Shown here piece after piece: positions 1 to 64,000 of a DNA stretch of 64,000 bases. The notes under the pieces were generated by a model. It did no database searches and was not told the origin of the DNA. It saw nothing but the letters and a program-made list of their open reading frames with translations. This DNA is from an uncultured bacterium (lineage in GTDB: Bacteria; Bipolaricaulota; Bipolaricaulia; UBA7950; UBA9294), in assembly GCA_903857865.1 (NCBI GenBank), contig CAIOGO010000020.1, forward strand, positions 43,064 through 107,063. Reading direction: 5' to 3'. A program made the translations under genes and the position numbers. How positions within the stretch are numbered: position 1 is the stretch's first letter; the number at the start of each line of letters is the position of its first letter.

Positions 1-254
1 TCCTCCTGCACCAAGTGTTCGGCGGCGCGCAAGGACAGGCGGCGGACGTGAAGATCCAGACCGCGGAGCTGCTGCGCATGCGCGATCTACTTACCCGCAT
101 CCTCTCCGAACACACCGGGAAGTCGCCGAAGCAGATCACCAAGGACACGGACCGCGACTACTTCATGACCGCGGAACAGGCTGTGGACTACGGACTGATC
201 GATCGCATCGTTCTCCCACGGTCGCAGACGAATCCCGCTAGCACGGCAGCGTAG
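1..254 (+). CDS. clpP: ATP-dependent Clp protease proteolytic subunit, C-terminal fragment (5' end outside window)
   Basis: Frame of ORF 15..254; tail ...DYFMTAEQAVDYGLIDRIV resembles ClpP C-terminus; G/C-rich third codon positions. Confidence 0.75.
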   Translation, partial: LLHQVFGGAQGQAADVKIQTAELLRMRDLLTRILSEHTGKSPKQITKDTDRDYFMTAEQAVDYGLIDRIVLPRSQTNPASTAA

Positions 255-310
255 CCCCGCCCTCCAACGAGGGTTCGCTCGTCTGCGCTCGGATTCGATA
301 GACTGACGCC

Positions 311-1350
311 ATGCGCACCGGCGTGGCGGACCTTCCCCTGCACAACGGCCGCGCTCCGCGTTGGCTGTTCGCTCGGATGGCGAAGCTCGCCGGCGAGATG
401 GTCGAGCTGCTCGTCGTCGAGCAAGGGCCGAGCGGGTTGCTCGAGAAGCTGAGCGACCCCTACTGGTTCCAGGCGTTCGGCTGCGTCCTCGGCTTCGACT
501 GGCACTCCAGTGGACTGACCACAACCACGTGCGGCGCGATCAAGGAAGGCGCACGCCGGACGAGATCGTTTCCTGGTGCGAGAAGACAGGCGGCGACCCG
601 GTTCCCCTTGTCGCGGCGAGCCGAACGTCGGCCAAGGTCGACAGCGCCGCCGTGCAGGACGGCTATCAAATCTACCACCACGCCTTCTTCTTCGATCGCG
701 ACGGGGAGTGGGCCGTTGTCCAGCAAGGGATGAACGAAACGAACGGCATGGCTCGTCGCTACCACTGGGTCTCAAGCCGGCTCGACGACTTCGTCTGCGA
801 GCCGCACGCCGCCATCTGCTGCGACCGTCGCGCACCGACGCTGAACCTCGTGGCCCGCGACAGTGCATCCGCACGCACGACGGCGGCCGAACTCGCGAGA
901 GAGACCCCCGTCCGGCTTGTGTCCGAACTCATCCGGCTCAAGCACCTCGCGCTGCCGCGACGGCATGCCATTCTCATGGCCGACATCGCCCCCGACTGCC
1001 TCGGTGCCATCCTGACGAAGACGTATGAAGCGCAGGCGGCCGACTTCCGAGAGCTGCTGATGCTGCCGGGAGTCGGCGCGAAGACCCTGCGGGCGCTCTC
1101 ACTCGTCGCAGAACTCGTCTACGGCGCGGCGCCCAGCTTCGACGATCCGGCGCGGTTCGCATTCGCGCACGGTGGAAAGGACGGGATCCCGTATCCCGTC
1201 GACCGACCTCTCTACGACCAGACGATCGACCTCATGCAGCGCGCCGTCCGGCGCGCCAAGCTGGAGCCGAAGGAGGAGCTGCAGGCGCTCCGGCGCCTCG
1301 ACCGCTTCTTCCTTCCGGCCCCAACGGGAAGGCAGGAGCCGCCTCCGTGA
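311..1350 (+). pseudogene. DUF763-family protein interrupted by a frameshift near 545-560
   Basis: N-terminal part in frame of ORF 311..733 (HNGRAPRWLF...WFQAFGCVLGFDWHSSGLTTTTCGAIKEG); continuation in frame of ORF 361..1350 (TPDEIVSW...QDGYQIYHHAFFFDRDGEWAVVQQGMNE); the two frames must be joined to give a full-length family member. Confidence 0.55.
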
Positions 1351-1455
1351 AGCCAGTCGCCTTCGTGCGTGGAAACACCAGCGAAGCCAAGGCGAGCGAG
1401 CTGCGGACGACGCGAGAGGTGCGCTTCTCGACGAGAGCACTGGCTGCCGTCGTCG

Positions 1456-2838
1456 CTACTTGTGCACCCGGCGCAGGAACTCCTCGATCTCGGGCATGCC
1501 GCCCTGGAAGATGAGGTACCCGTCGTGCGGTTCGCGCTCGGTGATCTCGCCGGCGATCGGTGTCAACATCAGTTCGCGCACGCGTTCGAGGTCGCTCGTT
1601 TGGCCGAGGGCCCACGCAAGCTTGATGTAGGCGACCTCGGGGAGCATGTTCTCGGTGGGGATGATGCCCTTCGCCATCAGGTCGCGCCCGGTGTCGTAGA
1701 CGAACATGTGGACGTAGCCCCACAGGGTTTGCACGGTCATGTAGATGGCCACGCCAGCGGCCACGGCGCGCTCGATGGCGGGATAGACGGGTTTGTTGAT
1801 GTGCCCGAGCCCTGTCCCGGCGATGACGATGCCCTTGTACCCGTGCTCGACGAGCGAGTCGATGATGTCGGGATGCATGTTGGGGTAGTAGTAGGTCAGC
1901 GTCACCCGCTCTTCGAAGAAGGGCAGGATGTCGACGTGCCGGTCGGCGCGGCGGTGCGCGTAGTCCTGGCGCAGCGGCTTGACCCCGTCGCGCGTGACGG
2001 TGGCGAGCGGGATGTCGCCGACGGTGCGGAAGGTCGAGCGGTAGGACGAGTGCATCTTGCGGACGCGTGTCGCGCGGTGCAGCAGGCCGTACTCGTCTGA
2101 GGTCGGGCCGAACATGCACACCATGACCTCGGCGATGTCCGACGTCGCGGCCGTGGTCGTGGCGTGGATGAGATTCCGCGCCGCGTCCGACGACGGGCGG
2201 TCGGCCGACCGCTGCGAGCCGACCATGACGATCGGCACCGGCGAGTGCTGCACCATGAACGCAAGCGCGCTCGCGGTGTGGTGCATCGTGTCCGTCCCGT
2301 GGCCGATGACGATGCCGTCGATTCCGTTCTCGATCTCGCGGCCGATCGCCTTGGCGAGCTCGATGTACTGCGACGGCCCCATGTTCTCGGAGAAGACAGC
2401 GAACAGCTTCTCGGTCGAGAGGTTGCAGATGTCGGCCAGCTCCGGGACGGCGCCGTACAGCTCGCCGGGCGAGAACGCGGGGATCACCGCGCCGGTTCGA
2501 TAGTCGAGACGCGACGCGATCGTCCCTCCCGTGCCGAGGAGCTTGACGTTGGGCTTGTCTGGCGATGTCGGGAACTCCTTCTCTGGGATCTTGTAGTGCG
2601 CTTCGCGGCGGCCCAGTTCCTGGATCGCGCGGATCGTGCGCACGTCGATGCCGACGTTGTAGCCCGTGGCGAGCTTGAGGACGAGGTGGCGCGAGTCGTC
2701 GAATTCGGAGCGCGGGAGCACGATCCCGCGGAAGTGGCCGCGCGTCGACTCGACATCGACGTCGCTCCAGACCCCCACCTGGAATCGCGTTAGGACGTCG
2801 AGAGCCTCGCCCTTGTAGCCCTTGTGGGCGTCGCTCAT
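1456..2838 (-). CDS. gatD: Glu-tRNA(Gln) amidotransferase subunit D (asparaginase-domain, archaeal type)
   Basis: Asparaginase signatures LLGTGGTIAS and GIVIGHGTDTM; ATG at 2838 overlaps upstream gatE stop as ATGA; ORF track extends 7 codons further to GTG at 2859. Confidence 0.8.
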   Translation of the reverse strand: MSDAHKGYKGEALDVLTRFQVGVWSDVDVESTRGHFRGIVLPRSEFDDSRHLVLKLATGYNVGIDVRTIRAIQELGRREAHYKIPEKEFPTSPDKPNVKLLGTGGTIASRLDYRTGAVIPAFSPGELYGAVPELADICNLSTEKLFAVFSENMGPSQYIELAKAIGREIENGIDGIVIGHGTDTMHHTASALAFMVQHSPVPIVMVGSQRSADRPSSDAARNLIHATTTAATSDIAEVMVCMFGPTSDEYGLLHRATRVRKMHSSYRSTFRTVGDIPLATVTRDGVKPLRQDYAHRRADRHVDILPFFEERVTLTYYYPNMHPDIIDSLVEHGYKGIVIAGTGLGHINKPVYPAIERAVAAGVAIYMTVQTLWGYVHMFVYDTGRDLMAKGIIPTENMLPEVAYIKLAWALGQTSDLERVRELMLTPIAGEITEREPHDGYLIFQGGMPEIEEFLRRVHK

Positions 2839-4775
2839 CGTGTCGCCTCCTCGACCCACGCCGCGGTGTCGCGGAGCGGGACGTTGCCCATCGCGAGCGG
2901 GCGGATGCAGCCCATCAACGCGCGAACGCGCGCTTCCGGTTCAGGATGGCGAGCGACGAACGCCTTGGCGCAACGAGCGATCTGCGCGCGGATCTCCTTC
3001 GGCGTCGCCTTTCGGTAGCCGACGCGGCCGAGAAGGTCGTCGAACGTCGCGGCCGGCTCGAGAAGCGCAAGCGGCACGAGGAGTCGCAGGATCTCACGAG
3101 TAAGGTCGCGCTCTGCCGCCTCGACGATGACCCAGCGCACGCGCTCGACGTCGATCTCGCGGGCGCCCATGGCGTGCCGGACGTTGTGGCCGAGGAGCGT
3201 TGCCGCGAACGCGGAATCGACCTTGCGCTCGACGAGCCAGGCGAGGGTCGGCGATAGGTCGCGGCGGAGGATGTAGGCGTGCACGTCCTCGGGAGCGCTC
3301 CAGGCGCGGAGCGCCGCCATCCGGCGATCGACGGACTCCGGCAGGCGGGCGCGCGTTCGCTCGATCGCCTCTTCCTCGATCGGGATCGGCGCGGAGTCGG
3401 TGTCGGGGTACATGCGGTCCGGACCCGGCAGCACCCGCTCGAAGATCGTCGTCCCGTTGGGAAGCCCCTTGCGTGTCTCGTTGGGTACGCCTTGGAACGC
3501 GAGGCGGCACCGCTCGACGAGCGTGTCGACGGCGGTCGGGAGGTCAGCCGCCGGGCCCCAAACGAGGACGACTCCGTCATTCGACTTCGCGCCAACACGG
3601 ATCGCCAGCGTCCGCCACGCGGCGGGCGAGATGGCCGAGGCGGGTTGGTCGGGGTGGGCGAGATTCGGCACCGCGATGCAGGCCACAACCTTCAGTCGAT
3701 CGGAGAACTCGTCGGCGAACGTGCGCCCCGGGTTGGTGAAGAACGACAGGAGGCCGCCGAAGCGCGGCAGCCGAAAGATCACCGCGGACGCTGTTGACGG
3801 GACGATGCCGTCGACGAGATGGCGATCCGCATCGCCGAGGGGGACGTGCGTCGCCGTCCACGCGGTGGGGGCGCTCACGCGTCGCCGGAGCTCATCGCGG
3901 ATGAGCAGAAGAGCCTTCTGACGGAACGCCTCATTGTGCGTCAGCTCGGGGATCCAGCGGATGTGTTGCACACCCTTGATCTCGACTCGGGTCCCGCCCT
4001 CGACGCTGACGTTGACGTCCTCGCGCGCGGCGCCGATGCCCACGTTGACGTGCCGCGTGCTGCGCGCAAGGTAGCGAATGTAGTTCGCCGCTTCGGCCGC
4101 CTCGTCCGGGGTCAGAAGCTCGGGCTCCGTCACCGTCTCGATGAGCGGCATGCCGAGGCGATCGGTCGTGTAGGTTCGCTCGTGCCCCACGTCGCTCACC
4201 TCGCGGCACGAGTCCTCTTCGACGCTCAGCTGACGCACGCCGACGCGCTTGCCGGCGACGGGCAGATGGCCGTCGATGCCGATGATCGCCGTGCGCTGGA
4301 ATCCGGTGGGGATGCTGCCATCCAGGTACTGCTTCCGCGCGATGTGGAGCTCGCCGACGATGCTCGTGTTGAGGAGCAGGGCGACCTCGATCGCAATGTC
4401 GATGGCCTGTCGGTTGACGGCGAACGGCGGGGTATCGTCGATGTCGTACGTGCACGCCGTCTCGCCCTTGATGCGGTAGATGATATTCTTCTTGGTCTTG
4501 TACTCCATGAGCGCCGTGCCGTCGTACTCGCCCAGTTCGCTCAGCGTTGGGCGCATGTGGCGGACAAGTTGGGCGTCGTAGTCGTCGCCGTCCTGGTAGT
4601 GCCCGGCCGGGCAGCGGCAGAAGAGCTTCTTCGTCGTGCGGAGTTGCTGGTGCACCTCGAGCCCGCAGCGGAACCCGAGCGTGCGGTAGGTTTCCTGCGT
4701 CGCCTCGGCGCGGCGGACGTAGCCGAGGAGATTGTGGCTGTCCGGATTCTCGGAGATCGCGTCGTCCTTCTTCAT
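2835..4775 (-). CDS. gatE: Glu-tRNA(Gln) amidotransferase subunit E (GatB/E catalytic domain plus AspRS-like insertion domain)
   Basis: GLEVHQQL motif near N-terminus, long insertion domain, translationally coupled to gatD; start set at MKKDD (aa 36 of track ORF 2835..4880). Confidence 0.8.
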   Translation of the reverse strand: MKKDDAISENPDSHNLLGYVRRAEATQETYRTLGFRCGLEVHQQLRTTKKLFCRCPAGHYQDGDDYDAQLVRHMRPTLSELGEYDGTALMEYKTKKNIIYRIKGETACTYDIDDTPPFAVNRQAIDIAIEVALLLNTSIVGELHIARKQYLDGSIPTGFQRTAIIGIDGHLPVAGKRVGVRQLSVEEDSCREVSDVGHERTYTTDRLGMPLIETVTEPELLTPDEAAEAANYIRYLARSTRHVNVGIGAAREDVNVSVEGGTRVEIKGVQHIRWIPELTHNEAFRQKALLLIRDELRRRVSAPTAWTATHVPLGDADRHLVDGIVPSTASAVIFRLPRFGGLLSFFTNPGRTFADEFSDRLKVVACIAVPNLAHPDQPASAISPAAWRTLAIRVGAKSNDGVVLVWGPAADLPTAVDTLVERCRLAFQGVPNETRKGLPNGTTIFERVLPGPDRMYPDTDSAPIPIEEEAIERTRARLPESVDRRMAALRAWSAPEDVHAYILRRDLSPTLAWLVERKVDSAFAATLLGHNVRHAMGAREIDVERVRWVIVEAAERDLTREILRLLVPLALLEPAATFDDLLGRVGYRKATPKEIRAQIARCAKAFVARHPEPEARVRALMGCIRPLAMGNVPLRDTAAWVEEATR

Positions 4776-4874
4776 GATGGTCCGCGCAGGACGGACGCGA
4801 GTTCGTCTCGGCCGGTCGCGCGCCGGAGGAAAGGATAGATGCAGACAGCGTCCGCCGCAAGGTTCGCACAGTGC

Positions 4875-4902
4875 TTGCATTGGAAGTGCGGCTCGGTATA
4901 CT
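4875..4902 (+). promoter_or_regulatory. Sigma-70-like promoter (TTGCAT-16 nt-TATACT) for the plus-strand small-ORF/GNAT/ABC operon, divergent from gatE
   Basis: Hexamers TTGCAT (4875-4880) and TATACT (4897-4902) read directly in the sequence; same -10 hexamer recurs at two other operon heads in this window. Confidence 0.45.
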
Positions 4903-4995
4903 GGCGCTCACTCAATCCAGCGAATGAGCCGCCGCGTCACTCTCGATGCGGCGGGCGGCGAGAGCCCTGACGGGCCACGTGCAAGGAGGCGGTCC

Positions 4996-5079
4996 ATGAT
5001 TGTGGTCGGTAGTCGATCCCGATCCGCTGCCTCGTTGGCCGAGGCTCGCGGAGCCGCGCTCGCCGCACTCTCCTTCTAG
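4996..5079 (+). CDS. Candidate small ORF (27 aa, MIVVGSRSRSAASLAEARGAALAALSF) in the leader of the GNAT/ABC operon
   Basis: ATG preceded by AAGGAGG with 6-nt spacer; lies between the predicted promoter and the GNAT start; third-position G+C lower than neighbouring genes, so coding status uncertain. Confidence 0.3.
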   Translation: MIVVGSRSRSAASLAEARGAALAALSF

Positions 5080-5185
5080 GTTCCCGCGGCGAAACGCCGA
5101 CTGCGGAGCCCTTCGTCTGAGACACCCCTTTGGTGCGACAGCGGAATGCCGTCACCATCTGTCCGGCCCCCATGAGAAGGAAGTC

Positions 5186-6205
5186 ATGATGTCCCTGAGA
5201 TTGCCTGAAGGATACACCGATCGTCCGGCCCGGCTGTCCGATGCCGAACCGCTGACGCAGATGTTCAACGCCGACTCCCAACGCCTGTTCGGCGTGAACC
5301 AGCATGACGCCGAGAACCTCGCCACCGAATGGCAGACGCCCGGATTCGATCTGGGCCGCGACACCCGCGTCGTGCTCGCACCGTCGGGAAAGCCGGCGGG
5401 GTACGCCGAAGTCTGGGATACGGACGCGCCCCACGTCCGGCTCTGGAGCTGGGGCTGCGTCGACCCGCAGGAGCGCGGCCGCGGCGTCGGCTCCACGCTC
5501 GTCGCTTGGCAGGAGGGGCGCGGCCGCGCGGCGCTCGACGTGGCGCCGTCTGGATCTCGCGTCAGTCTGCGCCAGTCGGTGTCGAGCCTAGACGAGCCTG
5601 CGGGACGTCTCCTTGAGTTCAGCGGGTACGCGGCCATTCGCCACAACTTCCAGATGAAGATCGAACTGGACCGGGCCACGCCGGCGCCTGTGTGGCCAGG
5701 CGGGGTCACTGTTCGGACCTTCGACCCAGCTCGCGACCTTCTCCCGATGGTCGAAGCCATCCGGGCCGCATTCCGCGACCACTGGGGCTACGTGGAGTCG
5801 CCTCTCGAAAGCAGCCTTGCCGTCTGGCGCCACATCGTGACCGAAGAGAAGAGCTTCGATGCAAGCCTCTGGTTCCTCGCGGAGCACGACGGCGACATCG
5901 TCGCCGTGGCTTTGTGCTCGGCGATGGAGCCGGAGGACCCCGACCTTGGCTACGTGAACACGCTCGGCGTCGTCCGGCCGTGGCGCCGGCGAGGAATCGG
6001 ACTCGCGCTCCTCCATCACGCGTTCGCGGAACTTGGGCGCCGGGGCAAGAGGCGCGTCGCTCTCGGCGTCGATGGTGCGAGCCTTACCGGTGCCGTCCGC
6101 CTGTACGAGCGGGCAGGAATGCACGTCGAGCGGCGCCGCGTCCTCTACGAGAAGGAACTCCGCGCCGGGGTGGATCTGACGACGCAAAGCCTGGAGACGT
6201 CGTGA
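5186..6205 (+). CDS. Two-domain GNAT N-acetyltransferase (mycothiol-synthase-like architecture)
   Basis: Two acetyl-CoA-binding-like segments (QERGRGVGSTLV and RPWRRRGIGLALL); RBS GAAGGAAG before ATG at 5186 (track ORF starts at 5000). Confidence 0.8.
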   Translation: MMSLRLPEGYTDRPARLSDAEPLTQMFNADSQRLFGVNQHDAENLATEWQTPGFDLGRDTRVVLAPSGKPAGYAEVWDTDAPHVRLWSWGCVDPQERGRGVGSTLVAWQEGRGRAALDVAPSGSRVSLRQSVSSLDEPAGRLLEFSGYAAIRHNFQMKIELDRATPAPVWPGGVTVRTFDPARDLLPMVEAIRAAFRDHWGYVESPLESSLAVWRHIVTEEKSFDASLWFLAEHDGDIVAVALCSAMEPEDPDLGYVNTLGVVRPWRRRGIGLALLHHAFAELGRRGKRRVALGVDGASLTGAVRLYERAGMHVERRRVLYEKELRAGVDLTTQSLETS

Positions 6206-7986
6206 AACTGCCGCTTCGAGAAGGGCTGACCCTGCTTGGCCGCTACGTGCGGCCCCAAGCGCGCTGGGTCGTCGCGCTCGCCGCCCTCGTCCTGGCGACA
6301 ATCGGCCTTCGCTTGGCGAACCCGCAAATCCTGCGAGAGTTCATCGACACGGCGATGGCCGGGGGAGAGCGTGCGGTGCTGATCCGAGACGCCCTCCTCT
6401 TCTTCGGCATCGCGGTCGCGGCCCAGCTCTTGTCCGTGGCGGCTACCTACGTCGGCGAGACCGTCGCTTGGTCGGCGACCAACGCGTTGCGCCTCGATCT
6501 CCTTCGGCACGCCTTGGCTCTCGACGCGACCTTTCACAAGGATCACACGCCAGGGCAGCTCATCGAGCGCATCGACGGCGATGTCGCCACGCTGTCGAAC
6601 TTCTTCTCACGCTTCACGATTGACATCCTCGGCAACGCCATCCTGGTGGCCGGTATCATCGGGCTCTTGTTCCGCGAGGACTGGCGCATCGGCCTACCGA
6701 TCCTCGCATTCGCCGCCTTCACCGTATGGCTGCTCGGGCGCATCCGCAAGGTCGCCGTCCCGCACTGGACCGCCTACCGCAAGCTGGTCGCCGAGTTCTT
6801 CGGATTCCTCGGAGAACGCCTCGGCGGGACGGAGGACCTCCGGGCGAACGGTGCCGTCGGGTACACGTTGCGGCGCTTCTTCGCGTTCTGCCGCCGTCTC
6901 TTCCCGGCGTACCGCTGGTCCAGCGTCGCCGGGTACTCGATGTGGATAGCCAACGTCGCCCTGTTCACCGGCGGGTTCGCCATCGCCTTCGGCGTGGGCG
7001 CCACCCTGTGGAGAGCCTCGATCATCACGCTCGGCACCGTGTACCTGGTGTTCCACTACACGGAGCTTCTGCAGGGCCCCATCTCGCAGATGCGCGAGCA
7101 GATCACCGATCTCCAGCGCGCCGAGGCCGGGATCCGCCGAATCCGGACCCTGCTTGCCGCGTCGTCCGCGATCCGCGACGAGGGCAAGTCGGCGCTCCCC
7201 GACGGCCCGCTCTCGGTTGCGTTCGAGAGCGTCACGTTTGCCTATCAGCCGTCGCGCCGCGAAGACGGACCCGCCGAAAACGAGCCCGAGCCGACCGCCG
7301 CCCTGCGCGACGTCCGGCTCACCGTGCCCGCGGGCACGACGCTCGGACTCCTGGGGCGCACGGGAAGCGGCAAGACGACCCTTGCGCGCCTCGTCGCGCG
7401 TCTCTACGACTGCCAGCAGGGCGTCGTCGAGGTGGGCCGCATCCCCGTGGCCGACGTCCCGCTCGCCGACCTCCGCCGCCGCGTGCGGATGGTGTCTCAG
7501 GATGTGCAGATCTTCCGCGCCTCGGTGCGCGAGAACGTCCGCCTGTTCGACCCAACGGTGTCCGACGAGCGGATCCTCGCCGCGTTGGGCGAGCTCGGCC
7601 TGCGCGACTGGGCGCTGGCCCTGCCGCAGGGACTCGACACGGTCGTCGGAACGTCTGACGCCGGGCTGTCGGCCGGGCAGAGCCAACTCCTCGCCTTGGC
7701 GCGGGCTTTCCTCGCGGACCCCGGTGTGGTCATTCTCGACGAGGCCTCGTCGCGCCTCGATCCCGCGACGGAAGCCCTGCTCGAACGAGCGGTGGACCGA
7801 CTCCTCGCCGGGCGCACGGCGATTCTGATCGCACACCGCCTGTCGACAGTCCGCCGCGCCGATCGGATCGCCATCCTCGAGGACGGCCGGGTCATCGAAT
7901 CTGGCGAGCGCGAGGCGCTCGCCCGTGACCCACACTCCCGCCTCGCTCGGCTCCTGGAGACCGGAATGGAGGAGGTGCTCGCGTGA
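6202..7986 (+). CDS. ABC exporter, fused permease/ATP-binding protein (heterodimer partner 1)
   Basis: N-terminal TM segments; Walker [10 protein letters not shown], signature LSAGQSQLL, Walker [10 protein letters not shown]; GTG start overlaps GNAT stop as GTGA. Confidence 0.85.
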
Positions 7987-9761
7987 GCCCGCTCGCGGCC
8001 TTCGTCCGTCTGATCCGCTTCCGGCCCTGGCTCTACGCCGCGGACGCCGTGGCCTGGTCGGCCATCATGCTGACCGAGCTCGGCGCCGGCTACGTGGCCA
8101 AGCTCTTCTTTGACTCGATCACGGGCAACGCGGCGGCTGGCCTGACGCTCGCGTCAGTCGTCGCCCTTGTGGCCGGCGCGGGGCTCGCCCGCATCGTCTC
8201 GATCCTCGCGGGGGCCCTGATCGACATCCGACACCGATTCTCGATCCGCGTTCTTCTGCAGCGCAATTTGCTCGCCTCGGTGCTCGCTAAGCCCGGCGCC
8301 CGCGCCCTCCCCGGCGCCGTCGGGGAGGCGCTCAACACCGTGCGCGACGACGTCGAGGTCGTCGAGAACCTCCTCAGTTGGCTGATCGACCAGTTCTCGT
8401 TCGTGTCTTATTGCGCGGTTGCGCTGGCCATCCTGCTCAGCATCGATGCGCGCGTGACGCTGGTCGTCGTGCTTCCGCTCGTCCTGGTCCTCATCGGCGC
8501 CCGCGCCGTCTCCAAGCGAGTTCGCCGGTTCCGAGAGGCGAGCCGCGCCGCGACCGAGCGCGTCACCGGGGCGATTGGCGAGGCGATGGACGGCGTTCAG
8601 GCGATCCAGCTCGCCGGCGCGGAGGAGCACGTGGTCGCGCACATCGAGGGGCTGAACCGCGTGAGGCTGCGCGCCGCCGTTCGCGACCGCCTGTTGTCGC
8701 AGTCGTTCCACTCGTTCTTCTGGAACGCGGCAACGCTCTCGACCGGCCTGATCCTTCTGGCAGCCGCGGACGGTCTGCGGAGCGGAACGTTCACGGTCGG
8801 CGACTTCGCCCTCTTCGTCACCTACGTCGGCGTCCTCACCGAGGTGATTGCCGCGTTCGGCGACTTCCTCATCCACTTCCAGCAGGCGAAGGTGTCGCTC
8901 GAGCGTATGGCCGCGCTCATCGAGGGCACGCGCGCCGACGTCGTGGCGCACCACCCGATTCATCTGACGGGGCCGCTTCCCGACGCCGCCGATGCGACCG
9001 GCCCCCCTGAGCCCCTGGAACGCCTCACGGTCGAGGAAATGACCGTTCGCCCCGCCCCGGCCGGCGACTTCTCGCTCGATCGCGCCTCGTTTTCGATCGC
9101 GCGGGGTGAGTTCGTCGTGGTGACCGGCCGGATCGGCGCCGGGAAGTCCACCCTGGTACGCGGTTTGCTCGGCCTCCTCCCCATCGAAGGGGGGCGCATT
9201 CTGTGGAATGGACAGGTTGTCGTGGATCCGGGCTCGTTCTTCGTCCCGCCCCGCTGCGCCTACACGCCCCAGGTCCCTCGGCTGTTCAGCGAGAGCCTAC
9301 GCGACAACCTGCTCCTGGGGCAGGAGGTTGCCCAGGGCGATCTCGACGGCGCCGTCCGCCTCGCTGTGCTCGAGGACGACATCGCACGGTTTGAGAACGG
9401 CCTCGACACGATCGTTGGACCCCGCGGGGTCAAGCTTTCCGGCGGTCAGCGCCAACGCGCGGCGGCGGCGAGGATGTTCCTGCCGAATCCGGAGCTCATG
9501 GTGCTCGACGACGTGTCGAGCGCGCTCGACGTCGAGACCGAGCGGGCGCTGTGGCAACGCGCGACTGCCCTTTCCGGCCGGACGTGGCTTGTGGTGTCCC
9601 ACCGACGTCCAGTGCTGCGGCGCGCGGACCGCATCCTCGTCCTGAAGGATGGGCGGATCGACGCCGAAGGTACGCTCGACGAGCTCCTCGCCACGAGCGA
9701 CGAGATGCGTCGACTTTGGCACGGCGAGGCCGGCGGCGAGGCGGAAGCGGCGGGAGAGTGA
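7983..9761 (+). CDS. ABC exporter, fused permease/ATP-binding protein (heterodimer partner 2)
   Basis: TM domain then Walker [10 protein letters not shown], signature LSGGQRQR, Walker [10 protein letters not shown]; start overlaps upstream stop as GTGA. Confidence 0.85.
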
Positions 9762-9862
9762 CGCGCATCACGTTCATCTAGTCCCGAATTGACTTTCCGC
9801 GTTCCCGCGTGTAGCCTCGTCGCGGGGAAAGGGGAGGGGCCGCGCGCGGAGGTGCGCAAGCA

Positions 9863-10630
9863 ATGAACAACACGTTCGTGATGTGGCTCGTTGGCGCCGC
9901 CATCGCGGGCTTAGGCCTTCTCCTGCTCCTCGGAACGCCCGCCGGCGTCTCAACGGAGGCCGCGGGCTCTTCCGCACTCACAGCGAATGGCGCGTCTCCC
10001 GCATCGGAAACGACCTACTGGAAAGACGCAACGCCTGCATCGATCGCCACGGCCCCGACGGCCCTGCTCCTGGCGGCGCCTACAGCGTGCCCATCCTGCG
10101 GGACCGTATCCATGCACGCCAACACCGCTGCGACTCTTGCGGCCCCTGCGCCGTGCTCGTCGTGTGCGGTCACGTCTTCGCGGGCAACCGTCGTTGCATC
10201 GTTGCCGGTCGGCAGCTGCGCCGCTGCGGTTCCGCAAAGGGGGCTGGCCGGGGGATGTGGCCTGTCGATCGCTCCGTGCGCCGAGACCCCGTGCCGCGCG
10301 TTGACCGCCTCCTGCAACCTCGCTTGCGGACCCGAAGTCCCGTGCCGAGACCGCCCCGGGATCAACCGGAACGGCCCGATGTGCGTGGACGAGTGTTCGT
10401 TCGTGCAGCTCTACTCGACGGTCCCTCTGCCCGCCTGCAGCGCGATTCACTTCGCGTGGGCAGCCACTCGAGGTCAATTCCTCGACCCGGCGGCGCCCGA
10501 CCCGATCTACTATGCGCCCGGATCGGCGTTTCCCGGAGGAGAGGACGTCCTCGTCACGCTGACCGTAACGGATGCGCAGGGCAACGAGTACTCCGACCAG
10601 ATCAAACTGCACGTCAACAACTCGCGGTAG
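9863..10630 (+). CDS. Cysteine-rich (20 Cys) secreted or membrane-anchored protein with C-terminal beta-sandwich-like segment, unknown function
   Basis: Hydrophobic N-terminus MWLVGAAIAGLGLLLLLG; G/C-rich third positions unlike the Arg-rich overlapping frames; multiple CxxC/CxC spacings. Confidence 0.6.
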   Translation: MNNTFVMWLVGAAIAGLGLLLLLGTPAGVSTEAAGSSALTANGASPASETTYWKDATPASIATAPTALLLAAPTACPSCGTVSMHANTAATLAAPAPCSSCAVTSSRATVVASLPVGSCAAAVPQRGLAGGCGLSIAPCAETPCRALTASCNLACGPEVPCRDRPGINRNGPMCVDECSFVQLYSTVPLPACSAIHFAWAATRGQFLDPAAPDPIYYAPGSAFPGGEDVLVTLTVTDAQGNEYSDQIKLHVNNSR

Positions 10631-10662
10631 CCGAGCCGAAGCCGCCGGGAGATGGGGGACGC

Positions 10663-11265
10663 ATGACTCGCATTCGGGCGGCGCTTCTCGACATGGACGG
10701 CACGATCTTCGATTCGAAGATCGATTTGGGTGCCGTTCGCCGCGTCCTCGGCCTGCCGCGCGACGGACGTTCCTTCCTCGAACAGCTGTCCGACCTTCCT
10801 CGGGAGACACAGGACAAGGGCATGGCCATGCTCGTGGAAGCGGAAGCGCGTGGCGCTGCGGACGGCGTTCTTCTTCCCGGCGCGGAGGAGCTCATCGAGT
10901 CCCTACGAGCGCACGGCGTCCGCTGCGCGCTCGTCACGAACAACTCGCGTGCGAGCGCCGACACTGTGCTCCGGCGGCATCCGCTGCCGTTCGATCTCGT
11001 TCTCACCCGCGACGACGGCGCGGCGAAACCGAACCCCGGCATCTTCTCCGTGGCGCTCGCGCGCCTCGGCGCAACCGGGCGCGAGGCTCTTGCGATCGGG
11101 GACGCTCACCTCGACCTCCTCGCGGCGTATCGCGCCGGCGTCGCCGAGATCATCCTCGTGAGCCCACCGCCATGGGTTCTCGACTTCATTCCCGAGGACA
11201 TTCCCCATCGACGGGCGGCGGATCTGCGCGAGGCTCAGGGGATCGCCGAGTCCCTTCTTGGCTAG
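10663..11265 (+). CDS. HAD-superfamily hydrolase (phosphatase-like)
   Basis: Motif I LLDMDGTIF, motif II VTNNS, motif IV GDAHLD; start taken at MTRIR inside track ORF 9883..11265. Confidence 0.8.
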   Translation: MTRIRAALLDMDGTIFDSKIDLGAVRRVLGLPRDGRSFLEQLSDLPRETQDKGMAMLVEAEARGAADGVLLPGAEELIESLRAHGVRCALVTNNSRASADTVLRRHPLPFDLVLTRDDGAAKPNPGIFSVALARLGATGREALAIGDAHLDLLAAYRAGVAEIILVSPPPWVLDFIPEDIPHRRAADLREAQGIAESLLG

Positions 11266-11280
11266 CGTACCGCGAGCGAG

Positions 11281-12699
11281 CTACGGCGCGAGCCGCGACC
11301 AGAGGGTCCCCTGAGGCGTGTCCTTGAGTTCGACTCCCAACTCCGCGAGCTGGTCGCGAACGCGGTCGGACAAGTCGAATGCCTTGCGGGCGCGCAGTTC
11401 CCGCCGAAGTCCGACCAGGAGATCGAGAAGACCCGCCTCAATCGACGAGGACGATGCGCCCGCCGGCTGGAAGAGGCCGAGCGGCCACCCGAGTTCGCGC
11501 AGGAGCTCGACCGCATCGCGCAAGGCCAGGCGATCGATGCCTACGGCCTCGGCTCGGAAGCGATTTGTCTCGCTCACGAGGTCCTGGAGAACCGCCACGC
11601 CGTCGACTGTGTTGAAGTCGTCGTCCAGCGCTTCCACGAAGCGCTCGCGGAAGCGCGCGAGCGACTGCGAGAACGCCTGTCCGGCCGGCCCCATTTCGCC
11701 ATCGCTTTGACGCAGTTCCGCCTCGATGTCGTCGATCAGTCGGCGAACACGGGCCACCGCGGCTTGCGCGGCGCGCAACCCGTCCTCCGAGAAATCCAGC
11801 GGCTTCCGGTAGTGTCGGGAGAGGTAGAAGTATTCGACCGTCTCCGCGTCGTACGCCTCGAGGATTTGGTACGCGTAGCGGAAGTTGCCGAGCGACTTGT
11901 GCATCTCCTCACCGCCGAAGTGGAGCATTCCGTTGTGAAGCCAAAAGCGGAAGAAGGGCGCGTCGCTCGATGCCGTCGCCTGCGCGATCTCGTTCTCGTG
12001 GTGCGGGAACATGAGGTCGTTGCCGCCAGCGTGAATGTCGAGGTGTTCTCCAAGATGCGCTCGCGACATGACCACACACTCGGTGTGCCAGCCCGGCCGC
12101 CCCGGCCCCCACGGCGACGGCCACTCGGGCTCGCCGGGTCTAGCTGCCTTCCACAGGGTGAAGTCGAGCGGATCCTCCTTCGACTCGGATACCCTGACTC
12201 GCGACCCCGCCTCTTGGTCGGCGAGCCGCCGCCCGGACAGCGCGCCGTAGTCGGCGACGCTTGCGACGCGGAAGTACACGTCGCCATCTCGCTCGTAGGC
12301 GTGGCCCTTCTCGACGAGGCCGGCGATGAACTGCACCATCTCCTCGACGTAGTCCGTCGCGAGGGGACTCGCCGTGGGCCGGTCGACCCCGAGCGCTTCG
12401 AGAAGGTCGAAGTAGGCGCGCGTGTACGTCTCGGCGATCGTCGCAACCGTCTGGCTGGTCTCGATCGAGCGCTTGATCAGCCGATCGTCGATGTCGGTCA
12501 CATTCTGCACGTAGAGGACGCGCCATCCCTTGAAGCGCTCGAAGTAGCGACGCAGCGCGCTGAACACGAGGACGGGACGAACGTTTCCGATGTGCAGGTG
12601 GTCGTAGACGGTGGGGCCACAGACGTAGATCCCTACGGTCCGGCCGTGTTGCGGTGCAAAGGGATCGAGGCGCTTCGTGAGTGTGTTGTAGAGCTTCAT
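11281..12699 (-). CDS. cysS: Cysteine--tRNA ligase
   Basis: HIGN (HIGH) motif, class I synthetase KMSKS-like HKSLGN, typical length. Confidence 0.9.
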   Translation of the reverse strand: MKLYNTLTKRLDPFAPQHGRTVGIYVCGPTVYDHLHIGNVRPVLVFSALRRYFERFKGWRVLYVQNVTDIDDRLIKRSIETSQTVATIAETYTRAYFDLLEALGVDRPTASPLATDYVEEMVQFIAGLVEKGHAYERDGDVYFRVASVADYGALSGRRLADQEAGSRVRVSESKEDPLDFTLWKAARPGEPEWPSPWGPGRPGWHTECVVMSRAHLGEHLDIHAGGNDLMFPHHENEIAQATASSDAPFFRFWLHNGMLHFGGEEMHKSLGNFRYAYQILEAYDAETVEYFYLSRHYRKPLDFSEDGLRAAQAAVARVRRLIDDIEAELRQSDGEMGPAGQAFSQSLARFRERFVEALDDDFNTVDGVAVLQDLVSETNRFRAEAVGIDRLALRDAVELLRELGWPLGLFQPAGASSSSIEAGLLDLLVGLRRELRARKAFDLSDRVRDQLAELGVELKDTPQGTLWSRLAP

Positions 12700-12775
12700 G
12701 GTCCCACCTCCCAGGCGGCATTATAGGTTCGGAACCGGGGTTCCGCCACGGTTCGAGCGCGCCGCTGACCGACGT

Positions 12776-13846
12776 CTACCGTCGTTCGACTCGTACGACG
12801 TATCGCGAGAGGATCGGCAAAAGAGCCAGCCCGCCGATGAGGAATGTCCCGCAGATCACCCAGAACCGAAGCTCGCTCATGTCCATGACGCCCGTCGCGT
12901 AGCGCATGACGTCGGCCATATACCGCAAGGGCATGGCCATGCTCAGCGCGCGGAGGAACGAGGGCATGATCTCGATCGGGAAGTAGATGCCCGAGACGAA
13001 CATCATGAGCATGGACAAGACGTTGGCCAGATTGCTCGCGCTCGACGGTTGGCGAACGACGAGCGTGATCACCGTCCCGAGTCCCATCGTTCCCACCGTG
13101 GCGGCGACGAGGAACACTGTGTAGTGCAGCCAACTCACATGGAACCTCACGTGGAACAAGGCCATCGCCGTGACCAGCGTCGCGAGCGTGGAGAGGAAGA
13201 CCACGCCCAACCGTACGACGACGATGGCCGCGAGAAGGGCGACGGGGGACATCGGCGTGACGACCAGCCGTTCCAGGAGTCGGCGCTGCTTCATCGACGT
13301 GACGTGTCCGGCGACGGCGAACAGGCCCGCCGAGAGGATGGAGAACGCCAGGATGCCGGGAACGACGAGCGTGAACCAGTCAGCGCTTGCCTCTCCACCC
13401 TCCACCACCGGGACTACGTCGAGGAGCGGTCGGCGACCTTGGTTGGCGAGATCGAAGCGAGCGGCGATGCCTCGCGCGAGCTCCTCGAACGCGAAGTTCT
13501 CTTGCGTCCGGCGGACATCGTAGACGAACGTGAGCGTGGCTCCGTCCCACACGGCGCCGAAGTCGACGTCACGGGCATCGATCGCCTTCTCAAGATCGCC
13601 TGGCGCAGTGTACCGCTGGAGCTGCGCCACCCCGACCTCCGCGAGTACGCTCTCCAAGCGGCTCCCATCGACGTGCGCCGGAATGACGAGGCCGAGCTTG
13701 GATCCGCTCGCCGAGCCGATGCCGCCCATCAAGTAGCCAAAGATGACGATGAACAGGAGTGGGAAGAGGAACGTGAACGTGAGCGCCGCCTTGTCCCGCA
13801 GGAAGACACTCAGCTCGGACCGCACGAGGGCTCGGAAGGCGGTCAT
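12776..13846 (-). CDS. ABC-2 type transporter permease
   Basis: Multi-TM protein starting MTAFRALV; ATG overlaps upstream permease stop as ATGA; upstream 140 codons of track ORF 12776..14266 rejected. Confidence 0.75.
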   Translation of the reverse strand: MTAFRALVRSELSVFLRDKAALTFTFLFPLLFIVIFGYLMGGIGSASGSKLGLVIPAHVDGSRLESVLAEVGVAQLQRYTAPGDLEKAIDARDVDFGAVWDGATLTFVYDVRRTQENFAFEELARGIAARFDLANQGRRPLLDVVPVVEGGEASADWFTLVVPGILAFSILSAGLFAVAGHVTSMKQRRLLERLVVTPMSPVALLAAIVVVRLGVVFLSTLATLVTAMALFHVRFHVSWLHYTVFLVAATVGTMGLGTVITLVVRQPSSASNLANVLSMLMMFVSGIYFPIEIMPSFLRALSMAMPLRYMADVMRYATGVMDMSELRFWVICGTFLIGGLALLPILSRYVVRVERR

Positions 13847-15063
13847 CGTCCCACGTCCCACTTGAGTCGGAACGAAGCCACGATGGCGCAGCCGACGATC
13901 CACGCGCACGGGACGGCGAGCGACACGGCGACGGGGAACGACGCCGTGCTCACGTCGGCGCTGGCTCGAAGGCCATCTGCGAGGTACGTGACGGGATTCG
14001 CCATCATGATGACGCGAAGGGCTGGAGGAACCGAGCCCGTCGGGAAGAAGAGCCCGCCCAGGAACATCAGCGGCATGTTGACGATGTTGGCGATCGCCAT
14101 GCCCGCGTTCGGCGTGGGCGCCAGGGCGGCCACAAGGAACCCCAGAGCGAGGAACGTGACCACGCTCAGGACGAGGTAGAGCATCGGGAGGGGCTGGAAC
14201 AGGTTCACGTGCGCGCCGAACGCGAACCGGCCAAGGAGCCATACGCAAACGAACTGGAGGGCGCACAACCCGAGGTGGCCGAGCGAGAACCCAGCAAGGA
14301 ACCTTGGGGCGTCGAGCGGCGTAACCCAGTACGCGCGGAGGATCCGGCGCTCTCGGCCGAAGAGGATCGTCCCCGGAACGCTGAACAGCCCGGCGGTGAA
14401 GAAGCCCATGAGGACAACGCCGGGAACGAGGAAATCGACGTAGCCCACGGATCGGTTCTCCGACCCCACCTCTTGGCGCCCGACCAGGACGGCGCGGGCA
14501 GCGTCGAAGAGTCCGAGCTGCGTGAGAATCTGCTTGTCGACGCCAACGAGGACCTCCTCGATGATGCCCAGCGCCATGTCCGAGGACGTGCGGCCGCCGC
14601 TCGTGTGGACGATCACCCGCGCTGGCGCCCCCTCGACAACCGTCGAGCCGCGCGCCGCCGCGAGGAGCGTGTCGGAGAATCCGGCAGGGATCTCCACGAC
14701 GGCATCGCGCTTGCCGACCTTGAGAGCCTCGATCTCGCTCGCGAGGTACGCCGCGGCGTCCGTGTCCTCGCGAGCGGGCTCGTGCATCCGGAAGAGGGGC
14801 TCCTTGCCCAACGCTCCGGGCTGGCTCAGCTCGCGGAACGTGCCGGCCACGAGCGCACCGAAGTCGACGCGCCCCGCAGAGCCCTGGTCGAGGTTCACGA
14901 CCGCAATGTTGAACGTCAGGCTCGTCGTCTGGCCGACGTTCGTAAAGATGGCGGCTAGAAGCGCGAGCAGGAAGAGCGGGAAGACGAGGAACCAGAACAA
15001 GGTGATGCGCTCGCGCAACGCGATGGCAAGATGGGCACGCGCCAGGTAGACGATGCCTCTCAC
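13843..15063 (-). CDS. ABC-2 type transporter permease
   Basis: Multi-TM protein with large extracytoplasmic loop; abuts the ABC ATPase stop. Confidence 0.75.
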   Translation of the reverse strand: MRGIVYLARAHLAIALRERITLFWFLVFPLFLLALLAAIFTNVGQTTSLTFNIAVVNLDQGSAGRVDFGALVAGTFRELSQPGALGKEPLFRMHEPAREDTDAAAYLASEIEALKVGKRDAVVEIPAGFSDTLLAAARGSTVVEGAPARVIVHTSGGRTSSDMALGIIEEVLVGVDKQILTQLGLFDAARAVLVGRQEVGSENRSVGYVDFLVPGVVLMGFFTAGLFSVPGTILFGRERRILRAYWVTPLDAPRFLAGFSLGHLGLCALQFVCVWLLGRFAFGAHVNLFQPLPMLYLVLSVVTFLALGFLVAALAPTPNAGMAIANIVNMPLMFLGGLFFPTGSVPPALRVIMMANPVTYLADGLRASADVSTASFPVAVSLAVPCAWIVGCAIVASFRLKWDVGR

Positions 15064-15980
15064 GTCCGCAGCCTCCGCCCGGTCAAGGAGAGGAAGACAT
15101 CTTCAAGGTTCGGCTGGCGGACCGCCATTTCCGCGAGCGGCGTGCCGCTCGCCCGGGACCAGTCAAGCAGTCGCCCGAGCGTGGCGACGAGGTCGCTCGT
15201 CTTCACGGAGACAAGGCCCCCTTCTCCGCGAACGATTGTGCAGCACGGGGACAGCGTCTCCGGTAACGCGGAGTCCTCGGCCGCGACGAAGTCGACGATC
15301 GTCTCCTGACCGAGGCGCGCGGTCAGTTCGCGCGGCGAACCTTGGGCGATCACCTTCCCGTGATCCATGATGCACACCATCTGGGACAGCGTCTCCGCCT
15401 CCTCCATGTAGTGCGTCGTGAGGATGATCGTCTTTCCGGACGCTGTGAGGCCCGACACGATGGACCAGATGTTGCGCCGCGCCTGAGGATCGAGCCCCGT
15501 CGTCGGCTCGTCGAGGAAGACGAGCTCGGGATCGTTGATCAACGCCACGCCGATGGCCAGCCTCTGCTTCTGTCCGCCGGACAGCGTCTTGACGAACGCG
15601 TTGGCCTTCTCCTCGAGCGAGATCGCGCGCAGCATCTCGTCCGGCGAGCGCGGCGATCGAAAGAACGAAGCGAAGAGACGCAGCACCTCGCGCACCTTCA
15701 GGTACGGCTCGAAGTTGCCCTCCTGAAGCAGGACGCCGATTCGCTCCTTCGTCGCGCGATCGATGCGGCGCAGTTGCTGGCCGAAAATCTCAATCGATCC
15801 CGAGTCCGCTTCGCGGATCCCTTCGAGGATCTCGAGCGTCGTCGTCTTCCCCGCGCCGTTCGGGCCGAGCAGCGTGAACACCTCAGCCTTCGGCACCGAG
15901 AAGGAGACGTCGTCCACGGCGTGAACGTCTCCGTAGTGCTTGATGAGGTTCGACACCTTCATCAGGGCTGCTGGCTCCAT
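15060..15980 (-). CDS. ABC transporter ATP-binding protein (ABC-2 family)
   Basis: Walker A GPNGAGKTT, signature LSGGQKQR, Walker B LVFLDEPTTGLD; start placed at second Met after AGGTGA (15980; alternatives 15986 or 15962). Confidence 0.8.
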   Translation of the reverse strand: MEPAALMKVSNLIKHYGDVHAVDDVSFSVPKAEVFTLLGPNGAGKTTTLEILEGIREADSGSIEIFGQQLRRIDRATKERIGVLLQEGNFEPYLKVREVLRLFASFFRSPRSPDEMLRAISLEEKANAFVKTLSGGQKQRLAIGVALINDPELVFLDEPTTGLDPQARRNIWSIVSGLTASGKTIILTTHYMEEAETLSQMVCIMDHGKVIAQGSPRELTARLGQETIVDFVAAEDSALPETLSPCCTIVRGEGGLVSVKTSDLVATLGRLLDWSRASGTPLAEMAVRQPNLEDVFLSLTGRRLRT

Positions 15981-16216
15981 CTCCATCACCTCGTGGCGTG
16001 GAGTATACCTGGATAGAGGGGGACCAGCCCCAACCACCGGAGGAGTTGGTGCGGGGCGCTTCACCCTCGCACAGCCGAGATCGCAGCCATACGTCGCAGA
16101 CAAGCTGCGACGCTACACAGGCTGGAGCGGAATCGCCGGGGGGCGCTGCGCCACCGGCGCGCCCCCGGCCCACAACACCCCGCACTGCCGTGCCAACTTC
16201 CGTTCAGACGGCAAGG

Positions 16217-17116
16217 TTATGGCGCTGTCCTCACGAGGCGGAAGCCCAGGTTGCCGAGCTCGTAGTCGGGCCAGTAGTTCCCGCGATTCGCGACGCGGCA
16301 GCCGTTCGCGTAGACGTACCAGCTGCCGCCGCGTAGCACGCGGTCCGTCCCCGACGCCGGGCCACGCGGGTCGCTGCCGGACGAGGACGCGTAGGTCGAT
16401 TCGCCGTACCAGTCCCAGCACCACTCCCACACGTTCCCCGCCATGTCGTAGAGGCCGTACCCGTTCGGGGCGAAGCACCCCACAGGTGTCGTCCCGTCGT
16501 AATAGCCGTTGTAGTTCGCGCGGCTCTCGTCGATGTCGCTCCACGGGTACCGCCGTCCCGCGGCTTCGCCCCGCGCCGCCTTCTCCCACTCCGCCTCCGT
16601 CGGGAGCCGATAGCCGCTTGCGCTCCAGCTGCAGTTCGGGGTGCTCTCGCCCGTGCGGTACACGCTCCCACTCTCCGTGTAGCACGGCTCGAGCCCCTCC
16701 TTCTCGCTCCTCGCATTGGCCCACTTCACCGCCTCGTACCATGTGACGTTGTACACCGGATGATCCGTCGCCTTACCCTCCCCATCTGCAGGCCCGATGT
16801 CGTAGCCGTGAGCCGCCGCCCAGCTCGCGACCTCGTCCCACAACGCCTTCGTGATCTCGTAGCGGTCCATGGTGAACGCGCTTGCCGCCACCGTGTGCAC
16901 TGGGAGCTCGTCGGAGTACCCGTCGCCGAAGCTATCGCCCATCTGGAAACTGCCCGCCGGAATCAAGACCATCTCCACTGCCCTGTACTCCGGTTGATCC
17001 GCGGGCACTGACGCTTGCGCGGCGGGCAACCCATCTACGTTTGCCGCCACCGCGAGCGCCACGAGCACGCCACGCAAGATCCCTCTTCCCGCTTGGCTTT
17101 GTTCCATGATGAGCAT
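16217..17116 (-). CDS. Formylglycine-generating enzyme (FGE-sulfatase) family protein, secreted
   Basis: N-terminal signal-like segment; FGE-family stretches RGGSWY, GFRLV, YGLYDMAGNVWEW. Confidence 0.75.
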   Translation of the reverse strand: MLIMEQSQAGRGILRGVLVALAVAANVDGLPAAQASVPADQPEYRAVEMVLIPAGSFQMGDSFGDGYSDELPVHTVAASAFTMDRYEITKALWDEVASWAAAHGYDIGPADGEGKATDHPVYNVTWYEAVKWANARSEKEGLEPCYTESGSVYRTGESTPNCSWSASGYRLPTEAEWEKAARGEAAGRRYPWSDIDESRANYNGYYDGTTPVGCFAPNGYGLYDMAGNVWEWCWDWYGESTYASSSGSDPRGPASGTDRVLRGGSWYVYANGCRVANRGNYWPDYELGNLGFRLVRTAP

Positions 17117-17123
17117 CGGTCAA

Positions 17124-17978
17124 CTATAGCCGTCGCCGTGAAGGCTCGGCCTTGCCCGCACATAAGTCGGCGAATGAGGCCGCGATCCACGTTGGGTGCA
17201 CGCCGCCTCGAGCGATGTCGTCCAGCGAGTCGACGCCGGAGAGGACAAAGGCGGAGTCGACGCCGGCAGCCTGCGCGCCGGCGATGTCCGTGTCGAGGCG
17301 GTCGCCGATCATGAGAACCCGGCTTGCGGGAAGGCCGAGAAGATCAAGCGCGACCTCGAATGCAACTGGCGACGGTTTCCCGACAACGTGCTCCGCCGCG
17401 AAGCCCATCCCCCGCAACGCACCGACGATGGCGCCGGCGCCCGGCACGAGGCCGTCGGCCGTCGGGAACGTGGCGTCCTCATTCGTGGCGAGAATCTTCG
17501 CGCCGCCGACGAGCGCACGAAGAGCCTGAGAGAGCTTGGCGTAGGTCACGTCCCGATCCATGCCCGCGACGACCCACGTCGCGCCCTCGGGTCGGGCGGC
17601 GAGGCGATGGCCGGAAAGCAGCATTTCGTCTCGCACGCCGTCCTCTCCCAGAACCCATACGTCGACCGGGCCGTAGTGGCGAGCGAGGTATCGCGCGGCG
17701 AGGAACGCCGATCCGAGGATGTCGTCGGGAGAGACTGCGAAGCCTAGCCTCCCGAGATGCTCGGCCAGCTCGCCGCGCGATCGAGTGGAATTGTTGGTCA
17801 GGACCAGCGTCCGCCCGCGGGCTCGCAACGCCCCGAATCCCTCGACGGCTCCCGGCAGCGCGTCCCTGCCCCGCGTGAGAACTCCGTCCACATCGATGAG
17901 GAACGCACCGTAGCGCCCGAGAACGGCGTTGGGAACAGTGGCCACATCGGGTGACAACGACTCGCCCATGGGGGGCAT
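17124..17978 (-). CDS. HAD-IIA family hydrolase (NagD-like sugar phosphatase)
   Basis: LIDVDGVL motif I, LTNNS, GDRLDTD motif IV. Confidence 0.75.
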   Translation of the reverse strand: MPPMGESLSPDVATVPNAVLGRYGAFLIDVDGVLTRGRDALPGAVEGFGALRARGRTLVLTNNSTRSRGELAEHLGRLGFAVSPDDILGSAFLAARYLARHYGPVDVWVLGEDGVRDEMLLSGHRLAARPEGATWVVAGMDRDVTYAKLSQALRALVGGAKILATNEDATFPTADGLVPGAGAIVGALRGMGFAAEHVVGKPSPVAFEVALDLLGLPASRVLMIGDRLDTDIAGAQAAGVDSAFVLSGVDSLDDIARGGVHPTWIAASFADLCAGKAEPSRRRL

Positions 17979-17982
17979 CGGC

Positions 17983-18921
17983 CTACTCCTCCACGGAGAC
18001 GACGATCTCGTCGTAGTACACCTGGCACGCCTCCGTCAGGCTCTCGTCCCCGAGGAGGAGCCACGTCGTTGCCCCGCGGCTCGGGTCCGCGTCCATCGTT
18101 CCGGTCTGCCACACGGCCCCGTCGACAGAGAACTCGTACTGGCCTGCCGAGTAGGAGAACGCGTACGTGTGCCACTCATACACCGGAGGCGTGAAGGCCA
18201 CGGGATGGCCGACCTCCGTTCCCGCGGCCGACGGCTCTCGGATCACCGACCCGCCGTACGTGCTCGAGAAGACGTAGTACGGAAGCCCTACGGGCGGGAG
18301 ATCCATCCCGCTCCGCCCGGGCGCGATGACGAACGTGTGTTGGCCCTGCGTTTGGAGCGGCATCGCTCGGACGGAGAAGACGACCCGTTGGCCGATGCGA
18401 AGCGGCGGGAGATCCAGGCGCGTCGCGCGGCGATGGAGGGTCTCCGTCGCGCTGTTCACGTACAGCACGTGGCCTGGCCCGCCGCTGATGGACTCGATGC
18501 GGCTCTCGCCTTGGACGGCCCACGTCGGGTCGAGCGGCCACCGCCCGAGGGCCGCGTCGCCGTCCGAGAACTCCTCGAGGAAGAGTCGCGTGCCGCTGCG
18601 TGCATAGACTGTGAGATCCTTCTCGATCCGCTCTGTCCGTCCCTGCCCATCCTCGACGGTGAGCCGGACGGTGTAAGTGCCCGGCCGAGCGAACGTCGTG
18701 GTCAGTGTCCGTCCATGTTCGACGAGGCCGTTTACGTCCCAGCGGTAGTCGACGATGTCGCCGTCCGACGGGCTGCCGTCAAGGTCGACGCGGTCGCCGG
18801 CGTACACCACCACGGGGCGGACGTCGAAGTCCGCCACCGGCGGCCCCACGAGCAGCGCGCAGCCACCCAGAGCGAGCACGATGACCGCGACGGTGAGAAG
18901 GCTGGACGCAGCTCTCCTCAC
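17983..18921 (-). CDS. Lipoprotein with PKD-like domain
   Basis: Signal peptide with lipobox LALGGC; PKD-like segment GDRVDLDGSPSDGDIVDYRWDVNG...YTVRLTVEDGQG. Confidence 0.65.
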   Translation of the reverse strand: MRRAASSLLTVAVIVLALGGCALLVGPPVADFDVRPVVVYAGDRVDLDGSPSDGDIVDYRWDVNGLVEHGRTLTTTFARPGTYTVRLTVEDGQGRTERIEKDLTVYARSGTRLFLEEFSDGDAALGRWPLDPTWAVQGESRIESISGGPGHVLYVNSATETLHRRATRLDLPPLRIGQRVVFSVRAMPLQTQGQHTFVIAPGRSGMDLPPVGLPYYVFSSTYGGSVIREPSAAGTEVGHPVAFTPPVYEWHTYAFSYSAGQYEFSVDGAVWQTGTMDADPSRGATTWLLLGDESLTEACQVYYDEIVVSVEE

Positions 18922-20021
18922 GTCCCCACCTCCATCAACCGATCCTTAGGAAACGCCGTAATGACCTCGCAGCCGGTTTCCGTGACGACGACGTCGTCCT
19001 CGATCCGCACGCCCCCGAATCCCGGGATGTAGATCCCCGGCTCGACGGTCGTCACCATTCCGACGGCCAGAGTGTCTTTGCTCAGCGTGCTGAGGCTCGG
19101 ACGTTCGTGCACCTCGAGTCCAATCCCGTGGCCGAGCCCGTGGCCGAAGCGGTCTCCGTGCCCAGCGTCGGTGATCACCGGGCGCGCCACGGCGTCGACG
19201 GCCACTCCGGTGACACCCGCGCGGACGGCGCTGATCGCCTCCATGTTCGCGCGCAGCACGATCTCGTAGATTTCGCGGGCTTGTTTCGTCGCCGACCCCA
19301 CCGCCACGGTCCGCGTGATGTCCGAGCGGTATCCGTCGACGCACGCCCCGAAGTCGAACAACAGCAGGTCACCGCACCGTAGCGAACGGCGCCCGAGGGC
19401 CGGATTGTAGTGATTGAGCGCCGTGTTGTCGGCGCAGGAGACGTTGGTTTCAAACCCGACGCCGTCCGATCCGGCGGTCCTCATCAGCCATTCGAGACGC
19501 AGCGCGATGTCGGCCTCGTTCATCCCGACGCGAATCTCAGGCAAGAGGTCGCCGAACGCCGAATCCGCCAACGTGGCCGCTTTGCGCAGACTCTCGATCT
19601 CGCCCTCTGTCTTCACCGCCCGCAGATCGTTCGTCGGGTCCGCCACGTCGACAAGCGTGAACTGGCCGAGCTTCCGGAGAGCGTCGAACCAGCTGTACGT
19701 CGCGCGGCGCGCGGCGAAGACCACGGTCTCAAGACCGCGAGCGAGGATCTCCGCTGCGGCGTCCTTGGCCATCCAATCTCGGCATTCGTGGACGCGCAAT
19801 TCGCCCACCTCGCGCTTCGCTTGCTCGGTGTAGCGGGAGTCGGTGAGAAGGATGCCGTCGTCTCCCGAGAGCAGCAGGGTTCCTTCCCCCGTGAACCCCG
19901 TGAGATAGCGCAGGGTGGCGCGGTCGGAGTGCTCGTAGTTGTAGGCAATGAAGGCCTTCCCCGCCAAGCTCTCGATGAGAGCCCTTCGGCGGTTCGCGTA
20001 GACTGTCCGGTCGCTCGTCAC
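18918..20021 (-). CDS. Xaa-Pro aminopeptidase / M24B family metallopeptidase
   Basis: M24 metal-ligand region HGLGHGIGLEVHE and VEPGIY; GTG start 9 nt after AAGGAAGGGG; upstream 254 codons of track ORF 18918..20783 rejected. Confidence 0.8.
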   Translation of the reverse strand: MTSDRTVYANRRRALIESLAGKAFIAYNYEHSDRATLRYLTGFTGEGTLLLSGDDGILLTDSRYTEQAKREVGELRVHECRDWMAKDAAAEILARGLETVVFAARRATYSWFDALRKLGQFTLVDVADPTNDLRAVKTEGEIESLRKAATLADSAFGDLLPEIRVGMNEADIALRLEWLMRTAGSDGVGFETNVSCADNTALNHYNPALGRRSLRCGDLLLFDFGACVDGYRSDITRTVAVGSATKQAREIYEIVLRANMEAISAVRAGVTGVAVDAVARPVITDAGHGDRFGHGLGHGIGLEVHERPSLSTLSKDTLAVGMVTTVEPGIYIPGFGGVRIEDDVVVTETGCEVITAFPKDRLMEVGT

Positions 20022-20100
20022 GATGACCCCTTCCTTAAGGATTTCGCGATGTCTCGTGCATCGCTTCGCCGATCCTTTGAGACTACACGCGGAAAGCCAC

Positions 20101-20129
20101 TTGTCAATGAAAAAAGCGACCGCTATACT
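20101..20129 (+). promoter_or_regulatory. Promoter TTGTCA-17 nt-TATACT immediately upstream of pheS (leaderless or near-leaderless mRNA)
   Basis: -10 hexamer ends 9 nt before the pheS ATG at 20139; no Shine-Dalgarno in between. Confidence 0.45.
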
Positions 20130-20138
20130 CCCCGCCAA

Positions 20139-21146
20139 ATGAGCGACCTGACGGATCTCGGGAAGAGAATTGCAGACCTGAACGGGGAGATGGCGCGCGG
20201 GCTTGCTGAGGCGAGCGATGTCCAGACGCTGGAGCGCTTTCGCGTCGAGTATCTGGGGCGCAAGGGACGCATCGCGCAACTCTTCAGGGTGCTCGCGGAG
20301 GTTGCGCCCGACGACAAACGGGAAGCCGGCCGTCTGCTCAACGAGTTGAAGGACGGAGCGACGAGCGCGTTCGAGGAGCGCGCTGCGCGCTTGACGTCGA
20401 GCGAACTTCAAGAGCGGCTGTTGCGGGAGAGCGTCGACGTGACCTTGCCCGGAGTCTGTCGGCCGTTCGGCCACCTCCACCCTCTGACTCAGGTGCAGCG
20501 CGAGATCGAGTCGATCTTCATGCGAATGGGCTTCGACGTGGCGACCGGACCGGAGATCGAGACCGAGTACTACAACTTCGAGGCCCTCAACATCCCGGCT
20601 GACCACCCGGCGCGCGCCGACTGGGATACGTTCTACATCAGCGACACGACGCTCCTCCGCCCCCACACGTCGCCGGTGCAGATCCACGTCATGGAGTCGA
20701 CTCCGCCTCCCGTGCGGATCATTTGCCCGGGACGCTGCTATCGCCGGGATGCTCAGGATGCGACGCACTCGCCTGTCTTCCACCAGATCGAACTCCTGTG
20801 GGTCGAGGAGGGGTTGTCACTCGCCAACCTCAAATACGTCCTCGAGCTGTTCACGCGGGAGTTCTTCGGTGAGGGCTACTTGATGCGGTTCTCGGGCGAC
20901 TTCTTCCCCTTTACCGAGCCCTCCGTCCAAGTCCACATCAAAGCACCCGGCGCAGCCGGATGGATGGAGATCATGGGGGCGGGTATGGTCGATCCCGCAG
21001 TCCTCACCGCGGTGGGCTACGACCCGGAGTGTGTGAGCGGCTTCGCCTTCGGCCTCGGCATCGAACGCATGGCCATGCTGAAGTACGGGATCGACGACAT
21101 CCGGGCCTTCCTGACGAACGACCTCCGCTTCATTCGCCAGTTCTAG
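20139..21146 (+). CDS. pheS: Phenylalanine--tRNA ligase alpha subunit (bacterial type)
   Basis: N-terminus MSDLTDL...RVEYLGRKG, class II motifs FRPHTSPVQ and GFAFGLGIERMAMLKYGI; no pheT downstream in this window. Confidence 0.9.
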   Translation: MSDLTDLGKRIADLNGEMARGLAEASDVQTLERFRVEYLGRKGRIAQLFRVLAEVAPDDKREAGRLLNELKDGATSAFEERAARLTSSELQERLLRESVDVTLPGVCRPFGHLHPLTQVQREIESIFMRMGFDVATGPEIETEYYNFEALNIPADHPARADWDTFYISDTTLLRPHTSPVQIHVMESTPPPVRIICPGRCYRRDAQDATHSPVFHQIELLWVEEGLSLANLKYVLELFTREFFGEGYLMRFSGDFFPFTEPSVQVHIKAPGAAGWMEIMGAGMVDPAVLTAVGYDPECVSGFAFGLGIERMAMLKYGIDDIRAFLTNDLRFIRQF

Positions 21147-21185
21147 GGGGCGTCAGCCCCAGGCCGCGGCCTGCCGCGTTCCTCT

Positions 21186-22421
21186 TCAGTTCTTCACAAA
21201 GGCCAGAACTGCGTTCTGTCCGCCGAATCCGAACGAGTTGGAGAGCGCGACGCGGATCGGAAGCGCGGTCGGGACCGGCGTGTAGTCGAGATCGCAGTTG
21301 GGATCGGGGGTCTCGTAGTTCCTCGTGGCGGGGATGAATCCGTTCTCCATGGAGAGGAGCGTCGCGATCGCCTCGACGCCCCCCGCCGCCCCGAGCAGGT
21401 GCCCGATTTGGGACTTGGTCGAGCTGATCTTCGTCCGCGCCGCGGCCGCCCCAAACGCCCGCTTGATGGCCACGGTCTCAATCCGATCGTTCGGCTCGGT
21501 CGACGTCCCGTGCGCGTTGATGTAGTCAACGTCCGACGGGGAGACGTCGGCCTGCCGGAGCGCAAGCTCGATCGCGCGGCGCGCACCGTCGCCGTCCTCG
21601 GCGGGCGACGTGATGTGGAACGCGTCGGAGGTCATGCCGAACCCGGCAAGCTCGGCGTAGATCCTGGCGCCTCGGGCGACGGCCCGATCGTAGTCCTCCA
21701 GCACGACGAACCCCGCGCCTTCGCCCATCACGAACCCGTCGCGGTCCAGATCAAACGGACGGGACGCGCGCTCCGGCTCGTCGTTGCGCTTGGAGACCGC
21801 ACCGATGCGCGCGAAGCCGGCGAACGTGATCCGCAGCAGAACCGCCTCGGCTCCGCCCGCCAGCGCAGCATCCGCGATCCCGGACGATACGAGGTGCGCA
21901 GCCAATCCGATGGCGTGAGCGCCGCTCGCACAGGCAGAGACGATGCCGAAGCTTGCGCCCCGAAAGCCGTGCCGAATCGAGATCTCGCCCGCGAGGGCGT
22001 TCGGCATGAGGCTCGTCACGAAGAAGGGGCTGACGCGCCGCGGCCCACGGTCGAGCATCTCGCGGAAGTTGATCTCGAAGGTTTCCATCCCCCCGATCCC
22101 CGTTCCAGAGATCACGGCGATCCGGTCGGGATCGTAGTCGGCGGCAGCGAAGCGCGCGTCCTCGAGCGCCAAGGACGAGGCGGCGAGCGCGAACTGCGTG
22201 GAGCGGTCGATGCGGCGCGCGTGCTTCGCGTCGACGTAGACCAAGGGATCGAAGTCGCGCACCGGGGCTCCGATCTTCACATCGATGCCGTCGAGGTCAA
22301 CCAAGTCGTCGACACGACAGACGCCACTGCGGCCCGAGCGCAGGCCGTCCCAGAACGCGCTCTTCCCAATCCCGATCGGCGTGACCGGCCCGAGCCCGGT
22401 GACCGCCACGCGTCTAGTCAT
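21186..22421 (-). CDS. fabF: 3-oxoacyl-[ACP] synthase II
   Basis: KAS fold with active-site SACASGAHAIG, HGTST, GHLLGAAG, SFGFGGQNA. Confidence 0.9.
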   Translation of the reverse strand: MTRRVAVTGLGPVTPIGIGKSAFWDGLRSGRSGVCRVDDLVDLDGIDVKIGAPVRDFDPLVYVDAKHARRIDRSTQFALAASSLALEDARFAAADYDPDRIAVISGTGIGGMETFEINFREMLDRGPRRVSPFFVTSLMPNALAGEISIRHGFRGASFGIVSACASGAHAIGLAAHLVSSGIADAALAGGAEAVLLRITFAGFARIGAVSKRNDEPERASRPFDLDRDGFVMGEGAGFVVLEDYDRAVARGARIYAELAGFGMTSDAFHITSPAEDGDGARRAIELALRQADVSPSDVDYINAHGTSTEPNDRIETVAIKRAFGAAAARTKISSTKSQIGHLLGAAGGVEAIATLLSMENGFIPATRNYETPDPNCDLDYTPVPTALPIRVALSNSFGFGGQNAVLAFVKN

Positions 22422-22785
22422 GGCTTCCCGCCACCTTCTCGAGCAGCCTCAGACGGGCCCGCGCCGCCTCTCGCTCCGCGTCCGAGCCCACGGCGCCCGT
22501 AGCGCGGCGCCGAGCGGCCGCGAGATCGATCTCCTCGCGCGGCACGATCTCGGAGCCAAGAATGACGATCCGGTCGCCCTCTACCGCCAAGGTTCCCCCG
22601 AAACAGGCGAACTGCCTCTCCCCCGATGCCGTCTGGATTCGAACCGGACCCGCCGCGAGTTCAGCCAACAGCGGGGCATGATGCGGCAAGACCGCGAACT
22701 CCCCTCTCGGACTGCGCGCCGTCACCGAGGTGGTCTCCCCTTCGAAGAACGTCCGGTCCGGCGAGCGAAGCTGACAATGCAGCAT
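22414..22785 (-). CDS. atpC: F-type ATP synthase epsilon-subunit-like protein (orphan copy)
   Basis: Pattern GEFAVLPHHAPLLAEL...GPVRI...GGTLAV and Ala/Arg-rich C-terminal helix matches AtpC; start taken at MLHCQL; no other atp genes adjacent. Confidence 0.65.
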   Translation of the reverse strand: MLHCQLRSPDRTFFEGETTSVTARSPRGEFAVLPHHAPLLAELAAGPVRIQTASGERQFACFGGTLAVEGDRIVILGSEIVPREEIDLAAARRRATGAVGSDAEREAARARLRLLEKVAGSHD

Positions 22786-22798
22786 GGCACCCCCTTCG

Positions 22799-23485
22799 TC
22801 ACGCAGCGGACGTGGACTCGTCAAGTCCGGACAAGATGTCCGCCGTCCGACTCGCCCCGATGCGCGACGCGCCCGCCTGGATCATGGCAATGGCCGTCGC
22901 CGTGTCGCGGATCCCGCCGGCAGCTTTCACGCCCACCTTGGGACCCACGACGCGCCGCAACAGAGCCACATCGGCCGTCGTCGCTCCCGCAGATCCAAAT
23001 CCCGTCGAGGTCTTGACGTAGTCGGCTCCGGCCTGCACCGCCAGCTCTGCGCCCTTCCTCTTCTCATCATCGGTCAAGAAGCAGGTTTCGAGGATGACCT
23101 TGACCACCACTGGACGTCCGGCCCGCCGCGCCACGACGCAGACCGCAGCCACGTCCGCACGGACCGCCTCGAAGTCGCCCTCCTTCAGAGCCCCGACGGG
23201 AATCACCATGTCGATCTCATCGGCCCCACAGGTCACCGCTTGCTGTGCCTCGAACGCCTTCACTGCGGCCGTCGTCATCCCCTGAGGGAAGCCGACGACG
23301 ACGCACAGCTTGACAGGGCTCCCGACCAGCCGTTCGCGGGCAAGGCCGGCATGCCGGAGGTCGACGCACACGGCGGTCACACCCAGCTGTACGGCTTCCG
23401 CGCACAATCGCTCGACGCCGTCACACGTCGCCGTCGGGCCGAGGAGCGTGTGGTCGATGTACGATGCAAGTTCGGATCTCTTCAT
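22799..23485 (-). CDS. deoC: Deoxyribose-phosphate aldolase
   Basis: DeoC-like LASYIDHTLL, active-site region YVKTSTGF, GVKAAGGIR; RBS GGGGGAGGA before ATG at 23485. Confidence 0.85.
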   Translation of the reverse strand: MKRSELASYIDHTLLGPTATCDGVERLCAEAVQLGVTAVCVDLRHAGLARERLVGSPVKLCVVVGFPQGMTTAAVKAFEAQQAVTCGADEIDMVIPVGALKEGDFEAVRADVAAVCVVARRAGRPVVVKVILETCFLTDDEKRKGAELAVQAGADYVKTSTGFGSAGATTADVALLRRVVGPKVGVKAAGGIRDTATAIAMIQAGASRIGASRTADILSGLDESTSAA

Positions 23486-23507
23486 CAAGCCGTCCTCCCC
23501 CTTCCGC

Positions 23508-24368
23508 CTAGCCGTGGCCAAGCGCCGCCCCTCGATCCACTTTCTCGAGGAGTTGAAAGCTTCGCCCTCCCTCGTGGACAAGGCCCACGAGAAGATACCC
23601 GGTCCCGAGCAGCTGTTCGAACACCTCGCGAGTCCCGGCACGCCATCGCCTGGCTTCGGCTGGATTCTCGTCGCGAAGGAGGTCGACATCGACGGGGATC
23701 TCAACGAGCACCTTCGCGAAACCCGGCTCGAGCTTGACGTCGACGAGAAAACGATGGCCGGAGGAGGTCGCCGTCGTGCGGGTCGCGACAGCCATCTCGT
23801 GGAGCCTCACTCGTGCGTGAGACGCGGGTCGGCCCTCCTCGAGAAGGGCCAGCGTTCGCGGAGAACGCAGCCACCACTCCACATCCACGCGATCGGTGGC
23901 CAGGCCGCGATTCGCACTGTCGGATAACTCTCCGAAGACGTTGCGCTCGTAGGTCGTTCCAATGGCACCGGCTTTGTTCCAGAGGAGGTGAGACTCTTGG
24001 CTGCGGAGCGGATCGACCCACGCGCGGACGACGTCGATCCCCTCTTCCTGTGCGAACCGGCGTTCAGCCTCCCGCAGAGAAGAGCCGACTCCCCGGTTCC
24101 TCGCCTCGGGCGATACGCCGAAGACGTGCGAGAAGAGCGCTCCGAACCCCTCCCACGTCGACGAGAGATCCACAATGGCCCCAGCGAGTTCGCGCGTCGC
24201 TGTCCCGGACCTGACACCCAGGAGGAGTCCTCCGCTCTCCGCGACAGCCCGCAACGAGGGGACCGAAAGGACCGACGCGGAGGCACGATCTCCGAACAGG
24301 CGACGCTGTAGGCGCTCGCACGCCGCGAGGTCGTCTAGCGTCCGCAGGCGCTCAACGGCGATAGTCAT
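23508..24368 (-). CDS. Hypothetical protein (possible acyl-CoA N-acyltransferase fold)
   Basis: Coding-like codon bias; RNRGVGSSL resembles a GNAT CoA-binding loop; no firm family assignment. Confidence 0.5.
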   Translation of the reverse strand: MTIAVERLRTLDDLAACERLQRRLFGDRASASVLSVPSLRAVAESGGLLLGVRSGTATRELAGAIVDLSSTWEGFGALFSHVFGVSPEARNRGVGSSLREAERRFAQEEGIDVVRAWVDPLRSQESHLLWNKAGAIGTTYERNVFGELSDSANRGLATDRVDVEWWLRSPRTLALLEEGRPASHARVRLHEMAVATRTTATSSGHRFLVDVKLEPGFAKVLVEIPVDVDLLRDENPAEARRWRAGTREVFEQLLGTGYLLVGLVHEGGRSFQLLEKVDRGAALGHG

Positions 24369-27111
24369 CGGGTTGCTCGACGTGACGGCCTCGCTTGTCC
24401 GCGTATAGACGCCGGTCGGCCTCTTCGAGGATCGCTTCCAGAGAGCGTTTTTCTCGCGGCTGGCGGGTGTAGATCCCGATGCTCAGGCCGAGGGGGATCT
24501 CGCCGACGCCCGTCCGGCGAGGCAGATGCGTCATCTGCTCTCGTAGCCGAGAGGCAACGAGCGCGGCTTCGCTCTCCCCGGTTTCCGGCATGAAAATGAG
24601 GAACTCGTCGCCGCCGTAACGGATGACCCCATCAGATGCACGAACCTGGTCGAGGAGGACGCGCGACATCTCCTGGAGAACCTCGTCGCCCTTGAGGTGG
24701 CCGAAGCGGTTGTTCACGGCGCGGAAGTTGTCGACATCGATCATCATGACAGTGAACGGACGCGCGTAGCGATCGCTTCTCGAAAGCTCGGGAGCAATGA
24801 TCGAGTTGAAGTAGTGGCGATTGAACAGGCCGGTCAGCGGATCGCGGACCGCCTGTTCGCGCAGCGACTGCTGCGACGAGAGGTTGGCGAGCGCCGTGGC
24901 GAGATGGTTCGCAATCACCTCGAGGAGGACCCGATCCTCGTCGTCAAAGAAGCTCGGCTGAGGGCTCTCGATGTTGAGCACGCCGACAAGCTGGGCGGCG
25001 AACAGCAAGGGTACAGCGATCTCGGAACGCGTGCCCGGGAGGGCCTCGAAGTAGCGCGGATCCGAGCTGACGTCGTTGACCAGGGCGAATCGTCGGTTGC
25101 GTGCGACCCACGAGACGATGCCCTTTTCAGCCGGAAGCGTCCAGCCTGTCCCTACACCACGCTCGGGGTACGGGCCGCGCAAGCCGGCGACCGAGAGTCG
25201 ACCGTCCTTCCCGTGCAGAAAGACGGACGCGAGAGGGTAGTTGAACGGCTCAGCGAGGAAATCGAGCGCGCTCGCGACAATCTGATCGACGCTCGTTGCC
25301 TCAGAGACCCGCTGCCCCAGAGCGTAGATGCGCGAGAACGCCTCACGCCGTTCGAGCGCCGACAGGGCGATCGAGAGCTGGCTCGCAACGGAGGAGAGAA
25401 CCGCGAGATCCTGCTCGCCGAACGCGGCGAGGCGCTCGGACTCGACGTCAAGGACTCCGCGGACCCCCTTACGACCGCGGATGGGGATTGCGGCCACGGA
25501 TCGAATGGACGCGCGGGACCCGCGGTAGCGCGGGTCCGACGAGACGTCGTCGACCACGACGGGCTCAAGGTAGCGGACGACCCATCGCGTCAGCCCTTCA
25601 CCCTCCACCGGCCCTCGCGAGCCCCGCGCTGGCATCTCATCGCGGTGGAACGCCTTGCTGGCCGTGGCGCCCCCCAGGACAAGCGAGTCGCCCTCTCGCA
25701 GCCAGACGGCGGAGTAGTCGTAGCCCATGTCGTCGCAGACCCGGAGGGTAGCGGCATCGCACAGTTCCGTTGCCAACCGGATGTGTGCGATCTGGTCGCC
25801 AAAACGCGACAGGCCGTGGAGTCGCTCGTTCTGGACACGCAACTGGTTCAGCTTGTACACCCGCTCGACGGCGAGGGCCGCGAAGCTCGCCAGGTGCGCA
25901 ATCGGCTCGATCGACGCCAACGTGGGCGCGTTCTGGTCTATCGGATCGTCGACCGAGATGCAGCCGACGATGCCCGCCGTCCCGCGCAGAGGGATGAAGA
26001 GGAAGTCATCGACGTGCCATCCTTCCATCGACACCGTCCCGATGATCCCCAAGTTCTGCTCCCATGGGACTCGGTCGTGAGGTATGTAGTAGGCGGGACC
26101 CAGCCGGAACTCGTCCGAGAACGCCTTGCGCCGGTTGGCCGGCGAGAAGTGGCCTTGCTCGAGGAGCGTCCGCCGATCCTCTGGCGACAGCCCCGAGCAG
26201 AGCGTCTTGGCGACCTCGCCATCGATCGGAGAGGGAGCCAAGAGGTCGTAGAGGCTGAGTACGGCTCTACGGAAGCCGCTGTACTCCGTGATCGTGTCGA
26301 GCACGAGTTGGAGGATCCGATCGACATCTTGCTCGCCGAGAATGACCTCGCCGAGCTCGAGAACTACGCGGTGGAGACGGGCGAGCCGCACCTCCGTGGT
26401 CACATCCCGCGCTGTCCCCTCGACGCGTACGCCGCAGCTCGTTTCCATACGCTTCGAGACGATCTCCACGGCGCGCTCTTCTCCGTCCCTAGCGATGAAG
26501 TGGTACGCGCTGGCCTCGCTCGCCGTAGCGCCCTGGAACCTCTCGGAGAGCGCCTCGAGGAGCCTCCGCGCGTCCTGCGGAGCCACGAGATCCTTGACGC
26601 TCATCCCGAGGAGTTCGTCCGCCGAGTACTTCAACGCACTGACCACGTACTCATTGGCGTATGTGAGCCTCTCGCCCTCGACCTCGAACACGCCGATGGG
26701 AGCTTGGTCCATCAGCTGCCGAAACCGCTCGTAGTCCGCATTCCGGGTCCGGCGCTCGCAGGCGCACTGAACCGCAGCGCGCACCGACGACAGCAACGCA
26801 GCTTCGCCGACAGGGAACGGGATCCAGCTTGCGGCTCCGCACCCGTAGGGGGAAACCGCATCGGTCGCGGGGTCCGCCCCATCGATCAGCCCAAGCACAT
26901 CCGCTGCGCCTGACGACAAGCCGACGACATCCCCGAGAGAGTCCATGGCGCTCACGAGGCAGATGACAAGGTCGAACGTCCCAGCACCCTCTCGCCGCCC
27001 GCCCTCCGATGTCTCGACCCTGTACCCAGCTCTCGCCAGACTCCGGGCAAGATCGTTCACTCGTTCGGCATCCCGCCCGACAAGAAGCAGAGATCCTGTA
27101 CATGCCGTCAT
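24352..27111 (-). CDS. Multidomain signalling protein: receiver-like domain, PAS, GAF domains and GGDEF diguanylate cyclase
   Basis: C-terminal GGDEF (RYGGDEFLIF) preceded by GAF/PAS-like segments; N-terminal receiver-like fold with apparent substitutions at usual Asp positions. Confidence 0.8.
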   Translation of the reverse strand: MTACTGSLLLVGRDAERVNDLARSLARAGYRVETSEGGRREGAGTFDLVICLVSAMDSLGDVVGLSSGAADVLGLIDGADPATDAVSPYGCGAASWIPFPVGEAALLSSVRAAVQCACERRTRNADYERFRQLMDQAPIGVFEVEGERLTYANEYVVSALKYSADELLGMSVKDLVAPQDARRLLEALSERFQGATASEASAYHFIARDGEERAVEIVSKRMETSCGVRVEGTARDVTTEVRLARLHRVVLELGEVILGEQDVDRILQLVLDTITEYSGFRRAVLSLYDLLAPSPIDGEVAKTLCSGLSPEDRRTLLEQGHFSPANRRKAFSDEFRLGPAYYIPHDRVPWEQNLGIIGTVSMEGWHVDDFLFIPLRGTAGIVGCISVDDPIDQNAPTLASIEPIAHLASFAALAVERVYKLNQLRVQNERLHGLSRFGDQIAHIRLATELCDAATLRVCDDMGYDYSAVWLREGDSLVLGGATASKAFHRDEMPARGSRGPVEGEGLTRWVVRYLEPVVVDDVSSDPRYRGSRASIRSVAAIPIRGRKGVRGVLDVESERLAAFGEQDLAVLSSVASQLSIALSALERREAFSRIYALGQRVSEATSVDQIVASALDFLAEPFNYPLASVFLHGKDGRLSVAGLRGPYPERGVGTGWTLPAEKGIVSWVARNRRFALVNDVSSDPRYFEALPGTRSEIAVPLLFAAQLVGVLNIESPQPSFFDDEDRVLLEVIANHLATALANLSSQQSLREQAVRDPLTGLFNRHYFNSIIAPELSRSDRYARPFTVMMIDVDNFRAVNNRFGHLKGDEVLQEMSRVLLDQVRASDGVIRYGGDEFLIFMPETGESEAALVASRLREQMTHLPRRTGVGEIPLGLSIGIYTRQPREKRSLEAILEEADRRLYADKRGRHVEQPDDYRR

Positions 27112-27114
27112 CGT

Positions 27115-28017
27115 CTACGCCGCTCCTGTCAGTTCGCGTATCTCCGCATCGCTTCTCGTCCATCCATGGCGCACGGCGACCACGATCTGCAGGAACACGT
27201 GCCTCCGCAGGAGTCGCTCGATATCCCTTCGAGCCCTGGCTCCGATCGACCGGACGCGACTCGCGCCCCGGCCGATGAGGATGCCTTTCTGGGAATCCCG
27301 ATCGACGATGATCTCGGCCTGGATCTCCACCAGGCCATCCTCGCGCTCACGCAGCCACTTCACGTGGACAGCGAGTGAATAGGGGATCTCCTCGTATGTG
27401 ACTTCCATGACCTTCTCGCGAATGATCTCCTCGATCTGGAAGCTCTCCGTGCGATCACAGCGAGTCTCCGCCGGGTAAAGCGGAGGGGACTCCGGCAGAT
27501 GCGCGACAATCGTCGCCACGGCCTCGTCGAGGCCCTGCCCGGTCACTGCGGACATCGGGATGAGTTCGGTGACGACCTCCAACTCCGCGTACGCGAGCAA
27601 CGTCTCCTCGAGATCGCCGCCGCGAGCCCGGTCGATCTTGTTGACCAACACGAGAACGGGACGCTCGTCTCTCGTCAGCCGCGCAAGCGCGGCGCGATCG
27701 ACTTCGTGCACCGTGCGCCACGGCTCGACCATGTACACAACTACATCAACGTCTCGCATGCTGCGGGACGCCTCGCGCATCAGGTGACGACCCAGGCGGT
27801 TCCGCGGACGATGAAGCCCCGGCGTGTCCACGAAGACGATCTGGGACGCGTCGGTCGTCCGGACGCAACGGATGCTGTTGCGCGTCGACTGGGGCCTTGC
27901 GGACGTGATGAGGAGCTTCTCCCCCATCACGGCGTTGAGGAACGTCGATTTCCCCACGTTGGTCTGCCCCAGAACCCCGACGAAACCGCAACGGAACAAT
28001 CGCGCCTCGTTTCCCAT
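27115..28017 (-). CDS. era: GTPase Era
   Basis: G1 GQTNVGKST, G3 DTPG, G4 NKID, C-terminal KH domain. Confidence 0.9.
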   Translation of the reverse strand: MGNEARLFRCGFVGVLGQTNVGKSTFLNAVMGEKLLITSARPQSTRNSIRCVRTTDASQIVFVDTPGLHRPRNRLGRHLMREASRSMRDVDVVVYMVEPWRTVHEVDRAALARLTRDERPVLVLVNKIDRARGGDLEETLLAYAELEVVTELIPMSAVTGQGLDEAVATIVAHLPESPPLYPAETRCDRTESFQIEEIIREKVMEVTYEEIPYSLAVHVKWLREREDGLVEIQAEIIVDRDSQKGILIGRGASRVRSIGARARRDIERLLRRHVFLQIVVAVRHGWTRSDAEIRELTGAA

Positions 28018-28105
28018 ACCTTCGCCTCAAATAGACGACCCCGCCGCACATCCCCTCGTGCCTCCTGGGGTCGACGAACCTCAAGTATACGCGGCCAGGA
28101 CTGCA

Positions 28106-28134
28106 TTGTAAAGCGCACGCGCTCGGCCTATACT
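28106..28134 (+). promoter_or_regulatory. Promoter TTGTAA-17 nt-TATACT heading the amidohydrolase-ispE-cmk-plsC-rpsA operon, divergent from era
   Basis: Hexamers read directly; -10 ends 14 nt before the ATG at 28149 with no Shine-Dalgarno. Confidence 0.45.
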
Positions 28135-28148
28135 CACCGCCGATCCCG

Positions 28149-29318
28149 ATGATCACGCTCGTGACGAACATCCGCCAACTGGTGACCCCGCGTGGGACCG
28201 AGCCTGCCGCCGGAGCGGCGATGAGCGAAGTCCAGGTCCAGACGGGCGTGACCCTTGTGATTCGCGACGACCGAATCGTGGCCGTGGAGCCCACCGGAGC
28301 CACCCTCAAGGGAGATCACGTGATCGACGCGAGGGGAGGCGTCGTCGTCCCCGGCCTCGTCGACGCTTGTTTGACGGCGCAGTCGAGCGGTGTGCGCGGC
28401 GAGGTCGCGACTCATGTCCTTCCCGGAGCGTCGGAGTCCCAGGAGGAGCGAGACCTCAGGCAGCTGCGCGTCGGAATGGAGACTCTCCTACGGCACGGGA
28501 CGACGAGCTCGGAGATTCGGGCCGAGGCTCGCGATGGAGATGCCGCCCTCGAGAGGATTCTTGCCGGTATCCAACAGCTCGTCCGGTGCGTCCCGTTGCG
28601 GCTGTCGGCGGCGTTCCTCGGTGCGCCGCAAGTCGGCATGGGATCGGAGCGTTCGGACCGCATCACGAAGCTGATTGGCGAGACCATTCCCACGGTGAGT
28701 CGCCGCCACTTGGCGTCGACGTGCGTCCTCCTCTGCGGCGAGGGCGGGTTCGGCCGGAAGGAGGGACGAGCTGTGCTTCGCGCTGCGCGCGGCGCGGGCC
28801 TGACGCTCAAGATTCAGGCTGCGGGCGCCGACGCAGACGCCATCCTCTTGGCCTTCGAGCTCGAGGCGGCGTCCGTCGACCACTTGGCGAGCTCCGCCCC
28901 GGATGCGAAACAGCTCTCGTTGCTCAAGAAGGCAGGCACGATCCCCGTTCTCCTTCCCGCGGAGCCTGTCGCGCGGGAAGGCTCGTGGGGGACCGCAAGG
29001 CCGTTCGTCGACGCTGGACTCGCCGTCGCGCTCGGCTCGTCGGCCGATCTAGGCTCCGGAGGGGTCTTCTCGATGTGGACGGGGGTGGCGCTCGCGGTAC
29101 GAAAACTCGGCCTCTCCCTGGCCGAGGCCATCACCGCGGCCACGCTCAATGCGGCGGCCGCGATCGGATCGAGCCACCAGGTCGGCACTCTCGAGCCAGG
29201 CAAGTTCGCGGACCTCGTCATTCTGAACGTCGACGACTATCGCGCGATCCCCAGCTTCATCGTTGGCCTTCCTATTCGAGCCGTCATCGTCGGAGGAACG
29301 GAGCTATTCCTACCATGA
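28149..29318 (+). CDS. Amidohydrolase-superfamily protein (imidazolonepropionase-like) lacking the canonical HxH metal motif
   Basis: PGLVDACLTAQ where the family normally has the two-His motif after PGxVD; later conserved segments partly retained. Confidence 0.7.
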   Translation: MITLVTNIRQLVTPRGTEPAAGAAMSEVQVQTGVTLVIRDDRIVAVEPTGATLKGDHVIDARGGVVVPGLVDACLTAQSSGVRGEVATHVLPGASESQEERDLRQLRVGMETLLRHGTTSSEIRAEARDGDAALERILAGIQQLVRCVPLRLSAAFLGAPQVGMGSERSDRITKLIGETIPTVSRRHLASTCVLLCGEGGFGRKEGRAVLRAARGAGLTLKIQAAGADADAILLAFELEAASVDHLASSAPDAKQLSLLKKAGTIPVLLPAEPVAREGSWGTARPFVDAGLAVALGSSADLGSGGVFSMWTGVALAVRKLGLSLAEAITAATLNAAAAIGSSHQVGTLEPGKFADLVILNVDDYRAIPSFIVGLPIRAVIVGGTELFLP

Positions 29319-30157
29319 GGGCAACGTCGTTAGCCTTCGCCAAACTCAACCTCTTCCTCGCGGTGCACGGGCGGCGGGAGGACGGGTTTCATGAGATCGA
29401 ATCGATTGTCCAGACCATCGACCTCGCCGATCGAATCGAGGTTGACGTCCGCCCGGGCACAGGCATCGTCGTGGAGAACACACTCGCCGACATCCCAGGT
29501 CCGGATCTCGCAGAGCGCGCCGCGGCGACATGCCTGGCCGTGAAGGAGGTCTCGCTCCACGTGGAGATCCGAATCCAGAAGGGCATTCCAGCGGGTGCCG
29601 GACTCGGTGGAGGATCGTCCGATGCCGCCGCCGTGCTCCAGTCCCTCGACCGCCTCGTTCCGCCTCGCCTTGCCGACGAGGAGCTGAGGAAACTCGCAGC
29701 CGGGATCGGCTCGGACGTCCCCCTCTTTCTCGTCGGCGGCTGCGTCCGCATCACGGGGCGAGGGGAGATCGTCGAACGGCTCCCCGGCACGCGCCGCGAG
29801 CGATTCGTGGTCGTCGTCCCTCCGATGCGATGTCCAACAGCCGACGTCTACAGAGCGTGGGCGGCGCATCGCCCCCCGCGTCCGGGCACTGCATCCGCTC
29901 TTGGATCGAACGATCTCCTGGCTCCCGCTCTCGCCGTGCGCCCGCAACTTCGCCGCTACGAAGAGGCCGTCGCCCACAGCGGAGGGCTGTACTCCGGCAT
30001 GAGCGGAAGCGGGTCCTCCTTCTACGTCGCTTTCTCTGCCGAAGATCGAGCCGACACATGCGGGCGCGAATTGCGGGAGACACTGCCGGAGTGCGCCGTG
30101 TTCGTCTGCGGCCCGACGTGCGCCGGAGTGGTGGAGCTGGAACCGGAGGGCCCATGA
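29315..30157 (+). CDS. ispE: 4-diphosphocytidyl-2-C-methyl-D-erythritol kinase
   Basis: AKLNLFL N-terminus, GHMP kinase motif PAGAGLGGGSSDAAA; ATGA overlap with upstream stop. Confidence 0.85.
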   Translation: MRATSLAFAKLNLFLAVHGRREDGFHEIESIVQTIDLADRIEVDVRPGTGIVVENTLADIPGPDLAERAAATCLAVKEVSLHVEIRIQKGIPAGAGLGGGSSDAAAVLQSLDRLVPPRLADEELRKLAAGIGSDVPLFLVGGCVRITGRGEIVERLPGTRRERFVVVVPPMRCPTADVYRAWAAHRPPRPGTASALGSNDLLAPALAVRPQLRRYEEAVAHSGGLYSGMSGSGSSFYVAFSAEDRADTCGRELRETLPECAVFVCGPTCAGVVELEPEGP

Positions 30158-30780
30158 GGATCGCGATTGACGGTCCGGCGGCGTCGGGGAAGACATCGGT
30201 CGGGCGAACGCTGGCGCAGCAATTCGGCTGTCGGTTCATCGAAACCGGGAACATGTACCGCGCGGTGGCGCTCGCCATGGCGCGCGGGCTTCCTTTGGAC
30301 GCCATGACCATCGACATCACGGAGGACGAGCGACTTCTGCTCAACGGAGAGGATGTGACGGGCCTGCTCCATACACCCGAACTGGACCAGCGTTCGTCGG
30401 AGGTCGCGACGAGGCCCGACGTTCGCACCAGGCTCGTCGCCCTGCAACGAGAGATGGCCGGCCGCCGCGATGTGGTCATGGAGGGCCGCGACATCGGGAC
30501 CGTGGTCCTCCCCGACGCCGACGTCAAGATCTTCCTTCGCGCAAGCTCCGACATCCGCGCGAGGCGGCGAGCCGGCGAGCGCGGCGATCACGATCTCGCG
30601 GGGACCATAGAGCAGCTTCGCTCCCGTGACGAACGGGACTCGACCCGGGCCATCGCGCCCTTGAACCCCGCTTCGGACGCAACTATAATCGACACCGATC
30701 AAAAGACCCTCGCAGAGGTCATTTCCGCAGCAGCTGACCTGGTCAAGGAGCATCTGAACGAGCGTTGGCACGGCGTCTAG
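30154..30780 (+). CDS. cmk: Cytidylate kinase
   Basis: P-loop IAIDGPAASGKTSV, typical length; ATGA overlap with ispE stop. Confidence 0.9.
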   Translation: MRIAIDGPAASGKTSVGRTLAQQFGCRFIETGNMYRAVALAMARGLPLDAMTIDITEDERLLLNGEDVTGLLHTPELDQRSSEVATRPDVRTRLVALQREMAGRRDVVMEGRDIGTVVLPDADVKIFLRASSDIRARRRAGERGDHDLAGTIEQLRSRDERDSTRAIAPLNPASDATIIDTDQKTLAEVISAAADLVKEHLNERWHGV

Positions 30781-31394
30781 GAATTGCATTCAAGAACGGC
30801 CTCTACACCGTTTTCGTCGTTCTTGCTGGCGTTGCGCTGCGGATCCTCTTTCGTCTTCGGGTCGAGGGACGATCGAACGTCTCGCGCAGCGAAGGCTACA
30901 TCGTTGTAGCTCGCCATCGTAGCTACTGGGACATCCCGATGGTCACAGCGGCGCTCGGCGCGACGAACCGGGTTCACTTCATCGCCCGCAAGGGATTGAT
31001 GAAATCGAATCCGCTCGTTCAACCGTTGATCCGAGCGTACTCCACGGTCATCGACCGCGAGCACTTCGGGTTGGCGGACTTCCGCCAGGTGCTTGACGCT
31101 GTCGGGCGAAAGCGCTTGGTCTTCATCTTCCCCGAGGGGACCACCCGGCACCGAGTTGACGCAAAGGGCGGCGCGGTGTACTTTGCATCGGCAGCCGGAA
31201 AGAGAATCCTTCCGATCAACATCCGGGCGGTTGGACCGTACCCGCCGAAGTACCCGTTCCAGTTTCCACGGGTGACCGTGTCGATCGGGGCGCCGATCGC
31301 CGTCGCCGACCTGGAAGGTGAGGCAGACGTCCGACGGTCGGAGAAGCTGCGCGACATGAGCGAGCGGCTCATGAAGAAGGTCGACTCCGTGTAG
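30765..31394 (+). CDS. plsC: 1-acyl-sn-glycerol-3-phosphate acyltransferase
   Basis: Acyltransferase motifs HRSYWD and FPEGTT; apparent TTG start overlapping cmk end, start uncertain. Confidence 0.75.
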   Translation: MARRLGIAFKNGLYTVFVVLAGVALRILFRLRVEGRSNVSRSEGYIVVARHRSYWDIPMVTAALGATNRVHFIARKGLMKSNPLVQPLIRAYSTVIDREHFGLADFRQVLDAVGRKRLVFIFPEGTTRHRVDAKGGAVYFASAAGKRILPINIRAVGPYPPKYPFQFPRVTVSIGAPIAVADLEGEADVRRSEKLRDMSERLMKKVDSV

Positions 31395-31414
31395 CTTGAT
31401 CTCTAGGGGTCAGT

Positions 31415-33259
31415 GTGGAAGCGATCCGGCAGGCGAAAGCCTGGCCGGGCGGCGCAGTGTGGATCTGGCAGTGGAGAATGGAACAGAAAATCAAGATGGA
31501 GGACGCTTTCTCTGAAAGCGATGTGAAGATGTACAGTCGCGGAGACACGATCTCCGGGACTGTCGTCCAAGTAGGCGACAGCGAGATCCTTGTCGACATC
31601 GGCTACAAGTCGGAAGGAATCCTGCCGGTGTCGGAGCTGTCCCCCTTCCGAGCGGGCGGGAAGATCGATGCGGGCGAGCAGATCGAGGTGCTCGTCACGT
31701 ACATCGATGAGGAGAAGGGGACCGTCTACGCGTCCGAGAAGCAGGCCGAATACGAGAAGCGCATCGACGGCCTCGAGGCCGCGTACCAAGAGGGCCACGT
31801 TATCGAGGGCGAGATTACAGGCGAGGTCAAGGGGGCCGGGTACCACGTAAATCTCGATGGCATCCGCGCCTTTCTGCCAGGCTCGCACCTCGGCAGCGAC
31901 CTGCCGAGCAGCATTGAGGAGCTGCGCGGGAAGAGAATTGCGTTCCGGATTCTCGAGCTCTCTCGCCGTGACAAGAACCTGGTCGTCTCGCACAAGGAGT
32001 ACATCAAGGACCGCGAGCGCACGAAGCGCAAGGCGCTCTTCGACTCGCTCCAGCCGGATCAGGAGATCGAGGGCGTCGTCCGCAGCGTCGTCGACTTCGG
32101 TCTGTTCGTCGATATCGGTGGTTTCGAAGGGCTCGTCCATCGATCGGAGATTGCGTGGAAGGACCTCCCCGTCCCTCCGTCCGAGTATAGAGTCGGCACG
32201 CACACCAAGGTGAAGGTCATCGACTTCGATCGTGAGAAGGGCAAGGTCTCCCTCTCGATTAAGCGTCTGCGCCCGAATCCGTGGAGCGGCATCTCGGAGC
32301 GCTACGCGACGGGCTCGCAGGTCGAAGGGAAGGTCGTCAGCGTCACCGACTTCGGCGCGTTCGTCGAGCTCGAACAAGACATCGAAGGGCTCGTCCACAT
32401 CTCAGAACTTTCGTGGGGACACCCGGAGAATCCGAAGGACGTCGTCAAAGAGGGCGACATGGTGCCCGTCATCATCCTCAGCTGTGATGAGGAGGCGCGC
32501 CGCATCAGCCTGTCGTTGCGGCGAACGCAGCGCGACCCGTGGGAGAGCGTCGAGACGAAGTACGCTCGCGGCCAGGTTGTCGCGGGAACCGTCACGAAGA
32601 TCACGGACTTTGGGGCGTTCGTGAAGCTCGAAGAGGGTGTCGAGGGACTGGTCCACGTCTCGGAGATCGACTGGGGGCATGTTAACCACCCGCGCGACGT
32701 CCTGAAGGAAGGCGAGAGCGTCCAAGTCAAGATCCTCAGCGCGGACCCGCGCGAGCGTCGCATCTCGCTCAGCATCCGCGAGCTCAAGGATAACCCGTGG
32801 CGGCGATTCATCGACAAGTTCTCGATCGATGATGTTGTGGACGGCGAGATCACCGAGATCAAAGAGTTCGGCGCCTTCATGAAGATCACCGACGAAGTCG
32901 ACGGGCTGATTCACGTCTCCGAGATCTCGAACGAGCGCATCGCCACCCCCGCCGACGTCCTCGCCGTGGGTCAGAAGATCCAAGCGAAGATCATCGGCAT
33001 CAACGAGGAGAAGCACCAGGTTCGCCTCAGCATGCGCAACCTGTTCGGCCCACCGGAGGTTCCCGCTGTCCCGACCGACGACGAAGACCGGGACCGCGCC
33101 GGACGAGGCAAGCGACGCCGCGCGACGCCCGCAGGAAAGGAACGGCCGGCGCGAGCGAGAGAGAAGGTTGATCGACGCTTCCTCGACGAGGGCGGCCACG
33201 AGTCGCTCAGCATGCGCGATCTCTTGGGCAAGACTGGGTTTGACGACGAGGCTCAATAG
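31415..33259 (+). CDS. rpsA: 30S ribosomal protein S1
   Basis: Six tandem S1 domains (repeated G.V..ItdfGaFV..e.gveGLvH.SEi); start could be GTG 31415, ATG 31478 or ATG 31496. Confidence 0.9.
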   Translation: MEAIRQAKAWPGGAVWIWQWRMEQKIKMEDAFSESDVKMYSRGDTISGTVVQVGDSEILVDIGYKSEGILPVSELSPFRAGGKIDAGEQIEVLVTYIDEEKGTVYASEKQAEYEKRIDGLEAAYQEGHVIEGEITGEVKGAGYHVNLDGIRAFLPGSHLGSDLPSSIEELRGKRIAFRILELSRRDKNLVVSHKEYIKDRERTKRKALFDSLQPDQEIEGVVRSVVDFGLFVDIGGFEGLVHRSEIAWKDLPVPPSEYRVGTHTKVKVIDFDREKGKVSLSIKRLRPNPWSGISERYATGSQVEGKVVSVTDFGAFVELEQDIEGLVHISELSWGHPENPKDVVKEGDMVPVIILSCDEEARRISLSLRRTQRDPWESVETKYARGQVVAGTVTKITDFGAFVKLEEGVEGLVHVSEIDWGHVNHPRDVLKEGESVQVKILSADPRERRISLSIRELKDNPWRRFIDKFSIDDVVDGEITEIKEFGAFMKITDEVDGLIHVSEISNERIATPADVLAVGQKIQAKIIGINEEKHQVRLSMRNLFGPPEVPAVPTDDEDRDRAGRGKRRRATPAGKERPARAREKVDRRFLDEGGHESLSMRDLLGKTGFDDEAQ

Positions 33260-33295
33260 GAAGACGAGAGCAGGTTGCAAGGAGGCTTGTAGAAG

Positions 33296-33607
33296 ATGAA
33301 CAAGGGCGAATTCATCGATCGGCTGGCGGAGAAGTCGAACCTTACGAAAAAGGAAGCGCGGAAGCTGCTTGACAACGTGCTTGATCTGGTTCAGGACTCC
33401 CTCCTGACTGGCGACGAAGTCAAGCTGGTGGGGTTCGGGAAGTTCGCCGTGCGCGCACGCAAGGCGAGCAGCCGCATCAATCCGCAGACCAAGCGGCCGA
33501 TTCAGGTGGAAGCGAAGGTCGTCCCGCTGTTCAAGCCGGGGAAGGAGCTGAAGCGCCGAATCGAGAAGGCGCTCAAGGCGGCGCCGAAGGGCGTCACAAG
33601 AAAGTAG
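33296..33607 (+). CDS. hup: HU family DNA-binding protein with Lys-rich C-terminal tail
   Basis: MNKGEFIDRLAEKSNLTKKEA...GFGKF...R.A.SRINPQT; RBS AAGGAGG before ATG. Confidence 0.9.
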   Translation: MNKGEFIDRLAEKSNLTKKEARKLLDNVLDLVQDSLLTGDEVKLVGFGKFAVRARKASSRINPQTKRPIQVEAKVVPLFKPGKELKRRIEKALKAAPKGVTRK

Positions 33608-33713
33608 CTTTCCTCGTTGGTCGGATTCTCATGGGGTGCCGGGCCGTGCGCCTGGCATCCCATTCTTCTCGCCGATCCGCGACGCGCCGCACCCGGGCCT
33701 ATGGAAGGGGTGC

Positions 33714-34346
33714 TTACGCGTTCGATTCTACCGAGAGAACGCGCAGACGCTCGGCCTCGACGATCGCGCTGAGCTCCCGAACGGCGTTCTCGATCGTGTC
33801 GTTGATCACGAGGTAGTCGAAGATCGGCAGGGCCTCGATCTCGCGCGACGCCACCCGAAGGCGCTCGGCGATCGCCGCCTCGCTTTCCGACCCGCGGGCG
33901 CGCAGTCGCTCGCCCAGCTGATCGAGGGAGGGTGGGGCGAAGAAGACGAACACGAGAACGGTCCCCGGCACCCCAACGCGGCGGAGCTCGCAGGCACCTT
34001 GGGTGTCGATGTTCAGGACGATATCGAACCCCTTGGCCGCAAGCCGCGTGATCTCGCATTCCGACGTGCCGTACTGGTCGCCGAGGTAGATCACGTGCTC
34101 GATGAACGCGCCCGCGGCGACCATTCGGTCGAAGTCGACGGTAGAGACGAAGTGGTAGTCGACCCCGTCTTCTTCGCCGGGGCGCGGCGGCCGCGTCGTG
34201 TGCGATACGGAGTAGACGAGGTCCGGGGTGTCGGTGAGAAGACGGTCGATCGCCGTGTTCTTCCCGGCTCCGGAAGGCCCGGAGACGACAAGCGCGAGAC
34301 CACTCCCCGTCCCTCTGCGGCGGGCGGCGAGCCCGCTACTCGACAT
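33714..34346 (-). CDS. gmk: Guanylate kinase
   Basis: P-loop GPSGAGK, TTRPPRPGEEDGVDYHF. Confidence 0.9.
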   Translation of the reverse strand: MSSSGLAARRRGTGSGLALVVSGPSGAGKNTAIDRLLTDTPDLVYSVSHTTRPPRPGEEDGVDYHFVSTVDFDRMVAAGAFIEHVIYLGDQYGTSECEITRLAAKGFDIVLNIDTQGACELRRVGVPGTVLVFVFFAPPSLDQLGERLRARGSESEAAIAERLRVASREIEALPIFDYLVINDTIENAVRELSAIVEAERLRVLSVESNA

Positions 34347-35199
34347 TCTGCACCTGCTCTTTCAGCTGTTCGATCGCAACCTTCATGTCGACCGTGAGGC
34401 CCGCAACCTCCCCATCTCGCACCTTCGAGCCGAGCGTGTTCACCTCGCGCAAGAGTTCCTGGGCGAGGAAGTCGAGCTCCTTGCCGACGGGGCCGCCACG
34501 CGAGAGGAGCTGGCGGACCCGAGCGACGTGGCCGCGCAGTCGGACGAGCTCCTCCTGGACGTCAAATCGATCCACGCACAGCACAATCTCCGACTCGATG
34601 CGGTCGGGGTCGACACGCAGACCCAGCTCGTCGATGCGCGCGTGGAGCTTGTCGCGCAGATCGTCCTGGATTCCCGGGAGACGGGCCTCGGCTTGCGTGC
34701 CTCGCGCCTCAAGCACATCGAGCAGGCGAGCGATCTCTTCCCCGAGCAAGTGCCCCTCTCGGCTGCGCGTCGCATCTAGGGCTCGGATGGCTTCTCCCAG
34801 AGCCGCCTCGACGGCGGGCCAGAGAGCCTCCTCGGCCTCTTGCGGCGCCTGCAGTCCGCCGGCGCGAATGAGGTCAGCCAACGTGAGGGGCTCGCGAAGC
34901 CCAAACTCCGCGCGCGCGCCTTCGAGCGCCCGCACGACGCGACGTGCCGCGTCGCGATCGAAGCCCAAGGCCGCCCCCGTCCCTACCTCTTCGCTGATCG
35001 TGAGCCAGACGCCGACGTCTCCACGGTGAAGCGCCGCGCGCACCTTCTCCTCAATCTGGGACTGCAGCCAGGGGCGGTCGGACAGCGACCGAAGGCGGAT
35101 CGAAAGGTAGCGGTGATTCACGGAGCGAAGCGTCGCCTCGACGCGCCAGCCGCCCACCGCCGCGGCTCCGCGGCCAAACCCCGTCATGCTGCGAATCAT
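34336..35199 (-). CDS. yicC: YicC family stress-induced protein
   Basis: N-terminus MIRSMTGFGRG, NHRYL; RBS AAGGAGAA before ATG at 35199; track ORF extended to 35355. Confidence 0.85.
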   Translation of the reverse strand: MIRSMTGFGRGAAAVGGWRVEATLRSVNHRYLSIRLRSLSDRPWLQSQIEEKVRAALHRGDVGVWLTISEEVGTGAALGFDRDAARRVVRALEGARAEFGLREPLTLADLIRAGGLQAPQEAEEALWPAVEAALGEAIRALDATRSREGHLLGEEIARLLDVLEARGTQAEARLPGIQDDLRDKLHARIDELGLRVDPDRIESEIVLCVDRFDVQEELVRLRGHVARVRQLLSRGGPVGKELDFLAQELLREVNTLGSKVRDGEVAGLTVDMKVAIEQLKEQVQNVE

Positions 35200-36026
35200 G
35201 AGTTCTCCTTGGCGAACAGGACCGCCGCGTACCCGACGACCGCCGACCGGTCGCCGGTGATGTCGCCCGATGTCGCGTAGTCGACGAGCGACGACCTCCC
35301 CAAGCCGAGAGTCCGGGCGAGCAGGAGAAGGACAGTGATCGCCCCCGCGCCACAAATGGAGAGCCCGCGCTCGATCGTGTGCCGATAGAAGCCCTGAGCG
35401 TCTCCAGCCAGGATAAGGTCGAGCGCCGATCGGTCGAGGGCACGTGCCGCCGCGTCCGGCTCGTAGTGCGTGAAATCACTGGACGCCACAACCCATACCC
35501 GGTCAGAGCCGAGCGCCTCCCCGAGCCGCCTCGCTCCTTCGTTCAGCGCTGACCACGGTGCGAGCTGGACGCACACCGGCACGACGGGTGTCGGCTCCGG
35601 GAAAAGGACCTGCAGGAAGGGCAGGACGACCTCCATGGAGTGCTCGCGGCGGAAGGCGTCGGGGCTGCGCGACACCCCGAGCGACACCAGACGCTCGATC
35701 GTCCCATCGTCCAGGGGAACGTCCCCGAGCGGGGTCCGCCACGCTGCGTCGCCGGGCACCACGAGTGCGTCGCCCAGCCGACTGTGGCTCGCTCCCAGGA
35801 TAATGACCGCTTCGGGCCGCCCGAACGCGGTAGCGGCGCGCAACCCGGCGCCCGCGACCCGTCCCGAGTACTCATAGCCGGCGTGCGGCACGATGAGCCC
35901 GACAGAGGATGGAGCGCGTGCAGGCGTCGGTTCCCCCAGAAGTCCCTCCACGAGCGCACGTAGGCGCGCTCGCTCCCCGGGGTAGAACGACCCCGCGACC
36001 ACCGGCTGCCGCACACCACTTCCCAT
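35196..36026 (-). CDS. MEMO1-family protein (AmmeMemoRadiSam system protein B-like)
   Basis: VVAGSFYPG, IVPHAGYEYSG, SSDFTHY; ATGA overlap with yicC; track ORF continues to 36449 across a tRNA and is truncated here. Confidence 0.75.
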   Translation of the reverse strand: MGSGVRQPVVAGSFYPGERARLRALVEGLLGEPTPARAPSSVGLIVPHAGYEYSGRVAGAGLRAATAFGRPEAVIILGASHSRLGDALVVPGDAAWRTPLGDVPLDDGTIERLVSLGVSRSPDAFRREHSMEVVLPFLQVLFPEPTPVVPVCVQLAPWSALNEGARRLGEALGSDRVWVVASSDFTHYEPDAAARALDRSALDLILAGDAQGFYRHTIERGLSICGAGAITVLLLLARTLGLGRSSLVDYATSGDITGDRSAVVGYAAVLFAKENS

Positions 36027-36110
36027 GCCGCCATTGTACCCACGCTCGTCCGCCCAGCCCAAGCGGGTCTTGACGAGAGCGCGCACCCTCGCGTACCATG
36101 CCGTCTCGTC

Positions 36111-36181
36111 TGGGAGATCGTTCAATGGCAGGACAGCAGGCTCTGGCCCTGTTAATGGGGGTTCGAATCCTCCTCTCCCAA
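36111..36181 (+). tRNA. tRNA-Gln (anticodon CUG)
   Basis: Manual fold: 7-bp acceptor TGGGAGA/TCTCCCA, D-arm GTTC-AATGGCA-GGAC, anticodon arm GCAGG-CTCTGGC-CCTGT with CTG centred after U33, T-arm GGGGG-TTCGAAT-CCTCC; no encoded CCA. Confidence 0.85.
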
Positions 36182-36226
36182 AAGGGAACCCTGAGGAGAT
36201 CCTCCTTCTCAGGGTTCCCTTTTGGG
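36182..36226 (+). terminator. Intrinsic-terminator-like hairpin directly after tRNA-Gln
   Basis: Perfect 15-bp inverted repeat AAAGGGAACCCTGAG / CTCAGGGTTCCCTTT with 12-nt loop followed by TTTTGGG. Confidence 0.5.
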
Positions 36227-36434
36227 TGCGGCGGTGAGAAGTCCCACCCCGAGGAAGGAGTTCGCGTCGGCGAACTCCCCAGTGACTGGAGAACCGAAGA
36301 GCCACTCCAGTCGCCATCCTCCTCTCCCGGTTCTGGGCGGTGAGAACCCCCAAGAGAAAGAAGGAGTTTGCGGCCACAGACTCCCGAGCAACTGGAGAGC
36401 CGAAGAACCGCTCCCGTTGCCATCCTCCTCTCCC
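36224..36434 (+). repeat. Two tandem ~105-nt units, each ending in a copy of the tRNA-Gln 3' end (ATCCTCCTCTCCC)
   Basis: ATCCTCCTCTCCC at 36167-36179 (in tRNA), 36316-36328 and 36422-36434; units also share GCGGTGAGAA, GAAGGAGTT.GCG and ACTGGAGA.CCGAAGA.CC blocks. Confidence 0.6.
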
Positions 36435-36660
36435 AACAGGTACGTGCAACGTCTGTTCCTGTCCGCGTTGACGTGCTCGCTGTTCTGATTGGCATATCTC
36501 AGACCTTCGGAGTCACTTCGCGGATTCGATCTCCTGTCCTTTCCTGCAGAAGAGTGCTGCTCGTGGATTCTGCGCCCAGCCCACTCCATCATTGGCAGGA
36601 GGACTGACTCACTGGATCGCCGGGCAAGCGCGCACACCGGGAATGCGAGGAGGGGACCCC

Positions 36661-37119
36661 ATGAAGTGCTTGACAATCAACCCCGAAGCCATCGACATCG
36701 ATGCCCTGGTAGAACGTGGAACATCACTCCACGGCCATTGCGGCCCATTCCTCGTGCTCGGCATCCGTATGGGTCTGCAGGCGCTCACTTTGCTTCATCA
36801 TCCAGGCTACTTCGGCCTCCGTGCCGAATCCGAGGCCGGTTCAACGCCACCACTCTCATGCCTCAATGACGGCATACAGGTCGGCTCTGGGTGCACGATG
36901 GGCAAAGGGAATCTCAGCATCGTCGGCAACAGCCGACCCCGCGTTCGCTTTGTTGCTGACGACGGCGCAAGTATCAGTATCGAGATCCGAGCCGATGTTC
37001 TTCGCGCTGTGCAACGTGGGGAGATTGACGAGCTCGGGACGCTATTGCGTCGCCGTCCCGCTGATGAGTTGTTCGCGTGGACAAGTCCGACCTCACCCAG
37101 TACAGCGTCATCATCGTGA
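36661..37119 (+). CDS. FmdE/FwdE-family protein
   Basis: HGHCGPFLVLGIRMG matches the FwdE-family HGHxCP...G.RM core; RBS GAGGAGGGG before ATG at 36661. Confidence 0.65.
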   Translation: MKCLTINPEAIDIDALVERGTSLHGHCGPFLVLGIRMGLQALTLLHHPGYFGLRAESEAGSTPPLSCLNDGIQVGSGCTMGKGNLSIVGNSRPRVRFVADDGASISIEIRADVLRAVQRGEIDELGTLLRRRPADELFAWTSPTSPSTASSS

Positions 37120-37381
37120 CTCGCATCCTGGAACCCGAGCGGGAGCCAGAGTCCTAAGATCGTCCTCCACTCCCAACTGGCAGCTACACGTTCGTACTCT
37201 TGCGTAGGTGCATGCATTTTCCCGGTCCGTGAGGCGCCACCTCGAATGCTCCGCTCGCCAATTGTGTTGCGGAAGTCAGTTTGTTCCTGGTCTAGCAGTG
37301 ACTGTTACACCCCGGTCATGAGGCGGGGTCCACTTCGAGGATTATGAACGTATGTGTATAATGCTCTCCTGCGGGGCGATC

Positions 37382-37843
37382 ATGGCGAGACCACAGTGTT
37401 GTCGAAGAATCGCAGCGATGCCTATTGCAGAAGCGTTTGGGCCGGTTCCCGCTTCGGCTTGCGCGCCTGATCAAGTCGTCATCACCCTCGACGAGTTCGA
37501 GGCGGTGCGCCTCGCCGATCTCGAGGAGCTCTACCAGGAACGCGCCGCCGAGAGGATGGGCGTTTCACGGCCCACGTTCAGCCGGATCATCGAGTCTGCA
37601 CACCGGAGGATTGCCGAGGCCCTGGTCAGTGGCAAGAGTCTGAGGATTGAGGGCGGTTCCGTTCGTGTACACCCGACGGGGCCATCTCGCTGCCGGCAGT
37701 GTGGACGGGAGTCGGCCGGTACGTATGAGTGCCCGCATTGCCGTGGAGACTGCAGCGTGAAGACCACGCATAAGACAGGGTCTGCTGCCTCGCAAACGAA
37801 CAAACGCAGACGCAGCCGGACCGAATCTGACCGCATTACGTAG
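37382..37843 (+). CDS. DUF134 (UPF0251) predicted DNA-binding protein with C-terminal Cys cluster
   Basis: ITLDEFEAVRLADLEELYQERAAERMGVSRPTFSRIIESAHRRIAEALVSG typical of DUF134; C-terminal CRQCG...CPHC; start among three Met candidates. Confidence 0.65.
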   Translation: MARPQCCRRIAAMPIAEAFGPVPASACAPDQVVITLDEFEAVRLADLEELYQERAAERMGVSRPTFSRIIESAHRRIAEALVSGKSLRIEGGSVRVHPTGPSRCRQCGRESAGTYECPHCRGDCSVKTTHKTGSAASQTNKRRRSRTESDRIT

Positions 37844-37881
37844 GCTGGGTACCTGGAGCACCCGGCAAAGGAGACGAGAAG

Positions 37882-38268
37882 ATGAACCTCTGCATTCCAG
37901 TGACCGAGGGCAAACGGCTTCAAAGCCCAGTGAGTGGGCACTTCGGGTCGGCGCCGTTCTTCGCGATCGTCGACCGAGACACAGGAGCCTGTCGCATTGT
38001 CCCGAATAGAGACGCCCAGCACAGCCATGGCGCATGCCAGCCACTCGCGAGTCTCGCCGGCGAAGGGGTAGACGCTGTCGTTGTTGGCGGCATAGGTGCG
38101 GGCGCGCTGAGCAAGCTGCAAGCAGCAGGCGTCAGCGTCTTCCTGTCAGAGGAGCCGACGGTCGAGGCCGTCCTAGCGGCTCTCAAGGCCGGAACACTGC
38201 AGCTGGCAACGCCCGCCACTTCCTGTGCGCACCGCCAGCACGGGCACTGTCCTGAGGAAGCCGCGTGA
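37882..38268 (+). CDS. NifB/NifX-like (dinitrogenase FeMo-cofactor-binding fold) family protein
   Basis: Small protein with GHFGSAPFFAIVD...VDAVVVGGIGAGA pattern typical of the family; RBS AAAGGAGA before ATG. Confidence 0.65.
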   Translation: MNLCIPVTEGKRLQSPVSGHFGSAPFFAIVDRDTGACRIVPNRDAQHSHGACQPLASLAGEGVDAVVVGGIGAGALSKLQAAGVSVFLSEEPTVEAVLAALKAGTLQLATPATSCAHRQHGHCPEEAA

Positions 38269-38321
38269 TGGAGTCGGGAGGAACGCCCGAGGGTAGATTC
38301 ATCGGGTGGTAGCCTTCGCCT

Positions 38322-38786
38322 GTGCAGCCACCCTGGAGGACAGCGTTGGACACGATCATCCTGTATGCGATAGCTGTCGCCTTGCTAGCGGTTTCTGCGG
38401 CCAGGGATCGCGAGAAAGCGAAACGAGCCATCCTGAAGGGCGCGAAGGCCTTCGAGAGCATACTGCCGCAGCTTGTGACGGTTCTGCTTGCCGTTGCTGC
38501 CGTCCTCGCGGTCTTCAACCCGGAGATAGTCTCGCGGGTGATCGGCGAACGATCGGGGTTCTTCGGCATCCTTGCTGCTTCCGTCGTCGGGGGGATTGCC
38601 CTCATCCCCGGGTTCGGTGCCTTCCCCGCTGCGGCGGAACTCCTGAGGAGCGGCGCGGGGACGATGCAGATCGCGGCTTTCGTGTCGTCCTTGATGATGG
38701 TTGGCGTTGTGACCCTGCCCATGGAGATCAGGTACTTCGGTCGGCGTGCGGCTATCGCGCGGAACTTGCTCGCTTGCGATTCATGA
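38322..38786 (+). CDS. Small integral membrane protein (permease-like), unknown function
   Basis: Three to four predicted TM stretches; start uncertain. Confidence 0.5.
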   Translation: MQPPWRTALDTIILYAIAVALLAVSAARDREKAKRAILKGAKAFESILPQLVTVLLAVAAVLAVFNPEIVSRVIGERSGFFGILAASVVGGIALIPGFGAFPAAAELLRSGAGTMQIAAFVSSLMMVGVVTLPMEIRYFGRRAAIARNLLACDS

Positions 38787-38937
38787 ATCAGCATCCTCGA
38801 CCCCTCCGCAGCGAATACCCCGCTAGGGTAATCCTCTGCCAGACTTCGGGTCCTTGAGGTTGGTCGGACATCTGATCTAGTCGCACCCGATACACTGAGG
38901 CGGTCGGATTCTGCTATCCTCCCCTCAAGGAGGGAGC

Positions 38938-39555
38938 GTGAAGAGGGCGGCGCTGCTCGCGGTCGAGTTGATTCTTTGTTCGATTCCGCTTCTTGCTGGC
39001 CTTCCCAGCCTTCCTGTTCATGCTGACTCGTCAGACGTAGTCAATCCACTTGTCGCAGGTTCTGCCTATCGGGGTGCACCTGAGGTCCGATACGCTGCGA
39101 TCACGGCTGAGAAGGCGCAGGACCTCGCCACGATTGTCGGCAACATCGCTCCAGTTTCTCAGGAGACAAGAGTGCGCAGGAATATCGCCCATGCATCATT
39201 CTGCCTTCCTCAGAATGTGCTTGGGACTCTCTACTACGGGTTGCTCCAGCTCACTGGGAATGTTGTGGGCACTGCAGATATGAACGAGATGAAGATCATC
39301 GTGACCAGAACCCCCTTCGGCGTTTCATTGGGGAGGTACATCTTCGTCAGCACGTCCCTGCAGACTGAGAACACTGTAAGGCATGAGTATGGCCATACTA
39401 TGCAGGGCTACAAGCATGGCCCCTTCTACCTCCCGTTTGAGGGTTTGGTATCCCTTGTTCAGGCGGCCATCTCGCTGATCTCGCCCTCTTTCGCGAATCG
39501 CTACTTCGACAGGTGGCCTGAGAACGAGGCGAATGAACTCAGCGGGGTCAAATGA
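38938..39555 (+). CDS. Secreted hypothetical protein (signal peptide, possible HxxxH metal site)
   Basis: N-terminal signal-like LAVELILCSIPLLAGLPSLPVHA; visibly lower G+C than core genes; RBS AAGGAGGGAG before GTG. Confidence 0.5.
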   Translation: MKRAALLAVELILCSIPLLAGLPSLPVHADSSDVVNPLVAGSAYRGAPEVRYAAITAEKAQDLATIVGNIAPVSQETRVRRNIAHASFCLPQNVLGTLYYGLLQLTGNVVGTADMNEMKIIVTRTPFGVSLGRYIFVSTSLQTENTVRHEYGHTMQGYKHGPFYLPFEGLVSLVQAAISLISPSFANRYFDRWPENEANELSGVK

Positions 39556-39848
39556 GAGGCTGGCCTGTCCTCCAACCTCCGGTTCAACTCCAGCCTAGTA
39601 CCTCCCGTGGTAACTTCAGGCTCCACGCTGTCACCCGGTAGTCAGGATGAAGATTCCGGTTACGCCCATGCAGGCTCCTCGGCAGCGGCGCTTCTTCTCC
39701 CCAGGGGCGTTTCATGGTCCGCGGCCAGTCCCTCAAGCTCTTCGGCTTCTCTGCAGACGGTGCAGCGCTTCTCCGATGGCCTCGACTGCCACCGTAGCCT
39801 CCCTCCTCCGGAACGCAAGCCAAGGTGAGAATACCCTCGCTCTGCGGC

Positions 39849-40958
39849 TCAGCCTTCGGGGGATAGGTCCGTTCTAGGGTCGGTCTTCGCGAGGGCGGCC
39901 TCGAGTTCGCCGAGGAGCTCGGCGATGAGGTCCTTGACCGAGACGATCTTGTCGATCCGGTGGGCGTTCTGCCCACAGAAGACGAGGCCGTGGTCCACGT
40001 CTCCCCGACAGGCGTTCAGAAGGGCCTGGGCGATGCAGAACTTGGCCTCCGCGACCTTGCAGGCGGTCAGGCAATGGTACGGGCAATGGACCTGCGGAGG
40101 GTCCGCCTTCTCGAGGTCTACTAGAAACTTGTTCCGGATGGCGCGCCCAGGGAGACCGACGGGGCTCTTGATGATGACAATGTCCTCTTCCCTGGCGTCG
40201 AGATAGGTCTGCTTAAAGGCTTTGGCGGCATCACACTCCCAGGTGCAGACGAATCTCGTGGCCATCTGGACTCCGGATGCGCCAAGCCGCAGCATGCGGG
40301 CGATGTCGTGCCCGTCGTAGATGCCCCCAGCGGCGATGACCGGGATCGCCTTACCGTGGCGCTCTTCGTAAGGCTTCACGGTCTCTAGCACCTGGGGCAC
40401 GAGGGTCTCGAGTGCGAAGTCCTCCACATGCTGGAGTTCATCGCGGGAGAATCCGAGGTGTCCTCCTGCGAGGGGGCCCTCGAGGATGAAAGCGTCGGCG
40501 GTCCTCTCGTAGCGCTTCGCCCAAGCGCGAAGGATCAGGTCTGCGGCGCGAGCTGAGCTGACGATGGGAACGAGGTTCACCGAGGGGTCCGGGACCATCT
40601 CGGGCAGCCGCATCGGAAGACCTGCGCCAAAGACAATCATCTTGATGCCTTCTTCGACGGCCGTCTCCACAAGAACCTCGACGTTCCTGACTGCGCCCAT
40701 GAAGTTGACCGCGAGGATCCCCTGGGTCATGGATCGTGCCTTGCGGATCTCCGCCCGCAAGGCCTCGCAGGAGACGCGCTCGTAGTCCCGCGCGCCCCGC
40801 TCGAGATCGCCGAGCCCGATGCTGGAGATCGTGCCGATGCCGCCTTCCTCAGCCACTGCCGCAGCGAGGGACGCCATCGAGATCCTGACCCCCATCCCCC
40901 CTTGGACGATGGGGATATCGGCAATGAGGTCTCCGATACGAAGCTTTGGGATGCTCAT
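39849..40958 (-). CDS. Enoyl-[ACP] reductase FabK-like / nitronate monooxygenase family flavoprotein
   Basis: IVQGGMG N-terminal motif, AAGGI.DG FMN-binding region; RBS AAGGAAGAGAGG before ATG at 40958; ATGA overlap with upstream KAS gene. Confidence 0.8.
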   Translation of the reverse strand: MSIPKLRIGDLIADIPIVQGGMGVRISMASLAAAVAEEGGIGTISSIGLGDLERGARDYERVSCEALRAEIRKARSMTQGILAVNFMGAVRNVEVLVETAVEEGIKMIVFGAGLPMRLPEMVPDPSVNLVPIVSSARAADLILRAWAKRYERTADAFILEGPLAGGHLGFSRDELQHVEDFALETLVPQVLETVKPYEERHGKAIPVIAAGGIYDGHDIARMLRLGASGVQMATRFVCTWECDAAKAFKQTYLDAREEDIVIIKSPVGLPGRAIRNKFLVDLEKADPPQVHCPYHCLTACKVAEAKFCIAQALLNACRGDVDHGLVFCGQNAHRIDKIVSVKDLIAELLGELEAALAKTDPRTDLSPEG

Positions 40959-42262
40959 AGGCACCTCTCTTCCTTGAATCGCCTGACGACGAGGCAGGCG
41001 TTCCCGCCGCCGAAGCCGAACGACTGGGTCATCGCGACGTCGGGCTCGGTGAGCTCGGCTCCTTGGGTCACGTAGTCCAGGGGGCAATCCGGATCCGCTC
41101 GCTCATAGTTGATCGTCGAAGGGATCCAGCCGGTGGAGATACTCAGCACGGTGGCCGCGAACTCGACCGCCCCGGCCGCGGCGAGCAGGTGGCCGATCAT
41201 CGACTTGATCGAGCTGATCTTGAGTTTCGTGGCGTGGACTCCGAAGAGCCTCATCACCGCCGCGCTTTCGATCTTGTCGTTCAACACGGTGGACGTACCG
41301 TGGGCATTGATGTAGTCGACGTCCGTGGGGGCAACGCCGGCGTCGCGCAGCGCTCCCTGCATCGCGCGGAGCATGCCGTCGCCGTCGGGCTCCGGCGCGG
41401 TGATGTGGAACGCATCGGCCGTGTTGCCGTAACCCGTCAACTCAGCGTAGATCGGCGCCTGACGTCCGAGCGCGTGGTCGAGCCTCTCCAACACGACCAC
41501 ACCGGCTCCCTCGCCCATGACGAACCCATCGCGGTCCTTGTCGAACGGGCGGCTGGCGTGTTCGACATCGTCATTTCTGGTGGACATTGACCGTGTCCCG
41601 CAAAAACTGCCAAAAGGCAGCGGGCTCACACTGGCCTCCGCCCCTCCGGCCAGCATGATGTCGGCGTCGCCCCTTTCGAGGATGCGGTACGCATCGCCGA
41701 TGGCGTTCGCCCCGGTGGAGCAAGCAACGGACGGCGCGGACAGAGGGCCCTTCAGGCCATGGGTGATGGACACCATGCACGCAGCGGTGTTGATGAGGAC
41801 TTTGGTGACGACGAAGGGGCCCAGAGCGCGCGGGCCCTTCGCCAAGAGCTGGGCGTGTTCGGTCTCGATGGTCTGCGTGCCGCCGATGCCCGAGCCGATG
41901 ATCACACCTGCCCGGCACCTGTCGTAGTCCGCCCCCTGCAGGCGGGCATCCCGCATGGCCAGGTCCGCGGCCACAAGGGCGAACTGCGTGAACCGGTCCA
42001 CGCGTCGGGCAACCTTCTCGTCAAGCCAGTCTTCGGCACGGAAGTCCTTCACCTCTCCAGCCATCTGCGATCGATAGGCGGCCGGATCGAACAGGGTCAC
42101 GCGTGAAATGCCGTTTTGTCCGGCGAGCAGCTTCTCCCAGAAGGCCTCACGCCCTATGCCGATGGGGGTTGCGACGCCGATGCCGGTCACGACCACCCGA
42201 TGTCGCTGCAGGACGCGAGCCTCCCCACGGCCGCTCACCGATCCCAACCCCCCGACCCGCAA
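40955..42262 (-). CDS. 3-oxoacyl-[ACP] synthase II paralog
   Basis: KAS motifs VACSTGANAIG, HGTST, GHLLAAAG, SFGFGGGNA; true start probably an internal GTG a few codons in. Confidence 0.85.
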   Translation of the reverse strand: MRVGGLGSVSGRGEARVLQRHRVVVTGIGVATPIGIGREAFWEKLLAGQNGISRVTLFDPAAYRSQMAGEVKDFRAEDWLDEKVARRVDRFTQFALVAADLAMRDARLQGADYDRCRAGVIIGSGIGGTQTIETEHAQLLAKGPRALGPFVVTKVLINTAACMVSITHGLKGPLSAPSVACSTGANAIGDAYRILERGDADIMLAGGAEASVSPLPFGSFCGTRSMSTRNDDVEHASRPFDKDRDGFVMGEGAGVVVLERLDHALGRQAPIYAELTGYGNTADAFHITAPEPDGDGMLRAMQGALRDAGVAPTDVDYINAHGTSTVLNDKIESAAVMRLFGVHATKLKISSIKSMIGHLLAAAGAVEFAATVLSISTGWIPSTINYERADPDCPLDYVTQGAELTEPDVAMTQSFGFGGGNACLVVRRFKEERCL

Positions 42263-42533
42263 TCTGACAGCAGCGGGTATGAAGACCGTCGGCTGGCGGT
42301 GTGTGCGTCAAGTGGCGGCAACGCCGGCGACCCTTGCTCTCTACCCACCATCGCTCTAGCCTCCTTGCCGTGTGTTCAGCGTAACCGGCAGAGTCACGCC
42401 AGGGCAACCTCGCCGATCACATGGCGGTTCTTGGAGTTTCCTCGATATAGGAGCACCTGCAAGGCATGGGACAAGGGGGGACGCGCGGATCGGAAAGGAA
42501 GCTCACGGAGTGCTACGGCAAAGGCCGCCGAGC

Positions 42534-43313
42534 TCACCCGAGCAGCAGTCTGTCGTCGGCCACCTCTCGCTGCGCGAAGAACTCGACGAGCTGAGGAACG
42601 CTCGCCGTTCTCTTCTCCTCTCCGGCAAGCTCGTAGAGGACCTCTCCCCTGTGCATCATGACGAGGCGATTCCCTACCTCGAGCGCCTGCGCCATGTTGT
42701 GGGTGACCATGAGCACGGTCAGACCCAGTCGCTCAACGAAGTCACAAGTCAACTGAGTGATCAGCGCGGCATTCCGCGGATCGAGCGCCGCCGTGTGTTC
42801 GTCGAGGAGGAGAACCTCGGGGCGGGCCAGCGTCGCCATCAGTACCGCGAGGGCTTGGCGCTCGCCGCCGGAGAGCAAGGACACCCGGCAATCCAAACGC
42901 TGTTCAAGTCCGATGCCAAGAGCCTCGAGACGGCGGTGGATCTCGTGGCGCAACCTGCGGGAGAGCGCCGGCCGCAGCGTCCGAGTCCCTCTCGACGCTG
43001 CGAGAGCAAGATTCTCCGCGACGGACATGGAGGGCGCCGTTCCTGCAAGCGGGTTCTGGACGATCCAGCTCACTCGCCGTGCCCGTCGATAGGCCGGCGC
43101 AGCGCTCACGTCATCCTCGCCAAGAACGATGCGCCCCGACGTGAGGGGGACGACGCCCGCGATCAGGTTCAGAAGGGTGCTCTTGCCGGCGCCGTTCGAG
43201 CCGATGATCGTGAGGAAGTCCCCGCGGGCCAGGAAGAGGCTCACCTCGCGTACAGCGACCACCGTGTCGGGACCAGAGCGGTACGTCTTGGAGACCTGTT
43301 CGATCCTCAGCAT
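42534..43313 (-). CDS. ABC transporter ATP-binding protein (uptake system)
   Basis: Walker A GSNGAGKST, signature LSGGERQ, Walker B LLLDEHTAALD. Confidence 0.85.
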   Translation of the reverse strand: MLRIEQVSKTYRSGPDTVVAVREVSLFLARGDFLTIIGSNGAGKSTLLNLIAGVVPLTSGRIVLGEDDVSAAPAYRRARRVSWIVQNPLAGTAPSMSVAENLALAASRGTRTLRPALSRRLRHEIHRRLEALGIGLEQRLDCRVSLLSGGERQALAVLMATLARPEVLLLDEHTAALDPRNAALITQLTCDFVERLGLTVLMVTHNMAQALEVGNRLVMMHRGEVLYELAGEEKRTASVPQLVEFFAQREVADDRLLLG

Positions 43314-44203
43314 GAGCTCACCTTCCGCAGCCGCCGCTCGCGGACGGCCGGGATAACGAGCGCCAGAATGACGAGAAGGGCTGTGATCAGCTTGAGATCG
43401 CTCGCCTGAAACCCCACGGCGTAGCCGTAGCGCAGTGCGATCACTACGGCCATCCGGTAGACGAGTGACCCAACCAGGACGCTGGCCGTCATCCAGCCCA
43501 CTCGCCGCGACCGGATGAGGGATCCGCCGAGGATGACGGCCGCGAGTCCCGTCACGATCGTCCCAATCCCCATCCCGATATCGGCGAATCCCCCGTACTG
43601 CGCGACGAGCGCCCCGGAGAGGGCGACAAGGCCGTTCGACAAGGCAAGGCCAAGCATCTTCATCGCGCGCGGATCGACGGCGTGGGCACTGACCATGGCC
43701 TCGTTGTCTCCGGCCGCTCGCAAGGCGAATCCGACCTCGGTCTTGAGGAAGAAGTCAAGGCCAAGCTTCACGGCCAGGGTGAGCAACGCGACGAACGCGA
43801 GGATGGCCAAGGGTCCGAGAGGCGACCAAGAGCCATCGACGACCTGCATCGCCGTCGAAGCGCGAAGCAGAGACAGGTTGGGACGCCCCATGATTCGCAG
43901 GTTGATCGAGTAGAGCATGATCATGGTGAGAACGCCGGCGAGCAGGCTGCTGATCCCAAGGCGGGTGTTGAGGAACCCCGTGACCATCCCCGCTGCCGCT
44001 CCGGCAAGGAATGCTGCGGCCAGCGCGAGGAAAGGATCACCGCCGTTCAAAATGAGGAGTGAGGCGATGGCCGCCCCGGTCACGAAGCTCCCGTCGACGG
44101 TCAGGTCGGGGAACTGCAGGACCCGATACGTCAGGAAGACGCCGAGAGCGGCGATCCCGTACGCCAGGCCTTGCTCAATCGCGTGCATCAGGAGTTCTGC
44201 CAT
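43307..44203 (-). CDS. ABC transporter permease
   Basis: Multi-TM protein tightly linked to ATPase and binding protein. Confidence 0.8.
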   Translation of the reverse strand: MAELLMHAIEQGLAYGIAALGVFLTYRVLQFPDLTVDGSFVTGAAIASLLILNGGDPFLALAAAFLAGAAAGMVTGFLNTRLGISSLLAGVLTMIMLYSINLRIMGRPNLSLLRASTAMQVVDGSWSPLGPLAILAFVALLTLAVKLGLDFFLKTEVGFALRAAGDNEAMVSAHAVDPRAMKMLGLALSNGLVALSGALVAQYGGFADIGMGIGTIVTGLAAVILGGSLIRSRRVGWMTASVLVGSLVYRMAVVIALRYGYAVGFQASDLKLITALLVILALVIPAVRERRLRKVSSC

Positions 44204-44221
44204 CGCCTCTCCTCTCTCTTG

Positions 44222-45226
44222 TTACAGGCTCTTCCGTTCCCACGAGGCGCCGCCGTAGAGAATGGCCGACGCTTGTTCGATGACCGCTGCGGGGAAGACG
44301 AGACCGATTCGCGCCGCTTGATCGAGGTTGAGGTGGACTTCCGCTCGCGGCTGGTAGGTCACGGGGATGGTGTCCGGGCGCACGCCCGAGAGAACCCGTA
44401 GCACGATGTCTCCTACCACGAGCCCGTGCTGGTAGTAGTCGAAGCCGGCCGCGAGGGTCGCGTGGGCCAGGCTCGTCGGATCGGCCACAAGGAACGGAAC
44501 TCCCGCTGCCTCCGACGCCGCCAGGACGGAGTCAATGGCCGAGACGACCGTGTTGTCGGTCGTAACGTAGAAGGCATCGACTCGTCCGACCAGCGATTGC
44601 GCGGCCATCTGGACGTTGGCCGACGAGTCGGCCGCCGCCGTCAGGATGGTGACTCCGACGCTCGCCGCCGCCGCCTGGGCCATAGCCGTCAGGATGGCCG
44701 AATTGGCCTCGCCCGGGTTGTAGACCATGCCCACTCTCGTGATCCCCGGACTTACGTCGCGGAGAAGCTGGAGGTGAGCAGCCACGGGGATCATGTCCGA
44801 GACTCCCGTGACGTTCTGGTTCGTGCTGGGATCGGTTGCGCTCGGCACAAGACCGGCGCCGACCGGATCCGTCACGGCAGCATAGATCACGGGCGTACTG
44901 GTCCCGCGGAAGACCTGAACCGCCGCTTGCGCCGTCGGCGTTGCGATCGCTACCACGAGAGCCACACCTCGGGCCTGGTAGTCTTGCGCGATGGCCACGG
45001 CAGTTCCCGGGTCCCCTTGGGCGCTAGCGAGGAGATACTCCACATCAACGCCACGTTCGTAGCCAGCCGCTGTCAGCGCGTCGATGACGCCCTGTTCGAC
45101 GGCATCGAGCGCTGGATGCTCGACGATTTTGCAGATCCCTATCTTGATCGGCGCGGCCGACAGACCGAGCCCCATCGCGCAACACACCAGACCAACAACA
45201 AGCAGGGCCGAAAGACCTCTTTTCAC
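44222..45226 (-). CDS. ABC transporter substrate-binding lipoprotein
   Basis: Signal peptide with lipobox-like LVCCAMG; periplasmic binding fold; RBS AAGGAG before GTG at 45226. Confidence 0.8.
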   Translation of the reverse strand: MKRGLSALLVVGLVCCAMGLGLSAAPIKIGICKIVEHPALDAVEQGVIDALTAAGYERGVDVEYLLASAQGDPGTAVAIAQDYQARGVALVVAIATPTAQAAVQVFRGTSTPVIYAAVTDPVGAGLVPSATDPSTNQNVTGVSDMIPVAAHLQLLRDVSPGITRVGMVYNPGEANSAILTAMAQAAAASVGVTILTAAADSSANVQMAAQSLVGRVDAFYVTTDNTVVSAIDSVLAASEAAGVPFLVADPTSLAHATLAAGFDYYQHGLVVGDIVLRVLSGVRPDTIPVTYQPRAEVHLNLDQAARIGLVFPAAVIEQASAILYGGASWERKSL

Positions 45227-45366
45227 GTCTACTCCTTTGCGTGTATTCTTTCGGCGGGCCCCAATGAGCCCGCCAGGGCCGTTGGTGTTTCACCCACGCC
45301 GCCCGCAGGAATTCCGCAAGAGTGCCCTGCGGGCGGTACTCCTACCTTCCTGTTCGCCCACCTCCT

Positions 45367-45405
45367 CCAAAAAGGAGGCGACTGCGGGCAGTGCCCGCAG
45401 TCGCC
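45367..45405 (-). terminator. Intrinsic-terminator-like hairpin inside the leader of the ABC uptake operon (attenuator or end of a small RNA)
   Basis: Inverted repeat GGCGACTGCGGGCA / TGCCCGCAGTCGCC followed on the minus strand by CCTTTTTGG, about 150 nt upstream of the binding-protein start. Confidence 0.5.
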
Positions 45406-45544
45406 TCTCCGGTCTCTCCTCAGCCCCGCGCGCCCGCGGCTAGTTGGCTGGGGAGAAACCGGACGTAAACCAATACCAGCAGAAGTACGATGCGCTGACG
45501 ATCCTTCTCGCGGCCATCGACCCTGTTGGAGACATGTTGTATCG

Positions 45545-45573
45545 ACTATATGCTGCATAGCGATCCGTGTCAA
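45545..45573 (-). promoter_or_regulatory. Promoter-like TTGACA-17 nt-TATAGT on the minus strand
   Basis: Near-consensus hexamers read on the reverse complement, about 310 nt upstream of the binding-protein start and about 150 nt upstream of the terminator hairpin. Confidence 0.4.
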
Positions 45574-46081
45574 TGGGTTTGCCTTCGCGTTGGCACGGGG
45601 CAACTGATCTCGCAGGCATCTTCCCGGAAGCCGGTCCACGGTCAGGATCAGGATCGGCATGAATGGACTCTGACCCCTCAGGACGATCCGGTAGAGTGCT
45701 AGAATCGCGCTCAGCGAGTCTCGAAGCTACGCAGCAACGGACAGGGAGTGGCCTCCCTCCGATCTCTCTCTACGACCGGCCAGAAAAGAGGTTCGAGACT
45801 CGTCCGCTGCGACGCGCGTCGCGGGAAGGTCTTGGGGACAGTCCGATGTACGGCTCGCCGACTGTCAGAATCTCCAGAGCGTCCCCTATCCAGCCCAAAG
45901 ACCCCAATGAGAAGGGTGCCGTTCTTCTCGGGACCCCGACGGCACACCGTCCCATGTCATTCCCGCGGCCCCACTCCATCCGTGCAGCACATCCTATCGC
46001 TGCGACCGCAGGAGATTCTCGTGCGACAGGCTCGTTGCGGTACGCGTCGGCTGTCCGGTATCCTCCGGGCGGAGGCAACCG

Positions 46082-46327
46082 ATGGCCCTATCGAAAGCTC
46101 AGGAGAAGGCGTTCGAGAAGTGGTTGGCCTCGCGTGGCGTTCGCCCGAAATGCGCGGCGTGCGGGACGGAGTCCGGATGGATGGTGCACAACGAGATCCT
46201 CTCGGCGATGGTGCTCGATCTCGACCACAAGAAGATCTCGCCATCCACCGCGGGGTTCTTCGTCCTCGTGTGCAAGCACTGCAAGCACGTGATGTTCTTC
46301 GCGGCAGCTCCCATCCTTCAGGGCTAA
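46082..46327 (+). CDS. Small CxxC...CxxC zinc-ribbon-like protein, unknown function
   Basis: 81 aa with CAACG and CKHCKH pairs; GGAGG 6 nt before ATG. Confidence 0.5.
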   Translation: MALSKAQEKAFEKWLASRGVRPKCAACGTESGWMVHNEILSAMVLDLDHKKISPSTAGFFVLVCKHCKHVMFFAAAPILQG

Positions 46328-46423
46328 GGAGTCTGGAACGCGGCGGGCGAGTGACGGACGGCCTCGATGATGGCGTGGACTTGAGTGTCAGTCTCAGCAG
46401 CGGGCAATAGGGAGGAAGCCGCC

Positions 46424-47020
46424 ATGGTCAATCAGGTTGGAGTCTTGGGAATCGTCGGAAGTCCCCGCGAGGGTGGGAATACGGACACTCTCGTGACAGA
46501 AGTGCTGCGCGGCGCAGAGGAAGCCGGTGCTCGCTCGCGCAAGCTCTTCGTCGGGCGGTACAAGATCGCGGCCTGCACGGGGTGCGGCGGGTGCGTCAAG
46601 ACCGGTCGCTGCATCAGCCGCGACGGCATGGACGAGCTCGTCCCACTCATGGAGACGCACCAGGTCTGGGTTCTCGCCACGCCCGTCTATTGGTGGGGCG
46701 CGACCGCGCAGATGAAGGTGTTCATCGACCGCTGGTTCGCCCCGTGGGTGAACCCGAAGACGCGCGAGGTGTTCCGCAACCGAGTCGCCGTCGTGGTGGC
46801 TCCCCTCGGTGACGCCAACGCGGCCGTCGCACGGCACACGACGGGCATGTTCGAGGACATCTTCGCGTTCCTCGGAATCCCGATCGCCGCGACGGTCATC
46901 GCCCCCGAGGTCGGGGGATCGGGCATCGAGGCGGGAGCCGACGTCTTGAAGCGTCCGGAGATCATGAAGGCAGCGCACGACGCCGGCCGAACGGCAGCCG
47001 AGATGGCACGCTCGAAGTAG
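46424..47020 (+). CDS. Iron-sulfur flavoprotein / NADPH-dependent FMN reductase family
   Basis: Flavodoxin-like N-terminus VLGIVGSPREGGNT and compact Cys cluster CTGCGGCVKTGRC; RBS GGGAGGAAG before ATG at 46424. Confidence 0.75.
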   Translation: MVNQVGVLGIVGSPREGGNTDTLVTEVLRGAEEAGARSRKLFVGRYKIAACTGCGGCVKTGRCISRDGMDELVPLMETHQVWVLATPVYWWGATAQMKVFIDRWFAPWVNPKTREVFRNRVAVVVAPLGDANAAVARHTTGMFEDIFAFLGIPIAATVIAPEVGGSGIEAGADVLKRPEIMKAAHDAGRTAAEMARSK

Positions 47021-47032
47021 GGCGCTGCGCCT

Positions 47033-48889
47033 CTACGTCACGTACCCGGCCTTGCGGTAGAGGGCAAGGCCCCGGCGCACGTCGTCGACAGGGACGAGGG
47101 TCCCGGCGTCGAGGGACAGGACAAGCGCAATGTCAAGTGGAGTCTGTGTCCCGTCGCAATGGTTGAGCAATCCCTCGGCCAGCGCGCGGTGGTTCGCCCC
47201 GAGACGGTCCTTGAAGAAGACGCGCTCCTCGTCCGTGAATCGGTCGGTGATCGAGTACACGAGCGGCCCGTCGATGCGGCGAGTGGGCCTCTCCTCCTCG
47301 CCTTTCAGCACAGAGACACGGCTTCCCGACGATGCGGGGCCGAGGGCGCCCCGCGTTCGCCGCAGGACGTCGACCAGCGCCCCGCGCCGCCGTCCGTCGA
47401 TCGAGGCCAGCGTGTTCGCCCGGGCCAACTCAACAGCCAGCGCCAGGTCGAGGAGGCGCGCCCCGAGCGCCGGCTCGAGGTCGCGCGCCAGGTCCGCCGC
47501 CCGCGTGAGTTCGCGGACGCTGTACGCGAGAAGCCAGCCTGCCACGCGCTCGGCCTCGTCGCCCTCCGGGCACGCGAGTGCCGCCACGACCCCCGCCAGA
47601 ATTGCCACCTGCTTCAGCCGCGTCGTATCGAGGTTGCCGACGGTGTCGAAGTCGGTGTGCCAATAGGGGTCATCGTGACCGAGCATCACCGCAGGGATTC
47701 GGTGCGGGCTCGCGGCGAACACAAGGTGATCGCTTCCGCCGCTCGGTCGGTCGAACGACCCGTGGAGCGGGCGCGCCGATCCGCGCGGCGACTCGGTCAC
47801 GCGAGACGCTGCGATCCTCGCCAGGACGGGCTCGAACAAGGCGTTGACGTAGTGAGGCGTGTGGTTCGCTGCTCGGAAGACGCGCAACGGCTCCCCGATC
47901 CTCTCCGGCGACGGGCCGACCATGTCCAAGTTGAGTGCGACCTCGACGTTGCGGAGTTCCTCGGCGTGCGCGGCCGCCCACGGCAGCGTGCCGTAGAACT
48001 CGGGCATCCACAGGAAGCGGAACCCCGTGCGAGAGTCGAACGCGTCACGACACGTTTGCAGAGTGCGCGCCAGTTCCACGAGGACCGCGCTCCCCGAGGC
48101 GTTGTCGTTCGCCGACCCGCGCGGGTGGCAGAGATGCGCCGTCAGCAGAACCTCCCGCGGCCGCGGGCCTCGGCCGCCGATCTCGGCCTCGATGACGCGC
48201 AACGCCCCGTCGCCGAACTCCGCGCCCACCTCGCCGCGGAGCGTTGCCGGCCCGGCGGCGAGTTCCTTCACCAGCCGATCGGCCGCCCGACGTGAGATAG
48301 AGAACGCAGGAACAAGATGCGGAATCTCGTCCGCCGTGGGGAAGATGCTCTGGTATTGAACCAAGTCGTGCGAGACCGCGGCCCTCTCTTGATCGGGGTA
48401 GACGACGACGCCGACCGCTCCGCGCGCCGCCGCTCGCGGGACGACGTCGCTTGCCCGTGCGCAGGCGAGCACCACCTTTCCGGCGAGGTCAGCCGTGTCG
48501 TAATCCGCATCCCCCGTCGGTGCCCCCAGGTGAACCAGCTCGCCCTCGAACGTACCCCCCGGGGAGTGCACGACGACGCCCTGGGCGACCTCCGCGAAGT
48601 CGATGAGCTTCCGCTGCGCCGGCGCCGTCTCGACCAGCGTTCCCGCTCGCACCGACCACGCCGGCGGCGACACCCACTCGTAGGTCTTCGTTCGCCCATC
48701 GGCCGGGTAGTCGTGTACCGTCGCGGCTACGCCCGCCTCGGCGAGCCTTCGACAGACCACATCGGCCGCCTCGACGTAGCCCGGCGAGCCGGGAATGCGA
48801 TGGAAGCGCGCGATCTCGGCCGCCGTCTCCAGGATGCGGACTCCCGAGACTGCCTCGGCCAACTCGCGAATTGCGTCCTCACTCCGCAT
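47033..48889 (-). CDS. M28-peptidase-like / DUF4910-type protein
   Basis: N-terminal ELARFHRIPGSPGY-type motif and central aminopeptidase-like fold; long coding-biased ORF. Confidence 0.7.
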   Translation of the reverse strand: MRSEDAIRELAEAVSGVRILETAAEIARFHRIPGSPGYVEAADVVCRRLAEAGVAATVHDYPADGRTKTYEWVSPPAWSVRAGTLVETAPAQRKLIDFAEVAQGVVVHSPGGTFEGELVHLGAPTGDADYDTADLAGKVVLACARASDVVPRAAARGAVGVVVYPDQERAAVSHDLVQYQSIFPTADEIPHLVPAFSISRRAADRLVKELAAGPATLRGEVGAEFGDGALRVIEAEIGGRGPRPREVLLTAHLCHPRGSANDNASGSAVLVELARTLQTCRDAFDSRTGFRFLWMPEFYGTLPWAAAHAEELRNVEVALNLDMVGPSPERIGEPLRVFRAANHTPHYVNALFEPVLARIAASRVTESPRGSARPLHGSFDRPSGGSDHLVFAASPHRIPAVMLGHDDPYWHTDFDTVGNLDTTRLKQVAILAGVVAALACPEGDEAERVAGWLLAYSVRELTRAADLARDLEPALGARLLDLALAVELARANTLASIDGRRRGALVDVLRRTRGALGPASSGSRVSVLKGEEERPTRRIDGPLVYSITDRFTDEERVFFKDRLGANHRALAEGLLNHCDGTQTPLDIALVLSLDAGTLVPVDDVRRGLALYRKAGYVT

Positions 48890-48907
48890 CTCACCCTCCT
48901 GCCGTGC

Positions 48908-49690
48908 CTACGCGCCTCGCCCCCCGGTTGCCCACGACGCGGGATCCTGTCGATAGTAGCGGACGAGAAGGCTGTAGACCTTCGGGTAGACCGCCTGCAA
49001 TCGCCGCGGATCCTGGAAGAACGTCTCGGTCGCCACGGCGAAGAACTCCGACGGGTCCTCCGCGCCGTACGGGTCGATGGCGGTCGCTCGCCCGGCATCC
49101 GCCTGCCGCCCCAGCTTCTCGTACGCCTCCATCATGACCGGAGACCACTCCGACCGCAGGACGGGGTCGGCGATGGGTGGCTGGCCGTTCATCTCGCCGT
49201 TCTCCGCGTCGAGTTGGTGGGCGAACTCGTGCAGGACTACATTCAGGTCGCCCTCCGGGTCGTCGCGATCCTCGACGATGTCCCTCCAGGAGAGAACGAG
49301 GCTTCCGAGGGCCCACGACTCGCCGGCCCGCTCTTCATCCTCTTCCCACACGAGACCGTTCTCGTCCTGGTCCTCTAGGCGCGCCACGTACTCGGCCGGA
49401 TACACGATGATCGAGGACAGGGTCATGAAGTAGTCCGTCTCCCGGTGGAGGAGCAGGATGCACGCCTGCGCGGCGATCGCCAACCGGACTTCGTCCGTAA
49501 CGATGAACCCGGCGGTGCCTTCGAACCGTTTCTCGGCGAGCAACACCTGGATGTGACCGTGGAGCTCGTCGCGGTCGGCCTGCGGGAGCCGACGGTAGAG
49601 CGGAACGTCGCGCTCAAGAACGATCTCCCACTCGTCGGGGAACGGCCGTTGTCTTAGCTTCGCCCGCCTCTTCGCTTTGAGTCCGAACAC
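48908..49690 (-). CDS. MtfA-like zinc metallopeptidase (M90 family)
   Basis: HEFAHQLD zinc-binding motif in a ~260 aa protein. Confidence 0.75.
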   Translation of the reverse strand: MFGLKAKRRAKLRQRPFPDEWEIVLERDVPLYRRLPQADRDELHGHIQVLLAEKRFEGTAGFIVTDEVRLAIAAQACILLLHRETDYFMTLSSIIVYPAEYVARLEDQDENGLVWEEDEERAGESWALGSLVLSWRDIVEDRDDPEGDLNVVLHEFAHQLDAENGEMNGQPPIADPVLRSEWSPVMMEAYEKLGRQADAGRATAIDPYGAEDPSEFFAVATETFFQDPRRLQAVYPKVYSLLVRYYRQDPASWATGGRGA

Positions 49691-49862
49691 TCCCCTCTCC
49701 TCCCGCGCTAGAGATGTTACATGCTATCCGCCCTACGTCTGGGAGTCCGCCCTCCCGGGACGCAGGCGCGGACGCGGAGCGCTGCAGAGAGGTTCCTATC
49801 GAAAGCTTGACGCCGTCCTGTCCACTCCGATGTGAGCGGCAGGTGCAATGCGCCGGCTGGCG

Positions 49863-50537
49863 CTAGCGCACTCGCGCTTGGACGGCCGCGAGCAGCCGGC
49901 TCCGGCGCTCTGCGTACGGCTCCTCGACCGGAGCCATCCGCGCCCCTGGAGACCACAGGGTCTTCGCGTAAGTGAGCTCGTCTTGAGCGGTCGGGAGGCC
50001 AATCTCGGAGAGGACGAGCAGCGTGTAGTAGGACGGAAACCGCTTCCAGCGACCGTTCCCACCCCGATGATTCGACAGGGTCCTGAGGCGCCACGTGATC
50101 TCGGGCGTTGCCTCGTCGCCAAAGACCGCGGCGAGGAACCGAACGTAGCCGATGAAGCTTGCGGCGCATTCTCCGATCGTACAGTCCTGCAATGCGTAGC
50201 AGGTTTCGCTCAAGCGCGCGGCCGACTTCGCCACCGCGTCGGCGATCGCGGGCTCCTCAGGCGCTAGGACGTGCAGGATGCGCCCAGCTTCTTGAGACAT
50301 CACGTGGACGGTCGCGAGCTTCGTCTTCAGGTACTCGCCGGTCGGGAGCCGCCGCTCGGCGTAGTCCTCGTCGGTAGGCTGGAAGAGCCCGGAGTTGCGG
50401 CCGGCCTGGATCTGACGTTCGAGCAGCCATTTCGCAAGCAGGCTTCCGTCAAACCTCTTCTCGCCGAATGAGAAAGCGCCGTTTGCGTCGCTCACGGCGT
50501 CGACCAAACCCCGCCATCGTGACATCTCACCTCGCAC
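49863..50537 (-). CDS. Hypothetical protein
   Basis: Coding-like codon bias; no family recognised. Confidence 0.5.
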   Translation of the reverse strand: MRGEMSRWRGLVDAVSDANGAFSFGEKRFDGSLLAKWLLERQIQAGRNSGLFQPTDEDYAERRLPTGEYLKTKLATVHVMSQEAGRILHVLAPEEPAIADAVAKSAARLSETCYALQDCTIGECAASFIGYVRFLAAVFGDEATPEITWRLRTLSNHRGGNGRWKRFPSYYTLLVLSEIGLPTAQDELTYAKTLWSPGARMAPVEEPYAERRSRLLAAVQARVR

Positions 50538-50634
50538 CCTTACCGGCCGACACCCAGCATGGACTCCGATCGTCTCGCAACCGTTTCTCTCCGGCCGGAC
50601 CTCGTATACTCAGCCCCGACCAGCGTGAAGCGAG

Positions 50635-53517
50635 GTGACGGTGCCCGAGGTCCGCGTCTACCTGTTCGGATACCCGCGTGTGGAGAGCCGAGGCAATCCC
50701 GTGTCCATTCCGCGGCGCAAGGCCCTTGCCCTGCTCGCGTACCTCAGCGTCACGCAGTCTCACCACAGCCGCGACGTGCTCGCTTCCCTGTTGTGGCCGG
50801 AAGAAGAGAGCGCCAAGTCGTACGCGTTCCTGCGGAATGCACTCTGGGTGCTGCATCAGACTCCCGTTGAACCTTGGGTCCTCGCGACACGGCACATGGT
50901 CGGCCTACGTGCCGACGAGGGTCTGTGGGTCGACGTCGCGGAGTTCCGACGTCTCTTGCAGACGTGCCGGCGCCACGCGCACCCCGACTTGGCGCTCAGC
51001 GCTCCGGACGTGGAGGCGCTACGCAGCGCCGTGGATCTCGCCCGCGATGGTTTCCTCGCGGGATTCACCGCCGACGACAGCCGCACATTCGAGGAGTGGC
51101 AGTTCAGCGAGTCCGGCGTCCTCATGCAAGAGCAGGCGCTCGCCCTGGAGAAGCTGAGCGACCACTACGAGGCGGCAGGCGACGTGGATGCGGCCTTGCT
51201 CTACGCACAGCGCCGGCTCGCCGCACAGGCGCTCGACGAGGTTGCCTACCGCAGAGTAATGCGCCTCCTCGCGAGGAGGGGAGATCGAGCCGCGGCTCTC
51301 CGCGCGTTCGAAGACTGCGTTCGGGTACTCGATGTGGAGCTCTCCCTCTCTCCCTCGGAGGAGACGCGCGCGTTGGCGGAGGCCATCCGCTCGCGCCCTT
51401 TCACGGCCGCCGCGCCGAGGACGGCCCCGCGCCGCAGCTTTCCTTCGTACCGCCTGCCTCTGGTGGGTCGCGAGAATGACGTCGCTCGCATCCTCTCCCT
51501 CCTGGACCAAGACGAGTGCCGACTCCTCACGCTCACCGGGACGGGAGGCTCCGGCAAGACGCGCCTCGCCGTGGAGATCGCCGAGCAGGCCACCGACTTC
51601 ACGGACGGAGCTGTGTTCGTCTCGCTCGTCGACATCGAGTCGCCCGCGCTGGTGCCGGCAGCGATCCTCGAAGCCCTCACGGAGACGGTCGAACCCACCG
51701 AGCCCACGGCCTCCGGCGGAGCACCCGGGCGGGCCCTCGAACTCGCCGACCACCTGTCGGACCGCGATCTCCTCGTTGTGTTGGACAACGCCGAGCATCT
51801 GGCGCGTGACGTGAGCTGGCTGGCGGACCTCGTGAACAACACGGAGCGTCCGTGCTTCCTCGTTACGTCTCGGCAAGAGTTGGGCGTGCCGGGGGAGTGG
51901 GTCCACCCCGTCGAGGGTCTGGAGTGTCCCGGCGCCGAGTCGAAGTCCCCTCCGGTGGAGTTCCCCGCAGTGCAGCTCTTTCTACAGGCCGCGCGGCGCG
52001 CCGACGCGCGCTTCACCCCATCTCCCGTAGACCTCACGGCCGTCGCGTCGATCTCCCGGCTTCTTCAAGGGAACCCCCTCGGGATAGAGCTCGCCGCTTC
52101 CTGGGCGAGGGCCATGCCGTGTGCCGACATTGCGACCGAGATCACGAGAAGCGTGGACTTCCTCAAGACCGAGCGGAAGCTCGCTCCGAGGCGCCATCGC
52201 AGCTTGCGCGCTGCGTTCCAGGGATCCTGGGACTTGCTCGATCGCGCCGGGAGGGGCGCGTTCCGCGCGCTGTCCGTGTTCCGTGGCGGCTTCACCGCCG
52301 ACAGCGCGCTTCACGTCTGCGGAGCCACCCTGCCAGTCCTGGCCGCGCTGGTGAGCAAGTCGTTGATCGAGCGAACCCCCGCCGGGCGGTATGAGATGCT
52401 CGAAGTCGTGCGCGAGTACGCCAACGAACGGTTGCGCGCGCTCCCGGAAGAGACCGCCGACATCCAGGACAAGCACGCCGACTACTTCCTTGCCCTTCTC
52501 GCGAGTCAGGAGAGTCGACTCAAGCGCTCCGGGCAGGGGGAGGCCCTCATCCTCCTCGCGACCGACGAGGCGAACTTGTACGCCGCGTGGCGACGAGCCG
52601 CCAGTCAAGGCGCGACGGAGGAATTGGCGCGCGGCGCGATGGGACTCTTCCTCTTCTGCGACATGACGACGCGTTTCGCCCAAGGTGCCAGTCTCTTCCG
52701 ATTGGCCGCCGATGCCGCCGCAGGCGCTCCCCGGAAAGAAGGACGGGCGCGGCTCGCGACCTTCCGTGGCCTCGAGGCCTGGTTCACCGCGTTCGCCGAC
52801 CCCGCCGAGGCGGCCGAACGATTCCAGGAGAGCATAGATGTCGCAGCCAAGCTTGATCTCAACAGCGACCTGGCCTTCGTTCGCGTCCTCATTGCGTTCG
52901 CAGGGAATCGGCGTGCCCCGTCCACGCCGCGGGCGAACGTCGAGGATGCGCTTCGCTTCTTCGAGGAGCGCGAACTCGCCTGGGAGACTGCCACGGCCTG
53001 CGATGCGCTGGCCCTGATTCAGGTGACGCCTGCTGCGGCTCTTGCCTTGGTCGAGCGGAGCATCGCGATGCGCGAGACCCTCGGCGACCTTTGGGGCGTT
53101 GCGCTGGGACGCTTCTCGAGAGCTGTCATACTCGCAGAGATGGGTGAATTCGAGCAGGCTCGCGCGGAACTTCAGCTCAGCGCCGAGCTCCGTGAGAACC
53201 TCGAACTTGACCCGCACGGCCTCTGCGGCTGCTATCTCGAGATGGGCGCGGTCGAAAGCAAGCTCGGCCACCTCGAGGAGAGCGCACAGGACTTCGAGAA
53301 GGCGCTCGAAATCGCTGCACGCATCCGCAGCCCATTCGTCGAGGGCAAGGCTCACGAGGGACTTGCCCGGCTCGAGTTCGAGCGCGGCCGTTCGAGCAGT
53401 GCGCGCCAGCATGTTGACCGCGCGGTCGAGTGCTACGAGGCGGCACACCGCGTGGACGACGCGCTCCGAGTGCGTCAACTCATTTCCGAGACGCCGCGTC
53501 GGCGAAAGACAGGTTGA
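50635..53517 (+). CDS. AfsR/SARP-like regulator: BTAD winged-helix domain, NB-ARC-type ATPase, TPR repeats
   Basis: N-terminal RKALALLAYL...LLWPE, Walker A GTGGSGKTRLA, Walker B LLVVLDNAEH, C-terminal helical repeats. Confidence 0.8.
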   Translation: MTVPEVRVYLFGYPRVESRGNPVSIPRRKALALLAYLSVTQSHHSRDVLASLLWPEEESAKSYAFLRNALWVLHQTPVEPWVLATRHMVGLRADEGLWVDVAEFRRLLQTCRRHAHPDLALSAPDVEALRSAVDLARDGFLAGFTADDSRTFEEWQFSESGVLMQEQALALEKLSDHYEAAGDVDAALLYAQRRLAAQALDEVAYRRVMRLLARRGDRAAALRAFEDCVRVLDVELSLSPSEETRALAEAIRSRPFTAAAPRTAPRRSFPSYRLPLVGRENDVARILSLLDQDECRLLTLTGTGGSGKTRLAVEIAEQATDFTDGAVFVSLVDIESPALVPAAILEALTETVEPTEPTASGGAPGRALELADHLSDRDLLVVLDNAEHLARDVSWLADLVNNTERPCFLVTSRQELGVPGEWVHPVEGLECPGAESKSPPVEFPAVQLFLQAARRADARFTPSPVDLTAVASISRLLQGNPLGIELAASWARAMPCADIATEITRSVDFLKTERKLAPRRHRSLRAAFQGSWDLLDRAGRGAFRALSVFRGGFTADSALHVCGATLPVLAALVSKSLIERTPAGRYEMLEVVREYANERLRALPEETADIQDKHADYFLALLASQESRLKRSGQGEALILLATDEANLYAAWRRAASQGATEELARGAMGLFLFCDMTTRFAQGASLFRLAADAAAGAPRKEGRARLATFRGLEAWFTAFADPAEAAERFQESIDVAAKLDLNSDLAFVRVLIAFAGNRRAPSTPRANVEDALRFFEERELAWETATACDALALIQVTPAAALALVERSIAMRETLGDLWGVALGRFSRAVILAEMGEFEQARAELQLSAELRENLELDPHGLCGCYLEMGAVESKLGHLEESAQDFEKALEIAARIRSPFVEGKAHEGLARLEFERGRSSSARQHVDRAVECYEAAHRVDDALRVRQLISETPRRRKTG

Positions 53518-53571
53518 AACGCCGCTCGTCGATCGCGTACGGTTTTGACTCTACACTGAGGGAGGCAACGC

Positions 53572-54771
53572 ATGAATGTCGTCATCCTGGGTGCCGGACG
53601 AGTCGGGAGCGCCATGGCGATCGATCTGGCAAAGGACAAGCGCTTCCACGTCCTCGTCGCCGACCGAGACGAACGCAGCCTCGAGGCTCTTCGCACCGGC
53701 TATGGGATTCCCGGCGAGCGAATCGACGTCTCGCTCGAAAGCTCCGTTCGCCGTGTCGTCGCGAAGGCGGATTTCGTCATCAGTGCCGTGCCCGGGTTCC
53801 TCGGATTCCGAACGCTGGAGGCCATCCTCGAAAGCGGCAAGAACGTCGTCGACATCGCCTTCTTTCCCGAGGATCCGTTCGCACTCGACGAGCTTGCGCG
53901 CGCGAAGAAGGTCACGGCACTCGTCGACTGCGGCGTCGCCCCCGGCATGAGCAACCTCCTCGTCGGTCACATCGCCGCGGGGCTCCAACGCACGGATCGT
54001 GTGCGAATCTACGTTGGCGGACTCCCGTCCGTCAGGCAGTGGCCGTACGAGTACAAGGCCGGCTTCTCGCCGATCGACGTCATCGAGGAATACACGCGCC
54101 CAGCGCGCTTCGTCCGCGGCGGCAAGGTCGAGGTGTGCCCGGCGCTGTCTGAGCTCGAGCTCATCGACTTCCCCGATCTCGGCACGCTCGAGGCGTTCGT
54201 CACCGACGGCCTGCGGACCCTCGCGCACACGATCGACGCGCCGGACATGATTGAGAAGACGATGCGCTACCCGGGCCACGCCGAGCGGATGCACATGCTC
54301 CGCGAGACGGGTTTCTTCTCCGAGACTCCTATCGACATCGACGGCGTGAGCGTGCGCCCGATCGACGTTGCCACGAGGCTCCTCTTCCCGATGTGGCAGA
54401 TGGGAGAAGGCGACGAGGACATCACGATCATGCGCATCGTCGTCGAGGGACTAGGTCCCAAGGGACTAGGTCCCAACGGACCAGGTCCCGACGGCCTCGG
54501 GCTGAAGGGAGGCGTGCGAACGACGTACGACCTCGTCGATCGGTACGACCGCGCAACCGGAACCACGGCCATGGCACGAACCACCGGCTACACGGCGACC
54601 ACGGCCGTTCGGATGCTGGCCGCCGGGCTGTTCAGCGAGCCGGGCGTCATCCCGCCGGAGCGGCTCGGACGGGACGCCGCGTGCACGGAGTTCATTCTGT
54701 CTGGACTCCGCGAGCGAGGCATCGTGTATCGCAAGTCGGTGGAGCCGCTGGAAGTCGCCGCGTCCGCGTAG
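53572..54771 (+). CDS. Saccharopine dehydrogenase family oxidoreductase
   Basis: Rossmann N-terminus VVILGAGRVG, family-like core, low-complexity Gly/Pro insertion; RBS GAGGGAGG. Confidence 0.8.
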   Translation: MNVVILGAGRVGSAMAIDLAKDKRFHVLVADRDERSLEALRTGYGIPGERIDVSLESSVRRVVAKADFVISAVPGFLGFRTLEAILESGKNVVDIAFFPEDPFALDELARAKKVTALVDCGVAPGMSNLLVGHIAAGLQRTDRVRIYVGGLPSVRQWPYEYKAGFSPIDVIEEYTRPARFVRGGKVEVCPALSELELIDFPDLGTLEAFVTDGLRTLAHTIDAPDMIEKTMRYPGHAERMHMLRETGFFSETPIDIDGVSVRPIDVATRLLFPMWQMGEGDEDITIMRIVVEGLGPKGLGPNGPGPDGLGLKGGVRTTYDLVDRYDRATGTTAMARTTGYTATTAVRMLAAGLFSEPGVIPPERLGRDAACTEFILSGLRERGIVYRKSVEPLEVAASA

Positions 54772-54814
54772 GCTCTCGCACCGGCCTGAGCCAAGGAGAC
54801 CCGCGGAGCAACCC

Positions 54815-56014
54815 TTGCCGTCTCCAGCCGCTCCAGCGATGATCTCCGGCATGCCAACCTCGAGTCCCAAGCGACAATGGACCCGCACGGGACTTCTCTT
54901 CGTCGGGCACGCGGTGAACGATGGGTTCGGCGGCTTCCTTGCCCCTCTCCTGCCCATCCTGATCTCTCGTCTCGATCTCTCGCTCGCCCTTGCAGGCCTG
55001 TTGGGCACCATCCGCATCGTGACCAACTCGGCGCTCCAGCCGAGTCTCGGCCACTTGATCGACCGCAAGCAACGCCCGAGCCTGGTGGTCGTCGGCCCTC
55101 TCCTCACCGTCGCTGCGATGTGTCTCGTCGGCCGCGCAGGGAGCTACGGTTGGCTCGTCGTTCTCCTGCTTGTCGCGGGGATTGGGACGTCCTTGTTCCA
55201 TCCGGCCGCCGCATCCCTCGTCACGGCTGGGAAGCCGGCGCGCGCCGGGTTCATGATGGCTTTCTTCTCGTCTGGAGGGACACTCGGAGCCGCCCTCGCA
55301 CCTCTCGTCATCGTTGCGTTCGCCACGGCCTTCTCGCTCGAGCGCACCCCGTGGCTCATCCTTCCCGGCTTCGCCCTCATCGCAGCCTTCGCCATTCCGC
55401 TGCGTCGCTACGTCGCCCCGCGCTCCGGACACACGCCGTGCCAGGAGACCCCAGCAGCTCTCCCGCGCCGGTTCTTCGTCCTCTGGGGCGCCATCGTCCT
55501 CGCTTCGATGACCACAACGGCGTTCTCGAGCTTCCTCGCCGTCCTCGTGGCCGAGCGAGGCGGCAGCGCGTGGGTCGGCGGCGCGGCGATCAGCGCATTC
55601 CTAATTGCCGGCGCGGTGATCGAGTTCCTCGCGGGCAACCTGTCCGATCGGTACGGCCGCAAGGGCATCATGCTCGGCTCACTCGCACTGGCGACGCCGT
55701 TCCTGCTCGCGTTTCTCCGCGGCTCCTCCACTCTCCTCCTGCCGTTTGCGGCGCTCGCCGGCGCGTTCACTCTCGCCTCCACTCCCGTCGGAATCGTCGC
55801 CGCGCACGAGTGCGTCCCTGGGCGGACGGGACTCGTGTCGGGGCTGGTGATGGGACTGGCCTGGGGTGTGGGCGGCGTCGCGCTTACACCCATCGGCTGG
55901 CTCGCCGATCGCTACGGCCTCGTTTCCGTGATGAGCTTCGTCGCTTTCCTCCCCCTCGCGGCGTCGATCCTTCTCCTCTTCTACCGAGAACCCGCACGAC
56001 AGGCTTCCGGATGA
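54815..56014 (+). CDS. MFS transporter
   Basis: Twelve predicted TM segments, DRYGRKG loop motif. Confidence 0.8.
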   Translation: MPSPAAPAMISGMPTSSPKRQWTRTGLLFVGHAVNDGFGGFLAPLLPILISRLDLSLALAGLLGTIRIVTNSALQPSLGHLIDRKQRPSLVVVGPLLTVAAMCLVGRAGSYGWLVVLLLVAGIGTSLFHPAAASLVTAGKPARAGFMMAFFSSGGTLGAALAPLVIVAFATAFSLERTPWLILPGFALIAAFAIPLRRYVAPRSGHTPCQETPAALPRRFFVLWGAIVLASMTTTAFSSFLAVLVAERGGSAWVGGAAISAFLIAGAVIEFLAGNLSDRYGRKGIMLGSLALATPFLLAFLRGSSTLLLPFAALAGAFTLASTPVGIVAAHECVPGRTGLVSGLVMGLAWGVGGVALTPIGWLADRYGLVSVMSFVAFLPLAASILLLFYREPARQASG

Positions 56015-56125
56015 TGGCGTCCTAGCCGCGGCGCGCCGCGGCGCGCCCGGTCCAGACTCGACTGCCCCTCGCGCGCGCCCCGGGCCCCCCCTGCGTTCGG
56101 AAGCGAGCATGGTGTAGAGTGAGCC

Positions 56126-56524
56126 ATGCTTCCTCGGTTCCGCAAGAGACTCTCGACGTGGGTCCTGTCGGCCAGAGTGAAGACCCACGCGTTGTTCCTA
56201 GCCGCGCGCGATCCGCGTGTGCCGCGTGCCGCCAAGGTTCTCGCAGCTCTCGTGGCCGCGTACGCGCTTAGTCCGATCGACCTCATCCCCGATTTCATCC
56301 CCGTACTCGGGCTCCTCGACGACTTCATCCTGGTGCCCCTCGGGTGCGCGTTGGTCGTTCGCCTCATCCCCGGCCCGGTCTGGCAGGAGTGCCTCGCAAC
56401 GGCGCGGAGGAACCTCGATGCGCGTCTACCGAGGAGTCGGGCAGCCGCCGCGGTCATCGTCATCGCATGGGTCGTCGCCGCAGGGCTCCTCGGACTCCTC
56501 ACCTTCCGCAGCCTCCGCCGCTAG
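56126..56524 (+). CDS. DUF1232 (YkvA-like) membrane protein
   Basis: [19 protein letters not shown] is the hallmark of DUF1232. Confidence 0.6.
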
Positions 56525-57231
56525 CCTTCCTGCGGGACAGGCGGCGAGTCTGTCTCCACCGCAAGACGCCGTTCGACGGCGACAAGGCGCGTGAGGTAGA
56601 CGGCGAGGATGAGAGCGAAGTGGCACATGATGGACGGCAACGCGCCGCTCGTCGTCGGCACGAACCACGTCGTCACCAGCGACGGCACGATGAACGCCAC
56701 CGATCCCGTGCGGAGATGGGAGAAGAGCTGCCGCGCGTTCGAGTCCGACGCAGCCTTCGCACCGTACGCCGAGAACCCGACCATGCCCAAGAGTCCGATC
56801 CAGTAGAAGCCGGAGTAGACCATGGATCGCGGTATCGTGTGCGAGTACCGGGCGAACACGGTCGAGCAGACGGATGCGGACACGAATCCCGGGTCGGCGG
56901 CAATCCACAGGACGATGCCGAGCGCCGCCGCGAACATCGCGTACGCTGCCCCGGAAACGACCCTCGACCGAGGTGTGAACAGCCTGGCCGCTAGGAGGAT
57001 GCCGGCTGGCGGCAGCCACGTCACGACGATGAACGCAAGTCGCGGAAGGAATCCGTACACGGGATTGGCAGAGCAGATCAGCACCTCAGTGATCTGGTAG
57101 CCGGCGAGCAGGAGGAGGATTGCACCCGTGATGCGCACGATGTCCTTCCGCCCCGGCCCCGACAACGCCCACACCGCCACGGCGACCTCGAACAGCGCGG
57201 TCGCCACCCCCAGTATCGGCGAGTACTGCAT
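56521..57231 (-). CDS. Integral membrane protein, unknown function
   Basis: Six or more hydrophobic segments; start at MQYSPILG preceded by AAGGAGGG (track ORF extends to 57276). Confidence 0.6.
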
Positions 57232-57742
57232 GATCCCTCCTTGCGTTCTGGCCGCAGAGTATACGATCCGCTTCACGCAATGCCACGCCAGCCGCCGGGT
57301 GCTGAGCGCCCCGCACCCGGCGCCCCACGTCTCCTGACCTGAGCGCTCAGCTTGTGCGAGCGAGCCGGAATGCGCGTGACTTGGCAGACGATGAACTGCG
57401 AGAAGGCCCTTCGCGACGGGATCAACGTGGCAACGCGGCAGCTGCCGACGAAGGGCGAAGACGAGACGATCAGAGACGCCGTGTCTCGGGGCGGGTTCTG
57501 TTCTCTGGGTTCAAGTCACAGACCCCAAGCCCGCGACTTCACGTTGAGGGGTGGAGAGACCGCCTGTCAAGAGGCTGCCGGGGGATGGGCTTCTTCGTCT
57601 CCGATCTCACGACGGCACATGGCCGGACCGTGTAAGGAAACGTCAAAAGTCAAGACCCAACAGCCCCGCGAAGCGCGTCCGCTGTACTGCGAGGTAGCCT
57701 GCTCGCTCCCTACCCGCGAACAAAGGACCAAGTCCCGGCCCC

Positions 57743-58585
57743 TTACGTCTTGGGATAGTCGCTCACGTGCCGGACGACGAGCTCGCGCGGGGAGTCCGCG
57801 GCTCGCTGCACCAGGAGCCGCACCTCCTCCCCGAGCGCATGCTTACGGATCGCGGCCTGCATCTCGGGTAGGGTGCGGACTTCTTGACCATCGACAGCGA
57901 GGAGCCGTTCTCCGCCGCGCACGCCGGCGCGCGCCAGCTCACTCTCCGGCTTGGGAACTTGGAGGACCAAGCCGGGCAATGACGTTTCCGCGGCGGCCGC
58001 CTCCCGCCAAGCAGCTACCAGGGTCTGCGTTCCCAACGCAACACACCCACAGGCACCGAGCCCGCACATGGGGCAGATGCACGAGCAATGAAGAGCGACC
58101 TGGGCCAGCTCCCAGGCCACAACGGTGGGCAGGAGGCGATTGATCGTCAGGGCCGCGTCGGCATAGGCCTTCAAGTGCTTGGGCGCGATCTCTCGAAGTG
58201 GCGGCTCATACAACCGTAGCGCCATCTCGTACAGCATCGCGTAGCTTATCGCGCCGTGGTTGAATGCAACGGAGATTTGACGCAGAGCACTCGACACCGT
58301 GGAGGGCGAACTGAACGCGAAGCTGGCGGTGGGTGTGCCGCCGCCCGGCTCGGAGCCGAGGCTCTTGATGTAGGCCGCGAGTCGGTCTCGCTGCGACTGG
58401 ACCATTGGCACGAAGCGCTCGACGGTTACCATGGCGTCGGGGTATCCGCGGGCCGCTTGTTGCTCACGCTCCAGCCTTACCTCGAGTTCGGTCTCGAAGG
58501 CGATGACCTCCGTTACCGCACGGCGCAATGCCTGTCGCCTCAGATCTACCGCCATGTCGAATCCTCCCTTCGTCCGTCTGTCCAA
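57743..58585 (-). CDS. Hypothetical protein with Cys cluster and C-terminal PDZ-like domain
   Basis: CSCICPMCGLGACGC cluster; C-terminal GLVLQVP...ARAGVRGGERLLAVDGQEV resembles PDZ; start may be the second Met at 58555. Confidence 0.55.
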   Translation of the reverse strand: MDRRTKGGFDMAVDLRRQALRRAVTEVIAFETELEVRLEREQQAARGYPDAMVTVERFVPMVQSQRDRLAAYIKSLGSEPGGGTPTASFAFSSPSTVSSALRQISVAFNHGAISYAMLYEMALRLYEPPLREIAPKHLKAYADAALTINRLLPTVVAWELAQVALHCSCICPMCGLGACGCVALGTQTLVAAWREAAAAETSLPGLVLQVPKPESELARAGVRGGERLLAVDGQEVRTLPEMQAAIRKHALGEEVRLLVQRAADSPRELVVRHVSDYPKT

Positions 58586-59201
58586 CGATGATTAGTGTGC
58601 AGGTTCGCTACATAGCGCACCGACGTCCGCCAGCCTACAAGGGCCTTCCCGCCCTTCTTCTCCTCCTGTTGTGGCGCTGCGCAGTGAAACGCAGAGCCTG
58701 GCGCGAGCCTACAGCCATGCGTTCGTTGGCAGCAAGCGCGTGGCTGCGGAAGGGGAAGCCTCTGAACTCCCCCAGATGAACTGGCCCGCGGGGCCAAAGG
58801 ACTCACCGCGGATGCATCGCTCCCAGACACGCCCAACCGACCGGAACAGGGCTTCGCACGGTGGCCAAACGGGATGCGTGATCGCAAGACCTGCCCCCGG
58901 CGCCCCATGACCCTGCGCCCCGCTACTCAAAGCATCGCGCGAACTTGGATGCGACAGTCTGCTCGCCCTGACCGACTCCGAGAAAGGCGAGGAACGCGCA
59001 TCGTGGTTTGGGATGGATGGGACCGTCCGCTTCACGCCCCTGTGACGTTGGCTGCTTGAGACTTCTGCGACGCCCGAGGAGATCAACATGAAGGCGCCCT
59101 CGCGGAGGAAGCGCTAGCCAACGGAGCCACCCCATCATGACCACCGCGATCCGCTAGAAGCTCGTGCTGGATTGCAAGACCGAACCCCGACGCCGGCGAA
59201 T

Positions 59202-59361
59202 GTCGCACACAAGGTGCGACGCTACATCGAACCTTGCGGCGACGCGCGATCCGTGGTCCGAGATCCCTGTAGCGTCGGAGCTTGCCTCCGACGGTCGCCC
59301 CTGCGGTCTTCGGGGGAGGGCCAGCGGCCCGTCGCACACAGGGTGCGACGCTACAACGTTT
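59202..59361. repeat. Two direct copies of a ~31-nt element containing a GTCGCAC/GTGCGAC hairpin, plus an inverted partial copy between them
   Basis: GTCGCACACAAGGTGCGACGCTACATCGAAC at 59202-59232 and GTCGCACACAGGGTGCGACGCTACAACGTTT at 59331-59361; inverted TGTAGCGTCGG near 59269. Confidence 0.6.
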
Positions 59362-59416
59362 CACAACCACCGCGCGTGACGTCGACGTGGTCCCGCCAAC
59401 GGACCGCGAACTCGGC

Positions 59417-59722
59417 TCACGCACTCAGGTATCGCTTGAGGTCGCGGTAGAAGTTCTCGTGCCCGCCGAGTGCAAGAAGGGTGACCGTCTTCGCTGGCGC
59501 ATCGGGCCAATACGCGAGAAGGTAGATCTGATCCGCAAGCCTGAACTTGTGAACGAACACGCCACGCAGGTCGCCCACCTTCTCCTCGCCAAGCGAGGGA
59601 TCCTGGCAGATGGCGCGGACCTGCTGGTCCACTTCGGCTCGTAGGACGGACGGAAGTCTCTTCTTGATGCGATCGAAATGGTGGACGGAGACGGGGGTAT
59701 AGGGCACGAGCGCTAGCCCCAC
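59417..59722 (-). CDS. Type II toxin, RelE/ParE superfamily
   Basis: ~100 aa basic protein overlapping an upstream RHH gene; start codon uncertain. Confidence 0.7.
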   Translation of the reverse strand: MGLALVPYTPVSVHHFDRIKKRLPSVLRAEVDQQVRAICQDPSLGEEKVGDLRGVFVHKFRLADQIYLLAYWPDAPAKTVTLLALGGHENFYRDLKRYLSA

Positions 59723-59952
59723 TCGTACGGCACGACGTCGCCATCCTTCATCTGTTCGAGAGCCTCGAGGATGTCTGCTCGGAATTGCGGATGAAGTTCG
59801 CTGTATTGGCGGACGTAGTTCTCAATCGCGAGTTGGATGACGTTGCTCGTCGTGCGGCGCTCCGCCTTCGCGATCTCTTCAATCTGCTCGCGTAGCTCCT
59901 GCGACACCTTGGCGGATACTGTCGATGTGGGCATAACGGCCCACTCTAGCAT
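59713..59952 (-). CDS. Ribbon-helix-helix (CopG/Arc family) antitoxin
   Basis: TVSAKVSQELREQIEEIAKAERRTTSNVIQLAIENYV is a typical RHH fold; directly upstream of the toxin. Confidence 0.7.
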   Translation of the reverse strand: MLEWAVMPTSTVSAKVSQELREQIEEIAKAERRTTSNVIQLAIENYVRQYSELHPQFRADILEALEQMKDGDVVPYEWG

Positions 59953-60023
59953 GGATCGTCTACTTCGTCCACTTTGTCATCCGATGTGCTGCAGTGCAAA
60001 ACCGAGCCCCGGCATCGCCGCTC

Positions 60024-60209
60024 TTAGGGGTGGGGCACGGCTAGCGACCGACAGATCTTCTTGGCCAGGATGTCGGGGATCTCGTTGTCGCGGGGAACGG
60101 CCTCCACGTAGCCGGTCCGCGGGTTCTCCCACAGCGAATGGGATGCCCCCTCGCGCTTGAAGATACAGCCGTGGCGTCGCAAATGCTGAAGCAGAGCCTG
60201 ACGCTTCAT
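60024..60209 (-). CDS. hicA: HicA-family toxin
   Basis: 61 aa, LLQHLRRHGC...REGASHSLWENP typical of HicA; 4-nt overlap with upstream HicB-like gene. Confidence 0.8.
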   Translation of the reverse strand: MKRQALLQHLRRHGCIFKREGASHSLWENPRTGYVEAVPRDNEIPDILAKKICRSLAVPHP

Positions 60210-60421
60210 CCGATCTTTACGACATCTCGAACGGCGTCCTTCGGCACTCCCCGCAGGCCCTCCTCGCGACGATCCTCAAGGATCAACTCAATCGCGGAGG
60301 CGAGACTCTGCAGACATTCCTCCCTGCTTCGGCCCTGGCCGTTGGCGCCAGGGATCTCCGGGCAGTAGCCAATGTACCACTCGCCATCCTGTTCAATGAC
60401 CGCAGTGAACTCGTTCCGCAT
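60206..60421 (-). CDS. hicB: HicB-family antitoxin
   Basis: 71 aa, FTAVIEQDGEWYIGYCPEIPGANGQGRSREEC pattern of HicB. Confidence 0.75.
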   Translation of the reverse strand: MRNEFTAVIEQDGEWYIGYCPEIPGANGQGRSREECLQSLASAIELILEDRREEGLRGVPKDAVRDVVKIG

Positions 60422-60722
60422 CGCTACCCCTCCGCCATGGCAGCGTATGGCAAGGCGATCCCGCAGTCAATCATCGGCCGCGATGCACCGCGCACAGGGA
60501 ACGGCAAGAGGCAGGGCGCGGCCCCGCTGCCCGAGGCGAGTACTTGCGCGTTCACCGCGGAGCACGCAGAGAAGCGGGTGATATTGCAGTGCAAGACCAG
60601 ACCCCGTCGCCTCACTCCCGCCACGAACGGAAGAGGAGTTCCGCAGGAACTCCCCAGCTGCCCGGCCACGCAGAGCAGCCCTTGACCAGGCGATACAGCA
60701 TCTGATCCTATCGAGCTCTTCT

Positions 60723-61094
60723 CTACGGCTTGCGGCGCTCCAGATTGACGAGAACGCGGCCGTTCTCTTGCTTGACTGCGTAGGTCTCAAGATCGTGCGT
60801 CCGGACGCCGGCCATCAGCGCGCCCGCCTTGAGGACCCTCGGGATTGGGATCCTCGGATCGCTCACCCGCTTCCCCGTCGCGAGCTCGAACCTCGCCTTG
60901 TGCAGCGGGCAGACGACACAGCCATTCTCGATCTTCCCCTCGTGGAGCGGCCCGTTCATGTGGGGGCAGCGATCGCCGAAGGCGTAGATGCCTTGCCCAA
61001 CCTTGGCGAGGGCGATCTCGCGGTCGCCCACGTCAACCTTCATCATTCCCCCGTCGGGGATCTCCCCCACCGCGGCGATGTCCTTCCATTCCAT
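60723..61094 (-). CDS. Rieske [2Fe-2S] domain protein (ferredoxin-like)
   Basis: CPHMNGPL ... CPLHKARF = Rieske CxH...CxxH ligand pairs; start taken at MEWKDI. Confidence 0.7.
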   Translation of the reverse strand: MEWKDIAAVGEIPDGGMMKVDVGDREIALAKVGQGIYAFGDRCPHMNGPLHEGKIENGCVVCPLHKARFELATGKRVSDPRIPIPRVLKAGALMAGVRTHDLETYAVKQENGRVLVNLERRKP

Positions 61095-61271
61095 GGTGAG
61101 CCTCCTTCTTTGCCGCGCACACTCTGTCACTTCAGGAGGATTGAGCCAATTCGGTCGCCCACCGCACTCTCAGAAGAGCATCAATGCGAGATTGCGGGCC
61201 TGACTCAGCGCCCTAGTCTGCCAGCTTCCGACCCCGCCGGTCGACCCCGTCGCCCTCGAAAGTCAGCCGCG

Positions 61272-61691
61272 CTAGAAGACCCCGCGGAGGAAGGCAGCGG
61301 CTTCGTCAGAGATGCCGACGATCTTGTCGGTTGCTTGGCGGTAGAACTTGAAGTTGAGCTCAGTCTCCGGGCGACCGTCGTCCCAGTCGGAGAAGGGTTT
61401 GAGCTCGCTTCGTCCAAGGCGGCGCTTCGCGAGCGCGGTGCGCCGGACGGTGATGGTGACGCGCGGCGTCTGCCGGGCGAGCCCGGACTTCAGCGGAGTT
61501 GGTTCGGCCGAGGTGACGATCCCGCTCGCGATCAGGCCCGAGCCGCCCTCGTTCTCGCTCGCGAAGATGAAGATCGTGTCGCCCGCAGCGACCTTCTTGC
61601 CGCCGTACATCGTCTTCTGGTTCGCGAACGCGAACGTCTCTGCCCCAGGGTCACGGACCTCGGCCTTGATCGCGTACGCTCTCTCCCCCAT
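61272..61691 (-). CDS. Hypothetical protein (139 aa), unknown function
   Basis: Coding-like codon bias; no recognisable family. Confidence 0.5.
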   Translation of the reverse strand: MGERAYAIKAEVRDPGAETFAFANQKTMYGGKKVAAGDTIFIFASENEGGSGLIASGIVTSAEPTPLKSGLARQTPRVTITVRRTALAKRRLGRSELKPFSDWDDGRPETELNFKFYRQATDKIVGISDEAAAFLRGVF

Positions 61692-61757
61692 TACCCTCCG
61701 AGGAACCTGTGACCACTTGTGCTCGAGTGTCCCCGATAGATGGGGACTTGAAGCGCC

Positions 61758-62243
61758 CTAGCTCACCTTCTGCGCCAGGTCCCGCGCGAAGGCTTCGGCT
61801 CGCTTGAGATCCTCGACGTTCGGCCGCTTCTTGTTGAGGCCGCCGAAGTACCGGAGGAACATGTTGGTGTTGAAGCCGGGGCAGCCGAACTCACTGACGA
61901 TCGCGTAGCCCCTGGCCTCGAGCTTCGCGCGGAGAGCCGCGTGGTTGCTGCGGATGAAGCCCTCCGTGACGATGAACGCTGGGGCGCCGCAGGTCGAGAA
62001 GATGAACGCCTTCTTGGCGTCGACCGAGGGCAGCTTGTCGGCAAGATCGAGAATCGGCTTGTAGTGCTTGCCGCTGTCGATTCCCGAGCCGAAGCCGACG
62101 AGGTCGTACCCGGCAAGCTCCGCCGGACTCACTTCGCGTGGCGCCACGATCCTTGCACCGAGAACCTCTGCGAGGACCTTGGCCACGGCTTCCGTATTCT
62201 TGTGATGGTACGAGTGCAGCACCAAGAGACTCTTGATCGACAT
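61758..62243 (-). CDS. Flavodoxin-like fold protein
   Basis: N-terminus SLLVLHSYHHKNTEAVAKVLAE typical of flavodoxin-like reductases. Confidence 0.7.
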   Translation of the reverse strand: MSIKSLLVLHSYHHKNTEAVAKVLAEVLGARIVAPREVSPAELAGYDLVGFGSGIDSGKHYKPILDLADKLPSVDAKKAFIFSTCGAPAFIVTEGFIRSNHAALRAKLEARGYAIVSEFGCPGFNTNMFLRYFGGLNKKRPNVEDLKRAEAFARDLAQKVS

Positions 62244-62392
62244 GCGCTTCCCTCCGTCTACGGGGCTTCTGTTCAGAGAGTGATTCTACTCCCGGCGTAG
62301 TCCTTCCCTGCTCACGTGCGCTCGACAATCCCTTCCGCGGGATGTCGGTGCGTTGTTGCACCCGGGACCTCGTCCCCGCACATGATGCAGGC

Positions 62393-62698
62393 TCATCCCG
62401 AGCGGACGTAGACCACCACTTCTTTCTCGAGCCGACTCCCCAGGCGATCCCGCTCGACTTGCAGGTCGTAGTGGACCTGCAAGTTCGACCAGAACGTCTC
62501 CGTCATGCCGAAATAGCGGGCCAGCCGCAGGGCTGTGTCCGGGCTGATCGCCCGCTTGCCATGCACGATCTCGTTGACACGGCGCGGAGCGACCCCGATG
62601 TCCTTCGACAGCCGATACTGGCTAATGCCAAGCGGCTCAAGGAACTCCTCCATCAGGATCTCGCCGGGATGTACTGGCGCCATCTTCTGTGCGGCCAT
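62393..62698 (-). CDS. higA: HigA-family antitoxin (XRE-type HTH)
   Basis: VHPGEIL...LGISQYRLSKDIGVAPRRVNEIVHGKRAISPDTALRLARYFG; RBS GAGGAGG before ATG at 62698, 10 nt after higB stop. Confidence 0.8.
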   Translation of the reverse strand: MAAQKMAPVHPGEILMEEFLEPLGISQYRLSKDIGVAPRRVNEIVHGKRAISPDTALRLARYFGMTETFWSNLQVHYDLQVERDRLGSRLEKEVVVYVRSG

Positions 62699-62708
62699 GG
62701 AAACCTCC

Positions 62709-62990
62709 TCAGTGGTAGTCGACCATCTCCACACCGTACGCATCGCCGCGCTTCCACTCGAAGCACAGCCGCCACTGATCATTGATTCGAATGCTGTACT
62801 GACCCTCCCGGCGGCCCGAGAGCTTCTCCAGCCGGTTTCCCGGTGGAACACGCAGGTCCTGTAACGAGCCCGCCGCATGAAGGATGGCGAGCTTCTTCCA
62901 CGCGGCTCGTCGGAGATCTGGCGAGAAGTCCGGCACCCGGTCGCGTGCGAAGACCAGCCTGGTACGCGAGTCAGCGAAGGTCCGGATCAT
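62709..62990 (-). CDS. higB: HigB-like toxin (RelE/ParE superfamily)
   Basis: 93 aa toxin-first arrangement typical of higBA. Confidence 0.8.
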   Translation of the reverse strand: MIRTFADSRTRLVFARDRVPDFSPDLRRAAWKKLAILHAAGSLQDLRVPPGNRLEKLSGRREGQYSIRINDQWRLCFEWKRGDAYGVEMVDYH

Positions 62991-62998
62991 CGTTTCGT

Positions 62999-63027
62999 AT
63001 AATAACGCTGTGCGATAATACCGTCAA
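62999..63027 (-). promoter_or_regulatory. Promoter TTGACG-17 nt-TATTAT immediately upstream of higB (leaderless mRNA)
   Basis: Read on reverse complement; -10 ends 8 nt before the higB ATG. Confidence 0.45.
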
Positions 63028-63221
63028 GGGACACTATGGCAAAGGCGCTGCCCAGAGTGAGAACTCGCCCGCCGGGCAATCCGTGGTAGGCCCCGACGCC
63101 AGAGCGCTATCCCCTCGCCAGCAGGGATCCTGATGCGATAGGCTCAATCCCGCTACCTGTACTGGGCCTATGCGAGGAGTCAAGACCTCACCCCGCCGCC
63201 GTGATCCCAACACCGATCGCC

Positions 63222-63282
63222 CGAGATGAGTATTGTGTCCCCGGAACTCGGATCGAGATGAGTATTGTGTCCCCGGAACTCG
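63222..63282. repeat. Tandem direct repeat, two ~30-nt units
   Basis: CGAGATGAGTATTGTGTCCCCGGAACTCG occurs twice back to back. Confidence 0.7.
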
Positions 63283-63387
63283 CCGCATGCCATCTACAAG
63301 ACCGGCGGACCGTTCTGCCCTCCCGCTCTGAAGGAGGCTTGACATTCGATACAGCATCTAACCCCGTCGCCCGACGCGCAGGCTGAC

Positions 63388-63879
63388 TCACCCACAGCGC
63401 AGGCGACAGAGGCTGGCGATCAGCAACAGCGTCCAGATCAGCAGCAGCGCGCCCTCCAGGACGTAGTACCAGCTCTTCTGCACGCCTTCATGTGAGAACA
63501 CCCCGGTGTGGTTCGTCATCACCGGCCCGCAGTGGTTGCGGATGTTCCCCTCCAGTTTCTTGCACCGGTCCAGCTTCTGACTCTGGTACGATCGGAAGAC
63601 GTGAGTGAACCTGAGGCTCGCCAAGTTCACGACAAGCCCCAGCGTTGCGATCCCCGCAACGAAGCTCAACCGCAGCCAATGTCCGCGTCCGCCGAAGAGC
63701 GCACTCCCGACCGCTGCAAGAAGAATCGCATTCGCCGCAGTGAAAATGCTGATGACCTGCCACAGAAGGGAGTTGTAGTGCTGCGCCGAGTCCTGCGCCG
63801 CTTTGTACTCCTGGAGCGCGACCTCCAATCTCTTCTCCTCTGGCACGATGATGGTATCAGGGTTCTCGTGACTACACAT
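63388..63879 (-). CDS. Membrane protein, unknown function
   Basis: Two long hydrophobic segments; RBS AAAGGAGAA before ATG; visibly lower G+C. Confidence 0.55.
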   Translation of the reverse strand: MCSHENPDTIIVPEEKRLEVALQEYKAAQDSAQHYNSLLWQVISIFTAANAILLAAVGSALFGGRGHWLRLSFVAGIATLGLVVNLASLRFTHVFRSYQSQKLDRCKKLEGNIRNHCGPVMTNHTGVFSHEGVQKSWYYVLEGALLLIWTLLLIASLCRLRCG

Positions 63880-64000
63880 CTCGTTCTCCTTTTCTCGCTC
63901 CTGGCGTCTGGGCCAGGTCGTCTTGGATGGCCTGCAGCTCTTCGAGCGCGGCTTGGAGGTCTTCGATGATCTCGGCGGCGAGGACGTCGGGGCGTGATGT
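63872..64000 (-). CDS. 3' end of an unidentified gene (coiled-coil-like tail) entering from beyond the window
   Basis: Open frame to the window edge reading ...LAAEIIEDLQAALEELQAIQDDLAQTPG with G/C-rich third positions; not in ORF track because it lacks an in-window start. Confidence 0.35.
   Translation of the reverse strand, partial: TSRPDVLAAEIIEDLQAALEELQAIQDDLAQTPGARKGERDV

What the first reader, a model, noticed from the sequence alone, without database searches (positions are those of the whole stretch)
36111..39600. tRNA-Gln followed by tandem copies of its 3' end and a lower-G+C island
The tRNA-Gln 3' segment ATCCTCCTCTCCC recurs twice downstream at the ends of two ~105-nt tandem units. 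This is the pattern left by site-specific integration into a tRNA 3' end. The next ~3 kb has visibly lower G+C and carries FwdE-like, DUF134, NifX-like, small membrane and secreted-protein genes unrelated to the flanking core genes. No integrase is seen, so the element may be decayed.
Basis: partly seen in the sequence, partly recalled or inferred. Interest (0 to 1): 0.65.

Follow-up and report, generated by a model that had tools for sequence, protein, structure and literature searches.

The report
tRNA-Gln gene-cassette array with structured repeats
Downstream of a glutamine tRNA gene in an uncultivated Bipolaricaulota bacterium lies a hot spot where small foreign gene cassettes are spliced in at copies of the tRNA's 3' end, and those copies sit in a conserved, folded ~100-base repeat that matches no described RNA family.

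Summary
tRNA-Gln(CUG) lies at 36111-36181. Its 3' 13-mer recurs only at 36316 and 36422, ending two 106-nt-period units that are 78% identical.

The reading "integration scars at a tRNA" is right in kind but too simple.

1. The units belong to a family with about 140 copies in about 60 Bipolaricaulota contigs. All lie downstream of tRNA-Gln on its strand. Two hairpins show strong compensatory covariation. Nothing in Rfam matches.
2. The unit's 3' end co-varies with the tRNA. Behind tRNA-Gln(UUG) genes it copies that tRNA's different acceptor strand, and only ATCCTCC is shared.
3. The low-G+C "island" is at least three cassettes: FmdE-like (36438-37176), DUF134/NifX-like/truncated permease (37177-38778), and a secreted-protein cassette. 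Cassette 1 ends in a conserved pseudo-tRNA 3'-half motif (37149-37176) that closes cassettes in 19 related loci.
4. Relatives at 87-92% identity lack 36438-38772, and the boundary is exactly at the end of unit 2.
5. The window has no integrase. A relative carries a decayed tyrosine recombinase element at the same tRNA, bounded by the same motif.

Best reading: a tRNA-anchored additive cassette array built by site-specific recombination, with the structured units supplying extra attachment cores. Whether the units act as DNA or as RNA is unresolved.

The parts
36070..36099 (+). sigma-70-like promoter match (TTGACG-18-TACCAT) just upstream of tRNA-Gln
   Evidence: consensus match only, 1 found against 0.1 expected
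36111..36181 (+). tRNA-Gln(CUG); its last 15 nt (36167-36181, ATCCTCCTCTCCCAA) are core copy 1
   Evidence: the position next to Memo is conserved in Bipolaricaulota relatives
36169..36234 (+). hairpin H: 30-nt arms that pair the tRNA acceptor 3' strand (CTCCCAAAA) with downstream TTTTGGGTG. It resembles a terminator or an RNase III substrate.
   Evidence: I1, 87% complementary; DNA fold -25.3 kcal/mol, z -5.35. Behind tRNA-Gln(UUG) the flank changes to TTAGGGC to match that tRNA.
36230..36328 (+). unit U1: a loosely supported hairpin with loop UGAGAA at about 36231-36250; hairpin 1, 36257-36265 with 36270-36278; hairpin 2, 36282-36291 with 36305-36314; core copy 2 at 36316-36328
36336..36437 (+). 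unit U2: hairpin 1, 36363-36371 with 36376-36384; hairpin 2, 36388-36397 with 36411-36420; core copy 3 at 36422-36437. Its 3' end is the left junction of the cassette insertions.
36438..37176 (+). cassette 1 (740 bp): leader P' 36438-36660, FmdE-family gene 36661-37119, terminal pseudo-tRNA 3'-half motif P-O 37149-37176 (GAGTCCTAAGATCGTCCTCCACTCCCAA)
   Evidence: (1 match at up to 3 mismatches, 0 of 100 shuffles); G+C 0.591, GC3 0.614
37177..38778 (+). cassette 2, truncated at its right end: DUF134 37352-37843, NifX-like 37882-38268, half-size permease 38322/38346-38786, which lacks its last ~20 codons. The partner permease gene is missing.
   Evidence: 79% nt identity over 37342-38778 to a DUF134-NifX-permA(160 aa)-permB(184 aa) operon in L155-L158; the protein aligns to residues 1-140 of 160
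38765..39600 (+). cassette 3 (older, shared): partial leader and a 205-aa protein gene 38938-39555 with a hydrophobic, signal-like N-terminus. A possible decayed core lies at 39566-39584 (GTCCTCCAACCTCCGGTTC).
   Evidence: 87-95% identical in L103, L109, L124, L128, L133 and L143, where it follows units or a P-O motif directly. The decayed core is my reading and is speculative.
39849..40970 (-). first core gene beyond the array (FabK-like NMO; FabF follows)
   Evidence: GC3 0.80
35196..36029 (-). Memo-family gene, the conserved core neighbour on the other side of the tRNA

Best explanation
The locus is the tRNA-proximal end of an additive, hypervariable gene-cassette array anchored on tRNA-Gln. 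The array type is found widely in Candidatus Bipolaricaulota.

Shown:
- Foreign segments of 0.7-5 kb are joined at a short core taken from the tRNA 3' end. ATCCTCC is common to all copies, followed by the acceptor 3' strand.
- The core is supplied by the tRNA itself or by the 3' end of a ~100-nt unit (U).
- Each cassette starts with a related leader (P') and ends with a conserved pseudo-tRNA 3'-half motif (P-O). After P-O comes either a long hairpin (H) plus units, or the next cassette.
- The window reads: tRNA | H | U1 | U2 | FmdE cassette | truncated DUF134-NifX-permease cassette | secreted-protein cassette | core genes.

Inferred:
- The joints are made by a tyrosine recombinase acting in trans. 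Most cassettes are non-autonomous mini-elements that keep both ends but carry no integrase.
- The units act as additional attachment sites. They are duplicated and moved by recombination between cores, which would explain their variable copy number (0-5), their fixed orientation, and why their 3' end copies whichever tRNA-Gln isoacceptor they follow.

I put about 0.7 on the array-by-site-specific-recombination part. I put about 0.45 on the units acting at the DNA level, against about 0.35 for the units being primarily RNAs.
For: Presence/absence with a boundary at the core. L109/L143 (87-92% identical flanks), L133 and L124 go from units straight to window 38765/38773 onwards. L095 has tRNA | 3.4-kb insert | P-O | H | U. 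An L103 cassette is flanked by the direct repeat TCCTCCACTC[G/C]CAACCAACA.

Conserved cassette ends. The exact-pattern scan found P-O in 19 loci; the window copy at 37149-37176 matches with one mismatch and 0 of 100 shuffles reached it. A looser pattern count gave these junction classes: tRNA followed by H/U 30, tRNA followed by P' 10, P-O followed by H/U 18, P-O followed by P' 11.

Orientation. All 90 unit hits in 35 tRNA-bearing loci are downstream of the tRNA and on its strand. No locus has units on both strands.

Isoacceptor co-variation. Behind tRNA-Gln(UUG), units end with ATCCTCCCGCCCTAA, which is that tRNA's own end.

Cargo is diverse and accessory: beta-propeller, MBL, redoxin, GNAT, hydrolase, MFS, PAS-HD, SBP, protease, HEPN. 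It lies on either strand.

Composition. The array has the lowest G+C in the window and low GC3.

Recombinase. L149 reads tRNA-Gln | 4.3-kb element with a frameshifted Phage_integrase gene | P-O-like motif. L112 has an integrase C-terminal fragment about 330 nt from a P-O/H/U module.

Units are under selection. 96.7% of cells are paired, 15 of 19 pairs changed on both sides, and 0 of 500 shuffles reached this. Hairpins 1 and 2 are 98% paired. Wobble pairs are rare (1.4%) with little strand bias, GU 26 against AC 19. This fits folding as DNA or as RNA.
Against: No recombinase is encoded in the window or in almost all array loci, and no excised circle or empty-site pair from one population was seen (L001-L007 are all identical). 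Cassette 2 has no right-hand core, because it is truncated. P-O is not identical to the tRNA in the T-loop and is conserved in a 'degenerate' form across species; simple displacement of tRNA ends does not predict this. A ~100-nt three-hairpin module is far larger than a normal attB, and arm sites of lambda-type integrases are not expected to show hairpin covariation. GU:AC is 22:9 in 30 representative units, a weak hint of RNA folding on the tRNA strand. E. coli has tRNA-linked repeats that give an sRNA with no cassettes involved. The family was collected with a pattern that required CCATCCTCC, so units with other 3' ends could not have been found.
Confidence: 0.6

Rival explanations
1. The units are primarily small structured RNAs made from the tRNA-Gln transcript or from read-through transcripts. 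Hairpin H would be an RNase III-type processing site, and the tRNA-like 3' end would serve in processing or in function, as with E. coli RttR. On this view cassettes insert there only because the RNA genes happen to carry the integrase's target sequence.
For: Units are always on the tRNA strand and within 120 nt of it in 33 of 35 loci. Two hairpins covary strongly, and the UGAGAA loop is conserved over a variable stem. There is a weak GU-over-AC bias on the tRNA strand, 22:9. H is a 22-29-bp near-perfect duplex that contains the tRNA 3' strand. There is a precedent: tyrT-tyrV is followed by three 178-nt repeats, the first overlaps 19 nt of the tRNA 3' end, and RttR is annotated in it.
Against: The units have no promoter of their own, and H looks like a terminator with an A-tract and a U-tract. 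Wobble pairs make up only 1.4% of cells and the larger set shows almost no strand bias. Units also follow P-O motifs deep inside arrays, next to genes on either strand. An RNA function does not explain why the 3' end must copy the local tRNA exactly. Nothing in Rfam matches.
Confidence: 0.25
2. One reading: the repeats are inert scars (attL/attR remnants) of one decayed integrative element that spans 36.4-39.6 kb.
For: tRNA-end copies, low G+C, foreign-looking genes and no integrase.
Against: Both repeats lie on the same side of the 'island', and there is no copy at 39.6 kb. The units are conserved with compensatory changes across deep lineages. The segment contains an internal cassette boundary, and part of it (38.77-39.6 kb) is shared by relatives that lack the rest.
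Confidence: 0.05
3. No site-specific enzyme is involved. Units and cassettes are shuffled by homologous or unequal recombination between repeated modules after DNA uptake from relatives, as is thought for the tyrT repeats, and the tRNA-end identity is maintained by gene conversion.
For: Modules are 80-97% identical over 100-270 nt between genomes. For example, window 36167-36350 matches L109 at 95% while the flanks match at 87-92%. This is ample homology for RecA. Unit copy number varies in tandem. The right end of cassette 2 is an illegitimate junction.
Against: L095, L106 and L149 have inserts directly at the tRNA end with only about 14 nt of shared sequence. The 740-bp cassette keeps both conserved ends. 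P-O and P' are conserved although they are not needed for homology-driven exchange. Integrase remnants are associated with P-O.
Confidence: 0.07
4. An integron-like platform. The hairpin plus its flanks (CTCCCAAC ... GTTGGGAG) would be a folded single-stranded attC-like site used by an IntI-like enzyme encoded elsewhere.
For: The flanks resemble the R'' (RYYYAAC) and R' (GTTRRRY) boxes at 6 of 7 positions and are mutually complementary. Cassettes are small and often hold a single gene. The arrays lack an integrase, like CALINs. Covariation is almost entirely Watson-Crick.
Against: The junctions lie at the 5' box (after CTCCCAA), not at G|TT of the 3' box. tRNA-to-P' junctions lack the hairpin altogether. 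H is nearly perfectly paired, without extrahelical bases. Many unit-to-unit and P-O-to-P' junctions have no hairpin. No IntI was found.
Confidence: 0.03

Closest known systems
tRNA-anchored additive genomic islands built by tyrosine-recombinase elements (Prochlorococcus tycheposon islands; Williams 2002 classes of tRNA integration sites)
   Same: A full tRNA gene lies at the proximal end, partial tRNA 3' copies lie between cargo blocks, the cargo is accessory and variable between close relatives, heterogeneity is highest next to the tRNA, and many blocks lack an integrase (bioRxiv 10.1101/2020.12.28.424599, read). The identity block runs from the T-arm to the tRNA 3' end, as Williams described (from my own knowledge).
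   Different: Cassettes can be as small as 740 bp, and both conserved ends are retained. There are no replication or integrase modules. The distal site is a conserved pseudo-tRNA half rather than a plain copy. A conserved ~100-nt structured unit carries exact extra copies of the core in tandem. Two tRNA-Gln isoacceptor genes are used, each with matching unit ends.
E. coli tyrT-tyrV distal repeats / RttR (rtT) sRNA
   Same: Tandem repeats lie directly downstream of a tRNA gene on its strand, and each ends with a copy of the tRNA 3' end (checked here: 178-nt period, 3 copies, 19-nt overlap with tyrV, rttR annotated).
   Different: There is no sequence or Rfam relationship. The E. coli repeats are 95% identical recent duplicates with no cassettes. 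Here the units are an old, covarying family spread over a phylum and interleaved with foreign genes.
Integron cassette arrays, attC sites and CALINs
   Same: Ordered arrays of small cassettes with diverse accessory genes are separated by structured repeats whose structure is conserved through compensatory change. Arrays often lack a nearby integrase.
   Different: The anchor is a tRNA gene, not attI/intI. The crossover lies at a tRNA-derived core. Site architecture, gene orientation (either strand) and junction positions do not fit attC.
Modular intergenic repeats (pneumococcal BOX, REP/BIME)
   Same: A modular build with a variable number of a middle module, and stable predicted hairpins.
   Different: The units are not dispersed: the 64-kb window holds only the two copies at the tRNA. 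All copies share one orientation and are tied to tRNA-Gln. The comparison with BOX and REP rests on my own knowledge.

Membership tests
tRNA-targeted integrative element / genomic island | intact tRNA gene at one boundary | tested here: met
   tRNA-Gln at 36111-36181, 57.1 bits
tRNA-targeted integrative element / genomic island | direct repeat of the tRNA 3' segment at the far end of the inserted DNA | tested here: met
   Cassette 1 is bounded by the core at 36422-36437 and by P-O at 37149-37176 (TCCTCCACTCCCAAC against TCCTCCTCTCCCAAC). This is not met for cassette 2, whose right end is truncated.
tRNA-targeted integrative element / genomic island | integrase gene inside the element | tested here: not met
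   phmmer with XerD, IntI1 and Hin against all window ORFs of 70 aa or more found nothing. Among relatives, only L149 (frameshifted gene) and L112 (fragment) have one.
tRNA-targeted integrative element / genomic island | presence/absence among relatives with the boundary at the repeat | tested here: met
   L109, L143, L133 and L124 lack 36438-38772, and the break is at the end of a unit
tRNA-targeted integrative element / genomic island | deviant composition | tested here: met
   G+C 0.599, about 3 sd below the window mean; GC3 0.61-0.755 against 0.79-0.85
Integron / CALIN | IntI-type integrase next to the array | tested here: not met
   No IntI1 or XerD homologue in the window or in the array loci, except the L112 fragment
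Integron / CALIN | attC architecture (R''-L''...L'-R', extrahelical bases, crossover at G|TT of R') | tested here: not met
   Junctions fall after CTCCCAA on the 5' side, and many junctions have no hairpin. Assessed by eye only; IntegronFinder's attC model was not available.
rtT/RttR tRNA-linked repeats (Rfam family rtT) | match to the family's covariance model | tested here: not met
   Only tRNA passes gathering thresholds. Nothing relevant appears at E up to 10.
rtT/RttR tRNA-linked repeats (Rfam family rtT) | units released as RNA from the tRNA transcript | not testable with these tools
   No expression data available
Tycheposon | tycheposon-clade tyrosine recombinase plus a replication module (primase/helicase) | tested here: not met
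   Absent from the window. L149 has an integrase and an ORC/Cdc6-like ATPase, but its clade was not determined.
Dispersed intergenic repeats (REP/BOX/MITE) | many copies scattered over the genome in both orientations | tested here: not met
   Two copies in 64 kb, both at the tRNA. No locus of 60 has units on both strands. A whole genome could not be scanned.

The most novel reading that the evidence does not exclude
Bipolaricaulota may carry a previously undescribed cassette-capture platform anchored on tRNA-Gln. In it, integrase-less mini-cassettes (P' - gene - pseudo-tRNA half) would be moved in trans. A conserved ~100-nt folded module, holding an exact copy of the host tRNA's 3' end, would be the cis-acting element that makes this possible. 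It could work as a folded single-stranded DNA site, as attC does, or as an RNA that pairs with the core and guides or regulates the recombinase. That would be a functional analogue of integrons with an independent origin.
Probability: 0.25. Interest if true: 0.85.

Novelty: new variant of a known kind. Interest (0 to 1): 0.66.

Why it matters
Integration at tRNA genes is textbook. Three features here go beyond it. The array is made of very small cassettes that keep both conserved ends without an integrase. The cassette-terminal motif is a conserved pseudo-tRNA half. A structured repeat tracks the sequence of the tRNA it follows.

If the units are cis-acting recombination modules, this is an integron-like route for gene acquisition in a poorly known, uncultivated phylum, and it gives a defined sequence to test with the L149-type integrase. 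If the units are RNAs, they are a new, abundant tRNA-linked RNA family with unusually clear covariation. Either way the unit model and the P-O motif are practical markers for finding flexible-genome regions in Bipolaricaulota MAGs. They also explain why assemblies break there and why the Memo gene is mis-called through the tRNA.

Tried and rejected
1. Small peptides on the minus strand (GGAGGATGG...). Rejected: there are no stops, the two units are in different frames, and the substitutions are compensatory in stems.
2. Minus-strand RNA, suggested by the A.C pattern in the hairpin-2 loop. Rejected: when loop position 11 is T, its partner is G in 9 cases and A in 2, so the loop is more simply a conserved ARCC...ARCC motif.
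3. An acceptor-like closing stem (5' TTGGGAG with 3' CTCCCAA) making the unit tRNA-like with an encoded CCA. Rejected: units not preceded by a hairpin lack the 5' strand, and the 'CCA' belongs to the following leader P'.
4. The P1 stem (AGGA with UCCU) and the first hairpin. P1 never varies, so it is uninformative. The first hairpin is only 72% paired in one register.
5. Known ribozymes, riboswitches and sRNAs. Nothing in Rfam matched on four searches.
6. A phage attP. There were no hits for the unit pattern or the P-O pattern in viral contigs.
7. A recurrent neighbouring recombinase. Clustering 398 ORFs from all loci found none. Y1_Tnp genes seen near two unrelated hits have no homologue in the array loci.
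8. The integrase-fragment family. Its homologues are mostly short ORFs in unrelated contexts, so it was not informative.
9. 'Half permease' as evidence of a large truncation. Corrected: the family is natively about 160 aa. The window copy lacks about 20 residues and the partner gene.
10. The FmdE orthologue at 82% identity (L150, L151) sits in another context without these motifs, so it neither shows nor excludes mobility of cassette 1.
11. Literature searches for Bipolaricaulota/Acetothermia with integron or genomic island gave nothing relevant.

Full report
1. THE OBSERVATION

ARAGORN and Rfam both call tRNA-Gln(CUG) at 36111-36181 on the + strand. The 13-mer ATCCTCCTCTCCC consists of the last T-loop base, the T-stem 3' strand and the acceptor 3' strand. 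It occurs three times in the 64 kb, at 36167, 36316 and 36422, and none of 100 shuffles gave three matches.

The last two copies end two tandem units at 36230-36328 and 36336-36434. The period is 106 nt and identity is 78%. Tandem Repeats Finder did not report them.

Between the tRNA and unit 1 lies a hairpin with 30-nt arms (36169-36234). Its 5' arm includes the tRNA's acceptor 3' strand. The fold gives z = -5.35.

The G+C claim holds. The stretch 36438-39600 has G+C 0.599. That is the lowest of all equal-sized windows (mean 0.657, sd 0.019). GC3 of the five genes is 0.61-0.755, against 0.79-0.85 for eight flanking genes.

2. THE ORGANISM AND THE ORTHOLOGOUS LOCUS

The exact FmdE protein occurs on 15 metagenome contigs that are more than 99.8% identical to the window, so they add no information.

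A scan of GTDB genomes with the neighbouring Memo protein places the window in Candidatus Bipolaricaulota (Acetothermia/OP1). Orthologues are 50-74% identical. tRNA-Gln(CUG) next to Memo is conserved in seven of these genomes.

What follows the tRNA differs in every genome. Homologues of the ~100-nt unit are present in 0, 1, 2 or 3-4 copies.

3. THE UNITS ARE A CONSERVED, STRUCTURED FAMILY

A pattern taken from the conserved blocks found 57 metagenome contigs and no viral contig. A covariance model found 118 non-overlapping matches, and nhmmer found 143 hits in 60 loci. The window has only its two copies.

In the 35 loci that also hold tRNA-Gln, all 90 unit hits are downstream of the tRNA and on its strand. 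In 33 of the 35, a unit lies within 120 nt of the tRNA. No locus has units on both strands. Clusters hold 1-5 units.

Two hairpins are strongly supported:
- On 100 distinct sequences, 96.7% of cells pair, against 85.4% in shuffles.
- 15 of 19 pairs show changes on both sides, and 214 cells carry double changes against 55 expected.
- No shuffle of 500 reached these values, and slid controls collapse to 32-47% paired.
- On an independent MAFFT alignment of 30 representatives, hairpins 1 and 2 are 98% paired.

A first hairpin with a conserved UGAGAA loop is only loosely supported (72% paired). A possible closing stem (AGGA with UCCU) never varies, so it is uninformative.

No Rfam family matches.

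Wobble pairs are rare, at 26 of 1829 cells, and barely exceed A.C, at 19. In the 30 representatives the ratio is 22:9. So the helices are kept almost purely Watson-Crick. There is at most a weak bias to the tRNA strand. This does not decide between folding as RNA and folding as single-stranded DNA.

4. THE 3' END OF THE UNIT TRACKS THE tRNA

Three contigs carry tRNA-Gln(UUG), whose acceptor stem differs (UAGGGCG / CGCCCUA). The units behind it end with GCCATCCTCCCGCCCTAA, which is that tRNA's own 3' end. The flank after the hairpin changes from TTGGGAG to TTAGGGC (fold).

The only part common to both tRNAs and all units is ATCCTCC. Everything 3' of it is specific to the locus. This is what recombination within or next to ATCCTCC would produce. 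I take ATCCTCC as the likely crossover region (inference).

5. THE 'ISLAND' IS A CASSETTE ARRAY

Maps of the related contigs show this layout: tRNA, hairpin, units, then 1.3-5 kb of genes, then hairpin and units again, and so on.

The junction sequences are conserved:
- On the left, a core from the tRNA or from a unit is followed by a related leader, P' (roughly AACCAGCGCNGGAAACGCAGT..CTGTCT).
- On the right, a conserved motif, P-O, follows a short hairpin: GAGTTCTAA(GA/AC)..GTCC(TCC)AC(T)ACTCCCAA. It is a diverged copy of the tRNA's T-loop, T-stem and acceptor strand.
- P-O is followed either by the hairpin plus units or directly by the next P'.

The exact-pattern scan finds P-O in 19 loci and in no viral contig.

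The window has one copy at 37149-37176, 30 nt after the FmdE stop codon. It has 1 mismatch, and no shuffle of 100 matched. This splits the window's segment as follows:
- Cassette 1, 36438-37176: FmdE only, 740 bp.
- Cassette 2, 37177-38778: DUF134, NifX-like and a permease.
- Cassette 3, about 38765-39600: the 205-aa protein gene.

Cargo in relatives is diverse and accessory: beta-propeller proteins, a metallo-beta-lactamase, redoxin, 4Fe-4S, GNAT, a hydrolase, MFS, PAS-HD, an SBP, a trypsin-like protease, beta-helix, caspase-like and HEPN proteins, plus an IS3 insertion. The genes lie on either strand. Because they lie on either strand, the units are unlikely to be cis-regulators of the next gene.

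6. PRESENCE AND ABSENCE

L109 and L143 match the window at 87% on the left (33001-36434) and 92% on the right (38773-42869). They have four units and nothing of 36438-38772. L133 and L124 also run from a unit into 38765/38773 onwards.

L103 has two different cassettes in that place. The second is flanked by the direct repeat TCCTCCACTC[G/C]CAACCAACA.

L095 and L106 have inserts directly after the tRNA. The 13-mer, hairpin and unit are displaced to the far side, behind a P-O.

The window's hairpin-U1-U2 module is 93% identical to L103's second module, which there follows a cassette's P-O. The window's core-hairpin-U1 stretch is 95-97% identical to modules in L109, L111 and L132, more than the flanking core genes are. 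So modules are exchanged, or are more strongly constrained than their surroundings.

7. CASSETTE 2 IS A TRUNCATED CAPTURE

Its genes (37342-38778) are 79% identical at the nucleotide level to an operon in L155-L158: DUF134, NifX, permA (160 aa) and permB (184 aa). That operon has no unit, core or P-O motifs.

The window's permease aligns to residues 1-140 of 160, and permB is absent. Homology to the operon ends at 38778, just where homology to the relatives' secreted-protein cassette begins. The right end is therefore a deletion or an illegitimate junction, not an att site.

8. THE RECOMBINASE

The window encodes no tyrosine or serine recombinase detectable with XerD, IntI1 or Hin as queries. 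No protein family recurs next to arrays.

Two traces exist:
- L112 has a C-terminal tyrosine-recombinase fragment (HxxR...Y) about 330 nt from a P-O/hairpin/unit module. Two ~62-nt tandem repeats lie between them.
- A homologue leads to L149, which reads: YicC, Memo, tRNA-Gln, a 4.3-kb AT-richer element, then a P-O-like motif (GGGAGTTCGAAAGCTGTCCACTACTGCCA). The element holds a frameshifted Phage_integrase gene and an ORC/Cdc6-like ATPase. There are no units there.

So integrase-bearing elements with this right end do integrate at this tRNA. The many small cassettes that keep both ends but no integrase look like non-autonomous derivatives moved in trans (inference).

9. MECHANISM AND RIVALS

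Best-supported reading: this is an additive cassette array seeded by tRNA-Gln. A tyrosine recombinase builds it at a tRNA-derived core. The units supply extra cores, which makes them secondary attachment sites. The units themselves are duplicated or moved by recombination between cores.

What remains unexplained is why the units are about 100 nt long, folded and so well conserved, and why P-O is conserved in a 'degenerate' form.

The main rival is that the units are RNAs, as with E. coli RttR. I checked that the tyrT-tyrV locus has three 178-nt repeats downstream of tyrV. The first overlaps 19 nt of the tRNA 3' end, and rttR is annotated in it. On this view the long hairpin could be an RNase III site rather than a terminator.

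Three other readings fit less well: inert scars, purely homologous shuffling, and a true integron. The reasons are listed under the rival explanations.

10. NOVELTY

tRNA-anchored islands with partial tRNA repeats are known, for example tycheposon islands. Three features go beyond that, and I found them in neither Rfam nor the searched literature:
- the conserved mini-cassette ends;
- the pseudo-tRNA terminal motif;
- the covarying unit that copies the local tRNA's end.

I class this as a new variant of a known kind. There is a minority chance (about 0.25) that it is an independent, integron-like capture system.

LIMITS
- Everything rests on metagenome contigs.
- The family was collected with a pattern that required CCATCCTCC.
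- No whole genome, read-level data or expression data could be examined.

Noticed in passing
L008 781-1194 (-), L010 828-1030 (-), L109 ~4130-4240 (-), L092, L096: A longer variant of the unit has two extra hairpins (GTGGCGACGTTCTCCGCAGGAGAACTCGTTCGTACCCCGCAGGGTACGCG). Some copies look like fusions of two units. The composite architecture is shared between species.
   Followed up: no
L112, reverse-complement coordinates ~4800-4960: Two ~62-nt tandem repeats lie between a tyrosine-recombinase C-terminal fragment and a P-O/hairpin/unit module. They could be arm-type binding sites of the original element.
   Followed up: partly
proteins P0001-P0120; loci L145, L148, L159, L160: The closest database relatives of the L112 integrase fragment are almost all ORFs of 55-136 aa. 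These are C-terminal catalytic fragments, some on contigs of 25 kb to 1 Mb. The few I inspected are decayed integrases in unrelated contexts.
   Followed up: partly
window 37342-38786; L155-L158: DUF134, a NifX-like gene and two half-size ArsP_1-type permease genes (160 + 184 aa) form a conserved operon elsewhere. The window copy lacks the end of the first permease and all of the second.
   Followed up: yes
window 39849-45700 compared with L133 7579-7985: L133 goes from the secreted-protein gene to the flavodoxin-like and M28 peptidase genes without the FabK-FabF-ABC transporter block that the window has. This is a second variable segment distal to the array.
   Followed up: no
L108 709-1602: An IS3-family transposase (rve domain) is inserted between two units. 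It has IS-type ends rather than P'/P-O ends.
   Followed up: partly
window 35196-36449 (-); gene calls in L003, L005, L007: Public gene calls extend the Memo ORF to 417 aa. The extension runs antisense through tRNA-Gln, the hairpin and both units, which is an annotation artefact. The real gene most likely starts at 36029.
   Followed up: yes
window 38765-38900 and L103, L109, L124, L133: The leader of the secreted-protein cassette holds a conserved ~100-nt stretch (GCGGATGAGGCGAGC.TGGAGTTCGAATCACGCAGCCTCCGCAAG...CTTGCGATTCATGAA). It includes another GGAGTTCGAA T-loop-like motif and a short conserved minus-strand ORF (MNRKSKxLAEAA).
   Followed up: no
L009, L010, L013, L014, L015 (contig ends): Several MAG contigs end within 0.1-1.5 kb of the Memo/tRNA-Gln locus. 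This fits assembly breaks caused by the repeated modules or by strain heterogeneity in the array.
   Followed up: no
window 39566-39584: GTCCTCCAACCTCCGGTTC, directly after the stop codon of the secreted-protein gene, loosely resembles a core followed by the unit-to-unit junction (ATCCTCCTCTCCCGGTTC). It may be the decayed distal end of the array.
   Followed up: no

Follow-up and report, generated by a model that had tools for sequence, protein, structure and literature searches.

We find that two metal-related units are combined in the locus, which does not form a single cofactor operon. On balance we lean towards reading it as a self-regulated cassette, built from a DUF134 gene and a NifX-like gene, together with an orphan FmdE unit, both situated in a compositionally atypical segment of the 64-kb window (the whole stretch of DNA that was analysed). 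The initial annotation had combined the FwdE/FmdE-like, DUF134, NifX-like and permease-like genes into one module for metal-cofactor handling. The link to metal biology was upheld. The single module was not, since the FmdE-like gene is, as judged from the sequence, a separate transcription unit with its own upstream region, and the 262-bp gap separating it from the DUF134 gene bears the promoter and the operator of the latter. The locus comprises the following features:

36111–36181, plus strand: tRNA-Gln, anticodon CTG (ARAGORN; Rfam tRNA, 57 bits)
36230–36331 and 36336–36436, plus strand: two tandem copies of a structured element of about 100 nt, which follows tRNA-Gln in related genomes
36661–37119, plus strand: core-only FmdE-like protein, 152 aa (Pfam FmdE, PF02663)
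37334–37362, plus strand: DUF134 operon promoter (13 related upstream sequences were aligned)
37342–37361, no strand assigned: putative operator, imperfect 20-bp palindrome TTATGAACGTATGTGTATAA (family consensus TTATGRRCATATGYYCATAA)
37382–37843, plus strand: DUF134/UPF0251 protein, 153 aa (Pfam DUF134, PF02001)
37882–38268, plus strand: stand-alone NifX-like protein, 128 aa (Pfam Nitro_FeMo-Co, PF02579; COG1433)
38346–38786, plus strand: permA, the first half, apparently truncated, of an ArsP_1-type permease encoded by two genes (similar to permA of locus L005)
38938–39555, plus strand: predicted secreted protein, 205 aa, with HEYGH (HExxH), no family match

The four plus-strand open reading frames of the initial annotation were found in the ORF listing at the coordinates given there, apart from the start of the DUF134 gene, for which ATG 37382 and not 37352 is the true start. 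Three of the family assignments were confirmed by Pfam, namely FmdE (E = 9e-17, 61.8 bits against a cut-off of 22.9, profile positions 1–85 of 133 only), DUF134 (E = 8.9e-23, 81.1 bits against 27) and Nitro_FeMo-Co (E = 2.1e-24, 86.1 bits against 26.3). For the permease-like protein a similarity to ArsP_1 (PF03773) was detected (profile positions 14–116 of 294), but its score of 23.5 bits lies below the cut-off of 32.3.

DUF134 had been taken for a cofactor handler. Its features point instead to a regulator that binds DNA through a sigma-region-4-like domain and has a conserved operator of its own. The residues from about 31 to about 90 form a helix–turn–helix (HTH) resembling region 4 of sigma-70. 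The core of the AF2 model has a pLDDT above 90, and a Foldseek search with this model retrieved region 4 of SigD, SigR and SigE and the DeoR DNA-binding domain with an rmsd of 0.5–0.8 Å. The protein carries RPxCCRR at its N-terminus (family motif RPxxCRR) and has all invariant columns of a 50-sequence alignment, in which C6 and C104 reach a conservation of 90% or more. With 64.6 bits against a cut-off of 115 for the NCBIfam equivalog PRK04217, it is placed by its sequence as a family member outside this equivalog; the family as a whole comprises about 5,200 clusters at 50% identity. The C-terminal Cys cluster noticed earlier is present as a zinc-ribbon-like C104-x2-C107-x9-C117-x2-C120 (CRQC-x9-CPHC), for which no Pfam zinc-ribbon model matched above threshold. 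It is, however, an ordinary trait of the subfamily, as two or more CxxC motifs are found in the tail of 52 of the 120 closest DUF134 clusters and of 78 of 147 representatives at 50% identity.

The promoter in front of the DUF134 gene consists of a weak –35 box TTCGAG (37334–37339), a 17-nt spacer and the –10 box TATAAT (37357–37362). The palindrome fills this spacer and overlaps the –10 box; at more distant loci TTGACA, 17 nt and (C/T)ATAAT are arranged around the same palindrome. When up to three mismatches were allowed, the palindrome was unique in the 64-kb window (0 expected by chance), so that neither a second DUF134 operator anywhere in the window nor one upstream of the FmdE-like gene was found. 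With the same tolerance, 25 of 35 nonredundant loci have it no more than 130 nt upstream of DUF134, and elsewhere a single match was obtained in 1.62 Mb. The DNA homology to all 12 of 12 relatives starts at or shortly upstream of the palindrome, at 37342 in nine of them and at 37335, 37306 and 37258 in L016, L014 and L022, respectively. The loci L038 and L047 have kept the palindrome and have no NifX-like gene nearby; therefore, the palindrome tracks DUF134 itself. A conserved palindrome upstream of DUF134 and an HTH of the sigma-region-4 type together suggest that DUF134 probably acts as an autorepressor. No description of a conserved palindromic operator of DUF134 was found in the literature searched.

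Directly 3′ of DUF134 a NifX-like gene is present in 24 of 31 nonredundant loci and in 0 of 80 control loci. An FmdE gene lies within 6 kb of DUF134 in six of the 31 loci and in none of the 80 controls (Fisher p = 3e-4), where the controls are mostly archaeal and the six loci with FmdE reflect about three independent events. Both associations exceed chance, and the co-occurrence of these genes was thereby borne out. In addition, at least six natural fusions of DUF134 with Nitro_FeMo-Co exist (L039, P0264, P0291, P0342, P0357, and P0370). Because the NifX-like gene is next to DUF134 in most loci and is fused to it in these proteins, its product is probably a ligand-binding partner or co-sensor of DUF134. 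The best solved relatives of the NifX-like protein are TM1816, TM1290, MTH1175, and ORP, and the PDB entries 1o13, 1t3v, 1rdu, and 1eo1 were matched at E = 1e-12 to 1e-7. Its clade-specific His/Cys motifs, HSHGAC and a C-terminal CAHRQHGHC, are conserved in the partner clade.

Pairs of the same families in the same order are known from anaerobes (DUF134, PF02001, COG1342, and COG1433; TM1290, TM1816, MTH1175, MJ0327). The clade of the window differs from them by the zinc-ribbon-like tail of DUF134, by the His/Cys motifs of the partner and by a third gene, which encodes a permease or an FmdE protein. It differs from larger DUF134 clusters in that the Mrp/ParA-ferredoxin ATPases are missing; no ParA/Mrp gene was found within 10 kb on either side of the locus. 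The cassette core (37342–38778) consists of operator, DUF134 gene, NifX-like gene and effector, and relatives carry it with 75–84% DNA identity in unrelated contexts. As to its kind, it is an ordinary accessory cassette; the conserved DNA target of DUF134 is the comparative gain. The DUF134 and COG1433 families have been called functionally uncharacterised (PMC2954228), and in the open literature searched we found only two incidental mentions of DUF134 proteins, no experiment on any of them, and no functional study of either family.

The following mechanism is proposed for the first unit (37334–38786). A DUF134 dimer would bind the 20-bp palindrome over its own –10 box and repress the operon, which comparative genomics and the predicted fold make quite likely. 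The DNA-binding part would be the HTH, flanked by the conserved N-terminal Cys and the zinc-ribbon-like Cys tail. The cotranscribed NifX-like protein would be the ligand-binding half of the switch, and repression would be relieved once the ligand is bound; for this step we see even chances. That the signal is a thiophilic metal ion or a metal–sulfur species is a more tentative suggestion. Sister cassettes would have as their output either an FmdE with a zinc ribbon or an ArsP_1-type permease split over two genes. Alternative effectors of the cassette, or genes recurring next to it, are the split permease, long FmdE, ArsR, full-length ArsP_1, Thioredoxin_3, ZIP, and P-type ATPase genes, and full-length ArsP_1 genes together with ArsR and Thioredoxin_3 adjoin sister cassettes. 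As a functional analogy only, the arrangement is reminiscent of the ArsR/SmtB autorepressors, in which a small HTH dimer has a palindromic operator across its own promoter, uses Cys/His ligands and controls an exporter or metal-handling gene farther downstream. In contrast to the winged helix of ArsR/SmtB, the fold of DUF134 is unrelated and sigma-region-4-like, and the sensor seems to be split off onto the NifX-like polypeptide.

In a more general form, DUF134 and the NifX-like protein could be a widespread two-polypeptide sensor–repressor of anaerobes, sometimes united in one chain. DUF134 would bind TTATGRRCATATGYYCATAA over its own promoter, the NifX-like domain would be re-used as a sensor of metal or metal–sulfur species and not as a cofactor carrier, and permeases, FmdE metallochaperones and Fe–S trafficking ATPases would be controlled. 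We rate the chances of this generalisation at somewhat less than even. If true, two families unexplained since the structural-genomics era would gain a function as well as a DNA target open to testing. DUF134/UPF0251 and stand-alone COG1433 proteins occur widely among anaerobes, both bacterial and archaeal, and several structures have been solved. The operator, its overlap with the promoter, the recurrent fusion and the catalogue of effectors lead to the specific and cheaply testable hypothesis of a two-part repressor responding to metal or metal–sulfur species.

The same regulatory architecture could respond to a different signal, namely Fe–S cluster or thiol-redox status. The Cys residues of DUF134 and the NifX-like protein would then hold an Fe–S cluster, whose loss or oxidation would switch the operon in the manner of IscR/NsrR-type regulators, and the NifX-like protein would be an ORP-like cluster carrier. 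The products of distant DUF134 operons include several NifX-like proteins, two ferredoxin-domain Mrp/ParA ATPases, Fur, TauE, a disulfide oxidoreductase, a radical SAM protein and an HdrB-like CCG protein; the Mrp/ParA-ferredoxin, radical SAM, Fur and HdrB-like genes of these clusters point to Fe–S/redox rather than to a free metal ion. AhpC, rubrerythrin/ferritin, thioredoxins, and DsbD are also found among the neighbours, and C6 and C104 of DUF134 would supply four Cys per dimer. For MrpORP, NCBIfam gave a weak similarity. The window and the Desulfovibrio ORP complex have in common small NifX-like proteins that are unconnected with nitrogen fixation, and ORP (2wfb) is a detectable structural relative. 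The locus differs from the ORP complex, however, by the lack of an Mrp/NBP35 ATPase. ORP operons are sigma-54-regulated and are not known to contain a DUF134 gene. The clade of the window has as effectors either a permease or an FmdE protein with a Zn/Ni site, and the neighbours are ArsR–ArsP_1, ZIP, and P-type ATPase genes. Furthermore, about half of the DUF134 family lacks the full Cys set, and the CxxC-x9-CxxC tail resembles a structural zinc ribbon. We therefore consider an Fe–S or redox signal unlikely.

The second unit (36661–37119) is a core-only FmdE, probably with a Zn/Ni site, and an orphan from a subfamily that normally belongs to NikR-regulated ZnuABC-type metal-uptake operons. The core metal site of the FmdE family is His-x-His-x-Cys plus a distal Cys; the core binds Zn/Ni, and most family members adjoin metal transporters (PMC2954224). 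PDB 2gvi was matched at E = 1e-6. The candidate metal ligands are H24, H26, C27, and C66, situated in the motifs HGHCGP and SCLNDGIQVGSGCTMGKGN. H24, H26, and C66 are conserved, and the third ligand of HxHxC is shifted by one residue (HGHCGP). In the subfamily of about 145 aa this third ligand Cys is replaced in 88 of 107 members (HGHLGP). The zinc ribbon is indeed absent, as had been noticed, but its absence is ordinary: the protein has no Cys after residue 78, and two C-terminal CxxC motifs occur in 0 of the 107 subfamily members. Core-only FmdE proteins were already known from PDB 2glz (PMC2954224). The window protein has in common with 2glz from Desulfitobacterium hafniense the alpha+beta core, the putative His-x-His...Cys metal site and the lack of a zinc finger; the subfamily differs from this type in the replaced third Cys.

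Members of the subfamily usually reside inside NikR-ZnuA-FmdE-ZnuC-ZnuB operons. No NikR-ZnuABC operon was found in the 64-kb window, and the gene here is an orphan copy with neither fmd/fwd genes nor a transporter next to it. For P0226, an FmdE protein of Bipolaricaulota, no contig position was found. The annotation 'FmdE' in Bipolaricaulota stands for a core-only protein of NikR-ZnuABC metal-uptake operons and is not evidence for formylmethanofuran dehydrogenase. Some sister cassettes carry a long zinc-ribbon FmdE in place of the permease. Because other DUF134–NifX cassettes carry FmdE, the position of the gene beside the cassette may reflect a shared metal-handling role.

This recurrence of FmdE would also fit a single module of all four proteins that assembles, carries or inserts a Mo/W-pterin or FeMo-co-like cofactor for an enzyme encoded elsewhere. 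FeMo-co precursors are reported to be carried by domains of the NifX/NafY type (PMC5715403, PMC13128457). In some methanogens (13 of 208 genes; PMC2954224) FmdE shares a transcript with formylmethanofuran dehydrogenase, and in L011 a short FmdE gene lies upstream of a Mo enzyme of the xanthine dehydrogenase type. However, a domain search of the called genes over 10 kb to each side revealed no gene of the nif (nifB, nifEN, nifHDK), Moco-biosynthesis, mod/tup or fmd/fwd type, so that no cofactor pathway lies nearby. The NifX-like protein groups with uncharacterised COG1433 proteins and not with NifX/NafY. The DNA-binding fold and own operator of DUF134, the promoter-bearing gap in front of it, the lack of an operator at the FmdE-like gene and the NikR-ZnuABC setting of most short FmdE proteins likewise speak against a cofactor module, which we regard as improbable.

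The position next to a tRNA, on a segment of atypical composition, was confirmed, and the acquisition of this segment, as proposed initially, is probable. The gene order S1-HU-gmk-yicC-Memo-tRNA-Gln is conserved across the Bipolaricaulota loci L058–L065 and nothing beyond it is common to them (tRNA-Gln was detected in L058–L064; L062 and L065 end at the contig end). The tRNA-Gln is thus the last feature syntenic with related Bipolaricaulota genomes and the left anchor of a variable segment. In the four relatives with sequence beyond tRNA-Gln that were covered by a NifX/FmdE search (L058, L060, L061, and L062) the segment is absent. The GC content is 0.60 over 36–40 kb as compared to 0.66 for the whole window, and the GC3 of the segment is 0.61–0.76 as compared to a window median of 0.80. 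The GC3-guided gene call of the window served as background distribution only; within the segment it chose antisense ORFs, because the true genes there have a low GC3. Islands linked to tRNAs are marked by an atypical composition and are missing from the corresponding site of relatives, and the segment, which starts where the Bipolaricaulota synteny ends, was probably acquired horizontally. The cassette proteins are 73–87% identical to their L005 counterparts, whereas HU of L005 is only 52% identical; HU of true relatives is 96–98% identical to that of the window. The HU used in this comparison could be a paralogue.

Neither an integrase nor a transposase domain was found in the called genes of the segment and of the 10 kb to each side, and no direct repeat of the tRNA 3′ end was found as an att duplication at the far border. 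Three 19-mers resembling the tRNA 3′ end (36167, 36422, and 37162) were considered as att sites and rejected; they are the 3′ tails of the conserved element of about 100 nt, whose tandem copies account for the repeats. This element has two hairpins, with 97% of the cells paired and six pairs with compensatory changes, and no Rfam match was found for it. It is context and lies outside the cassette. The Rfam scan of the window and a permissive scan of 35900–39900 gave tRNA only and no riboswitch or other RNA.

The permease-like protein is small as described before, but this is because it represents the first half, truncated, of a permease that is split over two genes. It is 87% identical to residues 1–143 of the 160-aa permA of L005. 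The homology to relatives ends at 38775–38778 with the loss of the last transmembrane helix, which makes a truncation very likely. No match to permB (184 aa in relatives) was obtained in the 64-kb window; the second half could be situated outside of it. Six sister cassettes have both halves, and both match the same part of the ArsP_1 profile. The ArsP_1 'predicted permease' family includes the ArsP organoarsenical efflux proteins and the SO_0444 Cu/Zn efflux proteins. The similarity of permA is weak but specific to the first repeat of the profile; relatives have two half-size genes and the window the truncated first half. In contrast to ArsP, permA lacks TPFCSCS, whose vicinal Cys pair we take to be the mark of the ArsP organoarsenical efflux permease; its single Cys is in the nonhomologous tail. 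The motif is present in the full-length ArsP_1 neighbour of L023. In this genome the output arm would be broken: of the permease just the first half is left, ending ahead of its last helix, and the permease function is presumably lost.

One might go further and regard the whole segment as a decaying, functionless remnant of an old insertion, in which the regulator pair has not yet degraded. The broken permA and missing permB, the displaced third FmdE ligand and the atypical codon composition would agree with this, as would the poor –35 box and the operator, the most degenerate of all, in which just 7 of the 10 half-site positions are symmetric. On the other hand, the left half of the operator and the –10 box match close relatives, and the DUF134, NifX-like and FmdE proteins are full-length with all family-invariant residues. 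The permA protein is still 87% identical at a DNA identity of 79–84%, and the same window sequence was assembled from at least five separate metagenome samples. A functionless remnant is thus highly improbable in our view, and locally we regard the cluster as a partly decayed accessory cassette, of minor importance for the core biology of the organism. Polymorphism within the population was considered and rejected, as the differences to L002 and L004 are clustered T>G and A>C changes at invariant residues and most likely sequencing or assembly errors.

That the palindrome is the site of another regulator, e.g. an ArsR/SmtB-type metalloregulator, with a different role for DUF134, would be in line with the core TGAACA-NN-TGTTCA in L029, which presumably resembles ArsR/SmtB 12-2-12 operators, and with ArsR genes near six DUF134 loci, but we consider it very improbable indeed, as DUF134 is the only constant neighbour of the palindrome, most of the 25 loci with both have no ArsR gene within 6 kb and none lies within 10 kb on either side of the palindrome in the window. 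Beyond the breakpoint of the cassette, the gene for the 205-aa predicted secreted protein belongs to the same low-GC3 segment (GC3 0.65) and was found only in the window's own population.

Four open reading frames are present on the plus strand between positions 36661 and 38786. Pfam searches bore out the families to which they had been assigned in the initial annotation, the permease match lying below the ArsP_1 cut-off, and the tRNA gene mentioned there as a neighbour is a tRNA-Gln. The features are located as follows:

36111-36181: tRNA-Gln(CTG)
36230-36331 and 36336-36436: two tandem units of about 100 nt, following the tRNA-Gln and a terminator hairpin
36661-37119, plus strand: FmdE-like protein, 152 aa (Pfam FmdE, E=9e-17, profile positions 1-85 of 133)
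37334-37339 and 37357-37362: promoter with -35 box TTCGAG, 17-nt spacer and -10 box TATAAT
37342-37361: 20-bp palindrome, putative operator, TTATGAACGTATGTGTATAA
37382-37843, plus strand: DUF134 protein, 153 aa (Pfam DUF134, E=8.9e-23)
37882-38268, plus strand: NifX-like protein, 128 aa (Pfam Nitro_FeMo-Co, E=2.1e-24)
38346-38786, plus strand: permease-like protein (Pfam ArsP_1, 23.5 bits versus a cut-off of 32.3, profile positions 14-116 of 294)

With NCBIfam, the reading frames showed only below-threshold likeness to PRK04217, MrpORP and SO_0444. The closest solved structure of the FmdE-like protein is 2gvi, and the NifX-like protein is closest to the uncharacterised COG1433 proteins TM1816, TM1290 and MTH1175 and also to ORP; a search of solved structures found none related to the DUF134 protein.

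When the regions upstream of DUF134 from 13 close relatives were aligned, an unalignable stretch was found to be followed by a near-invariant block right before the start codon. The palindrome, which has the family consensus TTATGRRCATATGYYCATAA, is perfect in L029, L038 and L049, and the copy in the window is its single occurrence there, with 0 expected by chance. Among 35 non-redundant DUF134 loci reaching down to 39% protein identity, 25 carry the palindrome with at most three mismatches within 130 nt upstream of DUF134; outside these upstream regions there is one match in 1.62 Mb of fetched sequence. The start codon of DUF134 is the ATG at 37382, as in all homologues; a further ATG upstream, at 37352, falls within the operator and was dropped.

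In the more distant loci the palindrome is situated exactly between consensus TTGACA and (C/T)ATAAT boxes with a 17-nt spacer, and its end provides the first five bases of the (C/T)ATAAT box. The site thus lies in promoter DNA that is not transcribed, which argues against an RNA hairpin and for a protein operator. As the palindrome is kept in L038 and L047, which have neither a NifX-like nor an ArsR neighbour, its constant partner is DUF134. The simplest reading would be autorepression by a DUF134 dimer bound to the palindrome. In an AlphaFold model made from 50 homologues the core of the DUF134 protein (residues 31-90) is confident with a pLDDT >90. As matches to this core Foldseek gave the DeoR DNA-binding domain and region 4 domains of sigma-70, with an rmsd of 0.5-0.8 A.

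The extra C-terminal Cys cluster that had been pointed out for the DUF134 protein is present. It is not unusual: 52 of the 120 closest clusters and 78 of 147 representatives (50% identity) have a CxxC...CxxC tail behind the HTH, so that the tail is a common trait of the subfamily. The tail resembles generic zinc ribbons solely below Pfam thresholds; C6 and C104 are conserved to at least 90%. The DUF134 family comprises about 5,200 clusters at 50% identity. No functional study of the families was found in the open literature searched, and the locus is a fresh representative of known but uncharacterised families.

A NifX-like gene directly follows DUF134 in 24 of the 31 loci having enough downstream sequence and in none of the 80 control loci, which are mostly archaeal. 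L039 and five of the longest family representatives have the two domains on a single chain, and such a fusion is a classical sign of joint action. Within the clade of the window the NifX-like protein has conserved HxHGxC and C-terminal CxHHxxHGxxC motifs. The neighbours of DUF134 are mostly related to metals, metalloids and thiols (ArsR, full-length ArsP_1, Thioredoxin_3, Acr3/SBF, ArsB and DsbD, as well as ZIP, ferritin/rubrerythrin and a P-type ATPase); the more distant DUF134 clusters encode several NifX-like proteins, Mrp/ParA-ferredoxin ATPases, radical SAM and HdrB-like proteins as well as disulfide oxidoreductase, Fur and TauE.

We infer that DUF134 and the NifX-like protein may form a ligand-responsive switch, in which the NifX-like protein would be the sensor, with some metal-sulfur species or a thiophilic metal as the ligand. 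As the signal, the data fit a metal ion and equally Fe-S or redox status. The metal theme of the initial annotation is right; a trio handling metal cofactors is not supported. In L023, L030 and L044, and also in L014, the DUF134-NifX cassette is located directly upstream of a cassette of ArsR, full-length ArsP_1 with a TPFCSCS motif, and Thioredoxin_3, and this recurrent pairing suggests a common substrate or stress.

At the DNA level the cassette of the window is 71-84% identical to 12 related loci (75-84% in 11 of them). The homology starts at 37342 in nine loci and 7-84 nt further upstream in L016, L014 and L022, and ends at 38775-38778 or at 38246, depending on the locus. Where it ends at 38775-38778, the relatives go on with the remainder of a 160-aa half gene (permA), followed by an overlapping 184-aa second half gene (permB); the two align with one and the same stretch of the ArsP_1 profile and so together represent a split two-repeat permease. 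Where it ends at 38246, the relatives encode, instead of the permease, an FmdE of about 200-230 aa with a DksA/TraR-type zinc finger. In the window, permA keeps 87% identity across residues 1-143, departs from the relatives 10 nt ahead of a new stop codon and lacks the last transmembrane helix. A counterpart of permB was found nowhere in the 64 kb, and the small permease-like protein is thus one half of a transporter, and a truncated one. At the position of permA, an antisense 203-aa reading frame is preferred by some gene callers.

The FmdE-like protein is part of a coherent subfamily, which numbers 107 clusters and has a median length of 145 aa. Its zinc ribbon is missing as noted initially, which is not unusual, as none of the 107 clusters has one. 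A core-only FmdE is already known, with Zn/Ni bound via His-x-His-x-Cys and a distal Cys (PDB 2glz; PMC2954224). The third ligand is mostly lost in the short subfamily (HGHLGP in 88 of 107 clusters); the window has HGHCGP. The short FmdE was seen in six distinct contexts, and three of these are NikR-ZnuA-FmdE-ZnuC-ZnuB operons with overlapping genes. No such operon is present in the window, and the closest homologues of its FmdE are orphans. The window FmdE is not preceded by the DUF134 operator and has a different conserved upstream block common to its orthologues, which makes it a separate unit. This block, GTGGATTCTGCGCCCAGCCCACTCCATCATTGGCAGGAGG, seen at 36563-36603 of the window and ahead of FmdE in L138, L139 and L011, precedes the orphan short FmdE genes of three independent loci by 60-100 nt. 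It may serve as a promoter or as a regulatory site apart from the DUF134 operator. Of 31 loci, 6 have FmdE no more than 6 kb from DUF134, versus 0 of 80 controls (p=3e-4), corresponding to about three independent events, so that a functional link with the DUF134-NifX switch is plausible.

Horizontal acquisition of the segment, already proposed in the initial annotation, is likely from GC3, the end of synteny and the identity of the cassette. The five genes at 36.6-39.6 kb have a GC3 of 0.61-0.76, versus 0.76-0.85 for the flanking genes and a window median of 0.80. In related contigs, where long enough, the order S1-HU-gmk-yicC-Memo-tRNA-Gln is retained and nothing is common beyond tRNA-Gln. 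L005, with cassette proteins 73-87% identical to those of the window, has an HU that is only 52% identical to the window's; the HU of true relatives is 96-98% identical. No integrase or transposase is present. Five of the eight related contigs (L058-L065) end 0.2-1.4 kb past tRNA-Gln, and the site is a lineage-wide variable spot or an assembly break. In the long contigs L061 and L062 the genes past tRNA-Gln are unrelated and encode large surface proteins and ABC permeases.

The contig recurs in several metagenomes, and the nearest relatives that the flanking Memo protein picked out in a scan of genomes are Candidatus Bipolaricaulota MAGs (74, 69 and 68% identity). Some assemblies carry a 417-aa reading frame (35196-36449, minus strand) that over-extends the Memo-family gene across tRNA-Gln; the homologues favour about 276-309 aa, ending before the tRNA. 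L002 and L004, metagenome copies of the contig, show few differences from window positions 32196-38602; these T>G and A>C changes occur in clusters, affect invariant residues (such as DUF134 L50, Q52 and E53) and probably represent sequencing or assembly errors rather than polymorphism. A 205-aa reading frame (38938-39555), just past the cassette breakpoint and still within the low-GC3 segment, has a signal peptide and a metalloprotease-like HEYGH (HExxH) motif; neither Pfam nor NCBIfam gave a match for it, and the window's own population is the only one in which it was found.

The tandem units after tRNA-Gln recur at the same place in related Bipolaricaulota loci in one to four copies, with no copies elsewhere:

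L058: 785-1330
L060: 833-1135
L061: 9545-9798
L062: 8391-8490

The unit folds into two hairpins, with 97% of cells paired and six pairs showing compensatory changes; the observed covariation score was reached by none of 500 shuffles. A few G-U pairs speak for the tRNA strand. Behind the hairpins comes a conserved tail, GCCAUCCUCCUCUCCC, that is CU-rich and resembles an anti-Shine-Dalgarno sequence. Rfam gave no match for the units, and the element is a candidate for a new small RNA family. The 19-mers resembling the tRNA 3' end were rejected as att sites, as they are the tails of this repeat. Just after the FmdE stop codon a 44-nt block (37147-37190), which contains the tRNA-3'-end-like GTCCTCCACTCCCAACTGG, is 95% identical to positions 552-595 of L014, upstream of the cassette there; it may mark a border of the cassette or be left over from the repeat element.

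Follow-up and report, generated by a model that had tools for sequence, protein, structure and literature searches.

In the window that we analysed (a 64-kb stretch of a contig from an uncultured bacterium of the phylum Bipolaricaulota), the genes of an ABC importer are preceded by a long leader on the minus strand, and this arrangement raises the question of what the leader does and which signal might reach the importer genes through it. A preliminary description of the locus had offered two readings, namely a riboswitch or attenuator and, alternatively, an independent small RNA of ~150 nt. As set out below, the leader is probably a ribosome-mediated transcription attenuator that senses charged aromatic tRNAs (that for Trp, together with those for Tyr and Phe) and controls a TrpX-like importer. 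The attenuator part of the first reading is borne out by the promoter, the terminator within the leader, and the co-oriented ABC operon that has no second promoter, whereas the riboswitch part is disfavored, there being no match in Rfam and the sensor appearing to be a short ORF.

A consensus scan found a TTGACA hexamer and a TATAGT hexamer on the minus strand (Table 1) that together agree with the consensus at 11 of 12 positions. This pair was the sole promoter-like site in positions 44800-46200 on either strand (shuffled sequences gave a mean of 0.2), and no second promoter ahead of the importer was found on either strand in that interval. Downstream of the promoter, with its 5' arm beginning 138 nt past the -10 box, lies an intrinsic terminator, which we call T; 12 of the 15 pairs in its stem are G-C pairs, its loop comprises 3 nt, and the stem is followed by CTTTTT. 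T was the sole terminator-like site in positions 44800-46200 and, at -32.8 to -33.8 kcal/mol, the most stable hairpin-plus-T-run of the 64-kb window, the G+C content of which is 65.6%. (Note that intrinsic terminators are scarce in the window; the only other strong hairpin-plus-T-run is a bidirectional terminator at tRNA-Gln.) When the leader was folded, all 321 nt of it gave a better energy than shuffled sequences (z = -7.6, with 0 of 100 shuffles as good), and so did its first 176 nt (z = -6.9). The promoter, the strong hairpin with a U-tract ~150 nt past it, and the two more GC-rich hairpins before the ribosome binding site (RBS) of the binding-protein gene, all of which figured in the preliminary description, were each confirmed, and a small hairpin was found between the latter two.

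Table 1. Features of the leader and of the importer operon, with positions given in the window.
Feature	Position	Strand	Basis
-35 hexamer TTGACA	45568-45573	-	consensus scan
-10 hexamer TATAGT, spacer 17 nt	45545-45550	-	consensus scan
Leader ORF, 31 codons and TAG, MSPTGSMAARRIVSASYFCWYWFTSGFSPAN; ATG at 45535, TAG at 45442-45440	45440-45535	-	translation; homologous ORF in orthologues
Hairpin P0, within the ORF; 3' arm extends to the first aromatic codons	45476-45529	-	folding, covariation
Codon cluster TAC TTC TGC TGG TAT TGG TTT (Y F C W Y W F)	45467-45487	-	translation, alignment
Hairpin P1, 5' arm 45463-45446, 3' arm 45425-45408; TAG in the apical part	45408-45463	-	folding, covariation
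Intrinsic terminator T, 15-bp stem 45407-45375, then C and TTTTT	45369-45407	-	terminator scan, covariation
Shine-Dalgarno-like GGAGGAGGTG, directly 3' of the U-run; no usable start codon	45359-45368	-	alignment
Hairpin H2 (CCGCCCGCAGG...CCTGCGGGCGG)	45299-45336	-	folding; helix in orthologues
Small hairpin (45298-45280) and hairpin H3 (45275-45252)	45252-45298	-	folding
RBS AAGGAG (45237-45232) and GTG start (45226-45224) of the binding protein	45224-45237	-	sequence
ABC substrate-binding protein, PF04392 (TrpX-like)	44222-45226	-	Pfam E = 2.8e-68
Permease, BPD_transp_2	43307-44203	-	domain match, same operon
ATPase, ABC_tran	42534-43313	-	domain match, same operon

The gap between the promoter and T holds a 31-codon ORF. 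(Note that this ORF was missed in the preliminary description, and that public gene calls omit it.) Because its ATG lies 9 nt past the -10 box, which leaves no space for a 5' UTR or a Shine-Dalgarno sequence, the ORF would be translated leaderless, and the spacing predicts that the leader transcript is leaderless or nearly so. The ORF contains a cluster of Trp, Tyr and Phe codons. A homologous in-frame ORF with a W/Y/F cluster was present at all 30 of the orthologous loci that had enough upstream sequence. The -35/-10 pair recurs at the same spacing in 27 of these 30 orthologous leaders, the -10 box ending 7-10 nt before an in-frame ATG. The orthologous leader peptides are 22-34 aa long and contain a run of three to six aromatic residues, Trp always among them (examples of the cluster are FYWFWY, FFWYW, FYWYWF, RWYWF, FCWYYF, and SWYWFI followed by the stop). 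Outside the cluster the peptides are poorly conserved across orthologues, and TGG and its flanking T's are invariant columns of the alignment; in leaders L007-L012 the stop codon comes three codons past the cluster and the C-terminal residues are frame-changed or lost, with the RNA helix that follows being kept. In the predicted folds of most leaders the cluster is unpaired. As a negative control we used proteobacterial PF04392 loci, of which at most 2 of 47 had such an ORF in any of three frames, a number at the level of chance. Beyond the family of importer leaders, no further attenuator that combines a leaderless promoter with a short ORF was found in the window and 33 Bipolaricaulota loci. 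(We also considered an arrest peptide like TnaC, which would sense free Trp at the stop codon, and rejected it, as the stop codon follows the cluster at a variable distance of 1 to 9 codons.)

The three importer genes are called in the same order in public assemblies. Against the NCBIfam TrpX model the binding protein scored 214 bits, which is below the equivalog cut-off of 390, and we therefore regard the protein as related to TrpX without assigning it as TrpX. Its best solved homologues are 3LKV (E = 6e-63), 6HNI (CD0873), and 3LFT, which carry Phe, Tyr, and Trp, respectively, with two residues tuning selectivity (PMC6816091). When positions were mapped by alignment with an assumed numbering offset of 19, the binding protein was found to keep the Tyr of 'FDYYQ' and to have an Asp at the position of Ala-246 in VC_1101 and Glu-263 in CD0873. 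This pattern hints, tentatively, that hydrogen-bond-donating side chains such as those of Tyr or Trp are preferred, and the homology as a whole makes aromatic amino acids, the class encoded by the codon cluster, the likely substrate class. In a scan of one genome per species, the closest relatives of the binding protein, with 52-81% identity, were found only in metagenome-assembled genomes of Candidatus Bipolaricaulota/Acetothermia, and the next matches were proteobacterial, with ~40% identity. (Note that some of these assembled genomes bear the label 'uncultured Thermotogae'.)

Upstream of T, the leader is predicted to form two hairpins, P0 and P1, and the order P0, codon cluster, P1 (with the stop codon in or near it), and T was predicted in all 31 leaders. 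The 3' end of P0 falls between -3 and +4 nt from the start of the cluster in 30 of them. At the window locus P1 has a predicted stability of -39.5 kcal/mol, its base lies 15 nt past the first Trp codon, and the spacer between P1 and T is 0 nt; over the 31 leaders the P1 base likewise lies a median of 15 nt past the first Trp codon, and the P1-T spacer has a median of 0 nt and a range of 0-6 nt (0-6 nt among the seven short-type leaders, too). P1, with a median stability of -28 kcal/mol, is more stable than T (median -19.4 kcal/mol, range -12.3 to -32.8) in 29 of the 31 leaders. The stabilities of P1 and T are correlated (rho = 0.62), and a weaker T tends toward a longer spacer (rho = 0.37), both values being raw correlations uncorrected for phylogeny and genome G+C. 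The stop codon sits in the apex of P1 in most long-type leaders, that of the window included. In L007, L008, L011, and L012 it is found where the 5' arm of P1 begins, at its base, and the seven short-type leaders have it 0-3 nt ahead of P1.

Comparative alignment indicated that P0, P1, and T are both conserved and covarying. We aligned the 24 long-type leaders with MAFFT, counted covariation over these three helices, and found that 82% of cells were paired (44-54% with slid partners), that 26 of 39 pairs had changed on both sides, and that the covariation score was 0.394 (0.14-0.18 in the slid controls). Helix by helix, 74% of cells were paired in P0 and 92.6% in T, and changes on both sides were seen at 4 of 6 pairs in P0, 13 of 16 in P1, and 7 of 15 in T. 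Because the consensus structure was drawn from the same sequences, the covariation count is biased in its favor; the slid controls nevertheless fell far below what was observed.

This geometry suggests how the leader might work, and from it we infer that the ORF is translated and that stalling within it raises expression of the importer. Transcription would start at or within ~3 nt of the ATG, and a 70S ribosome would translate the leaderless ORF behind the polymerase. P0, to judge only from where it lies, probably pauses the polymerase or limits re-initiation, leaving one synchronised ribosome. With aromatic aminoacyl-tRNA in plentiful supply, the ribosome would pass YFCWYWF, enter the 5' arm of P1, and rest on the stop codon; there it would hold P1 open and leave the 3' strand flexible, T would fold, and transcription would end at ~45369. 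With aromatic aminoacyl-tRNA scarce, the ribosome would stall in the cluster with its leading edge ~15 nt before the base of P1 or at it, P1 would fold, termination would be suppressed, and the polymerase would continue into the importer genes. When the first Trp codon occupies the A site, the ribosome covers ~12-15 nt downstream, a footprint that ends at the P1 base. Since a stall would spare P1 and reaching the stop codon would require a melted 5' arm, P1 is expected to report on ribosome stalling, and in this model it would have exactly the properties that region 2:3 of the trp attenuator has as a stall reporter. In the least certain step, the folded P1 would suppress T sterically, in a 'tug-of-war' for the exit channel of RNA polymerase; a stalled ribosome at the P1 base, one helix width from the base of T, possibly reinforces the suppression.

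Leader-peptide attenuation is a textbook mechanism, in which the antiterminator overlaps the terminator. At the window locus, P1 and T share no nucleotide. (Overlaps between P1 and T in the other leaders consist only of an optional pairing of an A/G-rich tract with the U-run or of weak outer pairs.) When we folded the RNA that a stalled ribosome would leave free, from its leading edge to the loop of T, the 5' arm of T was left unpaired in the window and in nearly all orthologues, and no antiterminator was found downstream of the ribosome. Duplex energies with the T 5' arm were no better than those of shuffled sequences, either for the freed 5' region (mean z = 0.09) or for the region of the Trp codons and linker (mean z = +0.56). 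When five core nucleotides of the T 5' arm were made to pair by means of soft constraints, the median cost was +6.9 kcal/mol (range 0.7-19.7), whereas in an E. coli trpL control put through the same procedure the 2:3 helix was the minimum-energy fold and the cost was 0.0. (The control sequence was entered by hand and is taken to be that of the trpL leader.) Ensemble pairing probabilities that included the 5' region were uninformative for these G+C-rich RNAs and ambiguous in the control. As far as such folds can tell, the overlapping antiterminator that defines ribosome-mediated attenuators was sought and would seem to be lacking.

These same results bear on the possibility that the leader is a conventional leader-peptide attenuator, the overlapping antiterminator of which escaped detection through non-canonical pairs, a pseudoknot, or a register slip that brings the purine-rich 3' strand of P1 against the 5' strand of T. 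The leader does offer material for such pairing: six alternating purine- and pyrimidine-rich segments give many partial alternative pairings, GGAGAGACC and GGAGAGGCG stand in tandem at the window locus, a GACUGCGG repeat is found in L015-17, and in four leaders (L002, L013, L019, and L031) the T 5' arm can pair upstream at a cost of only 0.7-2.5 kcal/mol, so that a weak conventional antiterminator is conceivable in some leaders. Against this stand the median cost of +6.9 kcal/mol for engaging the T 5' arm, compared with zero for the antiterminator of E. coli trpL, the chance-level complementarity to the T 5' arm, and the want of any nucleotide common to P1 and T in the window, and we regard a conventional attenuator as unlikely.

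What led us to propose a steric tug-of-war is that P1 and T share no nucleotides yet abut one another. Experiments have shown that termination is suppressed by structures lying 0-4 nt ahead of an intrinsic terminator that they do not overlap, and that a longer spacer restores termination; the cause given is steric competition for the exit channel. Moreover, ~10% of natural ZTP riboswitches are of this 'tug-of-war' kind, their spacers being <5 nt and most of their terminators having stabilities below -15 kcal/mol (Bushhouse, Fu & Lucks 2026, bioRxiv 10.64898/2026.06.17.733018). The importer leaders resemble these riboswitches in having a stable structure 0-4 nt before a terminator of moderate to high stability and no overlap between the two: the spacer is <5 nt in 30 of the 31 leaders, P1 and T do not overlap in the window, and the median stability of T is below -15 kcal/mol. 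They differ in that the upstream structure of the riboswitches is a ligand-bound aptamer with tertiary structure, whereas P1 is a plain hairpin that, as proposed here, would be gated by the ribosome. It tells against the steric step that, in the published experiments, stable terminators were little affected by a simple hairpin ahead of them (bioRxiv 10.64898/2026.06.17.733018), the T of the window being very stable, and that the spacer reaches 0-6 nt in the seven short-type leaders. By analogy with the published cases, then, P1 may suppress termination, and the leader might be the first natural example of a ribosome-gated tug-of-war attenuator, in which a non-overlapping P1 folds flush against T and the stalled ribosome perhaps adds to the effect; we put this forward tentatively, as a possibility that is somewhat more doubtful than even.

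A different view of the locus is that it is a small gene in its own right, encoding a micro-protein or a small RNA of ~167 nt, and that the importer is expressed by constitutive leak-through. Such a gene would have its own promoter and terminator, as the leader does, and trans-acting attenuator RNAs and leader peptides exist in other bacteria; in the case of rnTrpL and peTrpL, both the released attenuator RNA and the leader peptide are reportedly able to act in trans. However, the peptide is conserved only at the cluster (and the altered C-termini of L007-L012 go together with retention of the RNA helix), the stop codon and the cluster are both linked in position to P1, and the importer has no second promoter. 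In addition, T lies only ~2-25 nt from the RBS or start of the binding-protein gene in seven orthologues; there, the importer can be expressed only by read-through, and there is no room for a second promoter. An independent small gene is thus improbable, and the small RNA of the preliminary description stands only as the terminated leader RNA of ~167 nt (45535 to ~45369), which would be freed as a by-product, and not as an independent unit.

Still less probable is attenuation that depends on a protein, TRAP-like or other, that binds P1 or T, the ORF being incidental. In its favor, the GAC/GUC core of T is invariant in all 24 long-type leaders while the adjacent pairs covary, which hints at an additional, sequence-specific partner; GAG and UAG triplets, moreover, appear by eye to be frequent in the 3' strand of P1. 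The triplets, however, are not spaced regularly at 2-3 nt as in TRAP sites, the seven short-type leaders lack the invariant core, and an in-frame aromatic cluster at 30 of 30 loci would be left unexplained.

The preliminary description had recognised no known riboswitch class by eye, and a scan with Rfam 15 agreed: at gathering score the window gave only a tRNA, at E<=10 the best matches in the leader had E values of ~1-9, far below threshold, with no T-box among them, and at gathering score there was no match, T-box included, at 13 orthologous loci. A metabolite-binding riboswitch, with the hairpins as an aptamer that binds an aromatic amino acid or some related ligand, is very improbable, for although the leader is long, highly structured, and conserved ahead of a transporter, Rfam offers no match in the window or at 13 orthologous loci, the long hairpin P1 is plain and has an unconserved apex, and the most conserved unpaired element is a set of in-frame Trp/Tyr/Phe codons for which a riboswitch would have no need.

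Read-through of T produces a 5' UTR with elements that vary more among orthologues than those described above. A GGAGGTG-like motif directly after the U-run is aligned in most of the 24 long-type leaders, without a conserved start codon. (A second upstream ORF led by this motif was considered and rejected because the start spacing is not conserved, suitably spaced starts being seen by eye only in L007, L009, and L010.) A helix at the position of H2, with arms that change on both sides, is present in 17 long-type leaders and absent from 11 other leaders. The number of hairpins past T varies from two to five among the orthologues that bear them, with duplications in L016 and L031, and 11 leaders lack such hairpins entirely, the seven in which T nearly reaches the RBS or start among them, which argues that H2 and H3 lie outside the core switch. 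Possible roles for the hairpins past T are in mRNA stability, as a ribosome standby site, or in protection from Rho. (We also considered H2 and H3 as dispersed REP-like repeats and rejected this, their 8-mers occurring elsewhere in the window at chance frequency and never as hairpins.)

The attenuator proposed here follows a known principle. With the trpL leader of E. coli and Salmonella (Rfam Trp_leader) and the Phe leaders of pheA and pheST, the importer leader has in common a short ORF with a cluster of cognate codons, an intrinsic terminator that precedes the structural genes, and a hairpin that starts just beyond the front of the stalled ribosome and would be melted by a ribosome at the stop codon. 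There is, however, no sequence or covariance-model match between them; the trpL and Phe leader ORFs are led by a Shine-Dalgarno sequence, whereas that of the importer leader is predicted to be leaderless and has a cluster that mixes W, Y, and F; the former control a biosynthetic operon and the latter would control uptake; and the 2:3 helix of trpL overlaps the terminator whereas P1 does not overlap T.

For Deinococcus deserti there are predictions of leaderless leader peptides (PMC4007540), and leaderless polycysteine upstream ORFs have been studied as attenuators in mycobacteria (bioRxiv 10.1101/834739). These systems share with the importer leader, as predicted here, a transcription start at the start codon of a short regulatory ORF that is enriched in a single kind of residue and precedes genes related to amino acids, and they differ in phylum, in amino-acid class, and in target, which is tRNA synthetase or biosynthesis genes or Cys-responsive operons; neither report describes an aromatic W/Y/F cluster or a PF04392 importer. 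In Streptococcus suis, trpXYZ serves in Trp uptake, and a T-box induces the operon when Trp is low (PMC9382623). The transporter family and the presumed logic, in which little charged tRNA-Trp leads to read-through of a terminator, are common to both, but the sensor in S. suis is uncharged tRNA on RNA whereas that proposed for the importer leader is a ribosome decoding the codon cluster. In a literature search that spanned some but not all journals, we found no paper on attenuators in Bipolaricaulota/Acetothermia and none on a PF04392 importer with a leader peptide of the aromatic W/Y/F kind. The principle is known, and the element itself is without a known homologue, combines unusual traits, and gave no overlapping antiterminator when one was looked for.

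For Bipolaricaulota/Acetothermia, an uncultivated phylum, the analysis assigns to an importer both a likely substrate class and a likely regulatory logic from sequence alone. It also adds a new, unannotated family of leader peptides, in which three unusual traits would come together, namely translation of a leaderless ORF, a sensor that mixes Trp, Tyr and Phe codons, and a role in uptake instead of biosynthesis. If the steric step is true, then tug-of-war antitermination would extend from ligand-bound aptamers to hairpins controlled by the ribosome. An untranslated leader would then be ON and not super-attenuated, such that loss of the start codon would give constitutive read-through, and insertions into the spacer would matter. 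Moreover, searches for attenuators that demand overlapping antiterminator and terminator helices would miss a class of elements.

The core of the stem of T, the intrinsic terminator of the leader, is a GAC...GUC pairing (columns 157-159 and 179-181 of A1, the alignment of long-type leaders) found in all 24 of these leaders. Because this core is invariant and the U-G wobble that adjoins it is retained in 17 of the 24, while the pairs that flank it covary, the alignment suggests that the core may be under sequence-specific constraint on top of base pairing.

T also has a pair of 8-mers, CTGCGGGC and GCCCGCAG, in common with H2, a hairpin in the 5' UTR of read-through transcripts; the order of the arms is inverted in the window and direct in L001, an orthologous long-type locus. 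In the rest of the window the two 8-mers do not recur as dispersed repeats. Their sharing points to an origin of the likeness by hairpin duplication, and it would allow T and H2 to cross-pair in read-through transcripts. An H2-type hairpin, GGCCCGTCCGC...GCGGACGGGC, is found in two to three tandem copies between the terminator and the start of the binding-protein gene at two further long-type loci (L016 and L031), so that the read-through UTR is evolutionarily fluid in its hairpin count (2-5). Besides the leader terminator, the only strong intrinsic terminator in the 64 kb is the one that follows tRNA-Gln(CTG), a perfect bidirectional terminator (GGGAACCCTGAG...CTCAGGGTTCCC).

Coordinates of the features discussed here
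Feature	Position	Strand	Remark
tRNA-Gln(CTG), then bidirectional terminator	36111-36219		T-runs on both strands
Beta-ketoacyl synthase (FabF/B-like) and nitronate-monooxygenase-family protein (FabK-like enoyl reductase fold)	39849-42262	-	directly 3' of ABC operon
Binding protein	44222-45226	-	
393-aa ORF	44426-45607	+	overlaps leader, antisense to binding-protein gene
143-aa ORF	45229-45660	-	overlaps leader
H2	45299-45336	-	
Shine-Dalgarno-like GGAGG(A/T)G	45359-45368	-	equivalent position in L001-L023 and L031
T stem	45375-45407	-	

In most long-type leaders the Shine-Dalgarno-like GGAGG(A/T)G lies about 3-6 nt past the U-run of T; no start codon after it is conserved across these leaders, an ATG 4 nt downstream being present in L007, L009 and L010 only. 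Within the leader ORF, roughly 30 nt 5' of the aromatic codon cluster, five of the seven short-type leaders (L024-L030) carry GGAGGUGAU, and L025 and L027 have close variants of it. This motif, which in frame reads as the codons (R/K)-E-V-I, is a near-full complement of the presumed 3' tail of 16S rRNA, and in the short-type leaders it is not followed by a start codon at suitable spacing. It might make translating ribosomes pause, or it might pair with CCUC in the 5' arm of hairpin P1.

The two longer ORFs that overlap the leader are most likely artefactual, a product of high G+C. Neither matches a gene call in the public assemblies, and a Pfam scan of the 143-aa ORF returned no match. An identical binding protein is found in several public metagenome assemblies (L081, L082 and an ENA/NCBI contig of 190,696 bp). 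No gene is called within the leader in these assemblies, only an 81-aa ORF upstream on the opposite strand, and the leader peptide is therefore unannotated.

The beta-ketoacyl synthase and nitronate-monooxygenase-family genes probably form a fatty-acid synthesis unit that is separate from the ABC operon. As for the ligand of the importer, the position that tunes ligand choice in homologues of solved structure is Ala-246 in the Phe-binding VC_1101 and Glu-263 in the Tyr-binding CD0873. By our own mapping of the alignment to 3LKV (a solved homologue that binds Phe), which concerns residues ~246-266 of the binding protein, this protein has Asp at that position and retains the Tyr of FDYYQ. This stretch, aligned with moderate confidence, gives a tentative hint that the binding protein may prefer Tyr/Trp.
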